Source: an uncultured Methanosarcinaceae archaeon (GTDB lineage: Archaea; Halobacteriota; Methanosarcinia; Methanosarcinales; Methanosarcinaceae). Taken from it: a stretch of DNA of 64,000 nucleotides. Below are positions 1 to 64,000 of this stretch, piece after piece. The stretch lies in assembly GCA_963833425.1 (NCBI GenBank), contig CAWHXP010000007.1, positions 32,001 through 96,000 of the forward strand, in the 5' to 3' direction. Made by a program: the position numbers and the translations under genes. Numbering within the stretch: position 1 is the stretch's first letter; each line of letters opens with the position of its first letter. The notes under the pieces were generated by a model. The model did not search any database, had not been told where the DNA came from, and was given only the letters and a program-made list of their open reading frames with translations.

Positions 1-322
1 ATTAATGGATGCATGCAATTTTACCTCAGCCTTGATCATGAGTCACTGAACAATCCGAAAAAAGAGTAAGTACGTACAAATATTTTTGCCAAACCAAGAT
101 TTGCGTCAATAAGACATTCCTGATCAGTATCACAATATTCCTTTAAGATCGGCCGAAATCAGCTATATTGGAAGTCTGCTCTACATTCTTCTTTTGAGCG
201 ATGATCCAGCTGATCTCTCTAGTATGAGCTTCATAACATAATGTGAATTAAACCTAAGAGATTAATGTGAAATCTTTTTCATTATATGCTCTAGCTGTCT
301 ATAGCATAGTGTTATACCAAAT

Positions 323-2230
323 TTAAAAGAACTTTGGCCTTGCAGAAAGATACTTTGCAAGTGGCAATTTCCTATAAGGTTTACCAGTTATTTCTTCTCT
401 AACCCGCTCATTGAGTTTTTCAGGAGTTATTTGCACTTTTTTTAGCTTATCATGATCGTAATTGGCTCTAATGGTAACGCTAATAGTACCATCCTCAATT
501 TCTTTGTCGCCAAGTACCACTAAATAAGGTATCCATTCCCTACTGGCCTCCCTTACCTTCTTCCCGATGGACATGTCGCGGTCATCAATATCCACCCTAC
601 AGTCAAGCCTTTTTGAAACCTCTTCAGCAAAAGACAGGTGCTTTTCCGAAATCGGCACTATTCGAACTTGGGTTGGAGAAAGCCAAATTGGGAGCAGGGG
701 AACTTTTCCATCATCAACTTCCATTGCAGCCTTTTCGAGAAGAGCATAAATACAGCGCTCAATTGCCCCGCTTGGCGAGCAATGAAGAACCGTCGGATTT
801 ATAGATTTCCCTTCAGCATTTACATAAGAAATATCATACCTTTCAGCGTTTTCCACATCTATTTGAACAGTAGAAAGGGCACTTGCCTTTGCCAAAGCAT
901 CTACAAAATTAAACTCAAACTTAAGTACGAAATAGAAGAATCTGGTATCCCACATTTCAACAAGCACGGGTTTGTCAACGGTTTTTGCCATGCTGACTAC
1001 AAGCTCTTTATTCAACTCGTAAAAGTCCCTGGTAAAACGGATGGCAACCTCATAATCATCAACGTAAATCCCCATATTTGCAAGTACACTGATGCATAAA
1101 TCATATTGCTTTTTAAACTGATCCACTGCCTGAGTCATATCCTCACAAAGAGTGTGCATATCAGGCATGGTAAAAGCCCGAAGTCTTCTCAAACCCACGA
1201 GTTCTCCTCGCTGTTCCTTCCTAAAACTATAGCGGGTCATTTCTATCATTTTCAGAGGCAAATTCTTATAAGAAATAGTCATGTCATGGTTCATCAAGAA
1301 TTGCCCAAAACAGGCTGCAAAACGTAGGAACATCTGTCGCTTATCAGATTCGATCGAATACTGCCTTGCTGGGAATCTATCTAGATATCTCTTCAGAGTA
1401 GGATGGTTCGCATCGTACATAAGGGGAGTTTCAACTTCCATTGCCCCGAATTCAGTTGTTACATCAAGCACGTAATTTTCAAGAAGGGACTTTACAAGCC
1501 TCCCTTTTGGGTAGTAGCGCATGTTTCCGGAATCTGACCCTGGCTCATAATCTGCAAGTTCAAGCCTTCGCATAAGCTCTACATGTGGAGGAGCCCCCTC
1601 AACAACTCTGCTCTTGGAAATTTCATAGTTTACGAACTGCTGAAGCTTAGTGTAAGGAGTCAAGTCAAAATTCTCAATTTCATGAAGTTCGCCATCAGGA
1701 GTCAGAATGCACCAGTGAGATCTAGCAGTACTTTCAGCTTTCAGCGCCTCGGACACAAATTCGTCTTTTTCTCCGGCCGCATCTGCTTTACTTACTGCCA
1801 CTGCCACTCCTACAGGGCGAATGCTTCTGGAAAGTTCGGAAAGGGGATGCCCTTTACAGCTTATTGTAAAGGCTTTATACCACCCAAAAGGAGCACGTTT
1901 TACATCATATTTACCTAAGAGAGCCGTCTCTATTCCTTTTAATACCTGCACTGCGATTTTCGGGGAGGAAAGATCAGAACTTAAGTGCGCATAAGGATAG
2001 AGCATTATACGATTGGTTTTGACCTGGGCCGCAACCTTTTCGATTTCAAAAACAGCTTTATCTATAGATTCCTTAGGATTTACTTCATCTATGCTTTCCA
2101 CAGCTGTAAAAGCCGTAAGTGCCTCTTCAAGCCTGCAAGACTTTAAGGACTCCTCAATTTTTTCAGCAACTGTAGTTTGTTTTTTGATTTCGTATTCTAT
2201 GTAATTAGAATGAATTAGCAATAACTGCAT
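323..2230 (-). CDS. thrS: Threonine--tRNA ligase, archaeal type with N-terminal editing domain
   Basis: 635 aa; MQLLLIHS start, YPYAHLS and RAPFGWYK editing motifs, [30 protein letters not shown]. Confidence 0.97.
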
Positions 2231-2519
2231 TCTATCACCGTGTTCTATGAAAAGCTGGAATATGCTCCCGAATTAACTTCGATTCAGAATCAAATAAATT
2301 GAATTATTTTATAATCGTCTGATATCTGCATTTGTCATTAGATCTTGATTAAATGAATACAAAGAATATACGAGGATTCTAATATCCTGCAACGATATAA
2401 AGTAATCCCTTAACTGATATCTCTTATTTTATCCTCAGAGCTTTTCTAAATTTTAAGAACGATTCGGTCACTTTTTGATTTCTAGGAATTTATGCTCTGA
2501 TTCATCCTTACGAGAGCAT

Positions 2520-2960
2520 GTCAGATTCTTGAATAGCAAAATCTAAGCATATATTAAAATTATATTAATCACGATTTTATCAGAATGGAAAATAGATTTA
2601 TAAATTATCTGAATTTTCTTACTGTTCTTAAACTTGGAGGAGAAGCATAAAAAAGAATATCAAAAACGTTTTTTGCTTCATTCTCAAATCTTTTTTGGGT
2701 ATTGAAAAATTGAGTTCCTGATGATGTTTATTTGTGGTTTTGTTTTGTTGTAGCATCCGTGTGATTATTTTTTCGAATTTTTCTATTTATGATTGTGCTT
2801 TAATTCAATTAATTACAAGTGTTCCAAATGTTCTAAGTGATCCATGAGCTCCATAAGCTCTATGAGTTTCATAAGTTCCATGAGTCGTAGATAAGCAATT
2901 TCTTCTTATTTTGGATGGACCTTAAGAAATTAAGAGATTTTATCACAAAAACTTTATACA
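2520..2960 (+). repeat. ~420-bp dispersed non-coding element, copy A
   Basis: Aligns by eye with 36184-36605 and the reverse complement of 50643-51062 (shared ttttcttactg-tcttaaacttg, attgaaaaattgagtt, ttattttg-atgga-ctta). Confidence 0.85.
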
Positions 2961-3178
2961 AATGTAACTCTAAAAACAGAAGCTTTTTCAATAAAAAATT
3001 GGCTCGGTAATATTTGTTTGTGATGAAGTAAAGTGATATATAGTCAATTAGATTCACGTATGTTTAACTACATTGTCATGAAAGCAGATTGGCTTTGTAA
3101 ACATTAGAAAGATATCTGAACAACATATTCTTATGCATCCTTGTGATAAAACAGCTTCAATATATGGAGAAAAACTTA

Positions 3179-3726
3179 ATGTCTTTAAGATTTAATTTCT
3201 TTATAGCGCTTGGAATTGCAATGTATGCTTTTGCAGTATCCATGTCTAGAAGTACCACAATAAAACCTTTCAGTGTTAATGGCGCTCTAAAATTTGCTAT
3301 TTTTTTGGAGGATTTTCAGGCTTTGATGCCTGTATTTGGCTGGCTTGGCGGGTACACAATATAAAACTATTTTCTACTTATGGTCAATAGATTGCATCTG
3401 ATATTCTTGTTTTTATTGGAATTAAGACGATATCTGAAGCTTTTTACAAAAAACCGGACGGAAAAAAGGGTTCTCTTAATTATTCGATACTTCTTATGCT
3501 TGCAGTTGCAACAAGTATAGATGCTTTTTTTTGTAAGAAGAAGTTTTATATTTCTCAATGTGCCTATTATTTGAATCTGCACTCATTATAGGTTGTGTGA
3601 CGTTTGTTATGGTTTTTGTGGAGCGATTATAGGATATAGATTAGGGCACTTCTTTGGGAATGAAATAGAAATTCTAGCTGGCCTGATCCTGATAGGACTT
3701 GGAATCTATTCATTTGTATTTACTAA
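3179..3726 (+). pseudogene. mntP: Manganese efflux pump MntP family, frameshifted
   Basis: Fragments IALGIAMYAFAVSMS, FQALMPVFGWLGG, LMLAVATSIDA and EILAGLILIGLG lie in different frames with stops. Confidence 0.85.
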
Positions 3727-3874
3727 TTGATTCGAGCAATAACCATGTGAATACAGAGAGCAGATTTCACGGTTACTGTCAACAAATCTAAATTTTCAAA
3801 TGGAAAAAATATAATAATAAACCTGAAAATTAGATGAACATTAATAAAATCAACGAAGAAAACGATAATAATCC

Positions 3875-4391
3875 TAAAAAAACCGTAGAAACGCTCGAAA
3901 CCCTGCCCCAAAGGCCAGCAGTCATAAGGTCCGGCTGCCTACGTCATTTCTGCAGCCGTCGTATGCCATTTGCCGATAGCATAGGGGTTGTAACCATGCT
4001 GCAGAAGTATCTCCAACAAAAAAAACCGTTTTCAAAATGTATATTGCCATTATACCCTGGAAAACCCGTTGATCCTCCAATGACACTTGCCATTTTATTC
4101 GAATGACGGTTTCGGCCGGCAATTATGCACGACTGTAGGGGGCACAGGGCAATCGTATGCATATTGGCATAGGCAAGACCTCCAGCAGCCAAGCTAACAA
4201 ATGTTTGGTGTATTGATAGGGCTACCATACACCTTTTTGTCCAAATCCCATTTTGTCAAATACGATGAACAGTACATCGGGAGCGCCCTCTTTAGCACCC
4301 AGTGGTTCCGGCCAAGCTGGTCCAGACTGATCTATTGTACGCCCGATTATGCCTGGAAAAGTGGTTCCTGATTTATATTTTTTAATGACAA
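3875..4391 (-). pseudogene. Arylsulfatase N-terminal fragment, frameshifted and truncated
   Basis: FPGIIGRTIDQSGPAWPEPLGAKEGAPDVLFIV, STGFPGYNG, AIGKWH and PLGQGFERFYGF across several frames. Confidence 0.85.
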
Positions 4392-4529
4392 TTTGTTTCC
4401 TCGATTGTTAGTTGATACTGTTTGAAAGCTCCGGAAAACGAGGCAAATAGAAAAGGAATTCGTCTACTTTCACCCGACTTTTTTGGTAAAATTCATAATT
4501 TTCTTGCCTGATTATCAATTCTGAAAAAG

Positions 4530-5554
4530 CTAAGGATTTTTAGTTGAGTTGGCAAGGCAATGATCGAATTTCTCACTCAATGTTTTTTCATCTACTGTTC
4601 CATGCGCGCCGATAGCAACAATCTTTGTACACGGTGTACGCTTACCCCATTCCTCCGCAAGCGTGATGTCAACACGCTTGCCAATTACCTGTAGCACTGC
4701 GCGTTTATCGGGGGTGTCGGCAGTGAAGATCACACCCTTGCAACGATAGATATTCGCTGGAAGGCGCGATGTCACTTCCCATAGCGCTTCGATTGATAGC
4801 GGTTGGTTGGTCTCATAGCACCAGGTACTGAAGGTAAGCGTATGATCGTTGTGATGCTGTTGACATTGTGGGTCATTACAGATTCGTTCATCATGGTAGT
4901 TGGTATCGAAGTCCAACTGCGACGTGTCGAAGCGCCCGGCAGAGAGCAATATTTCCAACGGAACATCACACTTCCTAGCCTCGATGATCCTGTAACGATG
5001 GAAATGCTCATCAAGATAAGCTTTGATCCTCTCGATCTGGTCGCGATCCACCAAGTCTATCATTATTCAAGAACAACATGTCTGCTGTAGCAATCTGCCA
5101 GAGTTTGAGTCGGATTTGCTCCGGCGAATTGAAAACCTGCTCCGCATCCATCACGCAAGTGATGCTATCGAGCCGGATGCTATCACGGAAACGTGCATCG
5201 GTAAAAGTTATCGCGATTCCTGCCGGGTCGGCGAAGCCGCTGGCTTCGAGGAGGATGTATTCAGGGTTCTCGGGGCGTTCCATCACCTGTTCAACCGCTC
5301 GATCAGGTCATCGCGGATCAAGCAGCAGACACAGCCGTTGGAGAGGCTTATGACGTCGCTCTCACTCCGACCACGAGATCGGCATCGATGTTGATGGAGC
5401 CGAAGTCGTTCACGAGCACGGCCACACTCAAGCCGTGATCACCGTTGGGAATAAGGTTGAGAAGCGTGGTCTTGCCTGCACCAAGGAAAACGGTCAGGAC
5501 GGTGACGGGCACAGCCCGTCGTTCCATTGGCATTTCAAGTTCCGATGGGTTCAT
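4530..5554 (-). pseudogene. COG0523/CobW G3E metallochaperone GTPase, split into three ORFs
   Basis: PVTVLTVFLGAGKTTLLN, VNDFG, SNGCVCC, LEASG, and a CobW_C-like IYRCKGVI...LQVIGKR segment. Confidence 0.9.
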
Positions 5555-5556
5555 TT

Positions 5557-6939
5557 TCAAGCACGTGGTGTGTAAGGATCACTCGTTTCTATGGGGATCG
5601 GGGGATACTTCTTGAGGCTCTCCTGGAAAGATACAAGTGCCTTGGCTATCCCATGCAACACCCAGCCGTGTGTGATGGTTGTCTGCAGACTTTCGTCCGA
5701 CCGCTCTCAGGGTTGATATAGAGATCGAACAGTCTAGGGATAGCTAGCTTCTGCGGAGCGTCGTTCATACTTTCTTGCCAAATAAAATGCGCTTTCCAGT
5801 TGCACCACTTTACCGCATAAAGATTGGTTCCCAGAAATACCGGTAACCATTCACGCGCCGAATGCTCCTGCTTACCCAACATAAAACCTGTCTGGTCCAA
5901 GTCCGTAGATAGCCCTATCGATAGGAATCTCAGCACCACCAATCAATGCCAACGTGGTATACACGTCCCCTTCGTGCACGATTTAGTTGCTCACGCTACC
6001 TTAGGAATCTTGCCCGGCCAGCGGATAATTAAGGGCACACGCGGAGAGCCTTCAATAGTGGTCACGTAAGATCCAGACCACGGACCGTTCCAGCCACGCC
6101 ACGCTCGCGTGTCCTCAGGTCCATTATCGCTACAGAATATGAAAATTGAATTATCCTGGATTTTCAAGTCTGCCACAGCGTCGAGCATCTGTCCCACGCA
6201 CCAGTCAACCTGGGCAAGCACATCAGCAAAGTCTCAGTGTCCTGTTTTACCAGAGAATTTATTCGATGGTTCTGTTGGCAGGTGCGGCTGGGTTATCGGT
6301 ACGTAGGCGAAGAAAGGTTTCCCCCTTTCACGCTACGCTTCATGAAGTCGATAGTCTTCTAAGTGACCTCGACGTCAATTTCACGACTGGCATCAGCGTC
6401 GTAGACTTTCAATTTCTTAGTCTCCTCGCCCCGATGACCCTCCATGATATACTCCAAGCTTGCAATCGTAGGATCGAAATCCGATTGCTGTGCCCACATG
6501 CTTTCGTCCAACGAGTTAGGGATACCCCACCATTCATCGAAGCGTTGGTCATTCGGATAGCGCCCTTGGCTATCTCCAAGATGCCACTTATCATAATGAA
6601 CCGTAGAGTAGCCCTTTTTGGACAGCATTTCCGCTAGCGTGATCTCCCACTGCACCAGCCCGTAGGAGCGACCATCAGCCGGGACAGTGTGAGTGCCAGA
6701 GCGAATTGGGTAGTCTGGCCTGTTATGAGTGCGAAACGGCTGGGAGTACACGATGATTCAACATTGAAGTTCATCAGCCTCATCCCCTCGCCGGTGAGTT
6801 TGTCGAGCCGCGGCGTCGGAGGTCCACGCAGAATGCCACCGCCATAAGAGCCGAGTTTGCCGTAGCCAAGGTTGTCAGCGAAGATTAGGACAATGTTTGA
6901 TTTATTGTCTGCGGTGTTAGCAACTGATTTAGGTGTCAT
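5557..6939 (-). pseudogene. Cys-type sulfatase, multiply frameshifted
   Basis: [25 protein letters not shown] (CxPxR), KWHLG, SDNGPE, EGSPRVPLIIRWPG spread over ORFs 6634-6984, 6359-6751, 5991-6221 and 5646-5942. Confidence 0.9.
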
Positions 6940-7217
6940 GAATTTATCCTCCAGTTTATGATTGTTGATGATTACTTGATCCACGTTAGTTGTCCCTCAC
7001 TTTCTAGTATCCTTCATGGCTATCTGCGACTCCACAATCCAGTTCTATGCATGTCAAATAGCCGGTTGCGGCTCTTGCTCACTACATAGCCGTCGATGCG
7101 GTCGTAATCGATGTTTTCAGCCCATGATGACTAAGTTCAGGCTGTCGACGTATCACCGAACTCGTGCATGAGCAAAAGCAGACACATCCATGTTTCACGG
7201 TTACTTCATTGGGGCGG

Positions 7218-8538
7218 CTATTTTTTCTCCCCACCTGGCAACATTTTCTCGACATCAATCTTCAAGCTCTTAGGGAATGCCGTGTGACGCTCACGATAGA
7301 CATCAGGAGGGTAGTATTTCTTCGGATCGATCTACTGGTCGCGCCCAGCCTGCTCCACGAGGTCCTAATATTTATTCCAGGAGTCAGGGTAGGTGACTTC
7401 GGTCTTCGTGGGACTGAAATCGAAAATCTCAACGGCATCCCTGGAACTGGGTCTTGCGGAGTTACCTGATTCGGGGATTGCGGCTTTGCGCGTCCAGATT
7501 GCTTCCTTGGTCACGTTGACGACGACTCCGTCAGACGCTCCGAACTGGAACAACCCGTCCCAATGCGTCCGGATTCCTGCGATTATTTCAGGGATAAGTC
7601 CCTCGCAGTATTGTATATGAGTTGCCATTGCAACGCGCTGCTAGGACCTGCTTGAAGAGGTATCCTGTAGCATAATGGACTGTGTGTGCGATGTCGATGG
7701 CTGTGGTGCCGATGATTGGTGGCATCCCGAACTTCATCGCTTGGACGTTCAGGTGTCCGGGATCAACTCGGTGACGAATACATCCGCACCCTTAGAGAGC
7801 TTGGCTGTCAGCTCGTCGGGGCGGACTTCGCCTGTCCAGACAAAGCTTAAACCATTCCATTCGAGCCAATAGGCTGAGGCACCGTCCTTGTTGTGTGTGC
7901 GGCGTCAGTGGCGGATGATTACACCATCCTTATCGTTGCAAATGCCATTGTCGTCACGGAAATCGAACTCTTTGACCTCGACCTCATAGACCGTCATCCA
8001 TCGGCATGGCATTGAAACATCCGTATTCCAGTAGGTCATACCCTTCATGTGATAGATCATTGCTTTAGTGCTGTCTTTTGGCGTGCTACCGATGGGCCAG
8101 TCACACGCAACGGCTTCCAGCGACCCAGCCACGGAGAAAGGCAGTAGATGTACGGCAGTTCGCCATAGTGATCAATATGCAGATGGGTGAGAAAGACGTC
8201 ATTGACCATCACTAGTGGCACCTGCATAGCGACAATGTTGCGTAGGCAGCCTGGGACGAGATCGAAAAAGAACCTTTTACCATGCCCAACTCGACCATGA
8301 TACAGGTGGCTGCCTGCGTCCGTGTGGGCGGAACGGGCGAACTACCCATGAACGATATGCGCATTTCGTCTGGACCAAGTTCTTCAAGACCGGGAGAATA
8401 GTTGTTTGAGTTCTTCACCGAGGGCGTTGGCCGGTAGTAAGGCGGTAACGTGATACCTGTGTTCGGCTTCCCACAGTAAGGGTTCTTTACTTGATACTTC
8501 TCATCAGTGTTTTCGGATGTTTCATCAGTTTACACATG
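7218..8538 (-). pseudogene. RNase Z/AtsA-like metallo-beta-lactamase-fold hydrolase (GntH-like), frameshifted
   Basis: EELGPDEMRISFMGS N-terminus and DVFLTHLHIDHYG (HxHxDH) near 8160-8200; several frameshifts and stops. Confidence 0.8.
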
Positions 8539-8586
8539 TACCCTTCCTTTATTGGAAAATTCTTGAAGATACAAATAATAGGAAAG

Positions 8587-8822
8587 GAATTTCTTCTCCT
8601 TCACCCGATTACAGAGATATTACTGAGCATAAAAAAGACAGAAGAAATTATTAGGTTATCAAATATTTATAACCGTAGTCTAATAGAAGCTAGCTTGTAC
8701 CCCTTAGTAGCCATTGGACATGATGGTAAAATTACTGATATAAATCTTCAACAGAATTGATTACTAGTTATTCACGGGACGAACTTATTGGTACCGATTT
8801 TACGAACTATTTCACTAATCCA
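8587..8822 (+). pseudogene. PAS-domain sensor kinase fragment
   Basis: IRLSNIYNRSLIEASLYPLVAIGHDGKITDIN...YSRDELIGTDFTNYFTNP, typical of Methanosarcina PAS repeats. Confidence 0.7.
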
Positions 8823-9228
8823 TAAAAATATTTTTAATAGTCCTAATAAATACTACTTTTTTTGCATTGTTTCAACTTGTCCTAAGAGAACTTACGACAT
8901 TTGTTCAAAGCACCTTTCATTCTCAATATCTTAGTTTCCTAATACAACCCGATAGATTAAGGTTTCAATATTTCAATCCTAAAAAAACATCAATTCGCCT
9001 AGTATCTAGTCCTTTCCGTCCAACTTGTGGCCACAATTTCAAATAAGGTGATGGCTACTAAAATAATCAAAGGATAGGTCACTTAGACATAACAGTAATC
9101 TGACTTAAAATGAACTGGACTTTAGATTAATAGTCAAATATCTAGAAAATTCCGATTGGATGCAAATATATCAGAGGAACAAATTAGTTAGCTCCAAAAT
9201 TTCTACACTATCAAACCCAACCATAATT

Positions 9229-9420
9229 TTATGCTCCGTTAACTGTAAAAGCTGCCCATAGTAGGGATGATGGAAAGGCTTCTCATTTGGTGATTCTTCG
9301 GCCATTTTGAAGTAGCAATCCCTGCATTTTTCTATAAATTCTTCGCTTTTACCTTCCCATTTGCCCGAATGGTAGTATTTTGATACTAAAATTCTTGCCT
9401 TTGGGTGCCATTTTCCAGGT
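9229..9420 (-). pseudogene. CHAT-domain protein C-terminal remnant
   Basis: EKPFHHPYY then, restoring one base, WAAFTVNGA-stop (HPyyWAaF signature). Confidence 0.6.
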
Positions 9421-9791
9421 AATGAGAATGATTAATTTTCCTAATTGTAAAAATTTACACTGATTTTGCAACAAAGCCAGATTTTTTGCACCACAACTAG
9501 TTTAAGGAAAGAATTTCCAAAGTACTTAGGAAAACATAACCTTGGATATCGATATCATAAAATTATTTGGGCTTCAATTAATCTACAACTGGATAATCAC
9601 AGTGGAAAAATATTTTTTTAGTCATCCTATAAAATGGGTTGTGGTGCAAAAAGTTCTGTCTATATAAATTTTGGTGGATTTATGGATTACATCCCATTAA
9701 CTGACCAAAGTTAATAGGAGAGCTTCCTACAGTACCGCGGTTGTAGAATTGTTTGTGGATTTTCAATTAGAGAAACAGTTGTTGTTGCGGG

Positions 9792-10811
9792 TCATCCTAT
9801 AAATTTCCCTAATGCAAAGGGCATGTTTCCTACATTCATCTTGGATCTAACAGTGTTTGCTGCAGTGTCAATTATAACGACCGTGTTGTCCCCAGGGTTT
9901 GTCAAATAAACCTTTGTTCCGTCAGGAGTGATTGCAGCTCCTACAGGATTAGATCCAATATGTACCGTGGCTATAACGGTGTTAGTGGATGTATCGATTA
10001 CAGAAACTGTGCCACTTCCCTCATTAGCCACATATACCTTTGTTCCATCAGGTGTGACTGCAGCTTCCCACGGAGTGTTTCCCACATCTATTGAAGCTGT
10101 AACAGTGTATGTAGCTGCATCAATTACAGATACATTGCTGCTTTCTTGATTCGTCACATATACCTTTTTTCCATTTGGTGTGATAGCAATTCCCTTTGGC
10201 TTTAGCCCTACATTCACGGTGGCTGTGACCATGTTTGTAGCTGTGTCAATTACAGTTACATTGTTGCTATCGTAGATTGCCACATACGCCTTTGTTCCCG
10301 CTGGGTTGACTACAACTCCTTCAGGTTCCCCGCTCACATTCACCGTGGTTGTAACCCTGTTGATTGCTGTGTTAATTACAGAGACATTGCTATCTCCTGA
10401 ATTCGTCACATATATAGTTGTTCCATCCGGGGTTACTGCAACTCCCGCAGGACAGAATCCTACATTTATCGTATCTGTGACCTTTTTTGTGGCAGTATCA
10501 ATTATAGATACAGTGTTGCTGCCCTCGTTCGCCACATATACTTTTGTTCCATCATTGGCGACCGTGACTCCTTCTGGTGATGATCCTACATCCACAGTGG
10601 CAATAATGGTGCCAGTGGATGTGTCAATAACCGAGACATTGTTGCTGCCGTCGTTCGTGATATATGCACATGTTGCCTTCGGCGATGAACTTTGTATAGG
10701 AGCTGCCGAAGCTACAGATAAAACGAAAATTAAAGAAAATACCACCAACGAAATTGCCAACTTCTTATTTTCGTTGCTAAATAACTGTTTCACCATTTGT
10801 TTAAGCCCCAA
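9792..10811 (-). CDS. Secreted YVTN beta-propeller repeat surface protein
   Basis: Signal peptide plus about seven YV(T/A)N-x-S-x-x-VSVID repeats. Confidence 0.92.
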   Translation of the reverse strand: MGLKQMVKQLFSNENKKLAISLVVFSLIFVLSVASAAPIQSSSPKATCAYITNDGSNNVSVIDTSTGTIIATVDVGSSPEGVTVANDGTKVYVANEGSNTVSIIDTATKKVTDTINVGFCPAGVAVTPDGTTIYVTNSGDSNVSVINTAINRVTTTVNVSGEPEGVVVNPAGTKAYVAIYDSNNVTVIDTATNMVTATVNVGLKPKGIAITPNGKKVYVTNQESSNVSVIDAATYTVTASIDVGNTPWEAAVTPDGTKVYVANEGSGTVSVIDTSTNTVIATVHIGSNPVGAAITPDGTKVYLTNPGDNTVVIIDTAANTVRSKMNVGNMPFALGKFIG

Positions 10812-11789
10812 ACTCTTGATAAATTTTAGTTAACTTTTAAAACACAATTGTGGAATATATGCATATTATATGCATATACTATAATATATGTGGAAATATA
10901 AATAAGGAACAAATAAATTTATCGGCCATTTTTATCTTTCTACGTTTTGATGATACTAATGGTCAGTAAACTTCTTAATGTAAATTTGACTCAAAGATCA
11001 ATCATCGTTAGCTTGCGCATTTATACCTTTAGTGCTTCTTCCAGCTTCAATATACTTAATATCCTAGAATCTCGAATTCTTATTATTATTCCTAATAATA
11101 AAATTTTAATAACTATAACTATATGTTAGCATAAGTATAAATTATCTGACATTTGTTTTTTTTTTAAACCGTTAACTTTGGTATTCATATCTATTATAAA
11201 ACATTGAACAAGAAGACAATCTTCTTTCGATTGACCTCCAAGAAAGGCGAAAAAGATCCAGAAAAGCAGGCTCCAGAAATGTTTGAACCTCATAAAATTT
11301 TTTACCGATGAAATCGAAATTTTCGATATGAAATTTCCAACTGTGTTTATGTAAAGTACAAAAGTGAGATGAAAATTTTGACGTAGGTTCTATATATGGG
11401 AAATAGTTTCAGAGACTCTCATTTCTGGAATAAGCAATTTCAATGATTTTTTTTCTCAGGAGATCAGATTGCTTCATGGCTTGGATCTTTCTGAATGTAT
11501 ACCAATCTGTGGATAAAATATACAACCACAGAATCTCAAGGATTGTATAGGAAGTACCAAGGTTGATCTAATACAGATAATTCAAGAAGCAGAAAGAAAA
11601 ATAACAAGTCAAAAGAATTTTTTAACCAAAAAAGAAATCAATTGGATAGCAGAGGCAATTATTACTCTACAAGAAAAATAGCCACAATAACGTAGCATCT
11701 AATTGCAAATGATGAGATTTATGAGATTAAAAAAGTGCGAAAATGGGGAAATTCATGAAAGAAAGATTGTCGAGACTGAGAAATCCTAA

Positions 11790-12922
11790 GAAAATTTCGA
11801 TAAACTTCGGATTTTATTTCTTAGCAGGAATTTCTCATATCTTCCACTCAATTTCTCTATTTAATTCCTCTTTTTGGCTTTACTTTATTCTCAATTCTTT
11901 GATTTTAAAGATAGCTTCCGCTATCTTCAATATACTTTTTTTATTTTCAATGTCCTCAATTGATGGAGATTATAACAAAAAGCCGTAAACAACATTTTTA
12001 GATTTACTCTTTTAACAGTAGTAACAAAAACTCTTCCTGCTTTGAAAATTTCATTCGTTACTGAATAAACTCTTTCTCCTGGGACTCTTTTTGAGCTAAT
12101 TCTCTTATTTCTTAATATATCCTTTATTCCCAGCGTATGTCCTTTGACCGTTCTTTTCATTGTTGCATTATACCCTTTCGTTTTTGCTCCAAAGTATCCT
12201 CTGCCCCTATAAACCACTTCTTTTTCCTCTGTTATATCTACATACGAATCATGTACTTACGCAGTTGTTGTTTTGAATCTTCTGATCAGCTCATAATCTC
12301 TGTCTATTATATTATGAAACTTATATCCAAAGTGAAACTTACCTCCCTTCTTTATCCATGTTCCGTCTCTGATTATTCTTGTTTTTGCCTCATCTCTCTG
12401 CTTTTGCATGTCATGGATCTGAATGGATAAAAGTAGCATCCTGAATCATTCATTGCTTTATCCGTAAATCCAGAGCATCAAGTTGGCTTTGCAACTTTCC
12501 CCATATTTTCTTTGAAATTCTCGATAATTCTCTCCCTAAATAGCCATACAGTAGTACTGTCAGGTATGTATTCCAGAAATCCAAGGAATTTCCTAAAAGA
12601 AATTCGATCTATACACTGTTCTCAAGTTCAAAATCAGAGAGCCTGTGCCATTGTTGCAAAATAAGCATTTTGAACATCACAACGATATCAGTTTCAGGTC
12701 GCCCTCCCGAAATGGTTTTGTCGATATACATAGACTCAAGGATAATACGAAACGTTTTCCAATCAATTAAGGAAGCAATTCAGCAAGCTGATCTCCACCA
12801 GATTCAAGACGTTTATACTCTTCTTGAAGAGCAAAATCAATAAGAGTTTTCATGAATATACATAAATATTGACAAATTTAAAGTCAACCATGCTCAAGAA
12901 CATGGAGTTTATCGAAATTCTC
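11790..12922 (-). mobile_element. IS5-family element with inactivated transposase
   Basis: Terminal IRs GA(G/A)AATTTCGATAAACT; transposase fragments QDATFIHSDP, FGYKFH, VYRGRGYFG; near-identical to 53243-54378. Confidence 0.92.
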
Positions 12923-13103
12923 TATAGTAACTACCATAAAAATGAAGAGTATTCCGAGAAATCCAAATGTTTTGTCGTCCCATCTAAATCGTATATTAAT
13001 GTCGTGAAGGCCAGAGATTTTTTGATAATCCTCTAAAGCGTACAAAATATTACATACCATCAATGGAATAAATTGTAGGTGCAGAAAGTCCGAGGTAATA
13101 ATT

Positions 13104-14366
13104 TTGAGAAATGACTCGAGTTCAGAAACGCTTGAAGCCTGGATAATCCGACTTCGGCGCGAATTTCACCAATACCCAGAACTTAGTTTTAAAGAATACG
13201 AAACCCAGAAACAAATACTGAAAAAACTTGGAGAATTGGGAATAGAAGCAAAGAAAATTGCAGATACAGGCGTGCTTGCAAGTATTAAAGGTAATGCCCC
13301 TGGTCCCTGCATCGCTCTTCGATCGGATACTGACGGACTGGAAGTACAGGAAAAATTGACAGAAAGAAACGGAGACTATATTTCAAAAAACAATGGAGTA
13401 ATGCACGCCTGTGGGCATGACGGACATATGGCAATGCTCTTTGGAGCTGCTAGGCTTTTTCAGGAAACTGGGAACTTCCCTGGAGAAGTCCGTCTCATCT
13501 TTCAGCCTGCAGAAGAAATCCCTCAAGGTGGTTCGAAAAGAGTGATTGCAGAAGGAGGGCTCGAGGGGGTGGATGCAATTATAGGTATGCATATATTTAC
13601 CAACTACGAATCGGGTAGCATTGGTCTTCATCCTGGGCCCTTCATGGCAAGCACCAACCGATTCGAGGTCACGCTTAAGGGAAAAGGAGGTCACATATCA
13701 GAACCTGAAAGCTGCATTGATCCTATCAGGATTGCAATCGACTTCATAAATACTCTCTACGCTGCCCTGGAAAATAAACTAGAACCGGATAAATATGTCC
13801 TGGGAATAGGAAAGATCCAGGGAGGAGCTCAATTTAACAGAACTCCTGATAATGTAGGAATCCTTGGAAGCTACAGGACTTTTTATAAGGAGACCACATA
13901 TACTATTGACAAAACTATAAAGGATTGCTTGGATACCTTAATGGAAAAGTATAGGAAACCTAGAGAAGAATTAATAGGTTTTCCAGATTACGATCTTGAA
14001 ATTCTCCATGGCTATCCTGTCCTTGTGAATGACCCTACTTTCACAAGTGCAGTTCATTCAAAACTTCAGAAGAGTCTCCCAGAACTCAAAATATATTCAG
14101 AGATAACAAAAACATTCGCATCCGAAGATTTTGCAAGTTATCTCCAAATAGTGCCTGGAGTATTCATTTATCTAGGCTCAAGGAATCCACAAAAAAAAAT
14201 TGTTGAAATCAATCACTCATGCACTTTTGATATTGATGAAGAAATCCTAATTACTGGCACAAATATTTTTTATACTGTTTCTCTAGACTTTTTGAAAAAT
14301 CCAGAGAAATACATCAATTCTAAAAGAGATTTCCGCAAGAAATATTTCAATCCTGAACTACTTTGA
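13104..14366 (+). CDS. M20 family amidohydrolase
   Basis: RREFHQYPELS, MHACGHDGH, FQPAEE, SEDF and NHS motifs. Confidence 0.93.
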   Translation: MRNDSSSETLEAWIIRLRREFHQYPELSFKEYETQKQILKKLGELGIEAKKIADTGVLASIKGNAPGPCIALRSDTDGLEVQEKLTERNGDYISKNNGVMHACGHDGHMAMLFGAARLFQETGNFPGEVRLIFQPAEEIPQGGSKRVIAEGGLEGVDAIIGMHIFTNYESGSIGLHPGPFMASTNRFEVTLKGKGGHISEPESCIDPIRIAIDFINTLYAALENKLEPDKYVLGIGKIQGGAQFNRTPDNVGILGSYRTFYKETTYTIDKTIKDCLDTLMEKYRKPREELIGFPDYDLEILHGYPVLVNDPTFTSAVHSKLQKSLPELKIYSEITKTFASEDFASYLQIVPGVFIYLGSRNPQKKIVEINHSCTFDIDEEILITGTNIFYTVSLDFLKNPEKYINSKRDFRKKYFNPELL

Positions 14367-14548
14367 TGAAATCTGAAGACCTGTAGATTTGGGAGCATCG
14401 GGATCTCTGAATCTTTTTTGGAAAATAAATAAATCATGTAGTACTCTAAATTCATCTATTAAACTTAAAAAATAGTATCAAATTTCTTAGGAAAATTTAG
14501 GGATCGTCTCATTTATAGTATTTCCACAACTCATGGATAAGATCGAAA

Positions 14549-14986
14549 ATGATGATACAAGAATATGAAGATTCCAGAAAGGAAGAAGTTTGTGCCGTTG
14601 TTCTTGGTGTCCTGCTGGAGCATGGTTTTGAATATGACAGATTTAAGGATGCCGACCTTGAGGATATTAACAACTATTACTTCACAAGTGGAGGTACTTT
14701 TTTTATAGGAGTTGCCGATAGCAAGGTTGTAGGTACTGCAGGTGTCCGAAAATGTAAGGGGAATCTATGCGAAATCAGACGCATCTACATTAAAAAAGAT
14801 TTCAGAGGGAAAGGGGATGGGAAAAAACTTTTTATAGCTGCATTGGAATTTGTCGAAGAAAATTGCTCAGGTGTCATGCTTAAAACCGATCCCATTCTCA
14901 AGAACGCTATAGACATGTACCTCAGGAATGGCTTTACTTTCCAGAAAGAAAAAAATGGGCATATATACTTCGAGAAAAAATTTTAA
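14549..14986 (+). CDS. GNAT family N-acetyltransferase
   Basis: EIRRIYIKKDFRGKGDGKKL and AIDMYLRNGF. Confidence 0.9.
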   Translation: MMIQEYEDSRKEEVCAVVLGVLLEHGFEYDRFKDADLEDINNYYFTSGGTFFIGVADSKVVGTAGVRKCKGNLCEIRRIYIKKDFRGKGDGKKLFIAALEFVEENCSGVMLKTDPILKNAIDMYLRNGFTFQKEKNGHIYFEKKF

Positions 14987-15376
14987 ATTATTTTGCTAAA
15001 TCACAAAATTTTGTCATATTCTTATGAGTAGTATGAAAATGAATGATAAAAACCTGAGGTTAATTAAACTTTTCTTTAATGTTCGAGTTGCTCCAGTAGA
15101 ATCGCAGCTGTAAAATGTGCAGCCTGCATCATCCGATTTGCTTATTCAAGAACTAATTCAAAAATGTGAAAACTACTTCCTGGATTTTAGTATTTCCAGT
15201 GGTTTAAATTTTAATTTTGATTAGCTAAGGAATTTTACTACTGACTGCATCAATTTAATGACCACAATTTTTGGCAGATTATTTCTAGAACCCGGATAGC
15301 ATTTGTTGAAATTTGATTTTTATCGAAATTGTCTATATGTTTCTGAGTATATTTTTCTATTATCGTTCTGTTTTTC

Positions 15377-17482
15377 TTAATAACTGCTGGAAAAGCCTCC
15401 GATTTTGTCAAGGGATTGTAGATATTCAAGTACAGCCAGCACATAGGCTGAATGAGACCAAGCCAAAGGAAGAACCGAAATAGATTTTCCTCTGTCATCT
15501 ACCTGTTCGGACAATAGGCCCGAGGGAGAAGTGTGAGTTGCACACCAATCCAGAAGTTCGAGAGCTCTTTCTAAGTTTCCGATTGCTGAATGCCACTGAG
15601 ACAGCCAGAGAGTGCAAATGATCCAGCTGTTCATGTAGCCATAATAGCTGTCTTGAAGATACCGGGCAATTCCGCCAGAGGGACGCTTAAGTTCTCGTTC
15701 AATAGTTTCCATTGTACGGATAATTTTTGGATCATCTGGAGGAAGAATTCCGAAGTACCAGACCGAAAAAACCGACGAATCAAGCGTAGGATCATCTAGA
15801 GAACGTCTGAAGCGCCTGAGTTTATTGTCATAGAGTCTCTCAATAATAGATTTTTTTATGCTAACTGCAGCTTCTTTCCAGCCTTTTGCTATGTAGTCAT
15901 CGCCAAGGGAGCGGGCAAGTTCAGAGGCACCGTTAAGGCCAGCATAGACAGTACAGGCACTGTAGGTATGTACCCCCTTTCGCTCTTCCCATAAGTCGAA
16001 ACTTGAAATTGGAAGGCCTATTTCCCTGTCGATTGCTTTTGTAAGATAGTTAGCTGCTGGAATCACAAGCTCTCTGTAGTATCTGCCTGTAGTCCACACA
16101 CTCTTTGCGATTTTCCAGTTGTTATATAGAGCATAAAGAGGGAGTCCTGTCTCGTCAATCTGAATCATTGGCACCGGATGCCATGTGCTACCGAAATCTC
16201 CTGCAGGAGTATATTTGTGAAGGAAGTTACCTCTGGGTGTGATGATTTTTGAGAAAAACTCAAATATCTCGGTACTCAAGTGGTGGTATCGAGCACTATC
16301 GAGTGCAAGGCATACCCAAGCAGCATCTCTGGGCCAACAGTAGCTATAAAGGTCTGCTCCAAATTGCTTGATATCAGAATCGCAGGATGCAATCACTGAA
16401 CCTGTAATATCCATGTGGGCGACAACTACAAGGAGGCTCCTGTAAAAGCAATTTGAGATTCTTTCCGGAAGCTGAAGCATGTTGGAAAATTCTTGAAGAA
16501 CGGATACTCTTTCAATAAATGAGTTCCAGAAATTTAAATTATGGTGAAAAAAAGTGCTTCTTTCCGTTTCTTTTATACTTTTATTGGCTTTGAGCACATT
16601 GCAATACTTTTTCCCTAGAACAATCCAGTAGTTTATCCGCGTAGATTCTCCAGATTCAAGCTCAGGAAGAGTCCAGCCGAGGGTAGAATCCACCGAGCCA
16701 TGAGCAACAGAATTTCCACTCAAAGAGGCGTCGTTTTCCATATCTTTCCATGTTCCTTCAAATTCCCTCCATTCCGCGGTCCCAGCAGCATACTGGTCAA
16801 AAACAGGGTCACTAGAATGTAGAAAATAACGGTCGCGCTTGTAATGAATCAGATTTTGTTTATCAATAATAGCTGTTTCTCCGATTTTTGTCTCAAGAAT
16901 ACGATAATTCTGGTTGGAAAACAGACGAAGACACCTGGAAGTTTTGGAAATATTCCTGACATCAATGGTCCTGTAAAAGATGTTTACTGATGGGTGGACA
17001 GCTTCCCAGATTGTAATCCTTAGCCCTAGATCAGAATTTTCAAATACCGTTTCTCCTATATTTGAAACAACTTTTCTGCAGGTTTCATGTAACTTATTCT
17101 TACCAGTCTCTTCTCTTCCCCCCTCTCCCTCACCCTCGTCCTTTGAAATTTTAGGATTGTGGTTACAAAATTGTTCTTCGAACTCTGATTTGTACCGCTG
17201 TTGAATCCTCCAGTTTTCAAGCCAGCTGCAATAAAGGGAGTCAAGGTCGCATATACCGACTTTTATAGAGTTACCGTGATTCTCAAGCCCAACGTATGGG
17301 AAATAGACATCTCTTATGGTACCTATTTCATCTTCACATATCAAAATTCTTCCATTTCCGAAAATTAGCGGCCTAATCTGGATACCTCCAACTCTGTTTT
17401 CCTTACGTTTTGTGATCAATAAGGAAAATTCTGCATGTGGAATAAAATGCGAAATTTGATTTGAATCCACAAACAATAACAT
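15377..17482 (-). CDS. Glycoside hydrolase family 15 (glucoamylase/trehalase-like); the real start is probably the ATT at 17377
   Basis: YFPYVGLENH, YSYCWPRDA, QIDETG, DLWEER, LLSEQ, PLAWSHS. Confidence 0.92.
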   Translation of the reverse strand: MLLFVDSNQISHFIPHAEFSLLITKRKENRVGGIQIRPLIFGNGRILICEDEIGTIRDVYFPYVGLENHGNSIKVGICDLDSLYCSWLENWRIQQRYKSEFEEQFCNHNPKISKDEGEGEGGREETGKNKLHETCRKVVSNIGETVFENSDLGLRITIWEAVHPSVNIFYRTIDVRNISKTSRCLRLFSNQNYRILETKIGETAIIDKQNLIHYKRDRYFLHSSDPVFDQYAAGTAEWREFEGTWKDMENDASLSGNSVAHGSVDSTLGWTLPELESGESTRINYWIVLGKKYCNVLKANKSIKETERSTFFHHNLNFWNSFIERVSVLQEFSNMLQLPERISNCFYRSLLVVVAHMDITGSVIASCDSDIKQFGADLYSYCWPRDAAWVCLALDSARYHHLSTEIFEFFSKIITPRGNFLHKYTPAGDFGSTWHPVPMIQIDETGLPLYALYNNWKIAKSVWTTGRYYRELVIPAANYLTKAIDREIGLPISSFDLWEERKGVHTYSACTVYAGLNGASELARSLGDDYIAKGWKEAAVSIKKSIIERLYDNKLRRFRRSLDDPTLDSSVFSVWYFGILPPDDPKIIRTMETIERELKRPSGGIARYLQDSYYGYMNSWIICTLWLSQWHSAIGNLERALELLDWCATHTSPSGLLSEQVDDRGKSISVLPLAWSHSAYVLAVLEYLQSLDKIGGFSSSY

Positions 17483-17496
17483 TTACACGATTTACG

Positions 17497-17604
17497 TCAG
17501 AATGGCATCTATTTTCTAAATATGACAGTAACTTAAAATTGATCCAACTTTCTATGAACAGTAATGGCAACTGGGCAAACAAATTTCACATCTAAATACA
17601 TCTA
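17497..17604 (+). repeat. ~115-bp MITE-like repeat, degenerate copy 1
   Basis: aatatgacagtaacttaaaattgatccaactt...ggcaactgggcaaacaaatt matches the copies at 21.9, 23.5 and 42.7 kb. Confidence 0.65.
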
Positions 17605-17841
17605 GATTGCACCTATACTGGTCCATTAGATTTTGAATATTTTTCTGAGAGAATATCGAAACCTTCGTTTTTATTTGGTTGATATAAAGAACAAAATTCT
17701 TTGAAATTAGAGGTTGTTTTATCCTGAAATAACTTTGCGTAGAAATTATGTTTAATTTTTTTCACACCCTCTCAATCCAGATAACATAACTTCCATTATA
17801 AATTTTAATTCTGCTTATTTCTCTTCCAGAAGGGATTTTCT

Positions 17842-17967
17842 GGCCTGTAGAACTCCTATAAGTTATGCATTTTTCTTCGTCTTTAGTGAAAAATAAGGAG
17901 TATATTATAACTTAATAGATATAATAATCTAGTGTAAAAGTTCAATTTAGAGCATCTCTACAGAGCC
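17842..17967. mobile_element. 126-bp MITE related to the IS at 37895-38893
   Basis: Ends ggcctgtagaa and tctctacagagcc; the last ~90 bp match 38800-38892 (gtaaaagttcaatttagagcat). Confidence 0.7.
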
Positions 17968-18567
17968 GAAATTTTGGACCTATAAAACTGAACCTAGAGC
18001 AAGAAATTAACAACAATCGATGAGAACTACACATCTAAAAGTGCTATATGTGGAACTAGAAACGAAATGCTTTTTTGAACAAAATGTGAAGTGTAGTTGT
18101 TGAAACGTAATTAATAGGGATCTAACTGGCACAATCAGTATCTTGAAATGTTTCATATCACATAATTATTTTGTGGACTAGCCATCATATACATCAAATA
18201 CTTCGCAAAGAATTGGTTTAACGGTATTCAACTGCGCTAGAGTGCTATTCAAGTTATATAAAAATTTTTAATAAGTTCGCCCCACGTGAATGGGCACAAA
18301 AGATTATCTGGAAGGTATGGTGAACCCTTCGATTTTTTTCTTTGATCTATTTTAATTATCGAGCATACAAGAAATTAGTCTTAATGTTTATTAGGAATTT
18401 CTAAGGAACTGTAATTAATAACACATATAAAAATTTTAAATGAAATCATAGTCAGCAATTACGGGAAATGATTTTAAAATATTTACCCATTAAATCTCAA
18501 ATAAATGGATAATGATGTTTCTTCATCCAAGTTGAATAGTTGCCATTTATCCTTTATATTTTCTCTT

Positions 18568-19842
18568 TCACTTTTGAGTACACTTGGTAATTTCTCCACT
18601 AATGTCTTCCCTGAACATCGAAACAGCTTTATTGAAATCATTGGTCTGGCCAAGAACCCACATTAGCTTGACAAGTGAAGTTTCAGGTAAAATATCTTCA
18701 CCCTCAATTGCTCCAGCTTTTATCATATCAGAACCAGTATCATAGACACGATCGCAAATTCTACCACTAAGGCATTGAGATGTAATTACAACAGGTATTT
18801 TTGCATCTGTGGCTTTTCGGATTATCGGGATCCATGTAGTAGAAACGTGACCTAGCCCTGTACCCTCGAGAACCAGTCCCTTATAACCATTTTTGATATA
18901 AAAGTTAAGAACTGCAGGGTCTGCACCTGGGATAAACTTCACAAGAGCACATTTAGGCTCCATTCCGGCCTTGAATTTTAGAGTTTTTTCTCCACGCTTA
19001 GTATAGTCAATGAAAGTTTTTATTTCCCTTGTATTGTAGCCTACAACTCCTATTGGAAGAGAATTTATAGACTTGAAAGCATCCCTGCGAGAACTGTGCA
19101 TTTTTCGGACTTTTGTGCCTCGATGAATTTCACAAAAATCATCTGAAGTAGTGCCATGCATAACAACCGAAACCTCGGCAATGTCGCTTATCGCTACCAA
19201 AGCTGCACAGATTGCATTCATGGCATTGTCACTGCTGGGACGATCTGCACTCCTCTGGGAACCTACAAGAACAATAGGTACAGGTGTTTCTATCATAAAA
19301 GAAAGGGCTGCAGCAGTATACATCATGGTGTCCGTTCCATGGGTGATAATCACTCCGTCAGCTCCTGTGTGTATTTCTTCTACGACTGCATGGGCAAGGT
19401 TTTGCCAGGATTCCGAATCCATATTTTCCGATAGGATGCTTGAGATAACTTTGCCTTTGAAGTCAGCTATTTCCCTGAGTTCAGGAATTGTATCAAGGAT
19501 ATCATCAGCAGTAAACTGGGACGTAACTGCTCCTGTCCGATAGTCGATCTTACTTGCAATGGTTCCACCTGTTGAAAGAATTGCTACTTTAGGAAGCTTT
19601 TTTCCAGTCCATGGAAGTTTTTCTCTTGTCTTTTTTTGTTCTTCACAACCTTTAAAGCTTTTATTTATATCTTTTCCTTTACTTTCCAGAAGGGTTATTT
19701 GAACATTATTCATGGAAAAACCAGCGTTGTAGCCGCTTTTCATTTTTATTGTAATGTATCCTTCCATTGAAGGCATCACTTGGCCTTCAAATGCCGCCCC
19801 ATTTTTTTCAATACGTATCCAGTCGCTTTGTTTGAATTCCAT
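18568..19842 (-). CDS. gatD: Glutamyl-tRNA(Gln) amidotransferase subunit D
   Basis: N-terminal KMKSGYNAG domain, [35 protein letters not shown]. Confidence 0.96.
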
Positions 19843-20006
19843 GCATTTACCCCTTTTCTACTGATTTTTTAAGGTGTTATCTCGAGATACGATCAAAAAC
19901 ATCATATTACTTGTGTGATACTAAAGATAACGAATATTTTGTGCGATGTTAAGAGGTTAAAAGATAATACTAAAATTAAATGTGTTTTCGTGCTTAAATT
20001 CAACAT

Positions 20007-21482
20007 TCAAGTTTTTCTATATTCATTAACTATTGAAAGCAAATTTTCAAAAGCAGAATTGGTGATTTTTTTAAGATTTGCAGTTTCCAGCTTATCAAGT
20101 TCTAGATCAGTCAGCCTTTTTGCAAGATAACGCAGTACTTCCTCTGGAGCGGGCCCACCAGCAACTTTTCGTCTCTTTATGTTAGAAACAGGGTCTAGTG
20201 CTTCAGTGACCATATTTTCTGTTAGTCCTATCCTTGAAAGAGACTCTTCCAACACAATTTTGGCCGCAGAATCAATCTTTTCTAGTGTAAGTTTTCCCCC
20301 TTCCTTTGCTAGCATTCCTACAATTTGGTGGGCAGTCCTAAATGGGATTCCGGTTTCACGAACGATGGTATCTGCAAGTTCGGTAGCTGTCGTAAAACCT
20401 TCAATAGACTGGTTTGCTAGTACGTCAAGGTGGACTTTCATAGTCCTTATCATTCCCTCCATTATCTTTACAGACGCTCTAACTGTTTCAACCGAGCGCC
20501 AGATATTTGGAGTGGCTTCCTGAAGGTCCCGATTGTAACTCAAGGGCAGGCCTTTGCAGATCGTGAGCAAAGAAATGAGAGCTCCAAAAGCCACCCCAGT
20601 TTTCCCGCGCACGAGTTCTGCAGAGTCAGGATTTTTTTTCTGTGGCATTATCGAGGAAGTGGAGGCATACATATCATTGAGTTCGAAGAAGTTGAATTCG
20701 GATGAAGACCAAACTACAACTTCTTCGGCCATCCGGCTTAGGTTTACCATCAGGTTTGCAAACACCGAGGCGCATTCAATAAGAAAATCCCTGCTGCTTA
20801 CAGCATCCATCGAGTTTTCGAGCAACCCTTCAAAACCCAGGAGTTCTTGAGTCCTTTTTCTGTTGAGGTCAAAACCCGTAGATGCGAATGCAGCAGCTCC
20901 AAGGGGGCAGAGGTTTGTCCTGTAAAACGCATCACGAACCCTGTCAAAGTCTCTGCTGAATGCAGCTTCATGGGCGCATATATGATGGGCAAAGGTTGTT
21001 GGCTGGGCATGTTGCAGGTGTGTAAAACCAGGCATAAGGGTGTTGATATGTTTTCCTGCAAGAGTGATTAGGGTACTTCGAAAGACTAAAATTTCCTCCA
21101 GAAGTCCTGTCAGCTCTTCTCTTAGAGCCAGCCGGATACAGGTTGCAACTTCATCGTTTCTGGAACGTCCAGAGTGCATTCTGCCCCCGACTTCTTCCCC
21201 AACAATATTAATAAGTCTTGACTCTAGGGATATATGAATATCTTCGTAGCTGAAATCAAGCTTTTCCATCCCTTCGTCCCGGATTCTCAAAAGCCCACCA
21301 AGGATTTTACTACAGTCTTCCTTACTAATAATGCCCTGTTCTTTCAACATAACTGTATGAGCAAGGTCTACTGATATATCATACTTAAAAAGCCATCTGT
21401 CAGCTTCCATTGAGGAGTTATAACGCAATATTTCGTCTTCCTGAGCCGCTTCCAGCCTTCCTCTACGTAAAATATTGCTCAT
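20007..21482 (-). CDS. argH: Argininosuccinate lyase
   Basis: HSGRSRNDEV, PGFTHLQHAQP, SSIMPQKKNPD, YNRDLQE. Confidence 0.97.
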   Translation of the reverse strand: MSNILRRGRLEAAQEDEILRYNSSMEADRWLFKYDISVDLAHTVMLKEQGIISKEDCSKILGGLLRIRDEGMEKLDFSYEDIHISLESRLINIVGEEVGGRMHSGRSRNDEVATCIRLALREELTGLLEEILVFRSTLITLAGKHINTLMPGFTHLQHAQPTTFAHHICAHEAAFSRDFDRVRDAFYRTNLCPLGAAAFASTGFDLNRKRTQELLGFEGLLENSMDAVSSRDFLIECASVFANLMVNLSRMAEEVVVWSSSEFNFFELNDMYASTSSIMPQKKNPDSAELVRGKTGVAFGALISLLTICKGLPLSYNRDLQEATPNIWRSVETVRASVKIMEGMIRTMKVHLDVLANQSIEGFTTATELADTIVRETGIPFRTAHQIVGMLAKEGGKLTLEKIDSAAKIVLEESLSRIGLTENMVTEALDPVSNIKRRKVAGGPAPEEVLRYLAKRLTDLELDKLETANLKKITNSAFENLLSIVNEYRKT

Positions 21483-21612
21483 AGGGTTTCCTCCTTATAA
21501 TTTTTTTATTATTTTCTGAAAGGAACTTACATGTATGAGAATTTTTATTCCACTAATATATTTTTCTATAGAAGTATATCTTGGAAATCAAAAGTATCCT
21601 TGAGCTCATCCG

Positions 21613-21930
21613 TCAAAAATTTATAGCAGGGTATCTCTCCAAGCGCTTCATATGAATTACTATCCGTAAATTTTTAATAAAAGTTCTATCAAAGGAGCAC
21701 TTTTCTTCTAGGTGAGTTCGATTAAATTTCAAAACATTACCCACACTGTTGGCTTCAGTACTTCGCTGAAACCTCGCATCCACTGTTATTCCATCTTTAT
21801 ACCTCATACATTCCACTGCTATTCTAACTCTTGACTTTAATCTTAATTATTCTTAAATTCGAGGTATAAACATATCAAATCTTTACTTTTCTTCATCTAT
21901 GGCTTTATAACTCGTTTGAACATACTTTCA
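21613..21930 (-). pseudogene. Possible PD-(D/E)xK restriction endonuclease remnant
   Basis: Fragments RFDMFIP and RVRIAVECMRYKDGITVD resemble Mrr-type motifs; heavily decayed. Confidence 0.3.
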
Positions 21931-21933
21931 TCC

Positions 21934-22049
21934 AATGTAACAAGAATACCATCTCTTTTTTCAATATGATAGCAGCTTAAAAATTAATCTAACTTCCAAT
22001 GAATAATAAGGGCAAATAGGCAAACAAATTAACATTTGTCTTAATCTGG
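21934..22049 (+). repeat. ~115-bp MITE-like repeat, copy 2
   Basis: tcaatatgatagcagcttaaaaattaatctaactt...ggcaaataggcaaacaaatt. Confidence 0.75.
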
Positions 22050-22413
22050 GATTGAGGTACTATACTTTGTCACGAGAAATCGTTTGTTCAATACGATATT
22101 TATCCGTTTTTGCTATGAATTATAGATTTGGCTACATAAATGCATATAACTAAAGTGAAATTATAATATCTAAATTATCGTGTTAAGTAGCATGCTTAGT
22201 GTTTTTTGGATGTATTTTAGATTTGTTAAGAAGATTTGAATGAGAACTTTTTTAATATTTATTCTTTCGCTACTCGAAAAATCAGTCCGTGAAGTCAATA
22301 TTTCTTTTTTTGCATTTTTTTCTTACCGTTATATCACGTGTTGTTCTTTTACCTCTTCGTCCTTAATCAGTAAAAAAGAAATTGTGAAAACTGAAACCAA
22401 AAAAATATGGAGA

Positions 22414-23307
22414 TCAGAATAGGTCGTGTAGTTTAAACTTGTATTTCCCGAGTTTTCCGTCATAGTTTCCTGCGGAGATCTTCTTGATGCCTGGAACGGT
22501 TACAGCGCACTTAATTCCTGCTCTCATGGCGGCTTTAACGCTGTTTTCATCAAGCCCATTGATAACTATTTCATAAACAGAATTGACATTTGCCGGAATT
22601 TCAGTGTTCTCAATTTTGTATTTTATGGAGGGACAAAATTTTTCGTTAGTTGTAGCCTTCAGGAATTTGTACTTGTTTGCTCCGGATTTGGATCCACTGG
22701 CCACTATACCTCCAGGAAAGGGTGTAATTGTGCCTTCGAGCTCTGCAATTGCTTCCACAGCAACTTCGGCTGCCGTCAGAGCGCTCATCTGTGAGTCTCC
22801 AAAGATAAAGAAATTACCGCCTGCAATTCCATCTAAAGCTCCGATATTTACTTCATTCAGGAAATCTCCTCCCATTGTAGGAATTTTATATACTTTGCGT
22901 CCCGAGATCTGGGATTCTGATTCCATACCATCTCCGAAAAATTTGAGTTTAGAGCCTATGTTAAATTGCTTTTCAGCTTCATAAAGCCCATTGAAAACTG
23001 AAGTTGTAGGAGCTGTAAGTATGCATTGTCCGATCCTTTCAAGTAATTGTTTTTCGAGAGCTTCATATTTGAAATTACAGATTTGGATGTAAACTCCAGG
23101 CCTGTTATCTGGAGTTTCACTTGGGCTTGCTAGTTTTTCGATTCCTGCTTCTGCAGGACACATTATAACGGACGTCGCGAAACCTGTAGCTTCAGTAGCT
23201 GCCACGAGGGCCCAGCGTTTAGTAACGGCGGTGATGAGCACTCGTGAAATCTTGATTTGAAAAGCTTCTGCGTATGTATCTTCGATTTCTACTCCATTGA
23301 TTTCTAT
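22414..23307 (-). CDS. ftr: Formylmethanofuran--H4MPT N-formyltransferase, with ATA at the start position
   Basis: The frame is open upstream of the called ORF: (I)EINGVEIEDTYAEAF...ATEATGFATSVIMCPAEAG...SAGNYDGKLG; 297 aa. Confidence 0.95.
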   Translation of the reverse strand: MEINGVEIEDTYAEAFQIKISRVLITAVTKRWALVAATEATGFATSVIMCPAEAGIEKLASPSETPDNRPGVYIQICNFKYEALEKQLLERIGQCILTAPTTSVFNGLYEAEKQFNIGSKLKFFGDGMESESQISGRKVYKIPTMGGDFLNEVNIGALDGIAGGNFFIFGDSQMSALTAAEVAVEAIAELEGTITPFPGGIVASGSKSGANKYKFLKATTNEKFCPSIKYKIENTEIPANVNSVYEIVINGLDENSVKAAMRAGIKCAVTVPGIKKISAGNYDGKLGKYKFKLHDLF

Positions 23308-23521
23308 AGAAATCCCTCTTTTACAATCATTTTTAATTTAGAGATATTTTAATATATTGTGGGATCGAAAAAAATTATCATCAATTTTACTGGCAATTGA
23401 CTGTAATTAATCAAAAATTCAGGTAAAATTTTTCAATGAATAATCCTACATTTCGCAAATGTATACAGCTGTATATTTCATTTGTCTATTGGCCCATAGT
23501 TATTCTAGAACTCACGTCCCT

Positions 23522-23638
23522 TAGATGTATACACGAATTATTTATTTTCTCAATAAGGATAAAGCTTAAAAATTAATTTACCTTTCAAGAATAATAGTGG
23601 TCAAATAGGCAAACAGATTATACATTTGTGTACATCTG
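23522..23638 (+). repeat. ~115-bp MITE-like repeat, copy 3 (clearest terminal IRs)
   Basis: agatgtatacacgaat ... atttgtgtacatctg inverted ends around the core gcttaaaaattaat...caaataggcaaaca. Confidence 0.75.
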
Positions 23639-23999
23639 AAGAATGTCAGTTAAAATAATCAAATTTGAAACATTCTTTTTTTGGATACTTTAGACCAGAT
23701 TCACTATTTCATATTTTTCGTTCAAGTTTCTTCTTCAATTCCCAGTTTCAAATTTTTTAATTTCTCTTGTCTTACAGGAGAAGCTACTTAATTAAATATG
23801 TTATTTAATCAAATTGTTGTTCAAATTTAGAGATTTGTAACATTTTTGAGAATTTCCAAAATCGGTTTTTAATTCCACTAGCAATTGACTTCAATAAATC
23901 ATAAAATCCAGAAATAATGGCAAGTATCCTGTAAAGAATATTTTTTCATTATCTTCAAAATGATGGTTCGATTTGAAAACTTTAAATAATTTTCAATAT

Positions 24000-24830
24000 T
24001 TATTTTGGTTTTTCATATAATTTGGTTTTCTTCAGCAGGATGCCGCTTTTTGCATGGGATTGTCTGAAGACAGTGTCGTTGGATTTTTCAATTTCTCTTG
24101 CTTGAGTTGCAAGATGAGCGGCAGCTCCCATTATTTCGTGTCCTGCTGCAGCTGTAAGGCATATTTGGTCAAGTTCCTTTAGAGTGAAACAGACTGGGTA
24201 GTTAACCTGTGCTACTTTTTCAGCTATGTGAAGGGCAGCAAGAGCCTTTGCTTTCGCATAGGGATTTGAGAAACCTGCATGTTGAATACATGTTTCTGGT
24301 TTTGCAAAAAGATGTGGAAGCTCCAGTTCCTGTCCAGACTTTCCATGATCAAGTTGAGCGGTTATTCTGTCTAATTCCTCTTGAATAAGTCTCACAACTC
24401 CACAAATAGAGAGAACTTTCATTACATCGGCGTTGAAGGCTACCATTTCTACTGGATCAAGAAACTCTCTTTTTGCTCCTATGAGCGGATCCACCGTCAG
24501 GATAATATATCCAAAGCCTTGTTGCTCCAAAGCTTCTCTGGCTTCTTTCTGTTTTGGCCCATCTGAGATCACAATGCATGGCACTTCCTTCCATGCTTCA
24601 AGGACTGCCGCAGGACCTGGAGCAGTTGCGTTAGGGCTGATAATTACTACAAAGTCTGGATTCCACTGCTTGAAACTTTCAGTATCAATAGCCTCGGCTA
24701 GGCCCATCTTAGCACCTGTTCCAAATACCCGTACTGTGATTCCCTCTCGCATTGCCATTTCATCCTGGATCAGAGTGATAATCTGACTCATCCCCAGATT
24801 ACCCATCTTTATAATGCCGATCTTAACCAT
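24000..24830 (-). CDS. mtd: F420-dependent methylene-H4MPT dehydrogenase
   Basis: KMGNLGMS, GTGAKM, ISPN..APGP, DPLIGAKREFLDPVEM. Confidence 0.95.
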   Translation of the reverse strand: MVKIGIIKMGNLGMSQIITLIQDEMAMREGITVRVFGTGAKMGLAEAIDTESFKQWNPDFVVIISPNATAPGPAAVLEAWKEVPCIVISDGPKQKEAREALEQQGFGYIILTVDPLIGAKREFLDPVEMVAFNADVMKVLSICGVVRLIQEELDRITAQLDHGKSGQELELPHLFAKPETCIQHAGFSNPYAKAKALAALHIAEKVAQVNYPVCFTLKELDQICLTAAAGHEIMGAAAHLATQAREIEKSNDTVFRQSHAKSGILLKKTKLYEKPK

Positions 24831-25379
24831 TTTACCCGTAATCCTGAGTTGACTATTTTCTTCAATAATGAAGTTTCGAAAGAATTTATTAACCTTCTAG
24901 TAATGTACTCCACTATGTGATATTCTATAAATTTATGCTTTATATATGCCTTTTTTCTTTATGTTTATATAATTTATGCCGTAGAAATCTGTAAGGCGTA
25001 CGATTATTATTTAGTTGTCACCAATTAATTACTTGTTACGGAAGCCTTAAGGCAAAGTTATAGATTCAGTCACACAAAGCGGCCCTAAAGATGCATTCGA
25101 GGAACTGATCCGATGCAACAGAGCTCGGGCAGAGCGATGAGTAGTTGTCGGGGATGATTCAAAAGATGCCAGTATCAGATGCAATCTAGTTTTGAGCGTA
25201 ATAATCCTATCTTACTTTCGCACGGATCTGTTGCATCTCATATTTCTAAAAACAAGATTTCTTGCGATATGTTTCTATGTTGGCTCCTCGTATTTTCTAC
25301 TTTATGTTTAAGAAGATCTAAAAATAAAACCCATGGTTATATACATTGTGCAAAAAAAATCAAATTCCGATAAATATCT

Positions 25380-25790
25380 TATGGGAACATTTCCAAAACA
25401 GGAAAAAGATCCTAAGGCGCTTTCACAAATCTAATAGGTAATTTTCTTTCATGGTTTTCTTAACTTGGAGCATTAAGCGGTATTCATATGTTCAATATTG
25501 CAAGTGGGATGGTCGATATCTGAGAATTAGAACGCATATATGTGATATTCGAGACGCAAAGCTTTATTCCCAACCAATTCTAGATCCTTCCTGTAGCTAC
25601 CATCGGAAACAATTGATTTGATAAAACATGAACTTGGGGAAATAGCGGTATAATAAGCAAAAATGCTCCTAAAGTAGTCCACAGCATAAGAGGTGTTCAA
25701 AAAACCTAGACTCGGAGAAAACGATGAACTATCTGAACTCCAATTTGGTATTCGAACACTGTAACTTGGCTACTTTGCGGCGTATGCACA
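25380..25790 (+). pseudogene. fmdE: Formylmethanofuran dehydrogenase subunit E, decayed
   Basis: EKDPKALSQI**VIFFHGFL, GALSGIHMFNIA, ERIYVIFETQSFIP, ATIGNN*; first-gene position of the fmdEFACDB operon. Confidence 0.75.
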
Positions 25791-25814
25791 GAATAACTTT
25801 GAGAGGTAAGCAAA

Positions 25815-26852
25815 ATGCATGAATGTGAACTATTTTCTATCTTCTCCGGACAGAAAACCCGGCAGCTAATCTATATACCTAAAAAATGCATCGGCTGTGG
25901 GACCTGCGTACAAGCATGCCCCAAAAGTAGCCTTTCAGTAGGGGCTGTGGGCGCAATAGTAAGAAAGTTATTGAATGCAGATTTTCTGGAAAAAAAGAGC
26001 GAAGATTGCCTTGTGTGTGATATTTGTGCGAGAGTTTGTCCTACAGGTGCTCTTGAGTTGAGACAAGATGGAAAAATCCTTAATGACATGTCCTATATTT
26101 TCGAGGCCATGAAACCGACGAAAGTAGATGAAAATTGTGTCCACTGTGGGCTTTGTGAGGATATCTGCCCAAGAGCCTGTATTGAAGTCATCCAAAATAT
26201 TTCAAAGGATGGCAGCCTGAAGATGGTTGGAAAGACTCTCATTAATTCGGCGTCCTGCGTTCACTGTGGCTGGTGTGCTGCAGTATGCCCGGTGAATGCA
26301 ATTTTTGTGGAAAAACCCTTTAAAGGACAATGGATCTGGGTTGAGGATGTCTGTCAGACCTGCCATACCTGTATAGAAGTCTGTCCTTCAAATGCCCTTT
26401 TTAGCAAAGAGGCCAAATCCGGAGAAAAAGTCGAAAAGATAACTCTCCGGCCAGATGCATGTATTTATTGTGGAGCCTGTGCAGTTGCCTGTCCTGTAAA
26501 CGCTATTACCGTTCGAAAAACTGCAATCCTTCCGAGTTTGGAGAATAAAGGTCCCCTAGAGAAAAAGATACTCGAAGCTCCTGTTCCGGAAGTTACGCAT
26601 CGCACACGCATAGAAACGGATGAAGATGCATGTCTGGGATGTGGGAATTGTGTTATTGTCTGTCCAGCAAATGCCCTCAATAACCGTGAACTTGCTGCAG
26701 GATACTTAAACAATATGGATGAAAAAGTTCTTCTTGAGGTTAAAAACGGAAAAATTTTTGTTGTAACCCAGGAACTCTGCGGAGAAGATGGAATATGCGT
26801 TCTTATTTGTCCTGTTAGTGCGATCTGGTTTGTAAAAAGAGAGGTGAAATAA
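25815..26852 (+). CDS. fmdF: Formylmethanofuran dehydrogenase subunit F (polyferredoxin)
   Basis: Eight CxxCxxCxxxCP-type motifs (the last has Asp); operon position. Confidence 0.93.
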   Translation: MHECELFSIFSGQKTRQLIYIPKKCIGCGTCVQACPKSSLSVGAVGAIVRKLLNADFLEKKSEDCLVCDICARVCPTGALELRQDGKILNDMSYIFEAMKPTKVDENCVHCGLCEDICPRACIEVIQNISKDGSLKMVGKTLINSASCVHCGWCAAVCPVNAIFVEKPFKGQWIWVEDVCQTCHTCIEVCPSNALFSKEAKSGEKVEKITLRPDACIYCGACAVACPVNAITVRKTAILPSLENKGPLEKKILEAPVPEVTHRTRIETDEDACLGCGNCVIVCPANALNNRELAAGYLNNMDEKVLLEVKNGKIFVVTQELCGEDGICVLICPVSAIWFVKREVK

Positions 26853-28607
26853 ATGGCAGGGACAATTGTGATCAAGAATGGATATGTCTTTGACCCCCTC
26901 AACGAAATAAATGGGGAAATCATGGATATCTTCGTACAGGACGGAAAAGTTGTGACAGATCTTTCTGCGGCTGAACTGAAAACAGGAACGTTTATTAATG
27001 CCTCAGGAATGACTGTCATGCCGGGGGGAGTAGACTCTCATTCTCATGTTGCAGGCTCGAAGGTTAACACCGGTAGGATGATGCGCCCTGAAGACCACCA
27101 TAAAGCAACTATCCAGAAAACTTCACTCCTTCACTCGGGTTCAGGTTATACCGTTCCCTCGGTTTACAAACAGGGTTATGATTACGCATTAATGGGTTAT
27201 ACAACTGTGTTTGAAGCTGCAATTCCTCCTCTCGAAGCTCGCCATACGCATGAAGAAATGCGTGCAACTCCAATTCTTGATATGGGGGGGTATCTGTTGC
27301 TCGGGAACAATTTCTTTATTATGCGCTACCTCCGAGAAGGTGATATAGAAAAGGCTGCTGCTTATGTGTCTTGGATGATGAAAACTCACAAGACTTATGG
27401 AGTCAAATGCGTCAACCCCGCAGGAGTCGAAAACTGGAGTTGGGGAAAAAACGTAAGTTCTCTTGATGAGGCCAACATCCATTTTGAAATTACCCCAAGA
27501 GAGATAATAAAAGGACTTTCCGAGATTAACGAACGCTTGGGCATGCCGATGCCTCTTCACTTGCATGCCAACAATCTTGGCCATCCAGGTTGCTATACTA
27601 TTGCCAAAGAATCCCTCAAAATCCCCGGTAGCATAAAGCCGAGGCAGAACATAAATGTGGAATGGGCTGAAACCAAAATGAATCCTGCAAAGAATCGTTC
27701 AGTATACCTTGCCCATTTGATGTTCAATAGTTTTGCAGGCACCACCTGGGCAGACTTCGAATCTGGTGTTAAAGAACTCGCAGTATATATCAACAACACG
27801 GATCATGTCGTAATAGACAGCGGATGCGTGCCTTTCGGTGAAGCTACACCCATGACCGGAGACGGGCCTGCAATCCATGATATTTATGCACTAACAGGAA
27901 GCAAGTGGTCCAATAAAGACGTCGAGATGGAGTGCGGCTCAGGTGTCCTGCCATTTACCTACCTCAAGTCCAATCCAGTGCACAGCGTGCAGTGGGCGAT
28001 GGGGCTTGAATGTCTCCTTCTAATCAACGACCCTTGGAAGACTATTATGACTACGGATAGCCCCAACGGCGGTCCGTTTACTAAATATCCGGAAGTCATG
28101 ACCTGGCTAGTATCTGAGGCTTACAGGAAGCAAACACTAAGTGAGTGCCACAAATGGGCCAATGATAGGAGTGAGCTCGGAGGAGTGAGACGGGAACTTT
28201 CCTTCTACGATCTTGCGATTCTAACTAGAGCCAACCCTTCCCGGACAATTGGCATGGCGCACAGGAAAGGTTCCCTTGGGGTGGGTGCTGACGGAGATAT
28301 TACAATTTACAACATAAACCCGGAGCAACTTGATCCGAACAATTATGAAGCTCTCCTCAGGACTTTAAGGAGGGCAGAATATACCATAAAAGGAGGTGAA
28401 ATTGTTGTTGCTAAGGGGGAGGTCGTTTCCATTCCAGAGAAACGGACTTACTATTCCGAAGTGCATGTAGAAGACAAAAGGGAAAAAGAGATGCTGGCTG
28501 ATTTGAAGGAATGGTTCAGGTACTATACCCTGGGCTTTGCTAACTACCCAACTCCCAAAGAGTATCTGAGAAACCCGACTCCAATACAGGTTAATGGTGA
28601 GAGGTGA
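26853..28607 (+). CDS. fmdA: Formylmethanofuran dehydrogenase subunit A (binuclear amidohydrolase)
   Basis: GGVDSHSHVAGSKVN, GVKCVNPAG, HLHANNLG, TTDSPNGGPF. Confidence 0.97.
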   Translation: MAGTIVIKNGYVFDPLNEINGEIMDIFVQDGKVVTDLSAAELKTGTFINASGMTVMPGGVDSHSHVAGSKVNTGRMMRPEDHHKATIQKTSLLHSGSGYTVPSVYKQGYDYALMGYTTVFEAAIPPLEARHTHEEMRATPILDMGGYLLLGNNFFIMRYLREGDIEKAAAYVSWMMKTHKTYGVKCVNPAGVENWSWGKNVSSLDEANIHFEITPREIIKGLSEINERLGMPMPLHLHANNLGHPGCYTIAKESLKIPGSIKPRQNINVEWAETKMNPAKNRSVYLAHLMFNSFAGTTWADFESGVKELAVYINNTDHVVIDSGCVPFGEATPMTGDGPAIHDIYALTGSKWSNKDVEMECGSGVLPFTYLKSNPVHSVQWAMGLECLLLINDPWKTIMTTDSPNGGPFTKYPEVMTWLVSEAYRKQTLSECHKWANDRSELGGVRRELSFYDLAILTRANPSRTIGMAHRKGSLGVGADGDITIYNINPEQLDPNNYEALLRTLRRAEYTIKGGEIVVAKGEVVSIPEKRTYYSEVHVEDKREKEMLADLKEWFRYYTLGFANYPTPKEYLRNPTPIQVNGER

Positions 28608-28611
28608 AGTA

Positions 28612-29421
28612 ATGACAGAAGTAATACTTATTCCAAAAAGGAAGGTTGATATTAAACTGGAGGCAGATATTATTACTCCTGACTCTTTTGCAGGCAAAAG
28701 TTCAGAAGAAATCGGAAATCTTTCAATCTGGCAGGGACCAAGGACATATCCTCTCTGCGAATTTTTTGAAGTAAGAGGAAATGGAGGTATTTCTGAAGCT
28801 GATACTATAATTCGCATAAAAGGTGATGCAAGCAGGGTCAAAAGAATCGGAGAGGGTATGAGTGCAGGAAAAATTGAAATTGAGAGTTCTGCAGGAATGC
28901 ATTTAGGGACTGGAATGAAAGGAGGCAAAATCTTCGTTTTTGGAGATGTAGATTCCTGGCCAGCTATGGAAATGACAGGTGGACTAGTTCACATTAAAGG
29001 TAATGCTGGAGATCATGTTGGCTGTGCTTACAGAGGCAAATGGCACGGTATGAAAGGTGGGCGAATTGTAATCGAAGGTTCAGCTGGGCATCAGGTAGGG
29101 GGCGGAATCGATGGAGGCGAAATCTTTGTGGAGGGAGATGTTGAAAGCTTCTGTGGGATCCGCCAGAACGGTGGATTAATCATCGTGAAAGGCAGAGCTC
29201 TTCGGGGTGTAGGTGCCGAAATGACAGCCGGGACCATAGTGATCGGGGGCAAAATCGAACGCTTTTCTCCGGGCTTCGAATATATTGGCATTGAAGAAGG
29301 GCTCAATCTTGGCGATTTTGAGTTAAAAGGTAAGTTCAAGAAATTCATAGGGGATTATGCGATTAGCACGCGAGCAAAAGGAGTGCTTTATGTGGCTGTG
29401 GATACAAACTCCGAGCTTTGA
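28612..29421 (+). CDS. fmdC: Formylmethanofuran dehydrogenase subunit C
   Basis: LEADIITPDSF, GXGXG beta-helix repeats, AYRGKWHGMKGG; RBS gaggtga before the ATG at 28612. Confidence 0.95.
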   Translation: MTEVILIPKRKVDIKLEADIITPDSFAGKSSEEIGNLSIWQGPRTYPLCEFFEVRGNGGISEADTIIRIKGDASRVKRIGEGMSAGKIEIESSAGMHLGTGMKGGKIFVFGDVDSWPAMEMTGGLVHIKGNAGDHVGCAYRGKWHGMKGGRIVIEGSAGHQVGGGIDGGEIFVEGDVESFCGIRQNGGLIIVKGRALRGVGAEMTAGTIVIGGKIERFSPGFEYIGIEEGLNLGDFELKGKFKKFIGDYAISTRAKGVLYVAVDTNSEL

Positions 29422-29430
29422 GGTTAGATA

Positions 29431-29820
29431 ATGAAAGTATTACTCATTACTGGAAGTACCATTGAAGAAGGCAGACTTGCAAAGGGCGGGGATAAATTTA
29501 AGGCTGAATATGCTAAAGAGTGCGCAGTCTGCTGGATTTCTCCAGTTGATTTTGTGACTCTCTGCTCTCCTGAAAAAGTTAAGGTGACAAGTAAAAGCGG
29601 TAAACATTCGGTTGTAGTTTGTGCAAAATGCATGGATTCAATCCAACCAGGGAATGTATTCATGCCAAAAGCAATCTGGTCCAATGTAATTGTGGATCCA
29701 GATACCCTTTCTACGGGATCCCCTCTCTACAAAGGTGCCCCAGTGGGAATTGAGCTCACCGAAGAAAATGTACTAAGTGTCGAAGATATTGTGCTAAAAG
29801 TTTATGTCGGAGGGCAATGA
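29431..29820 (+). CDS. fmdD: Formylmethanofuran dehydrogenase subunit D
   Basis: LITGSTIEEGRLAKGGDK, FMPKAIWSNV, TLSTGSPLYKG. Confidence 0.93.
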   Translation: MKVLLITGSTIEEGRLAKGGDKFKAEYAKECAVCWISPVDFVTLCSPEKVKVTSKSGKHSVVVCAKCMDSIQPGNVFMPKAIWSNVIVDPDTLSTGSPLYKGAPVGIELTEENVLSVEDIVLKVYVGGQ

Positions 29821-31124
29821 ACATGGTGTTTAAAAATATATTCTGTACGGCCTGTGGAGCTGCCTGTGATGACATCCAAATAGAACTAGGGGATGGCACA
29901 ATTGAAACTAAAAATGCGTGTAAGATTGGAAATGCCAAATTTAAGGAAGTTGTAAGTTCCAATAGGCTTCAGCAGCCCCTCCTGAAAAAAGATGGACGGC
30001 TGATGCCTGTAGCTTGGGATGAAGCTCTTGAAAAGGCCACAGATATCCTTATTTCTGCCAAACGTCCCTTGCTTTTCTTGGGCAGCGAGGTATCCTGCGA
30101 GGCTCACGAAGTAGGGCTCCATATTGGAGAATACCTTGGTGCAGTTGTAGACTCAAATACATCTATCTACCATGGGCCAACAGCTATGGGAATCCAAGAA
30201 GCTGGCAAAATCGGTGCAACAGAAGGGCAGAAAAAAAACAGATGTGACCTAATAGTCTATTGGGGAACCAACCCTCTTGAGTCCGTCCCGAGGCAGATGT
30301 CAAGGTATGATGTTTTCCCTCGTGGCTATTGGACTAAACGTGGACGTTTCGACAGAATAATCGTCACGTTGGACCCGAGAAGGACTCCTACTACTGAAGC
30401 TTCAGACTTCCACGTGCAGCTAAAGCCTAATTCCGATTATGAACTTATCAGTGCTCTTCTTACACTACTGCATGGTAAAATTCCTCACCCTTCAGTTGAA
30501 AAAATTACAGGTATTCCTATTTTGGTATTAGAAGAGATACTCGATATGATGAAAAATTGTAATTTCGGTGTAATTTCAGTGGGTTTAGGGCTTTCATCAT
30601 CAATTGGGAAACACAGGAATGCAGAAATTGCCATGAACCTTGTAAAAGAACTGAACAATTACACCAAATTTACTCTTGGAGCTCTCAATAGCTACTGCAA
30701 CGCTGTAGGCTTTAACCAGGTGGCCTCCTACATGTATGGATATCCTTTCGGGCTCGACTTCACACGAGGATATCCACGTTTCAACCCTGGAGAATTTACG
30801 ACTGTAGACATGCTTCGGGAAAGAGACGTGGATGCAGCTCTTATAGTGTGCTCTGATCTTGTTAGTAATCTCCCTGCTGACTGTGCGGCCTACCTTGCCG
30901 AAATACCCCTGATTTGCCTATACATTGTACCTTGTCCAACAACAATTATTTCAGATCTCGTGCTCCCTGGAGTCATTGATGCCATGGAATGTGATGGGAC
31001 TTTTTACAGGCAAGACGAAGTGCCAGTGTACTTAGAACCTTTTACAAGTTCGCCATTTGAGTTCACAAAAAGTAATGAAGATACCTTAAGACAGCTTTTT
31101 GCAAAAATTCGACAGAAGAAATAA
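29817..31124 (+). CDS. fmdB: Formylmethanofuran dehydrogenase subunit B homolog with a substituted active site
   Basis: CTACGAACDD..C Fe-S motif and full length are retained; SIYHGP replaces TICHGP and LNSYCN replaces LRGHCN. Confidence 0.93.
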   Translation: MNMVFKNIFCTACGAACDDIQIELGDGTIETKNACKIGNAKFKEVVSSNRLQQPLLKKDGRLMPVAWDEALEKATDILISAKRPLLFLGSEVSCEAHEVGLHIGEYLGAVVDSNTSIYHGPTAMGIQEAGKIGATEGQKKNRCDLIVYWGTNPLESVPRQMSRYDVFPRGYWTKRGRFDRIIVTLDPRRTPTTEASDFHVQLKPNSDYELISALLTLLHGKIPHPSVEKITGIPILVLEEILDMMKNCNFGVISVGLGLSSSIGKHRNAEIAMNLVKELNNYTKFTLGALNSYCNAVGFNQVASYMYGYPFGLDFTRGYPRFNPGEFTTVDMLRERDVDAALIVCSDLVSNLPADCAAYLAEIPLICLYIVPCPTTIISDLVLPGVIDAMECDGTFYRQDEVPVYLEPFTSSPFEFTKSNEDTLRQLFAKIRQKK

Positions 31125-31289
31125 ATCAAGCATATATTTTTTTCGACAGATATGCTGGAGGAAAAACAATACCTAAAAAAGTGAGTATCTTTTCTCCTAC
31201 ATTTTGTTAGAAACTATACTCTTCAACAAAATCCTAAAAAATTCCAATTAAATGGCCTCTGTGGAAAAAGTCTGCGAATGTTCCGGTCT

Positions 31290-31660
31290 GACACAAGACA
31301 ACTTTTGTTATGGAACCGTACCTTAACCTTTGTATATAACTCACCATTAGGAGCTATACTTGGTGTAGGTATGAGACATTAAAGGCTTATTTCAAGCCAA
31401 CTGATAATAAAAAATATAAAACAGCAATAAGTAGGCTTCTTCAAAGTAACACAGGCTAATCCTACAATTACCTAGAGTAACCCTGCTGATAGATCTAGGC
31501 CGTGTCATTGAGCTATGATCAATTATATGCAGGAACTTCACAAGCAGCTTGAATTTTTTACTCTCATCCATACGCAGGTACTGTATTGGTTGTAGGTAAC
31601 CAAATATTGCATGTTGATTTTAACCTGCTGATGCTTTAAATTGTACTAACGCATATAAGA
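31290..31660 (+). pseudogene. Surface protein remnant with Ig-like (MBG-type) repeats
   Basis: TFVYNSPLGAILGVG and VTQANPTIT*SNPAD fragments. Confidence 0.55.
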
Positions 31661-32149
31661 TCATTTATTATTGTAATGTATTGCGCAGAAAGAAAAAGAT
31701 TTTATCATGGGTCTGAGCATGCTATATTCTTGCCTTAAATTGGGATAACACTTCTAATACTGACTGAAGAATAAAAAATCAAACAACTCATTTTTCTAAT
31801 TCAATAGAAAATACGGGACTGAAAAATTGGCAGTTTACAAAACGTTCAGTAAAAGATGATAGTACGCAGAGTCATGTTTATTCTAACAAAATTTCTGTCT
31901 TTCTTATTTTCACTAATGCGTAGTTTTTAAAGTAAACATGTGTATCTTTTCTACTGCAACTTTCCGTTACCATTTTTTTTTGCACTCTTTAACTCCAAGC
32001 TTAAAAGTGTCGAAAGACGCATTATATTGATGTTAAACGAAATATTTATTTCGAGTCCAATTTGTTTTTATATTTACGAATTCACTGCTAACTGTATTCT
32101 CATCTGCACGATAATAAAACAAGATGCTCATGTTTTAGATGTGGATACT

Positions 32150-32900
32150 CTACTTTATAATCATTAGGGTTACAGATCTTCTTTACATTGATCGAAACAC
32201 TCGAAGATGCTATATTAAAGTCTACATTATCAGTTGGTATGAATAATACATTCGATGTCTGCATACCTTCTGTCAATGTAATTCCTGAGGTTGGAGTATA
32301 GACAAAGGTTCAAGGTACTGAAGCAGTTGTATCTAGCTGAGTGCTACTCAATGGTATCTTACAAATTATGTTCGCAGGTTTACTCCAGATAATTGTAAGA
32401 GTCGCTTTGTTTAATTAATCAAAACAGTCACTAATACTGTAGTGTAGCTCGTAGGATCACTTGGTGTGAAAGTAGCAGTCATGCCTGCTGCCGACCTGTA
32501 CTTAATACAGTTCCTGAATTTACTATAGTGCCCGAAACTGTTGTATATACCGATATTCCAGGCAGTGAGGAATTTTGAGGTGTTAAGCAATTGCATTTAG
32601 CTGAATGCTGTTCCATTTGTTATATTCTCAAGGGTATTCCAGATACAAGTAGTAGCCTCCGGGTCTACCTTAATCTTAACAATAGTATCCATTTGAGTAT
32701 AGAAAACATTATTACTCGGTGGAAAGTAGTACTAAATGTCTGCTATTGATTTGCACTCAATATGGTTCTTAATGGCGGAGAGTGGATAAAGATCCCAGAT
32801 ATAACAGGATTTTCAGGCGCTGAAGCAGTTGTATTAAACTGAACGCCGCTTAATGTTGTTCACATATTATATCAGCAGGGTTATTTCAGATAATTGTTTG
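32150..32900 (-). pseudogene. Surface protein remnant with Ig-like (MBG-type) repeats
   Basis: KATLTIIWSKPANII...LSSTQLDTTASVP*TFVYTPTSG...; TATFTPSDPTSYTT. Confidence 0.7.
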
Positions 32901-33649
32901 AATCGTTGAAACAGGTGTTACAAACTGTTCTAAAGCGGCAGGTTTGTGTCCTATGGTTATTAAATTTTTCAGTCAGTCTTTTATTTTAGAGATCTTGGTG
33001 CCAAAATCTAAGCATTTTTTATTTATTAATCCAAGTCTTTGTTCGAATTCTTCGATCAGGATATGTTTAAAATATAAATTGAAATTAGACCGATATGTAG
33101 AATGTTTCCGGCACAAAGAAACAATTCAAAAAGTATATTTATTCTTGAAAAAAAAACGGAACAACAAAGCTAACAACTGTTGGCTTTCGTAATTTAACAT
33201 ATATTTTAGTAAAAACAATTTATTTCCAGAACAACAGGCAAAATGTCCTCAATTTAGGCTGAAAAATGAGAAAAACACATAGGTTTCAGCACAAAAAACA
33301 ATGCATCTGTGTAAACAATAGAAACAGTAAAAAATTGGATTTGTATTTGGATTATTAATATAAATTTATCCATTCGTTTCAAGCATTTCCATCCTAAATT
33401 TTATGATCCATAGATCTATCTTGACCTAATACCAAGCTTTTTGTTGCAGAAATCTATTTTCACCTACGACGAAACATCGATTCTATTTAGGTCCCATGAA
33501 ACTGCTGCAGGAGCAGAATAGCACCCCCCCGTCTAAACTTTCTCAGCCACTCCAAACAGTGCCATTCTAATCTTTAATTTATAATTATAAATTTGATATT
33601 TAGAGTTGAGCTTGGAAGGAAAAAATAGAGGGCTAAATTTATTTTAGCC

Positions 33650-33985
33650 CTAGAACTCCTTTGATCTACCGACCCTTATCGTAGTATCCACATGCTCCAG
33701 AACACTATCTGAAGGATCCCAAGGCCGGTGTAATCTCAGGCGGATCTCCTGGCTTCCTAGAGACCTCGCCGCGAAACGTATTACCCGCATCCCGCCGCGA
33801 CCCATCGTCATCCTGTGAGCCTCTGCGTAGGTCGACTCGATGAACTCGACTACGGAGCCTTTCGTTTCCACCTCCCACCCATAGCCTGTGGTTAGATTCT
33901 CTTCGAGATGAAATACGATCAAGTCACCAAGGTGAGCTTCAATTATGTTACCCAGGTAGTTCTGTGTGATCACAATCTCCGACAT
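33650..33985 (-). CDS. Chagasin-family (I42) cysteine protease inhibitor
   Basis: LEENLTTGYGW, MGRGG and RPW loops. Confidence 0.88.
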   Translation of the reverse strand: MSEIVITQNYLGNIIEAHLGDLIVFHLEENLTTGYGWEVETKGSVVEFIESTYAEAHRMTMGRGGMRVIRFAARSLGSQEIRLRLHRPWDPSDSVLEHVDTTIRVGRSKEF

Positions 33986-33997
33986 ACACACTCTCCT

Positions 33998-35408
33998 CTA
34001 GCGAAGCGATTTCCAACACGCCAGATTTCATGTTGTCCCTTCAAAGGGAGGACCCAGCATATCTGTCTGACAAAACGTCGGTAAGTCAGCATGAGCCAGT
34101 TATTAGTCCCCACCAGAGTGATCAATCGCGACATGTAGGTCAATTGGCCTGCGTTCATGGACATGGTGGTCGCATAGTCCTTGTCCAGTTCCTAATTTCT
34201 CCGTTGCTCCTTGCCCTATTTGCAGCCTTACACCCATGAGCATGGATTAGCAGTACAATGAGCGTTCCGGAAGCAAAGTCAATTGTGTAGCCATGGACCC
34301 AAATCTTTCAGTAGCATGTGTAAGTTCCGTCACGGCCAAGGAGCTGGGGACCGGGACATGCTGATTGGCGGCCTGAAACGACCCTTTGCGGTACGATGCC
34401 GCCAACATCGTACTCGGCGTCGGGTCCCAAGTACACGCCTGTCGTGAAGATTTGAGGGTTTGGACCATTAGCGAGGGACGTCGACCCATCAGCCACGATA
34501 GACACGTGTATCGCCTTCGAAAGGGTAGAATGTCACCGACAGCACATTGTCGTTGTTGGTGGTGTAAGCGATCCACATGTAGCCAGATTCCCCCCAGTCC
34601 TTCCCCCACGAGTTCTTGATTCTCCATGCTTGCTTGCTGTTGTTCCATCCCACCAGCAAGACCGCATAGTTGATGTCGGCATTGGATCCCTCGTTGAATA
34701 CCCCACTAGTATAGGCTTGAAAGGCCGGTGTCACCGCGACGGTCACTCCGAGCGGCCCGTACTCGAAAAGCGCCTTCTTCAGCGCAGCGACCGAAGGGAT
34801 CTCCACAGTGCTGTCGACATAGCCCCAGGCAACTGCCTTGTAAGGCAGTTGCACCCTGTATTGCACGTTCCTTTCGTCGCAACATAGGAATAATCATCTT
34901 CTTTTGCCGCTCCCTTGTCGATCAGATACTGGTAGGCCCACCAGCCACCATCGCAATCGCCGTAACCTCGGAGTCGAGTGTATCCTGTTCTGCGCTGTCA
35001 ATAAACTCCTTGTTCAGATCGCATAGCTTCCTTCGAACGCTCCGTGCGTGCCAAAAACCCAACAGGAACCACATCTCTTCTGGTCCCGCACATCTGTGAC
35101 TCCATTGTAATCGACCCAATTGAACTTATCCTCATCAGCCATGCATTGCTCAAGTAATATCCGCTTTGTTTCTTTCAATGACCTTGTCAATCTGTCATGT
35201 AGCTGTGCCTGCTTCAACCAGTTCGCAGGCGGCTTCATGCCATGATCTTCTCGATGGGAAAATCGATCGCCTTTGTATAGCCCAATTCGAAGGTCTATTG
35301 CTTGGTCGCTGCTTCATCCCGCAAGCTGGCGATGTTTGCCTTGATATGGGCTGATGCGCTCAGTTCCCTTTTCACATAGTCATTTGGAGGTTCGTTCGAA
35401 TTTTCCAT
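33998..35408 (-). pseudogene. Papain-like C1A cysteine peptidase, frameshifted, with a C-terminal extra domain
   Basis: VRDQKRCGSCWVF, NYAVLLVGW (catalytic His replaced by Tyr), WRIKNSWGKDWGESGY; several frameshifts; GC-rich. Confidence 0.88.
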
Positions 35409-35876
35409 TTATTCACTTTCCTTTTCCTACCACGTAAAGGCTTGCCTGATGGACTAGTATCTCTTTTGCCCATCAGCGTAGATAATTCGTCTAGAAACTT
35501 TTTAATATTTTCTGGTTTTTATTTTTTTGCAGTCTAAAATAATTGGTAAATTTTAGCGATCCTAGGAGATATTAAAAAGTCTCTTTTAATATCTTTATAG
35601 TCCATAATTTGTTGATTGTATTATCTAAAAATAATCAAAATACAGTCTCTAGATATTTCTTTTCTCGTTATTTTTACACGAGAGCCAACCTGCTTGTGAG
35701 CATATAAACTGAAGCTAAAGCCATGTTTTCGATACTAGTTTGAGTTTTAAAGTATATTGACTCCTTTGTTCGCCTGCTTAAATTTCATGTGGATATAATT
35801 TTCTACTATTATTATGAATTTTAAACAGAATGCACTAACATGCATTTAGCCCGCAAATATTTTAAATTAATTATAC

Positions 35877-36028
35877 AAAAAAAGTTTATAAACAAAAAAT
35901 AATATACGAAAAAAAGGTTCTAAACAAAAAATAATATACGAATAAAAGTTTATAAACAAAAATAATATACTTAAAAAGCTTCTAAACAAAAAAAAATATC
36001 GCACAAAATTTTTCATAATCAAAATAAT
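35877..36028 (+). repeat. AT-rich tandem repeat, ~31-bp unit x4-5
   Basis: aaaagtttataaacaaaaaataatatacg repeated with variation and without spacers. Confidence 0.8.
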
Positions 36029-36183
36029 CAATTAAGTAGTAACAATGCTATTTTGATTATTTCCCAAGTCTTTAGAATCTAACATTGTGCTTTTCCTCAC
36101 GAATTGATATAGTTAATTTTATAAATCATTTATTATATTTAATAGAAAAATTACACCTCACTTCCTAAATAGCTGTGCAATAT

Positions 36184-36605
36184 ACACAGGTTTTATCACA
36201 AAATCTATTGTGGCTTAAAATTATATTAATCAATATTTTATCAAAGAGAAAAAAAGATTATAACGTACCTAAACTTTCTTACTGATCTTAAACTTGAAGA
36301 TTAAGCTTGAAAAAGAATATTAAAAACGTCTTTTGATTCATTCTCAAATCTTTTTACGGTAATTGAAAAATTGAGTTTCTGTTCAGTTTATTCGTAGTTT
36401 CTTTTGTTAAAAGTACTATCTTATTATTTTTTTTAAATTTCTATTTACGATTGTGATTTGGGTTAATTAATTCAAAGTGTTCCATAGTCCAGATGCTCTA
36501 CGAATTACATAAGCTCTATAAGCTCCATGAGTCATATATTAGCCACATTTCTTATTTTGTATGGAACTTAGTGAATCAAGAGATTTCAGCACAAAAAAAA
36601 CGGTG
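36184..36605 (+). repeat. ~420-bp dispersed non-coding element, copy B
   Basis: Aligns with 2520-2960 and the reverse complement of 50643-51062. Confidence 0.85.
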
Positions 36606-37005
36606 TGTGTTTGAGATAGTAGAAAACGCACTCGAAGTTATCGACTGATGGAGACAATCACCTGTTTGCTATAATTCATGATATAAGGACTGCATGATCA
36701 TCATACTAATTAGTTTAAGTTAGTACTATTTAAAATATACTTAAAAATATATAATTAATTAAATCCAGTTAATTAATTAAATCCATTTATAATTTATGGG
36801 TTTTCCGTACACCTTATAGCAGACTTTTCAGCTGGCTGCAGATATCTCGTCATCTGGCAGCTAACAAGATCAATATTAGATGCCCGCTCATCCGTATTAG
36901 GCGCCTTCCCGAGTACCTGGTGATCTGCGACGATTTAATATCTCAATGTCACCGGTATTAGTCACTGAGAGGCTCTTCAAAACAGGAACGCCAACGTGCC
37001 AAAAT

Positions 37006-37305
37006 TCAGGAGCTTCCGCCTTCTGGAGTACCTGGTGATCTACGACGATTCAATATCTCAACGTCACCGGTATTAACGCCGCTGGGTTGCTCTTCAAATA
37101 CAGGAACTCCCTTGTCGTAATATAAAGGAGTATCGCTGGTAGTAATGTGGCCGGGCAGGTCTCTATCATAGTAGGTATGATAGTTACCGGGACCTTGATA
37201 TATGTGGTCTGCACTCGCCAATATAACTGTCAATGGTACTACTAAAAGGATTGCAAACGAAATAGTTAGTACCTTTTTCATTTTACTAGATAATTGTTTT
37301 AACAT
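37006..37305 (-). CDS. Small secreted hypothetical protein
   Basis: Signal peptide MKKVLTISFAILLVVPLTVILASA; RBS ggagtga; the C-terminal unit is duplicated downstream. Confidence 0.7.
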   Translation of the reverse strand: MLKQLSSKMKKVLTISFAILLVVPLTVILASADHIYQGPGNYHTYYDRDLPGHITTSDTPLYYDKGVPVFEEQPSGVNTGDVEILNRRRSPGTPEGGSS

Positions 37306-37894
37306 TTATTTCACTCCTATTATAAATAGACAAAAAAATTTTTAGATTATGTTGTTGAATGTTTGCTCAATCAACAAATTGAACTCTTATCAATAAGTAA
37401 ACGACCAAAAATTGAGGTTCATCGAATAAAATACTTTTAACTTTAAACGGAATGTATATTTTATTATATATCGATTACATGTTCATGATTTTCAAAGCAC
37501 ATACACGTGATTTATTTGATCTAACTTAATTTTATTTTAGAGAATTTCGATAAACCACAATTATTGATTTGTGTATGTATATCTTGGGACAATTATTTGA
37601 AATTATTTATAAAAAATATAGTTTCTAAACAAAAAGTCTTTTCCAATTAAATATTTTAACATTGAACAACAATTAAATACAAATTATGTAATATTAAATT
37701 TAGGAATGGTACTCATTTTTTTCATTACTCACTTTTCAAAAAAATATTTTAAAATCTAACGTAAGATAATATTATTCTTATTTATATAGATGCGACTATG
37801 TCACTCACTCGCTCTGAACCGTGAAGGATCCAAATCCAGGATACATAGGCTTTAGCACACAAAACTACGCATTTATGAAACAAGGAAAAGAAAC

Positions 37895-38893
37895 AGCTCT
37901 GTGGAAATCCTAAATTTGATGTTAATATTTTTATAATTTTTTGTTTATGTTGTATGTATTCACTTAATTTCAATCTCCTTCACTTGATAAATGAATTTTT
38001 TTTGCCCCTAGTGATTCTCCTAATTTTCTTTTAACTACAGAAAATATTGTCTCCACAATATTTGTTTGATTATATCTAATTTTGTCAAAGACCAGGTTCA
38101 ATTTTGTTCTATATTTTAACTTATTTTTTCCTTTTTCTATCTCTTTTACAGGTGTGATTGAACCTGATTTCATTTCTCTCTCTAATTAGGGAATGCATTT
38201 TTTCAGAATTGTATCCCTTATCCACTACATAACAATCAGACTTTCCCATCTTATTTGATTGCCTTATCAGAGCATTTTGCATGTTTGATTTCATGGTCTG
38301 TTTTTTGACTAATTTTTCATCCCAATATTACCTTTTTACTTGTGTCTATTGATATTGAAGTTCCCAGGAAGTTTCTTCGAAGTTTCCAGGTTCTTCTGGA
38401 ATAATAATAACTTGCATATAACTCGTAAATCCTGTTGCATCAATCGCTGCAATAGATACATTTCCTTCATATGAGTAAAACAACTTTAGAATCCTTGACA
38501 GAAGAAGGTTAGATAGAGAGATGGGAACCCTGGGTACAAACTTTTGAAAGGTAATGAAATGTGAAATCTTATCAAGAGCAAGTTTTTCTTTTAAATAGCT
38601 CATACGGTCAATAATTTCTACAAAATTTTGATAGTCTGTGCTATATACTCCTTCGATAAAACCAGTACAAGAAGCTGATGCCAGGTATAAACGTGTTTTG
38701 AATACTTGCAAGAATAAATCTTCGGTCTCGAAGACTAACAGTTTCAAGATTGGTATCAACAAATTTAATGTACTTATTAAACTTCAATATTGAATGTTCC
38801 TTCGTTTTTAGTGGAAAAATAAGAAAAATATTATAATTTGGCAGTTATGATACTTTAATGTAAAAGTTCAATTTAGAGCATTCTGACAGAGCT
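37895..38893 (-). mobile_element. IS5-family element (second lineage) with fragmented transposase
   Basis: Ends agctctgtggaaat and attctgacagagct; AIDATGFTS, VVDKGY, QTNIVETIFSVVKRK. Confidence 0.85.
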
Positions 38894-39695
38894 AAAAATT
38901 CCATAGATTATAAACGACATTTTGCTTAATTTTCTGTTAAATCGCAAATTTCACGGCTCATTAGGTCGAAAATTTGATCTCATGAGAACCGAATTCTATA
39001 CAGTATACAAAAATTGTGTTTCAAATTTACACTAAATTCGCTACGTTAATTTTATCGCAGTGTACTGAAAGGTCTGTAAAATCACAAGTGTCTAGAAATT
39101 GTTAAATCGAAAATCTTACTCAGAAGAAAGATTAAATAAAATAATTAGAAATTTGACTTCGCATTTACAGTAAATTTGCGGTGCTGTTCATTTTTTGCAA
39201 GAAAAACCTTACTTAGAATCTTGATAAGCCATTAATTTTTCAGGAGTCATATATTTTCATAAGTTTAGGATGAAATTTATGTGTTTACAGAAAATCTATA
39301 GTAATTATTAAGAATTGTTAACTTATGGTAATAATTGATTCTTATATTTAATTAATGATATATATTCATAATTAACATTTCTCAATATATTATATCTTTT
39401 GGATATCAATAATGTGATAATACAATCTGAAAGAATTCCTATCGGCATATCTGCTGATTTAACTATTTAATGATATATAGGTCTTTTAAAAATGAAGATT
39501 AACTAGCTGTTACAATACCAGTCTGTTAACAGGTTTGTGAAATACTAGTTAGTTAAATAATATTTCCACAGTGTATCGCCGATGGAAAGTGCATTGAAAA
39601 AGTAACAGTATGAAAAGTACATCCTAAAATGCATCATATCAGTTGTATCACATAAAAAGTGTATCAGAGTAAACAAAAATCAGGAGAATAAACCG

Positions 39696-40001
39696 GTGAA
39701 AAGACAAACAATTTCCAAAATAAGTAAAACAATAGGTGTTTTACTAGCTGTCTTCCTTGTAGTAACATTGACAGCAGTGGCAGCGAGTGCAAATTGTGGC
39801 GGTCATGGTGGCCATGGAGGTTGCGGAGGATGCGGAAGCAGTGGATGCGGAAGCAGTGGATGCGGAAGCAGTGGAGGATGCGGCAGCTGTGGAGGATGCG
39901 GAAGCAGTGGAGGATGTGGCGGCTGTGCACTGCCACCGATGCCACCGATGCCCATGTTTTGTGGCAGCGGCTGTGGATGTGGCAGCGGCTGTGGTTGTTA
40001 A
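39696..40001 (+). CDS. Secreted Gly/Cys-rich small protein
   Basis: GTG start after ggag; signal peptide ending AASA; 69-aa mature part with 15 Cys in GGC/GSSGC repeats. Confidence 0.8.
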   Translation: MKRQTISKISKTIGVLLAVFLVVTLTAVAASANCGGHGGHGGCGGCGSSGCGSSGCGSSGGCGSCGGCGSSGGCGGCALPPMPPMPMFCGSGCGCGSGCGC

Positions 40002-40311
40002 TATCAAAATCTAATTACAGTAAATGGTAAAAATGAACACTTAAAAAATTATGAATTTAAACAATAGTACGTTCTGGATTTTTCCGCTCCCACTCTTTCT
40101 TCACCCATCTATATAATATCGTTAATATCGTAGGAAGCAACTCAGAAACGATGGAGATTTACAATTTATTATTAAGATCGCTGAAGCAATTTTATTGAAT
40201 AATTCTACGTGAATCTGAAACAATTCAGAAATGCATCTCAATTTTTCAAGTGGTCATTATTGAAAGTTTGAATCAGATACAGAGAATTATGGAAATTTAG
40301 CATCGAAATAA

Positions 40312-40400
40312 GAAGATTTCGATAAAATCCTGATTTTTACGAGTCATTTATATAATATTTATAAGCATATGACAAAATCAAGGGGTTTATCGGAATCCTC
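40312..40400. mobile_element. 89-bp hairpin MITE with IS5-type ends
   Basis: gaagatttcgataaaatcc ... ggggtttatcggaatcctc match the IRs of 53243-54378. Confidence 0.75.
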
Positions 40401-40456
40401 TGCATTAAAAAATATCATAAAATTTAAGAAACAAGGCAAATCCTAATTTTGATAAT

Positions 40457-42679
40457 TCAAACTTTTAATCTTTGATGTATGTTAGGTAGAAATTTATCAA
40501 AATATTTAGTCACTAAACAGGATTCTGTGCATTTCCTGCATCTAATGCACTTTTCGCTTACATATATTCTTCGTTCAATTAGAGAAACTGCACCCATAGG
40601 GCATGCTTTTATACAAATCCCACAGCCTGTACAGTGGATAAATCTTATTAATTGCTTTGTGACATCTTTAAAAAGGCTAATCGCTTTTTCTTTTGTTTCA
40701 GAGCTCACTAGCAGATTTCCACTTGAAAAAAACTTTACAGTCCCTATACCAGTTTTGACAAGCAGAATACCCATTTCTTCCATATAAACCGTATTTCCAA
40801 GTACATTTATGCAACCTGTAATTTCTTTTTCCCTGATACCTCGTACTTCTGCTTCTATTGAGAAACCTCCAGCCCTGCAGGGGGAAATTCCTCCCACGAC
40901 TTCAATTTCAAAATTTTCAAAATTTTCTTTAGCAAGAATAGAAATCCCAAGTTCTTCTGCCAGTCTGCACATTTTCGGAGGCAACTCCTTCCAGCGCCAG
41001 AATCCATATTCTATGAACTTTTCAGAAAGTCCCCGGATTTTTGCCCACTCCAACAGGAAAGAATTCCATTTCTCATGCATTTCAGGGTGTAGCTCTTTTA
41101 CTCTGGAGTATTCGGCAGCAAGGGCAGACGGGCAAAGCCAGCATCCTATTCTTTCAAAACCAAGATCATAGAGAGGATTGTATGGGAGTCCTCTCCAGTA
41201 AATATATAGCCATACTTCGAGAGCCTTCCAGTTTCTTATGGGGAAGATATTGAGCTGGGAAGGTACAAAGGGATTTTTCTCACTAGCCGCAACTCTCGCT
41301 CTTGAGAAGGATTCATGTTTTCTCTTACCATCGATTGTCAGATAAGCTACACCATTATCTATTTTTCTATCAGGAGAGTTGGAGATGCCTTTTCCTACAT
41401 CCAAGTTACCTGCAGATGACAGTTTACATACTTTGCAGCACCAACGAAAATCTTTAGCAGGAGGCCCAAATTTCCTAATTTGATCCCAGAAAGAAGAGCC
41501 TGCATTAATTTCTTCAAGTGGAATTTCCATCTTCTGGCAAGAAATTCTAACAAATTCGACAGTTTCAGGAAACTCGATTCCGGTATTGAGAAAGAAAGCC
41601 TTGAGTTCCCTATGTTTGAGGGCAGCTCGGGCCAGATCCATACTTACAAGGCTGTCTTTTCCGCCACTGAAAGAGACATAAATAGGAAGGTCAATGTTTT
41701 CGTTGCTGGAAACAATCCCACGAATTGTATTGATGGCGTTTTTGCCAAGAACTTGAAGATGCTTTTTGTTTGCCTCTATACATGCACTAAGATCCGGAGT
41801 TTCTGGATGAAGGAATGCCTTACTACTATCAATTCTCCTGATTCTGAGGACTTTCGCTCCGGCATCTGTTGAGGATATAAATCTATTTTGAACTTCATTT
41901 TCAGCCAGGTTTTTCAGCTTTGAAAAGTCTTCTCCGTTAATATAAGAAACTCCATATCCCGTCAGTTTGCCTGCAGTCACAAGGACGAAATCTCCCTTCT
42001 TTATGGTATCCATAAAGAATTGAACAAGCTCTATTGTAACTTTTTTCCCATTAAAATGCCTGTTATTTTTCTTAAGTTCAACTCTTCTGCTTTTCGCGTA
42101 CATCAGGAGAATTTTTGCTCCCTGAATGGAAGGTTCGAAACTGTAGCTCCCTTTGGGAATCTCAAAACGGAGAATTCCAAATATGAAGCCATCAACGAGT
42201 ACTTCATCTGTTTTATCTTCACCAGGTATTTTATTAAGGAGTATTAACCTGTCATCTAGAGGATTGCAGCCAAAAGTTGAGGAAAGTTGCCTGTTAATAA
42301 TTTCTTTCTCATAAGGTGAACAGAAACGGATATCTGCAGGCTGGGAAAGAGGTATAAATTGTCCATCGTTTCCACATCTTCCGCACTCTTTTCCAATCAA
42401 AGGCAGGTTGCATTTTTTACACCAGAAAATATGGCTATCTTCATACTCGAAACGCTGAAAATTTTGTTTTTTCGGAAAATTCGAATTTATATTTTTTTTC
42501 GCGCTAGAGATCTTTTTGGTAGAATCCTTTCCACTAAAATCTCGGGATTTGTCTACAGTGAGATTTTCATCTGTATGAAAATCTTTTTTTCCCGGCTTAA
42601 TATATATTTTTCCATTAAGTTTGTTTCTATTTTGCTTATTCGGTTCCGAATCCCGAATTTTTTCATTTTTCTGCTGCAT
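40457..42679 (-). CDS. PAPS reductase family protein with N-terminal Zn-ribbon/PUA-like region and C-terminal ferredoxin domain
   Basis: SFSGGKDS, RWCCKVCK, RIGCWLCP, CTGCGIC..CP, CIRCRKC. Confidence 0.9.
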   Translation of the reverse strand: MQQKNEKIRDSEPNKQNRNKLNGKIYIKPGKKDFHTDENLTVDKSRDFSGKDSTKKISSAKKNINSNFPKKQNFQRFEYEDSHIFWCKKCNLPLIGKECGRCGNDGQFIPLSQPADIRFCSPYEKEIINRQLSSTFGCNPLDDRLILLNKIPGEDKTDEVLVDGFIFGILRFEIPKGSYSFEPSIQGAKILLMYAKSRRVELKKNNRHFNGKKVTIELVQFFMDTIKKGDFVLVTAGKLTGYGVSYINGEDFSKLKNLAENEVQNRFISSTDAGAKVLRIRRIDSSKAFLHPETPDLSACIEANKKHLQVLGKNAINTIRGIVSSNENIDLPIYVSFSGGKDSLVSMDLARAALKHRELKAFFLNTGIEFPETVEFVRISCQKMEIPLEEINAGSSFWDQIRKFGPPAKDFRWCCKVCKLSSAGNLDVGKGISNSPDRKIDNGVAYLTIDGKRKHESFSRARVAASEKNPFVPSQLNIFPIRNWKALEVWLYIYWRGLPYNPLYDLGFERIGCWLCPSALAAEYSRVKELHPEMHEKWNSFLLEWAKIRGLSEKFIEYGFWRWKELPPKMCRLAEELGISILAKENFENFEIEVVGGISPCRAGGFSIEAEVRGIREKEITGCINVLGNTVYMEEMGILLVKTGIGTVKFFSSGNLLVSSETKEKAISLFKDVTKQLIRFIHCTGCGICIKACPMGAVSLIERRIYVSEKCIRCRKCTESCLVTKYFDKFLPNIHQRLKV

Positions 42680-42716
42680 GTAAACTCTGGCCTGTTATTT
42701 GAAAAATTAATAATCC

Positions 42717-42835
42717 AGCATTCTAAAATGTACGATTTGTTTGCCTATTTGCCTAATATTATTCATTTAAAATTAGATTAATTTTTAAGCTACTCTCATA
42801 TTGAAAAAAATGATTAGAATTTTTGTGTACATCTG
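42717..42835 (-). repeat. ~115-bp MITE-like repeat, copy 4
   Basis: Reverse complement reads cagatgtacacaaaaatt...tcaatatgagagtagcttaaaaattaatct...ggcaaataggcaaacaaat. Confidence 0.75.
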
Positions 42836-43185
42836 CAAAAAGTGTGATTAAGTACTAAATGCAGTTCAATTTTCTCTTTCAGTCTAAAGATGGATACATT
42901 TATCAATATCATGAGATTGTGGAAGTATTGTGGTGTGAAAGAAGTTGATGAAAGCGTGAAAATATTATAAAAAAATGCTTGAATCTAAAAATCTAACATT
43001 AGTATATCACTTGATATAAAGAATCATAAATTATTCAAAATCATTAAAATGAACGAAAGTACACTTAAAAAGCAATCCATCTATAAGAGATCACTTTATT
43101 TATGGAATTATTTTGTCATTTCAATTACAGTCATGATCTTTAAATATATCAAGCTTCCTGCTAATGCAAGAATTTATTCTCGAGA

Positions 43186-44448
43186 GTGAACAGAATGAAT
43201 TATGATGTTGTTGTCGTTGGAGCCGGGCCTGTAGGATCCATAGCTGCTCGCTATGCGGCTTTGAATGGAGCAAAGGTCCTCCTTCTTGAAGAGCATCCTT
43301 CGATAGGATCTCCTGTAGGCTGTACCGGACTTTTGAGCACGAGAGCTGTGGCTGAATGCGAACTCAAACCATCTGATGAGTTTGTATTCAACTCAGTACA
43401 CGGGGCTTTTGTATACTCCCCTGACGGACAGTGCCTTCCAATCGATGGTCAACAGACTAAGGCATACGTGATCTCGAGGAAGATTTTTGACCGTAAGCTT
43501 GCAGCAATGGCTGTTGAGGAAGGCGCGGTACTTTCTCTAAGGACAAGGGTTATAGGGCTTGAGAGAGGGTATCCAAAAGATGAAATGGGAAGAAAAGTAA
43601 GTCGGACTCCAACAAAACTCATGGTACTCAAAAATGGCAACCCTGAAATAATATCTGCATCAGTAGTTATCGGAGCCGATGGAGCGAAAAGCCGTATAGC
43701 CAGTTATTCAGGACTTGAAAAACCTGCTCGTATGCTTTCTGGAATTCAGATAGAAGTTCCATACAAATCTCAAAATATTGACTTTGTTGAATTGTTCTTA
43801 GGCTCTTCAGCCCCTGGTTTGTTTGCCTGGACAGTGCCTATTGACGAAAAAATTTCAAGGATTGGGCTCGCCTTGGAACCAAGCTTTGCTTGCAAAAATG
43901 GTCGTGAAGAGAGTTCTCCTCTTTCTTATCTTGATAAATTCCTTCAATCAAACCCCCACGTAAAAGCCAGGTACTCAAGAGGTATGCTTGATTTTGTAGT
44001 AGGAGGAATCCCAATAGGCCCTCCTGAAAGAACTGTTTCTGATAGTATTTTGCTAGTCGGAGATGCGGCAGGGCAGGTTAAACCAATATCAGCTGGCGGT
44101 ATATATACCGGAGCTTTTGCAGCAAAAATAGCTGGAAAAGTTGCAGCAAACGCTGCCCTTGAAGGGAACACATCTGTACAAAGGCTTTCCGAATATGATA
44201 TGCTCTGGCGAAAATACCTCGGAAAAGAATTTGAAAGAGGTCTAAAAATCCATGACTATATAGTTAAGTTGGAAGACAAGCAGCTAAATGATCTTATAGG
44301 TTCGTTAAACACCAAGTCTATCCTTAAAATAATCACTGAGTATGGAGATATGGATCGTCCTTCAGTCCTCATGAAAAAACTCATCTTCTCAGCAAATTCC
44401 ATAAAGTTTATGAAAGCTTTTGGAGTATTCCTAAAAACCATTTTTTAA
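43186..44448 (+). CDS. Geranylgeranyl reductase family flavoprotein
   Basis: YDVVVVGAGPVG, PVGCTG, LVGDAAGQVKPISAGGI. Confidence 0.9.
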   Translation: MNRMNYDVVVVGAGPVGSIAARYAALNGAKVLLLEEHPSIGSPVGCTGLLSTRAVAECELKPSDEFVFNSVHGAFVYSPDGQCLPIDGQQTKAYVISRKIFDRKLAAMAVEEGAVLSLRTRVIGLERGYPKDEMGRKVSRTPTKLMVLKNGNPEIISASVVIGADGAKSRIASYSGLEKPARMLSGIQIEVPYKSQNIDFVELFLGSSAPGLFAWTVPIDEKISRIGLALEPSFACKNGREESSPLSYLDKFLQSNPHVKARYSRGMLDFVVGGIPIGPPERTVSDSILLVGDAAGQVKPISAGGIYTGAFAAKIAGKVAANAALEGNTSVQRLSEYDMLWRKYLGKEFERGLKIHDYIVKLEDKQLNDLIGSLNTKSILKIITEYGDMDRPSVLMKKLIFSANSIKFMKAFGVFLKTIF

Positions 44449-45307
44449 AAAGTTAATAATATAGGCAGAAAACTCCGTAAATTTATGGAAGCTTTTGGAG
44501 CGTTCATGATGCCCCTTCTTTAGAAGGCTCAAATCACATCAAAATATACTATTTTAAATTTTAATAGTTAGTGGATTACTATTGGTATTTTTTTCTTCTT
44601 ATGTTTTGTGTTTTTATTCTTTGAACAACTTCCACCTTTTCCTCTGAACGGGTTTTACCCAATAGGGCATCTAATAAGATCCACCTTCTCAAATTTTCAC
44701 TGATGTAATTTATAGTTGGATTCTTTTATATGCACTTTATCCGGCATATGCAAGATCTTCAAATTCTGAAGAACTCAGCCATCGAATAGTGAGTAAATTT
44801 TATTAAGAATACATTAAAAGGATAGATACTTGTGCCTAGTGGGTACAAAATATAATCGTTTTCTCTTCTGAGTAAAACTTGCTATGTTGACTTTTCAGTG
44901 GGTGAAGTTCTATTCCGACTAGCAAAGCACTAATTCGACTTTTGTGCAATGAAACGAAAACGATTTTTTCGAATGACAGGAAAATGAATGAAGCATTTCT
45001 GTTAGAATAACTTATTTAATAAATTAGAAAGTAAACGGAAGAAATTTAGAACTAAAAAAAAGTACCATAAAAATGATAAAAATGTAAGGAATATTCGAAT
45101 AAGACTAAGAAAAATGACTGAGATATGTGGCTGTTTTTCTTTAAAATTCACTAATTCGCTATATACATTATTTATCAAGATTCTTTTCACGTTATTATTT
45201 CTTGCAATCCTTTTTATTTTGATTGTCTCTTACAATCCTCTTATATACTTATATAATATCAGCTCGCTAGTTCCATATTATTTTAGATAAAATGAATCTT
45301 TTTGTTT

Positions 45308-45874
45308 TCAGGTTTCTCTCTTTTTCGTACATGCCGACCTGCACTCAAAAAACTCAGCTGAGGGCAATTCATGTATTGTAGTTGCAACAATCATACCGTC
45401 TCCGATTTCTTTTACGACCATAATAGGCCTTCCAATGTTATCCTTGAGCACCACATCAGCATCAGTTTCTGCAAAATAACCGTCACATCCCAATGGAAGC
45501 ACTATATTCTTCACAAGTTTTTGAGCAGAATGTTCACCCAAAGGCTGAGGAGTGCATGAGTTTTCTTCCATTACATACTTAAGAGAAAAAGGAAGCCATT
45601 CATACTCATATTCTGGGATTAGAGGACTGAATACCAGCAGTGTTCCTCCTTTTTTCACAAATTTTTCAAGGAAGTGTTTGTTATGTTCAAGCCCCATACC
45701 TATTTTTGTATATTGCTTATTTGCAAAACCTGTTGGCAAAATCAGAAATTTACAAACTGGAAGATAAGGTGTGCCAAGGAATGTTGAAAGCGCACGACTA
45801 CAATCTAGCCCATATTCCAAAAACAGTTTTTCAAAGAGAATAGGGCTGTCCCAGAGTAAAATTACATCATACAT
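45308..45874 (-). CDS. Conserved hypothetical protein, class I glutamine-amidotransferase-like fold
   Basis: 188 aa; LILPTGFAN, FVKKGGTLLVF, IVATTIHE. Confidence 0.7.
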   Translation of the reverse strand: MYDVILLWDSPILFEKLFLEYGLDCSRALSTFLGTPYLPVCKFLILPTGFANKQYTKIGMGLEHNKHFLEKFVKKGGTLLVFSPLIPEYEYEWLPFSLKYVMEENSCTPQPLGEHSAQKLVKNIVLPLGCDGYFAETDADVVLKDNIGRPIMVVKEIGDGMIVATTIHELPSAEFFECRSACTKKRET

Positions 45875-45942
45875 GAAAGAGGATCAGAAACTTACTATAT
45901 GAATGTATTTAAGTGACTCGAAAGATAAATAAATCAATTAGT

Positions 45943-47058
45943 TTAGGACTCGATGCCAATTATTTCAGGCTCAGAGATAGGGGTCGGATTAAAGCTCTCT
46001 CCGAATTCGAATACGATCATATGCGGGTTGGTAATGGTTGTAAAAGGATGACCAATTGACTTAAAAATATTTAGATAATACAATTTAATGCATTCACAAA
46101 CTTTTAGATTTGAAAAGTCATGGATCAATTTTACGTATTCACTCCCTTTTTCAGTGCAAATTTCGATATCAGTTCCGATACCATCCGTAAGATAAAGTTC
46201 TTTGAAAATTTTAATGTTCTCGGCAAGGGTGAAAGCGGCCGGTGGCTTGCCCACAGCTAATTCAAAATATCGTGTCATTTCAGCCACCGAAGGGATATTT
46301 CCGGAGATAAAAGTTTCAAAAACCCTCCTGTTTATGCTGAGCCGCTGGTAGTTCTGCTGCTTGTATGTTTTGATGAGGTTTTTCCAGAAATCTGGTCTTC
46401 TTTGGACTTCCCTGAAAGTGCTTTCCATTGATCCAAAGTGTTCCTCAACGCCTTTAGGAACTTTTTGATGATTAAGAAATTCAAACCTCTTGAAGTACAC
46501 GTTTGTGACGTTGGATTTACTGAACAATCCTTGGACATCAAGTTTCATCTGTTTTGCCATAAAAAGAGCCAGGCTATGAGCCATTACTTCCCGGAAACAG
46601 AAATTCCCATTTGATAGAGTAAGGCTAGCAGCTTCAGGCTCGAAATCCTGATCACATTCCATATTAAACTTAATTTTCCAGCCAATTTTTTCATTGAGCG
46701 AGTTTAGATAATTTACAATATCAGGAATTCTTTTAACTTTATAAGGATTAATTAGTTCGTATATAATAGATTCATCCATCAATAGTCCTGAAGTTTTCTT
46801 AATAAGCCATTCGAGCAGGGTGCGATGGACAAGCAGAAACTCTTTTTCTTCAATCAACTTATTTCTAAATTCTGCATAGTGTGAATCTGTACTGGGAGAT
46901 TTGTCTCCATTTTCACTCATTTTCCCAGCCAAAGTCAAAGAGGCAGTTTCTATAGTATCCCTTATTGCCGCACTTAGATTTCCGTCATTCTTTTCAAGAA
47001 AGGGCTTTAATTTATCCAAGTAGCACTGATCGATCGAAATATTTTTTCTGACTATCAA
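45943..47058 (-). CDS. Hypothetical protein with ribbon-helix-helix-like N-terminus
   Basis: 371 aa; MIVRKNISIDQCYLDKLKP...NLSAAIRDTI. Confidence 0.7.
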   Translation of the reverse strand: MIVRKNISIDQCYLDKLKPFLEKNDGNLSAAIRDTIETASLTLAGKMSENGDKSPSTDSHYAEFRNKLIEEKEFLLVHRTLLEWLIKKTSGLLMDESIIYELINPYKVKRIPDIVNYLNSLNEKIGWKIKFNMECDQDFEPEAASLTLSNGNFCFREVMAHSLALFMAKQMKLDVQGLFSKSNVTNVYFKRFEFLNHQKVPKGVEEHFGSMESTFREVQRRPDFWKNLIKTYKQQNYQRLSINRRVFETFISGNIPSVAEMTRYFELAVGKPPAAFTLAENIKIFKELYLTDGIGTDIEICTEKGSEYVKLIHDFSNLKVCECIKLYYLNIFKSIGHPFTTITNPHMIVFEFGESFNPTPISEPEIIGIES

Positions 47059-47899
47059 ACGGATTTCCTCTTCTGCCTTTTTGAAATTACGAGTGGCTCA
47101 AAATTTTCTCATGACTAAAATATCTTTATTTTAGCAATTTAGATAGTTAATTGGAGTTCTTACTTATTAATTTTTTTGTTATGAATAGAAGCTAAAAACA
47201 TGTGTCAATAAGGACTAAATTCAACGATTGATTGGGTAAAACAATTAGTAAATAGCAAGTAGATGCATAAATAAAAAATCAAGATCCAAAAAATTATCTA
47301 AAATATAATTATACTGTTTATTTAAAAAATTTATAACCTTATATATAAGTATCTATAAATTTTGATATAAATATCTATACTCAGTCACTACAAATTTCAT
47401 ACTGGCAGACAGCAAGAAATTTGTGTACTCAACTATGACGGGCTAAACTTGCTTATTAACAGGCCTCTCAACCTTAAAATAATCTAATTCGATATGCTTA
47501 TGACATCGAAAATATGTCATGTTTTTTTAAATATTTTCGAAAAAAACTCGAGAAATTTGAAAATAGCATTCCCTCAGAAAAGTTGTGTCCGATTTTTAAA
47601 TTCATCTTTCTACGCTCTATGTTTTTTAAAATATCACTCTCAAGCAGTAACCGAAATTAATTTACTACAAATAACAAAAGTCATTCTTGGAGAAATTCGC
47701 GTATATATTCGCCTGCAGCTACTTCTAAAAGGATATTCATATTTGAAATTTCTTCTGAGATAAAAATTTTATATATTTTTGTCTAAATAGTCGCTATTTA
47801 GATCTATAAAGTCTCAGAACTCGCTAATTTTAATCTCTAATCAAAGTTGTGGTGAATCTCGCCGCAAGCAACCGTGAGTATGTTCGCACCCAGCAATTG

Positions 47900-48990
47900 A
47901 TTGAAGATACTTTTAAAACATACTTTCTAGCTTATGAACTTCGAATTCATACTAGCGAGGATTACCGCGAGCCACGAACCTTCTTCCCTCTGCGGAATCA
48001 TGATTGCATATATTTGGTCGAAGCATGTGGAAGGGGTTCAGTTTCGTCGACTTGTCTGCATATAGAATTGGGACAATTATTATGATCGGCCATAATCTCA
48101 ATCATTAACTTTAAGTAGGTTGGCCGTAGTTAGATTCCATCAGACGCCTAATTCGCTGAATCCTTATATAAAAATCTGGATTACTTTGACAATACCAATC
48201 ACCCTTTTTGAACAATCAGTCATATAGTGATTGAAATGCACCAGCAATCCCTTTTGGCTGCATAACATTCACGTCGTCGGATATGGGGGTCTTAAATCCG
48301 ACGATATCTCCTCTCCTGAACTGCCAAGGTTTGTATTAAGCATACAACGAGTAATTTGCCAGAGAATACTAAGGGCTTCGCCGATAGTCTTCTATCTATC
48401 TGCTTGAATAGATAGCATCCCATAGGAATATTAAGCTTATGAACGAATTTGAGATGTGAAAAGCTTGAATTGAAGCCGATGCCGTTACCCACAGAATTGA
48501 GGCCGTACTCAAAGATATCCCCATAAGCAAGCAAAATTGTTCCATTCCCTCAGACCGCTTTACTCAGGGAAGAATGAATGAAATATTATCGAACAAGTCG
48601 AAGTTCTGCTCTGTGAATGTTTTTCCATTTTTGACGGCTTTACAGATAGCTTCGAAGAATGTGCATAGGCCAGGTACCTAGCCGAAATGAAAAAAGATTG
48701 ACTCCATTTTGGCCTGTACAATTAAGGCCTCCTCAAAGCTTATACCCATCCTACAGCTGTGCAGTTGATGAACTACAATGCCTGAGGATTTAAGTTCTCA
48801 GCCAAAGGGAAAACTCATCGATCTGGCAATAATCTGGTTCTTACTTACTAGGTAATACTGGCTGAAAGCGTGAACCACTCGATGCTCCAATGGAAATCCT
48901 CTCCACACAACTCTCTACATACTGCTGGTCAATCTCGTAGTCCGGCCCTGCTACCTGCATACCTTTGAGTGCCTTTGCTTCTTTCATGAT
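47900..48990 (-). pseudogene. Heavily decayed gene, weakly ThiC-like
   Basis: Elevated GC; fragments such as FEEALIVQAK/GVNLFFIS and EQNFDLFD loosely resemble ThiC. Confidence 0.25.
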
Positions 48991-49242
48991 GATATGCACC
49001 CAATTGATTTAACTTTACAATAACCATGTAGATATGTTTACTTATTTTCATTTAATTATATAATTATGATAGTGGAGTTTATGGTCAATAGTTGAAGTCA
49101 ATCCTTATTTTGTACTTCGGACCTACCCACTTGATGAAAAAAAAATCAAGTATAACAGCCATCACTGTTAAAATTCATTTTTTAGGTCATTAAGAGGTTA
49201 TTTCTATTGATTTTATACTATTGCTTAAGGTCTAATTACTCT

Positions 49243-50415
49243 TTAAATGAAATAGGACCTGAGTGGTGGGAAGCCATTGAAACCTACAGAACTGTAGCTT
49301 TGAGTGTATGCGCCAGTTGTAAAAATATATACTTTATTTCCTTCTTTCATCGTATGCGGAAAAGAATACTTATGATGTTCATAAAGGATATCCATGCTGT
49401 CGCATGTTGGACCTGCCAGTATTACTTCTTCAGCACAACCTCTTTTATCGCAAAAAATAGGGTATTTAATGCATTCATCAAGAGTTTCGATTAGGCCTCC
49501 AAACTTGCCAATATCGAGATAAACCCATTTATACTGATTAAATCTGGCTTTCCTGGAGATCATTACTACTTCACTTACGATCACACCAGCATTGGCAACC
49601 ATAGAGCGCCCTGGTTCTATAATGATCTCAGGGAGCTTTTCTCCAAAGTCCTCAAGTAAAAAACGGCGAATTTCTTTGAAATAGGTTTCAAGGTCTCTTG
49701 CCTTTGCCTGATATTTTGCAGGAAAACCTCCTCCAAGATTAATCATCTTGAGATGTATACCTTTTTCAGCTACTGCTTGAAAGAGATACTTACATTTCGA
49801 AATGGCATTATCCCATTGACCAATATCCCTCTGCTGGGAGCCAACATGGAAAGAAAGCCCGTGAGGCTCAAGCCCAAGTTTCTCGGTTTCCAGAATAAGC
49901 TTGTATATAATATCAGGATGCGCGCCAAATTTCCTTGAAAGGGGCCAATCAGCTCCGTCACTTTCAGTAAGTATCCTAAAAAAGATTTTGGAACCCGGAG
50001 CATTTTTAGCTAATTTTTTTAAATCGCTTTCTGAATCACTAACAAAAAGTCTAATCCCTTTTTCATATGCGTATGCAATATCTTTTTCTTTTTTTATCGT
50101 ATTGCCATAACTCATTCTTTCCGGTTCTACTCCAAGTCTGAGAAGTTGATTAAGTTCATAAACCGTTGCTACATCAAAATTGGAACCTTTGTTTTTCAGG
50201 GCAAGAACAACTTCATCCATAGGGTTTGCCTTCACAGCATAATGAATTTTTGCGAAAGGCATGTGTTCAATTAAATAATCGTAACTTTTCTTTACCTCCT
50301 CCAGATTAACAATCAAAAATGGTGTCTCTTTACCATGAGAAAATTTTTTGATTTTTTTAAAGTTATCTCTTGAAAAGAATTCGTCCTGCTGGAACTTATA
50401 AGGCTCTTTTTTCAT
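49243..50415 (-). CDS. Type III PLP-dependent ornithine/lysine decarboxylase
   Basis: HYAVKANP, FDVAT, SRKFG, SFHVGSQ, NLGGGFP, EPGR, GPTCDSMD; ATG at 50415. Confidence 0.93.
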   Translation of the reverse strand: MKKEPYKFQQDEFFSRDNFKKIKKFSHGKETPFLIVNLEEVKKSYDYLIEHMPFAKIHYAVKANPMDEVVLALKNKGSNFDVATVYELNQLLRLGVEPERMSYGNTIKKEKDIAYAYEKGIRLFVSDSESDLKKLAKNAPGSKIFFRILTESDGADWPLSRKFGAHPDIIYKLILETEKLGLEPHGLSFHVGSQQRDIGQWDNAISKCKYLFQAVAEKGIHLKMINLGGGFPAKYQAKARDLETYFKEIRRFLLEDFGEKLPEIIIEPGRSMVANAGVIVSEVVMISRKARFNQYKWVYLDIGKFGGLIETLDECIKYPIFCDKRGCAEEVILAGPTCDSMDILYEHHKYSFPHTMKEGNKVYIFTTGAYTQSYSSVGFNGFPPLRSYFI

Positions 50416-50642
50416 ATTTATTCCCAAACTATCTTGGAGCTGATAAAATATGAGACTTTCTAATGTTTTTTTTAGACTGCAGAAATCTACTGTTGATTTC
50501 GCTTGCAATCGACTGTAATCTATCCGAAGCCCAGACGATGGTAAAATATCTCTAATTTTTGTCGCGCTACCTCATTATAAAAACAGGCTGCAAAATAAGT
50601 GTTTATCCAGACAAAACTTTTGCACATTTTGTTTCGTTGGCG

Positions 50643-51062
50643 CACAGTTTTCGTATCAAAATCTATGAATTTCCTAAGTTCCATCTGGGATAAGAAAATA
50701 TTCCAGATCTTATTACTCATGTAGTTTGTGGGATCTATTGAGCATATGGATCTCCTGGAACACCTTAAACTAATTAAACTAAGGTATACTCATCAATAGA
50801 AAATATCCAAAAAAAAATAATTATATAGGACTCTAAAAAAACTAAAAACATGAATAAACTGAATCAAAAACTCAATTTTTCAATACCGTGAAAATATTTG
50901 AGAAAGAACCGGTAAAAACTTTTTTGATATTCTTTTTATGCTTCATCTTCAAGTTTAAGATCAGTAAGAAAATTTAGGTACGTTATAATCTTTTTTTCTC
51001 ATTGATAAAATAGCGATTAATATAATATTGATACATACATAGATTTTGCTATGAAATTTGTG
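50643..51062 (-). repeat. ~420-bp dispersed element, copy C, with ~28-bp imperfect terminal IRs
   Basis: cacagttttcgtatcaaaatctatgaat versus the reverse complement of the other end, cacaaatttcatagcaaaatctatgtat. Confidence 0.85.
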
Positions 51063-51539
51063 TATCAGTAAAAACGATAAATCATATATTTTGTAGTGGA
51101 AAAAAGGATACAGAATCATTCAGAATTGAGTAAACTTTCGGCACACTGTCACGTAAATTGTGTAGCCATGCCAACTGAAAATTGAATTATTACAAAATTA
51201 TTTAATCTGTTTTTAGTTTCAAATCAGGATCGATGCCCATTGATAAAAAATTCTTATTTCCCCTTGCTATTTTTTTGTATTTACTGGATATGTAATTTGC
51301 TACATAATCTATTCTTATAAACTCGGAAACATCCGATTTTTTGTAAAGATGGGCAGAAAAAAAGAGAATGTTTTAAAAATATTGAGATTTTATTACATTG
51401 GTGACCAAAATCAATATAATATATATTATAGTTTTAACTTAGATTTTAGAAATTTAAAGGTTTTTGATATTGATTTTCAGCCAAATTGTGTAATTTTGGA
51501 TCTATTAACCAGATAAATGCTCTGAATTGAGACGCATCT

Positions 51540-51869
51540 ATGCAAACAAAAACAATTGAAATCTATGCAGAATTATACGAAGCTCTTGACTCTTGCAGAG
51601 ATAGAGATAGTGATAGTGGTTGGGAATCGAAGTGCACGATAATTGCAAAATTATTGGAGCGATACGCTAATACATGCCAAATTAAACACAAAAATGGTGA
51701 CTATTGGTTCGTCATTAAAGACAGAAAACGGAGATTTCCAAAAATCTCGAATACAACGGAAAATGTGAGAATTTCTCTAGAACTCCATGAACGGTTCAAT
51801 GCAGCGAAAATACACATGAGAGACGATGAATACTATTTTACAACGCTTGCTATTTTCGTACTACGGTAA
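51540..51869 (+). CDS. Hypothetical protein, possible tandem ribbon-helix-helix DNA-binding protein
   Basis: TKTIEIYAELYEAL...ES..IIAKLLE and ENVRISLELHERF... Confidence 0.5.
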   Translation: MQTKTIEIYAELYEALDSCRDRDSDSGWESKCTIIAKLLERYANTCQIKHKNGDYWFVIKDRKRRFPKISNTTENVRISLELHERFNAAKIHMRDDEYYFTTLAIFVLR

Positions 51870-51929
51870 CAAATTAATATATCGCATTAATGTAGAATCT
51901 ATCAACAACGGTTACGCCAAGACTTAATA

Positions 51930-52145
51930 TTTTTCATATGTGAGTTATTACTAACAGAACCTAAATTCAACAATGCATTGATTGTCGAAGTTGTAAGCTT
52001 AGAAGATTACCCAGAACTAAAAAATAAATATGAAAAAAATACATTACCGATGTCAATATTGTATGATTCTGAGGGGATTGAAATATGGCATATAGAGGGA
52101 AAACATGATCTAAACATGTGCGGAGAAAATTGGAAGAGATTATAG
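51930..52145 (+). pseudogene. Thioredoxin-like remnant
   Basis: VVSLEDYPELKNKYEKNTLPMSILYDSEGIEIWHIEG; no intact CxxC or start codon. Confidence 0.4.
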
Positions 52146-53242
52146 ATTTGCAAGAAGAGTTTATTGATACTTCGCCAAAGATCTTACCAAAAACATGGTA
52201 ATTTCCAAGATTTATCGTTTTATCAATATTTTACAGCAGCTTATTTTTGCTCTATCCACATGGAGATTTTGGGTATTCTATTTCAGCAGATGCGATAAGA
52301 AGTTATGCCGTTAATTGCTTGATTGTTGCCCTTTCTATATGAAGTAACTCTACTAGAGCACGCATTAGTAGCAATTCTTGTGTGTATTTTTGAATAATTT
52401 CCTATCTGCATTTGAAGTCAAGATTGCCCATTATCCAATTGTAGAAGTTGATTGAATTTTAAACAAGCTATAAGAGAACACACTAACAAAACTTAAATCA
52501 TACATATTTAATGGATTAACTAATGGTTTCGGAACATCAAAATAACTTTTACTAGTTCTTCGTTCTGTGATAAAATAGCATAATGAATTATCCATCATTC
52601 TCTGCTGTTCGGTGAAAAATTTAAAATTTAACGTAAACACATGTTAAATTCGTATTTCTCAAATCTCGAGATTTCAAGAATCTGCTGCCGTATATAATAT
52701 AATGCACTCAGCAGGGTACCAATATTTCTGATTCTATCTCTCCTGCGTAGGGGTGAATATTTTCTTCAAAGGTTTTTAGAAGTTTTGGATCAACGTTGTT
52801 TAGAAAGTAAGTGTCCATAATCAGGATGTTTGAGATCTGCTCTTAGAAATCTGCAAGTTCTCTAAGCCAATCTGTAGCTCTAAAACTTGCTTCAATATAT
52901 GCTTATCGAGAAACATAAGGTAACCAAAAATAGTATTTATGAGCTCCTCAGTTAGCCTGTTATCTGGAAATTTTATTGGGAAACGCTCAAGGAATGTAGG
53001 ATCTGTATAATCCGATAAAATCGTTTCAGACTTGCATAACGCAGGAAAGATTCTGGAGATCGGGCTATTAAGCACTGCAGTAACATAAGGATACTTACTG
53101 GGATCTTTGAGAACAATCCCACAGCCGTTTCTAAAAATGTGGTTTCCAATAGCATCGTATGTAGCCTGGAGATGTTAACCGACAATTGTAGTGATTTTAG
53201 GAATATAAAGATATTCCAGAGCTCTGATCCTTTTATACTATA

Positions 53243-54378
53243 GAGAATTTCGATAAACTCCATTCTCTTGAGCATGGTTAGCTTTAAATTTGTAAACATT
53301 TATGTATATTCATGAAAACTCTTACTGATTTTGCTCTTAAAGAAGAGTATAAACGTCTTGAATCTGTTGGAGATAAGCTTGCTGAAATTGATTCCTTAAT
53401 TGATTGGAAAACTTTTCTTATTATTCTTGAGTCTATGTCTATTAACAAAACCGTTTCATGAGGGCGACCTGAAACTGATGTCATTGTGATGTTCAAAATG
53501 CTTGTTTTACAACAATGGCATGGGCTCTCTGATTTTGAACTTGAGAAACAGTGTATAGATCGAATTTCTTTTAGAAAATTCCTTGGTTTTCCTGAATACA
53601 TACCTGATAGTACTGCTGTATGGCTATTTAGGGAGAGAATTATCGAGAATTTCAAAGAAAATATGGGGAAAGTTGCAAAGCCAACTTGATGCTCTGGGTT
53701 TACAGATAAAGCAGGGAATGATTCAGGATGCTACTTTTTATCCATTCAGATCCAGGACATGCAAAAGCAGAGAGATGAGGCAAAAACAAGAATAAGCAGA
53801 GACGGAACATGGACAAAGAAGGGAGGTAAGTTTCACTTTGGATATAAGTTTCATAATATAATAGACATAGATTATGAGCTGATCAGAAGATTCAAAACAA
53901 CAACTGCGTCAGTACATGATTCGTATGTAGATATGACAAAGGAAAATGAAGTGGTTTATAGGGGCAGAGGATACTTTGGAGCAAAAACTAAAGGGTATAA
54001 TGCAACAATGAAGAGAGCGGTCAAAGGACATACGCTGGGAATAAAGGATATATTAAGAAATAAGAGAATTAGCTCAGAAAGAGTCCCAGGAGAAAGAGTT
54101 TATTCAGTAATGAAAGAAATTTTCAAAGCAGGAAGAGTTTTTGTCACTACTGTTAAAAGAGTAAATCTAAAAATGTTGTGTACGGCTTTTTGTTATAATC
54201 TCCATCAATTGAGGAAATTGAAAATAAAAAAAGTATATTGAAGATAGCGGAAGCTATCTTTAAAATCAAAGAATTGAGAATAAAGTAAAGCCAAAAAGAG
54301 GAATTAAATAGAGAAATTGAGGGGAAGATCTGAGAAATTCCTGCTAAGAAATAAAATCCGAAGTTTATCGAAATCCTC
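53243..54378 (+). mobile_element. IS5-family element with inactivated transposase (53312-54241)
   Basis: IRs gagaatttcgataaact and agtttatcgaaatcctc; FKMLVLQQWHGLSD, DRISFRKFLG; internal TGA and frameshifts. Confidence 0.93.
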
Positions 54379-54527
54379 CTTACTTTATTTACAAAACAAA
54401 GTTCCAAAAATAGAGAATAAATTAACTTTTTACTGCGTGTGTGAGCTGCTACCATGTTAAGAAAGTTGCTTAGCTGAGTAGTACAACTTCCTTTTGATCC
54501 TCATATCAAACTGCTCTTGTAAATCAG

Positions 54528-55424
54528 TTAAATGAGACTTATTAACCCTTCATGCAATTCTATCTCTCCCCTCCACCAGCCTGAAATTTTTGAAACGTCT
54601 GCCCTTGAGTCTCGAACATCACCTGCCCTTGGAGCCACGTGTAATATCCTGCTTGGAGACTCGGTGAGTTTAATTATATTTTCAGCAAGCTCACGAACTG
54701 TCACGCTCTTTCCCATAGCCACATTGAAAACTTGTCCATCCCCATATTCAAGGGCTAGAGCGTTTGCCCTGACTACATCTTTGACATGCACGAAATCCCG
54801 ACTTTGAAGCCCATCTCCATAGATAACAAGGTCTTTTCCTGAATTTGCCCTCTCCATGAAAATAGGGATAACAGCCGCATATTGAGATTTTGGGTTTTGA
54901 CGAGGACCATATACATTGAAGTAGCGTAAGCAGGTTGTTCTAAGTCCTTGGTCCATATAAAACATCCTTGCCAAGTACTCCCCGTCGAGTTTGGAAATAG
55001 CATAAGGAGAAGTCGGCTTAGGACACATATCTTCACTTTTTGGAAGGATTGGATTATTTCCGTAAACTGCAGCTGAAGATGCAGTTACAAATTTATCAAC
55101 TTCAGCTTTAACACAGGCCTGTAACACATTGAGTGTTCCGAGAGTATTAATCCGGAAAGACTCCGCAGGTCTTTCACAGCTTAGAGGTACAGATACAAGA
55201 GCAGCTTCATGGAAAACATAGTCTATTCCAGCAACTGCTTTTTCAACTGAAAAATAATCACATATATCTCCCTGAACAAATTCTATATTTTTATGCGGTA
55301 TAATATTTTGGATAAAACCCGTGGTAAGGTTATCCATGATTCTGACAGTATCCCCGTTTTTTGCAAAATACTCAGCTAGATGGGAGCCGATAAAACCTGC
55401 CCCCCCTGTAACTAACACTTTCAT
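54528..55424 (-). CDS. NAD-dependent NDP-sugar epimerase/dehydratase (UDP-glucose 4-epimerase-like)
   Basis: VTGGAGFIGSH, SPYAISK (YxxxK), RYFNVYGPRQ. Confidence 0.93.
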   Translation of the reverse strand: MKVLVTGGAGFIGSHLAEYFAKNGDTVRIMDNLTTGFIQNIIPHKNIEFVQGDICDYFSVEKAVAGIDYVFHEAALVSVPLSCERPAESFRINTLGTLNVLQACVKAEVDKFVTASSAAVYGNNPILPKSEDMCPKPTSPYAISKLDGEYLARMFYMDQGLRTTCLRYFNVYGPRQNPKSQYAAVIPIFMERANSGKDLVIYGDGLQSRDFVHVKDVVRANALALEYGDGQVFNVAMGKSVTVRELAENIIKLTESPSRILHVAPRAGDVRDSRADVSKISGWWRGEIELHEGLISLI

Positions 55425-55856
55425 GATACCAGGAAAGGGAAAATACAAAATAAAATTTTCTATGCTTGTCCTTAAATTTATGGGATGGAGTTGAAATATT
55501 TAGGAATATGCCAAAAATAACTAAGGATGGAAGTATATCAATAGATAAAAAATTTTTCGTATGATGTCTGTCTATGTATGAAATATATACTTAAAAAATT
55601 ACAATAGATCAAAAATGTGGAGATAAAAACAGAAACATGATATGATGAGTTTATTAAAACAAAATTGAAATCTCGATATCGAGTACAATAGGTATGTATC
55701 TATTATGGGATCGAAAGTAGATCTCACTTATTTTCTTGCAACATGAACACCTGAAAACTATAAGTATGGTTCGGAAAGGCTGCAAAAAATATCAAATTAA
55801 TAAATTAAGTAAATAAGTTTAAATTCAAAGAAGATAGATTATAAAAAATTTTATTA

Positions 55857-56753
55857 GTGGTGAAAATGGCAAAAAGAAAACAAACTCCTATGGATCTACT
55901 CCTCGTTGCAGTTATTGTTCTTTTTATTGATATTTTAGTTCTTGTGCCTGTACTTAATGGAAACTTCCTACGAACGTATTTAGGAATTCTACTAGTGCTT
56001 TTCTTGCCAGGTTATGCCCTGACTGCAGCTATCTTCCCAGCAAAAAAAGATCTAGAGGGAATCGAGAGAGCTGTAATCTCCCTTGGACTTAGTATAGCCC
56101 TAGTTCCAACAATGGGACTTGTACTAAACTATACAACATGGGGAATCCGGGAAATTACTCTACTGACTGGTCTTTCGGTTTTCATACTCCTAATGTGCGC
56201 AATTGCATACTATCGGAGGAATTTGTTACTGGAAGAAGAAGCTTTTGAAGTTCCATTCAAAGCTTTCTTCCTGCAGATGAAAACCGAACTCATGAAAAAG
56301 CCCGAATCCAAAATTGACAAAATTTTCGCAGTTATTCTGGTCCTCTTCACAGTTGCATCTGTTGTCGGCTTGGCCCATATTATCGGAAATCCAAAAGAGA
56401 GAGAGCACTTTACCGAGTTTTACATCCTTGGAGCTAACAAAACAGCAGATGGATATCCCACAAATTTAATATTTGGAAAAAATGCGACAGTTATTGTAGG
56501 AATAGTAAATCACGAAAACAGGCCAGTAGATTATACAATGGAAATGAGGCTTGAAAATCAATCTCTACCTCTACCAGAGGACCAGAAACAAATAAGCCTT
56601 GCGCATAATATGTCCTGGATCGAACAAGTAACTTTCACTCCACCCTTCAAAGGAAAGAATATGAAGCTAGAATTTCTTCTGTTTAATGAAACCGAAAAGA
56701 AAACGCCTTACAGAAATCTGCATCTTTGGATTAACGTTACCAAGGAGACCTGA
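55857..56753 (+). CDS. DUF1616 membrane protein
   Basis: LFLPGYAL, IER...SLGLSIA, FTEFYILG, PYRNLHLWINV. Confidence 0.88.
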   Translation: MVKMAKRKQTPMDLLLVAVIVLFIDILVLVPVLNGNFLRTYLGILLVLFLPGYALTAAIFPAKKDLEGIERAVISLGLSIALVPTMGLVLNYTTWGIREITLLTGLSVFILLMCAIAYYRRNLLLEEEAFEVPFKAFFLQMKTELMKKPESKIDKIFAVILVLFTVASVVGLAHIIGNPKEREHFTEFYILGANKTADGYPTNLIFGKNATVIVGIVNHENRPVDYTMEMRLENQSLPLPEDQKQISLAHNMSWIEQVTFTPPFKGKNMKLEFLLFNETEKKTPYRNLHLWINVTKET

Positions 56754-56755
56754 AA

Positions 56756-57631
56756 ATGGTGTCAGTGGACTCTTCACCTTCTGAGGTAGAAGTCGGGAAA
56801 ATCGCCTTGCCGGAACTAGTCAAAACCTTCAAAAATTTAACCGAAGAAAAGACTGGATTCTTGAAAAAGCTGTTCTACGCAGGGACTCCTGCCATTACGA
56901 TCATTTTTTCCGAGCTGTTGATTTTCGAAGGTAGGTTAAATGAGGCTTCTATAGCTTATACTTTACTTCTATTAATTCTTTCATTTTCTACAGCAGTTAC
57001 GAAAAAGCAGGAAGTACGCGAAATTCATCAGGCTTTTCTGCTTCTGCCGATTTTTCGCTTGGTAAATCTTTCAATGCCGATCTTTTCCGAGATTAATCTT
57101 TACTCTTTTGTATTTATTTATGCGCCCCTGATAATTCCTGTAGTAATCGCTATCAACTATCACAAGACTACATTTGAGAAAAAAATAGGTACTCTTAAGA
57201 AAATATTGACTCAAATTCCTTTAGCTGTCCTTACAGCTCTGGTTTTTGGGGAAGCAGAATATATGTTCATTGGAAGCAAAGCCCTTATCTCGGACATTGA
57301 TCCGGCAAATATACTCGTATTTATAATCATAATGATATTTATAGTGGGTCTGATAGAGGAATTTATTTTCAGGGCAATCTTACAAAGAAGGCTAGAAAAG
57401 TTCTTAGGGCCGACAAGTGGAATCCTTTTAGCAAGCCTTCTTTTTGGGATAATGCACTCTGGATACGGGACCCCCTCCGAAATGGTATTTACTTTCCTTG
57501 TAGGGTGTTTTCTTGGCTATTGCTTTTATAGAACCCGAAGCCTTACATTTGTGATAATGATTAATGGCTTGATAAACATTTTTTTGTTTGGGGTAATTCC
57601 AAACTTGGGCCCAGGACTAGGATTGGTGTGA
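56756..57631 (+). CDS. CPBP family intramembrane protease homolog
   Basis: EEFIFR and FGIMH motifs; multiple transmembrane helices. Confidence 0.88.
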   Translation: MVSVDSSPSEVEVGKIALPELVKTFKNLTEEKTGFLKKLFYAGTPAITIIFSELLIFEGRLNEASIAYTLLLLILSFSTAVTKKQEVREIHQAFLLLPIFRLVNLSMPIFSEINLYSFVFIYAPLIIPVVIAINYHKTTFEKKIGTLKKILTQIPLAVLTALVFGEAEYMFIGSKALISDIDPANILVFIIIMIFIVGLIEEFIFRAILQRRLEKFLGPTSGILLASLLFGIMHSGYGTPSEMVFTFLVGCFLGYCFYRTRSLTFVIMINGLINIFLFGVIPNLGPGLGLV

Positions 57632-58569
57632 AAATCCTATTCTCTGAGCGAATTTGGAGACTATTACACTTGAAAAGTTAAATTCAAAGAAGACTGGAAA
57701 CTCAACTACAGATTCAGCATAGAATAGACTACTTCAGGAAAATTAAGGATCAAATAAAAAATATTAAAAATAGAATCAACTAAAACAAAAACGTCACATC
57801 CACTTCATGAACCAAAAAACTTCTAGACTTGCAGCCATCATAGAGTGATCTGATTAAATACAACCTACTCAATTAAAAATCCCCTTGTTAAGACGGCTAT
57901 TCCTTTCAAGCTACTGATAGATATCTCGTTTCAAAAAAAATCACGTAAAATATAGTTAAAAAGCAGCTCAATAAACTCTACTTCAGATATCAAGTAGTTG
58001 ATTTTTATAAGAAACTGAACTTTTTTTGTAATCCGAATTTGCTATTTCTATTTTTGTGTGAAAGGATATCTTCATATTTAAAGGGCAAGAAGAGCAATAT
58101 CATGGTCAATAAATTTCGAATCCATTTCCTATGATTCTATTGATATACAATTTTCAGTCCCCTAATCATTATATTTCTCAAATTTTGATCTAATCATTAA
58201 TACGAAATTGGCAGATTATATGAATAACATAGTAAAATACAAAAATACTGTGTAAAATTAGGATAAAAAAATGTGAAAGTAGATAAGAAATCCATATTTA
58301 ATCATATTTTTTAGGCTTTATGGATAGAAACTGACTATTACGAGCTAATACTGATGGAATTTTTGGAAGTGTTAATTGTTTCTTGATGAGGATATGACAT
58401 TTCATTCCATAATAACCTCGAAAAGGAAAAAATAGGGTCAAATACGTAAATTAGCTGAAAAATTATAGCCTGGAATCCTCTTCATCACTCAAAAAATAAG
58501 TGCGTTTTCTATCATTTGATTGATATTTTTAAAATTAAGCTTCCAGTGTAAAGAATTCGTAGTTTAATC

Positions 58570-59483
58570 AATTGAAAAATTATTACACAATATTGAAATC
58601 GAATAAATTCATTATATTTGTTGACATCAGCTTTAAAACTACTGAGTTTTCCAGAATGAACATTTATTCCTGTGGATATTAAACATGCTTTTGCCCAATA
58701 CTAGCTTATTATTTTGCTCTCATTGATGGGGTATATTAGTATTAATATCGCATTCTTGTAGAACCTATTGGCCTAATGGCGGGTAAAAAAGAAAAATTCG
58801 ATTTTAATAAGACTTCCTGTTTTTATTACCCTTCGAAAGTTTGTACCCAGAAATTCTCTTATATAGTTAACCTTGTTCTGTCAATGATTCTAAAGTTATT
58901 TTACTCATATGAAGGAAATGTCTCTATTGCAGCGATTGATGCAACAGGATTTACGAGTTCATATGCAAGTTATTATTATTCCGGAAGAAAAGGAAACTTC
59001 GAAGAAGCTTCCTGAGAACTTCAATATCAATAGACACAAGTAAAAAGGTAATATTGGGATGGAAAATTAGTCAAAAAACAGACCATGAAATCAAACATGC
59101 AAAATGCTATGATAAGACTATCAAATAAGATGAGAAAGTCTGATTGTTATGTAATGGATAAGCGATGCCATTCAGAAAAAATGTATCCCCTAATTAGAGA
59201 GAGAAATGAAATCAGGTTCTATCACACCTGTAAAAGAGAGAGAAAAAGGAAAAAAATAAGTGGAAAATATAGAAAACAATTGAACCTGGTCTTTGACAAA
59301 ATTAAATATGATCAAAGAAATATAATGGAGACAATTTATTTGTTGCCAAAAGGAGGTTTGGAGAAGTACTTAGGCAAAAAAGTACCATAGTCAAGTCAAA
59401 GAAGTAAAACTTAAATTGTAGTCTATGATTTAAATAAAAAGATAGTAAAATAATTTGTACTAAATTAAAATTTCTAAGGTACC
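58570..59483 (+). mobile_element. Degenerate copy of the IS5-family element at 37895-38893
   Basis: AIDATGFTSSYAS, CYVMDK, QRNIMET; central part closely matches the reverse complement of 38090-38500. Confidence 0.8.
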
Positions 59484-59716
59484 ATTCAGTCCATTATTAA
59501 ATTGCAGCTTCAGAACTAACAGGAGAAAACATAACTGTTAATTTTATATACTATAGAATAGACGTAATTTTGTATTTGCTTACAGTGACATACTTATCAA
59601 TTCATCCTGTTTCTTGAAAAATGATTTAAAAACGGGATCAAATTGTATAAATCGCCTTTCCATCAATTTAATAAAAGTGCAGAGATTGTGAATCTAAAAT
59701 GAAGACGGAGAAATGA

Positions 59717-60010
59717 ATGTACCCGGAAATTTCGATGCTTGCCTATTTTATAGTTCTCTTTCTTACCCTTCGTGATGTCCGAATCTTCAAAAGGACAGGC
59801 TATCGTTCCTACAGGAAAGGAGCCCTAAAGGGACTTGCAGCTTCCACCTTAATACTAATAGGAGCAATTATTGTTGAGACACAGTTATATCTAGGCCTGC
59901 TCATTGTTTTTATAGGGCTCTACATCAACCTCAAAGGAGGACGAGAACAAGTTTTCACTGATGCAAGCATTCTTGATCGTTTCCTTGGAAAGACGGATTA
60001 TGTTAAATAA
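59717..60010 (+). CDS. Small conserved membrane protein
   Basis: 97 aa with three hydrophobic segments; LRDVRIFKRTG.SYRKGALKG and DRFLGKTDY. Confidence 0.75.
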   Translation: MYPEISMLAYFIVLFLTLRDVRIFKRTGYRSYRKGALKGLAASTLILIGAIIVETQLYLGLLIVFIGLYINLKGGREQVFTDASILDRFLGKTDYVK

Positions 60011-60274
60011 AAGTGAAGACTAAATGCAAAAACAATACCAAGATTTAAGTATTTGAATCTTCACAAACTCAGAATCTTTTGGATTTATTACTTGATACAA
60101 AAAGCTATAAAAATTATTGAATTTATGTCATTAACCCATTTGAATATACTGATTTTGAGAATATTACTTTGGGATGAAAGTACATGAAGTCATTTTTATC
60201 ACGTACACTCCCTGGACTCTATTACCACTAATGTGATTATACTACTAATTATTTTTATATGTGTATTAAATTAG

Positions 60275-60351
60275 AAGAATTTCGATAAACTCCCTGCTCT
60301 TGAACATGGTTGGCTTTAAATTTGTCAATATTTATCTATATTCATGAAAAC
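60275..60351 (+). mobile_element. IS5 left-end remnant, cut just after the transposase start codon
   Basis: Matches 53243-53319, then abuts an IS6-type IR. Confidence 0.8.
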
Positions 60352-60500
60352 GGTTCCGTTGCAAAAAATCACAACATTTTTCAAAATAGTTGAAAACATC
60401 CACAATAAGGTAATTTGAGTGATCAAATTGGGGTTAAAATAGCATTTAACGGAGATAGTAATACCTCAAAGTACAGAAAAAATATTTTTGCAACATAACC
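60352..60500. mobile_element. 149-bp IS6-type MITE
   Basis: ggttccgttgcaaaaa ... tttttgcaacataacc. Confidence 0.8.
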
Positions 60501-60546
60501 CTACTCTGAATATTACCAGTATCCTTGATAAATTTATTCTGTAGCA

Positions 60547-60819
60547 TTAGGCTCTGATTTTCGGCTCTCTTTTATAATCATTATATTTTTTAATTTTTCT
60601 AATCACCAGCCATGCAATTAGGGCAATTATTCCAATTATAGCTGCTAGAATAATCAATAGTGAGTTTAATTCATCTTTAGAAGAAGTGCTTGGATCTTTA
60701 GAAGAAGCGCTTGGATATTTAGAAGAAGTACCTGGAATAATCACATCTGCATGAACTACTGATGTTAAAATAAATACACTTAGGTACAATGATATTATGA
60801 TAATATTTGTTTTTTTCAT
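60547..60819 (-). CDS. Small exported protein with C-terminal membrane anchor and a 7-aa (21-bp) tandem repeat
   Basis: Signal peptide, SSKYPSA/SSKDPST/SSKDEL, transmembrane helix and basic tail. Confidence 0.65.
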   Translation of the reverse strand: MKKTNIIIISLYLSVFILTSVVHADVIIPGTSSKYPSASSKDPSTSSKDELNSLLIILAAIIGIIALIAWLVIRKIKKYNDYKREPKIRA

Positions 60820-60841
60820 TTTTTATCTTTAACCTTCTTTT

Positions 60842-61792
60842 TTATCCATTTATTTTTTTGCTATATAAAAATAGTGCACAATACAAGACTATTGATGAAC
60901 TGATAATTATCGCGAATACTGAAGTATTTTGTGACAGGAAACTGCCTGTGTCTGCGTATGTTGGGAGGACTCCGATTATTAATGCCAGTGTCGTCAAGCC
61001 AAATGAGAAGCCTGGTCTTCCTGGAAGTATATTTGAGATTGCTACCAAAGTAATCGGCATTGTAAAATTGAAGAGGAACATTCCGAGTATTGATGCATCT
61101 GGTATTGCTGCTCCAAATGTGAGTAGTGGAGCAGATATTAAAAGAGACATGACTCCTATACCTTTTGCCACCCGTATTTATCTCCTATAATTCCACCGAA
61201 AGCTTTTCCTAAGACTATAGCTGAGGTTAGTGTTACTAATAGAAAGATGTCTGATTTCCAGGGCAAAAAGACCACTGAGCCGATTACTGATCTTGCTACG
61301 ATTGTCATTAAAATTGAGAGTATGATTGATTCAAAATAGTTTGTGTTTATTTTCTCGTCTGTTTTGTAATTTATTTCTGGATATTTAGTATAATACATGT
61401 GGGCACAGAATAGCTATTAGTATTAGCAACGGCCAGGCTGTAAAGAATCCGCTTTTCCCGTAAAGGGTTCCTATTAAAAGTCCTAATGCTCCGGGAGCTA
61501 CAAATATTCCTGGTGCTGATGCCTTATTTTTTGTTAGGTTGAGACTTATTATCCCGCCACCTACATGAAATAGGGCATTTCCGATGCCTCCAAGGATTAT
61601 TGCATACAAGGGCAATAGAAAAGAGACAAGTATTGCTGACGCTGTTATAATAGAACCGGAAATTGCTGAGAGCTTTGGACATCGGTACTTATCTATCAGA
61701 AGACCGAATAAAGTCTGGGACCCGAAAGCAATAACATTATACATGACGACTAGCTGGATAAAGTATTCATTAGTTATTGATTTTGAAGATAA
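60842..61792 (-). pseudogene. MFS-like membrane protein, frameshifted and 5'-truncated by IS6
   Basis: YNVIAFGSQTLFGLLIDK, GNALFHVGGG, GKAFGGIIGDKYGW and FNFTMPIT in three ORFs. Confidence 0.75.
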
Positions 61793-62642
61793 GGTTCCGT
61801 TGCAAAAAATCCTTTCTAATGATACAATAGAATAAAAAGAAAACCAAAGATAGCAACTGCTATCTAATTCCTTTAAATGGAAGCATTATGAAGGAGAAAT
61901 TATCCTATTGAATGTAAGATGGTACTTAAAATATGCATTAAGTTATAGAAATTTAAAGGAAATGATGGCAGAAAGGGGAGTAAAAGTCGACCATACAACA
62001 ATCATGAGACGGGTACATCAATATTCCCCTGAAATAGAAAAAAAAATAAGAAGATATTTAAGACCAACAAATGATTCGTGGAGAGTTGATGAAACCTATA
62101 TCAAAGTAAAAGGTAAATGGAAATATTTTTACCGAGCAGTTGACTCAAATGGAGATACAATTGACTTCATGTTAAGTTCAAAACGAAACCGAAAAGCTGC
62201 GAAGAGATTTTTTAAAAAAGCTTTAAGTTCTAATCATAATCAAACTCCAAGAGTAATAACCGTTGATAAAATCCAGCTTATCCACCTGCTATAGATAAAC
62301 TAAAAATTGATAAAATACTATCTAAAAACGTAGGCATTCGACAAATCAAGTATTTGAATAACATTATAGAACAAGATCACAGATCTATAAAGAGAATCAT
62401 TAATCCAATGTTAGGATTTCAGTCTTTTCGATCTGCTAAAGACTTTAAAAGGAATTGAAGCTATAAATATGATCAAAAAAGGACAAGTAATCGATCTAAA
62501 TTACTCTGTTCTTAATGAAATCAAATACATTAATCAATTGTTTGGCATAGTTTTATATTGTTAGTATATTTTCCTTGAATATTTTGTTTTTATTAATTAC
62601 TTATAGATTTACATATTTTTTTGAAGTTTTTGCAACGGAACC
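61793..62642 (+). mobile_element. IS6-family element with frameshifted transposase
   Basis: Perfect IRs GGTTCCGTTGCAAAAA; WRVDETYIKVKGKWKYFYRAVD and LNNIIEQDHR. Confidence 0.93.
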
Positions 62643-62792
62643 GTTTTTGGTATATACTCCGATTCTAAAAAAACTAAAGTGATTTCCAGAGAGTTTACTC
62701 CCTGGTAAAACTTAATTTTTGGCTGAATTTGCTCTCTAAATCCGTATCGGGAACTCCGTATCTGGAGAGAAAATCAGTATGATATTTGAATC

Positions 62793-63998
62793 TCACTGTC
62801 GGGCCATGGCAATACGCATCGCAGCTTCCTGATTTTCTATCAACTGACCGCTCACGTCCACGGTCACGCGGTGGATTTTGCCTGTGAACTCAAAGGGGGG
62901 ACTGTAGTCTGGTGTGACTGGTGATCTATGAGCTGAGCCACAGGTTACTCCACCAGTTAACCCTAATGCAAATGGAGTAGTCACAGGTACATCAATTTGA
63001 CCGACTAACTTCTCATTTATAAAAAGCTTAGCAATTCCAGGTGAACCCTTACCATTAGCAAGATCTGGCTGATCTGTTACCTCAAACTCAAAGCCAAGTT
63101 GATGCCTCCCTTCAGGAACATTTTCATTGGATTCTATATGATAGAAAGCCCTAGATACATAGTTGTGTACCCAGTGAAGCTTCCCATCTTTGACATAGAA
63201 TGAATAACCGCCATCCATACCACCATGAGAGAGCAAAATTCCTTCAGCTCCTCCTACAGGGATCTCAACATCGGCTATAATACTATGTGGGCGGTTGAGA
63301 ACGTTGACTGCTACAGTTGCGGGGATCTCCTGAGTGCCGGGATAATAGGTGTAGCGCATGCTATTTATTGCAATAGCTGGTCTTTGATCGGCAATACGCA
63401 GAACTCCTCGACTATCGATAGGTAGCACGTTATACTTTCCGGCTTCTGCATACCAGGTGGCAACCATCTCAATCAATTTAGGTCGATTATCTGTAGCAAT
63501 ATTGTGATTCTCTGCCCAATCCTTCTCAACATGATAAAGCTCCCAGCCTTTTGCGTCAAGCTCAGTCAATTTATCCGCAGAAATTGGTTCTCCAAAAGGT
63601 TTTCCGGCTTCAGTGAAAGAAGGGCCAGGCCATGGACATACGGCACGCCAGCCATCATGATATAGTGAGCGGTGTCCCATCATCTCAAAGTACTGGGTAT
63701 GGTGCTTGGTTGGTGCGTTGGCATCGCCAAATGTATGTGCAAAACTTACCCCTTCAATAGGTGATTGGCTTACACCTTTGATTATTGTCGGAGGTTCAAT
63801 TCCCAGGCATTCCAGAACTGTAGGTACCATATCAATAGCGTGAGCATACTGAGTTCGAATTCCGCCTTTAGCTTTTATTCCTCTGGGCCAATGGACTATA
63901 AAGGGATCGCTGACACCACCGCGATAAGTCTCTCGTTTCCATCGACGGAAGGGGGTATTTCCAGCAAATGTCCAGCCCCATGAATAATGGTTATAAGT
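62793..63998 (-). CDS. Arylsulfatase C-terminal part; the gene continues beyond the window
   Basis: Frame open to the window end: YNHYSWGWTFAGNTPFRRWKRETYRGG, QYFEMMGHRSLYHDGW, C-terminal LamG-like domain. Confidence 0.9.
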   Translation of the reverse strand, partial: TYNHYSWGWTFAGNTPFRRWKRETYRGGVSDPFIVHWPRGIKAKGGIRTQYAHAIDMVPTVLECLGIEPPTIIKGVSQSPIEGVSFAHTFGDANAPTKHHTQYFEMMGHRSLYHDGWRAVCPWPGPSFTEAGKPFGEPISADKLTELDAKGWELYHVEKDWAENHNIATDNRPKLIEMVATWYAEAGKYNVLPIDSRGVLRIADQRPAIAINSMRYTYYPGTQEIPATVAVNVLNRPHSIIADVEIPVGGAEGILLSHGGMDGGYSFYVKDGKLHWVHNYVSRAFYHIESNENVPEGRHQLGFEFEVTDQPDLANGKGSPGIAKLFINEKLVGQIDVPVTTPFALGLTGGVTCGSAHRSPVTPDYSPPFEFTGKIHRVTVDVSGQLIENQEAAMRIAMARQ

Positions 63999-64000
63999 CT

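Follow-up and report, generated by a model that had tools for sequence, protein, structure and literature searches.

An intact fmd operon of a Methanosarcina lineage encodes an FmdB with replaced catalytic residues and an apparently disabled redox site

The three solved B chains of formylmethanofuran dehydrogenase compared here (9sw6_J, 9sfi_Q and 5t5i_B) have a Cys (or X, for Sec)-His-Gly-Pro motif, an Arg-Gly-His motif and an Asp or Glu at the same places, and the accessible portions of PMC6926001 and PMC11656701 name Cys118, His119, Arg288 and His290 as the metal ligand and its neighbouring residues. The B subunit of the bacterial Fhc complex of Methylorubrum extorquens (FhcABCD, 6S6Y) lacks the catalytic Cys and Arg, as does the archaeal protein described below. 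In the accessible portion of PMC6926001, FhcA, an intact amidohydrolase, frees formate from a formyl-furan cofactor, and FhcB is a scaffold that has lost its Fe-S domain and carries pterin-clashing loops; a FwdD-type subunit is absent from the complex as described there. Fhc also has no polyferredoxin, and its Ftr (FhcD) is a subunit of the complex. Another MopB-family protein without the key Cys, the FdhA-like 'Molybdop' protein of HdrA2-FdhB clusters in Methanosarcinales and ANME, is proposed to be structural in the accessible portion of PMC12054007, but it belongs to another branch of the family (near FdhG/FhcB) and to another complex, has Pro and Phe protruding into the site and is not an Fmd subunit.

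The FmdB at issue is encoded in a stretch of 64,000 nucleotides from an uncultured Methanosarcinaceae archaeon (GCA_963833425.1, contig CAWHXP010000007.1, positions 32,001 to 96,000), here called the window. Its gene (29817..31124, plus strand) is full length (435 aa), and in a profile search the protein matches TIGR03129, formylmethanofuran dehydrogenase subunit B, with 584.6 bits (cutoff 327.8); it aligns to 9sw6_J without a gap from residue 4 to 433 (E = 4.9e-178, 595 bits). An earlier note on this DNA had called the reading frame and the N-terminal CxxCxxxC...C motif intact, and the [4Fe-4S] motif (29844..29921) does retain C10, C13, C17 and C35. The two replacements on which that note turned also read exactly as it gave them. 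Codon 118 (30168-30170, TAC) specifies Tyr in the motif S-I-Y-H-G-P, replacing the Cys or Sec that ligates Mo/W, and codons 291-293 (30687-30695, AAT AGC TAC) specify Asn-Ser-Tyr within L-N-S-Y-C-N-A-V-G, replacing an Arg-Gly-His whose Arg and His positions correspond to Arg288 and His290 of M. wolfeii. His119 is retained; the second-sphere Arg has become Asn291 and the His Tyr293. A conserved Asp is replaced by Tyr at codon 369 (30921-30923, TAC) in the window only; this is the change from ICLDIAP to ICLYIVP that the note had put forward as a possible further cofactor-site change, and the three solved chains do have an acidic residue there. All 53 canonical loci have both Cys118 and Arg291. 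By its sequence, the window FmdB has lost its Mo/W ligand and its Arg-Gly-His motif.

The description of the active site as removed holds for the ligand and for Arg-Gly-His but is too strong for the rest of the protein, which keeps 45 of 49 family-conserved positions, all four Fe-S cysteines among them (47 of the 49 are kept in the clade of close relatives described below). At 13 'Cys-linked' positions, those usually lost in distant Cys-less relatives, such relatives retain a mean of 3.8 residues, the window nine and the clade 11; the polar residues so kept in the clade include N152, D207, N268, D347 and D369, the last being lost in the window. The pterin pocket thus looks largely preserved and free of pocket-filling indels, for which reason a pterin may still be bound.

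All five genes of the operon, fmdF-A-C-D-B, lie on the plus strand and are contiguous, with ends that overlap or abut. The polyferredoxin gene fmdF (25815..26852) encodes 345 aa scoring 220 bits against NF042909, below the cutoff of 375; fmdA (26853..28607) an amidohydrolase of 584 aa (TIGR03121, 826 bits) with intact metal-site motifs; fmdC (28594..29421) a protein of 275 aa (TIGR03122, 290.7 bits); and fmdD (29431..29820) one of 129 aa, its stop overlapping the fmdB start by 4 nt. The FmdA motifs said earlier to be kept, GGVDSHSH, the Lys in GVKCVNPAG, HLH and TTDSPNGGP, are all in place on alignment to FwdA/FmdA structures. The reported change from PRAIW to PKAIW in FmdD is R80K, fixed in the clade; Arg is the residue at this position in 49 canonical FmdD sequences. 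Gene order (fmdE remnant, F, A, C, D, B) and subunit set are identical to those of the canonical Methanosarcina fmdEFACDB, and the Fe-S motif, FmdA metal site, FmdD and FmdF are conserved with respect to the solved complexes of M. marburgensis (9SW6) and M. wolfeii (5T5I). What sets the window apart from canonical Fmd is Cys118Tyr, Arg291Asn, His293Tyr and Asp369Tyr, an fmdE pseudogene, and the clustering of ftr and mtd with the operon (with mch in relatives).

Intact fmdE is a 0.6-kb gene adjoining fmdFACDB; it accompanies Mo-type fmd operons and its product is proposed to be a chaperone in the accessible portion of PMC2954224. In the window a tblastn search with intact FmdE from two other loci (L034 and L004) finds a remnant (25303..25700, plus strand) in two frames with six in-frame stops. 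Each of five lineages (the window, L001, L002, L003 and L076) has 5-6 in-frame stops in this gene, four of them also show gaps or changes of frame, and a stop after 'LSQI' is common to all; fmdE died in the same ancestor in which Cys118 was replaced by Tyr and Arg291 was lost. Possession of the remnant indicates descent from an fmdEFACDB operon. Identification of the window operon with fmdF2A2C2D2B2 of M. acetivorans, which is without fmdE, is rejected on this ground, and is also undercut by Methanosarcina sp. T3 (L014), whose second operon is without fmdE and keeps the Cys. (As for the claim that the genome is full of frameshifts, the window does hold several broken genes, namely cobW pieces, a sulfatase fragment, C1 peptidase pieces and transposase pieces besides the fmdE remnant, yet numerous housekeeping genes in it are intact.)

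The gene for formylmethanofuran:H4MPT formyltransferase, ftr (22414..23307, minus strand; Pfam FTR and FTR_C), is outside the operon, about 2.5 kb upstream and on the opposite strand, with an ORF matching NF002162 (24000..24830, minus strand; 402 bits) between them. Its product aligns to M. barkeri Ftr (1m5s_A) across all 297 aa; the Met1 position is ATA, and is an Ile codon in all five clade loci. Linkage of ftr to the operon, and the clustering of ftr, mtd, fmd and mch as a whole, are seen in the clade only (0 of 74 other loci) and recall the mtd-mch-fhc gene clusters of methylotrophs. In two of five related loci mtd is broken, by three in-frame stops in L002 and by a frameshift in L076, where mch also has a stop codon. 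The L076 mtd frameshift may be technical; related MAGs show such frameshifts.

The likeness to Fhc that had been suggested is thus one of proposed function, not of architecture. Where FhcB has lost its Fe-S domain and gained clashing loops, the window FmdB keeps the domain and is without indels; where Fhc is without a FwdD-type subunit or a polyferredoxin, fmdD is kept (dN/dS 0.27) and FmdF is kept under selection; and ftr, whose product is built into Fhc, stands outside the window operon. The window FmdB matches 6s6y_B with only E = 1.5e-5 and on the tree nests inside Methanosarcina FmdB, which places its origin outside the FhcB lineage.

The earlier note treated the change as that of a single genome. 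It is instead a clade trait, with loss of Cys118 shared by at least eight sampled lineages. The same fmdFACDB operon is found in five other Methanosarcina assemblies (relatives' loci come from an fmdB scan of genome contigs, whose reach ends short of fwdB, about 36% identical), codon 118 is TAC in all six members so compared, all six of which encode His or Asn (CAT/AAT) at 291; protein clusters P0001 and P0002 likewise carry Y-H at 118-119. The clade has SH-aLRT support of 100 and was sampled from bog, fen and soil. Among the eight sequences Tyr118 and His119 are invariant while 291-293 drift, with three or four states at each position (292 is Gly, Ala or Ser; 293 is His except for Tyr in the window and Asn in P0001). 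C118Y and the replacement of Arg291 by His (later Asn) date to the common ancestor of this lineage; that of the window additionally gained H293Y, V296A and D369Y. Tyr293 and Tyr369 are found in the window only and rest on one assembly, Asp369 being kept in the five other clade loci and P0001. More widely, the Cys is absent in 46 of the 120 closest database homologues. Tyr118 as a recurrent functional solution was considered and set aside, the distant Y-H protein P0218 (ANME-1) being a singleton in an otherwise C-H family.

FmdB has 237 sites that are invariant in 52 canonical relatives; ten are changed clade-wide, and these include two of the four catalytic residues (118, 119, 291 and 293; P = 0.009 for two or more). 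In the window 15 of the 237 are changed, with three of the four catalytic residues among them (P = 0.0008). The other subunits have far fewer clade-wide changes at invariant sites: FmdA 2 of 232, FmdF 1 of 102, FmdC 1 of 78 and FmdD 1 of 42. There are two further, window-only changes in FmdA, the changes there being conservative, and one in FmdF, where neither change is at a Cys. The clade stem is also relatively longest for FmdB, at 0.054 of tree length against 0.023-0.039 in the other subunits. The substitutions concentrate in FmdB and hit its catalytic residues more often than chance would predict.

The altered gene has not been left to drift. Within the clade, dN/dS for fmdB is 0.175 (CI 0.138-0.230), and for fmdA, fmdC, fmdD and fmdF it is 0.126, 0.161, 0.272 and 0.266; the confidence interval of each of the five genes lies far below 1. 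L005, in which an artefact of the start coordinate gave fmdA 130 nonsynonymous changes on its terminal branch, was left out of the bootstrap. In the same lineage ftr (0.10), mtd (0.17) and mch (0.18) have matching values, and the constraint on fmdA equals in strength that on ftr. On the terminal branch leading to the window, fmdB has 25 nonsynonymous and 41 synonymous changes. Fixed differences of either kind between the clade and its canonical sisters were sparse. Constraint on fmdB has nevertheless relaxed: at 0.036 it is the most constrained subunit in canonical genomes, and at 0.18 an average one in the clade. The five genes, about 5.3 kb, have no disabling lesion in six lineages, and adjacent fmdE decayed over the same period. 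A neutral pseudogene is ruled out by the dN/dS values with the decayed fmdE as internal control. The gene is best read as a real one under purifying selection with its CO2/formate redox site disabled, and retention as a scaffold, the proposal of the earlier note, is reasonable given this selection and the intact FmdA.

A second, older group of Cys-less fmdB genes occurs as orphans across Methanosarcina, cultured species included. On the tree the orphans and the window clade lie on one side of a branch and are closest to each other (SH-aLRT 82-84), a grouping that persists with the active-site columns removed and under a mixture model; at that support a Cys-less ancestor common to both is neither shown nor rejected. 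Position 118 in the orphans is Gly (or Ala, Val or Asp) and 119 is Asn, while Arg291 is mostly kept, as are the Fe-S motif and most conserved positions; dN/dS is 0.07-0.21. None of the 21 orphan loci has fmdF, fmdA, fmdC or fmdD beside fmdB (in 15 of them at least 8 kb upstream was covered), and molybdate-type ABC transporter genes are often adjacent. PMC2838876 lists an 'fmdB3' for M. acetivorans and M. barkeri, to which the orphans may correspond. In the literature searched, which was that outside subscription papers, no description of a Cys-less FmdB in Methanosarcina, of either group, was found.

With selection and the loss of the ligand both in view, the preferred reading is that a redox-disabled FmdB is kept as a subunit while the FmdA amidohydrolase reaction is what is left to the complex, which would be Fhc-like in function only (probability roughly 0.4). 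Its first part, a dead redox site in a subunit that selection retains, is quite probable; its second, that the surviving activity is interconversion of formylmethanofuran and formate, is tentative, with odds clearly short of even. Several features sit awkwardly with it. A pure scaffold or hydrolase should need no electron wiring, and yet the four Fe-S cysteines of FmdB and every invariant Cys of FmdF are kept; FmdD, the pterin-capping subunit, is retained with only R80K; and the pterin pocket is largely preserved, as the gapless alignment to 9sw6_J indicates. The same features are what would be expected if pterin were still bound, with the metal absent or held differently (by the Tyr118 phenolate or by no protein ligand), and the complex, its chemistry altered, still served in redox or electron transfer. 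To these can be added the clade's retention of 11 of the 13 Cys-linked positions, the invariance of Tyr118-His119 in eight of eight sequences beside a drifting 291-293, and the older orphans, in which N152, D207, N268, D347 and D369 are kept in 19-20 of 20 members. Arsenite oxidase is a precedent for binding of the cofactor without any protein ligand. However, we know of no enzyme of the DMSO-reductase family with Tyr as metal ligand, Arg291, needed for formate/CO2 chemistry, is gone and its loop is drifting, the window has further lost D369 and V296, and conservation of Tyr, encoded by the same TAC codon in all six copies, may just reflect short time. The product of fmdE, dead in all five loci, is moreover the proposed chaperone (PMC2954224, in its accessible portion). 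Overall such a pterin-bound complex seems rather unlikely.

An equally doubtful alternative is that the operon is an obsolescent relic, either with a W-type Fwd encoded elsewhere or with the C1 branch dispensable, and that it has an incidental function or is in slow decay with no role as a hydrolase. Erosion of the C1 cluster fits this (fmdE dead in five of five loci, mtd broken in two of five, a stop in mch of L076, Ile at Met1 of ftr in five of five), as do the rise in fmdB dN/dS from its canonical value, the additional hits at conserved sites in the window (H293Y, V296A and D369Y) and the several other broken genes there. It is opposed by dN/dS that, after the inactivating changes, stays at 0.13-0.27 in all five genes, each confidence interval lying far below 1; by fmdA, constrained as strongly as ftr; by the preserved start/stop overlaps between the fmd genes; and by the lack of a disabling lesion in 5.3 kb and six lineages, against 5-6 in-frame stops per lineage in the 0.6 kb of neighbouring fmdE. 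That the substitutions are errors of sequencing or assembly is a negligible prospect. Tyr293 and Tyr369 do occur in the window alone, and the L076 mtd frameshift may be technical, but Tyr118 and the loss of Arg291 recur in five independent assemblies and two further protein clusters, and base substitutions, not indels, are involved; for codons 118 and 291 error is ruled out, the changes being common to independent assemblies.

If the preferred reading, a redox-disabled FmdB kept as a subunit, is right, the complex would no longer interconvert CO2 and formate at FmdB, which would instead be a structural subunit joining FmdA, FmdC, FmdD and FmdF and closing the internal formate cavity. The chemistry remaining would be that of the binuclear-metal amidohydrolase FmdA, formyl-methanofuran + H2O <-> formate + methanofuran. 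Function would resemble that of bacterial Fhc, with descent and architecture those of Methanosarcina Fmd. Condensation of free formate with methanofuran is endergonic according to the accessible portion of PMC11656701, and so only the hydrolytic direction is plausible. The broken mtd and mch of L002 and L076 speak against a route from methyl groups to formylmethanofuran there, unless other copies exist. A broader proposal would cover the peat operon and the orphan paralogues alike: that a Cys-less FmdB turns Fmd into a non-redox formylmethanofuran hydrolase, evolved in Methanosarcina independently of bacteria. The only Mo-type operon of the peat lineage would then have had its catalytic subunit replaced by a Cys-less form, and the orphan paralogue of other species would serve as an alternative B subunit for canonical FmdFACD. 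This is improbable as matters stand; if true, the switch could supply formate for biosynthesis and could explain formate formation in species without formate dehydrogenase. M. acetivorans forms formate.

For annotation, every routine test identifies the window protein as 'formylmethanofuran dehydrogenase subunit B', and metabolic reconstructions would take it that Methanosarcina of peat, fen and soil can reduce CO2 or oxidise methyl groups by Fmd. Since the redox residues are missing, positions 118 and 291 need checking before such annotation is made. That 81 of 113 full-length family representatives are without the Cys and yet have the Fe-S motif suggests that non-catalytic FwdB-like subunits are common and under-studied. 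Because cultured Methanosarcina carry the related orphan Cys-less fmdB and some members of the genus are genetically tractable, the system is open to testing. For evolution, the operon would stand as a natural halfway stage between Fwd and Fhc, along the path that bacteria followed, with the catalytic residues lost first while the Fe-S domain, pterin pocket, capping subunit and polyferredoxin are still present, and it may show which constraints fall first.

The ORF at 29817–31124 (+) encodes 435 amino acids, and its product scores 584.6 bits against TIGR03129 (formylmethanofuran dehydrogenase subunit B; cutoff 327.8). It closes a tight operon whose neighbouring gene ends abut or overlap: fmdF (25815–26852), fmdA (26853–28607), fmdC (28594–29421), fmdD (29431–29820) and fmdB (29817–31124), all on the + strand. 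The best solved relative is 9sw6_J (595 bits, no gaps across residues 4–433); 9SW6 is the M. marburgensis Mvh-Hdr-Fmd supercomplex (PMC13580544). Judged on sequence, the protein is a Methanosarcina FmdB by descent. The protein ligand of W/Mo is Cys118, and around the metal lie His119, Arg288 and His290 in M. wolfeii numbering (PMC6926001, PMC11656701). The window has TAC (Tyr) at codon 118, Asn-Ser-Tyr at codons 291–293 and Tyr at codon 369. At the aligned positions the solved chains 9sw6_J, 9sfi_Q and 5t5i_B carry Cys (or X, for Sec) ahead of His-Gly-Pro, then Arg-Gly-His, and last Asp or Glu. These codons and this alignment bear out the loss of Cys118 and Arg-Gly-His claimed in an earlier note, and the change of Asp369 that it had raised as a possible further one. 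As also claimed there, all four Fe-S cysteines are kept and the metal-site motifs of FmdA are intact in alignment; residue 80 of FmdD is Lys, against Arg in 49 canonical sequences (R80K), a change that the note had likewise raised.

Loss of Cys118 and Arg291 is a clade trait and not a private lesion. Cys118 is absent in 46 of the best 120 database homologues (Gly 38, Ala 3, Tyr 2, Val 2, Asp 1), and the query with all 46 falls in one 50-row clade of their tree (FastTree support 95). In a scan of species-representative genomes, the best 80 of 215 fmdB loci were sorted into four kinds: 53 canonical (Cys-His and Arg-Gly-His), one broken canonical (L073), 21 stand-alone Cys-less genes (mostly Gly-Asn-Gly-Pro, Arg291 usually retained), and five, L001, L002, L003, L005 and L076, that cluster with the window (SH-aLRT 100). 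Canonical loci with upstream DNA examined are all in fmdFACDB operons, except L035 and L043. The five related loci, from bog, fen and other environmental Methanosarcina/Methanosarcinaceae MAGs, are 86–87% identical to the query; in every one codon 118 is TAC, residue 291 is His or Asn, and fmdB sits in an fmdFACDB operon (cut within fmdA in L005). Two protein clusters, P0001 (95% identical to the query) and P0002 (88%), belong to this type too. Tyr293 and Tyr369 are found in the window alone, residue 293 being Asn in P0001. No second close fmdB from the five related MAGs, which are incomplete, is among the best 80 of 215 loci, a ~36%-identical fwdB being beyond the reach of the scan.

That the active site is removed, as the note had put it, is too strong. 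A search of 1.84 billion representatives, with 50% clustering, gave 113 full-length FwdB/FmdB-family members, 32 with Cys at 118 and 15 with Cys-His plus Arg. Forty-nine positions count as family-conserved, being retained by 85% or more of those 15 and by 97% or more of the 53 canonical loci; 47 of these survive in the clade and 45 in the window. In the 81 Cys-less representatives, too, 36 of the 49 are retained, and these therefore say little about cofactor. The other 13 (C118, H119, G120, P121, N152, D207, G258, N268, R291, V296, G325, D347 and D369) are each kept in fewer than 50% of Cys-less representatives; Cys-bearing representatives retain a mean of 12.3 of them, the clade 11, the window 9, the stand-alone Cys-less genes 7–11 and distant Cys-less representatives a mean of 3.8. 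By alignment, the metal ligand and substrate-binding residues are lost from the window FmdB, most residues accompanying a cofactor-bearing site remain, and erosion would seem to have just begun.

Of the 81 representatives without the ligand Cys (P0121–P0270), 95–98% retain the four Fe-S cysteines, and some of their near relatives (P0315, P0316, P0318, P0324) have bacterial titles (Thermodesulfobacteriota, Pseudomonadota); Cys-less, Fe-S-bearing FwdB-like proteins make up a large set that is apparently unstudied. P0218, a singleton FwdB from an ANME-1/Halobacteriota MAG, has Cys to Tyr and Lys/Arg to Asn, the window's pair of changes in an unrelated lineage (C-H is present in 99 of 118 aligned relatives and K-G-H in close ones). 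The 21 stand-alone Cys-less genes (L031, L037, L039, L041, L042, L045, L046, L052, L053, L057–L063, L065–L068, L072), mostly at about 10001–11400 of their loci, have no fmdF, A, C or D near them in the DNA examined (at least 8 kb upstream for 15). They include loci titled M. barkeri (MAG), M. spelaei and Methanosarcina sp. T3, and have Gly, Val or Asp at 118, Asn at 119 and an intact Fe-S motif; dN/dS is 0.07–0.21 in nine close pairs. Molybdate-type ABC transporter genes (SBP_bac_11 binding protein, permease, ATPase) are near 11 of the 21, and the L067 gene adjoins nif genes; the products could be alternative B subunits or Mo/pterin-related proteins. The L053 contig was assigned to 'uncultured Spirochaetaceae bacterium', probably through faulty binning, its FmdB being identical in protein to that of L052 (Methanosarcina sp. 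UBA293). L043 and L035, of a Cys-bearing 'NSTVCHGPT' group, also lack fmdF, A, C and D in 9–10 kb upstream, so that stand-alone fmdB exists with and without Cys. M. acetivorans has fmdE1F1A1C1D1B1, fmdF2A2C2D2B2 and a lone fmdB3, reported without residue analysis (PMC2838876); either stand-alone type may correspond to this fmdB3. The literature searched, which did not extend to subscription-only papers, yielded no account of a Methanosarcina FmdB without Cys; there is a passing remark on FwdB-family hits without Cys (PMC10100899), and a non-catalytic FdhA-like subunit has been proposed in HdrA2 clusters (PMC12054007).

The dN/dS values agree with the note in favouring retention over neutral decay. 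Across five clade loci, by NG86 as a ratio of means with 200 bootstraps over codons, dN/dS is 0.175 for fmdB (95% CI 0.138–0.230), 0.126 for fmdA (0.098–0.163), 0.161 for fmdC, 0.272 for fmdD and 0.266 for fmdF, and in the same lineages ftr has 0.10, mtd (intact copies) and a LarA-like neighbour 0.17 each, and mch 0.18. The values being alike, fmdB is under the constraint usual for genes in these genomes. Across 12 canonical loci dN/dS is 0.036 (B), 0.043 (A), 0.11 (F), 0.11 (D) and 0.13 (C). dN/dS rises at short divergence, which accounts for part of the gap; even allowing for this, fmdB has shifted from the most constrained subunit to an average one. On the window's terminal branch nonsynonymous changes number 25 in fmdB and 16 in fmdA, against 41 and 50 synonymous ones, counts far from neutral. 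The strongest argument against neutral decay, in our view, is that the 5.3-kb fmdFACDB has no stop or frameshift in any of six clade loci, whereas the adjoining fmdE has rotted.

Intact fmdE in canonical loci such as L034 and L004 encodes 208–229 aa (Pfam FmdE); the gene accompanies fmd operons of the Mo type and has been proposed to encode a chaperone (PMC2954224). The window has an fmdE pseudogene at 25303–25700 (+), between mtd and fmdF, with six in-frame stops and a frame change. Remnants between the same genes occur in L001, L002, L003 and L076; the five, with the window's, match in two frames or with gaps, at 36–60% identity and with 5–6 in-frame stops per lineage. All five share a stop after 'LSQI', and three share another; the death of fmdE therefore predates the divergence of these lineages, and the window operon descends from fmdEFACDB.

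Clade-wide changes affect 10 of 237 canonical-invariant sites in FmdB (V12A, M37I, T116S, C118Y, M157I/V, R291H/N, Y322F, A346F/S, H351N, L399H/Q), 2 of 232 in FmdA (A173S, I184V), 1 of 102 in FmdF (L339F), 1 of 78 in FmdC (G124A) and 1 of 42 in FmdD (R80K). The window FmdB has in addition V132I, I183V, H293Y, V296A and D369Y. The probability of at least two of four catalytic residues being among the 10 clade-wide FmdB changes is 0.009, and that of three of four among the window's 15 is 0.0008. The clade stem is relatively longest in FmdB (0.054 of total tree length, versus 0.023–0.039 in other subunits). Positions 291, 292 and 293 each have 3–4 states among eight known sequences; Tyr118 and His119 are constant.

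The operon lies among C1 genes: ftr, mtd and fmdFACDB are clustered at 22414–31124 in the window, and with mch and the LarA-like gene in L001 and L003 (2574–14229) and also in L076. No ftr, mtd or mch was found in the DNA examined around 74 other loci, which reached at most 10 kb to either side of fmdB, so that, among the best 80 of 215, linkage of ftr to fmd is restricted to the clade. There is no mch 3′ of the window fmdB, 31125–33650 being AT-rich with no long ORFs. The Met1 codon of ftr is ATA at 23305–23307 (−), with an Ile codon also in L001, L002, L003 and L076; no in-frame ATG, GTG or TTG is present upstream before a stop, and the 21 codons after the ATA still encode the conserved Ftr N-terminus, which suggests non-AUG initiation or a protein start 22 codons later. 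The window mtd (24000–24830) is intact; that of L002 (4176–5012) has three in-frame stops, all at Glu codons, that of L076 (4202–5016) a frameshift, and L076 mch (13258–14220) an in-frame stop. Elsewhere in the window, 4530–5560 and 6634–6984 (48–51% GC versus 30–40% elsewhere; a cobW-like gene in two ORFs and a short sulfatase fragment) look like decaying acquired DNA, a chagasin-family inhibitor (I42) gene adjoins a papain-family (C1) peptidase gene that is broken into two or more frames (33650–35238, −), and truncated transposase ORFs lie at 53759–54241 (DDE_Tnp_1) and 61908–62294 (DDE_Tnp_IS240/rve).

The redox residues of FmdB have been replaced, and FmdB and its partners retained by selection. 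The reading we put at roughly 40% is that CO2/formate redox would no longer occur at FmdB, which would be a structural subunit, the remaining chemistry being hydrolysis of formyl-methanofuran (formyl-MFR) to formate by FmdA; the reverse condensation of formate and MFR is endergonic (PMC11656701). Against it stand the retained electron-transfer parts, the FmdB Fe-S cluster and FmdF, as well as FmdD, and the broken mtd of L002 and L076 and mch of L076, with which methyl-derived formyl-MFR supply would fail unless there are other copies. An FmdB that retains its pterin, with an altered or purely electron-transfer function, would accord with the 11 of 13 cofactor-associated positions kept by the clade, and seems to us rather unlikely. 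Equally doubtful is an obsolescent complex, its real function performed by a W-type Fwd encoded elsewhere. The 64-kb window has no mod/wtp, Moco-synthesis or fwd genes.

If FmdA does act as a hydrolase on a structural FmdB, the parallel is Fhc, the bacterial formyltransferase/hydrolase complex. As described in PMC6926001, its FhcB has Ser for Cys118, is without His119, Arg288 and the Fe-S domain, and would clash with the pterin through three of its loops; a FwdD-type subunit is absent from Fhc, and Ftr is one of its subunits. The window complex shares just the loss of the catalytic Cys and Arg and an intact A subunit. It differs in that FmdB keeps four Fe-S cysteines and that fmdD and fmdF are encoded. 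Its ftr lies near the operon, on the other strand. The note's Fhc-like label accordingly holds for residue loss and FmdA and fails, by sequence and tree, on descent, Fe-S domain and FmdD: the window protein is not a member of the Fhc family, but may work like Fhc.
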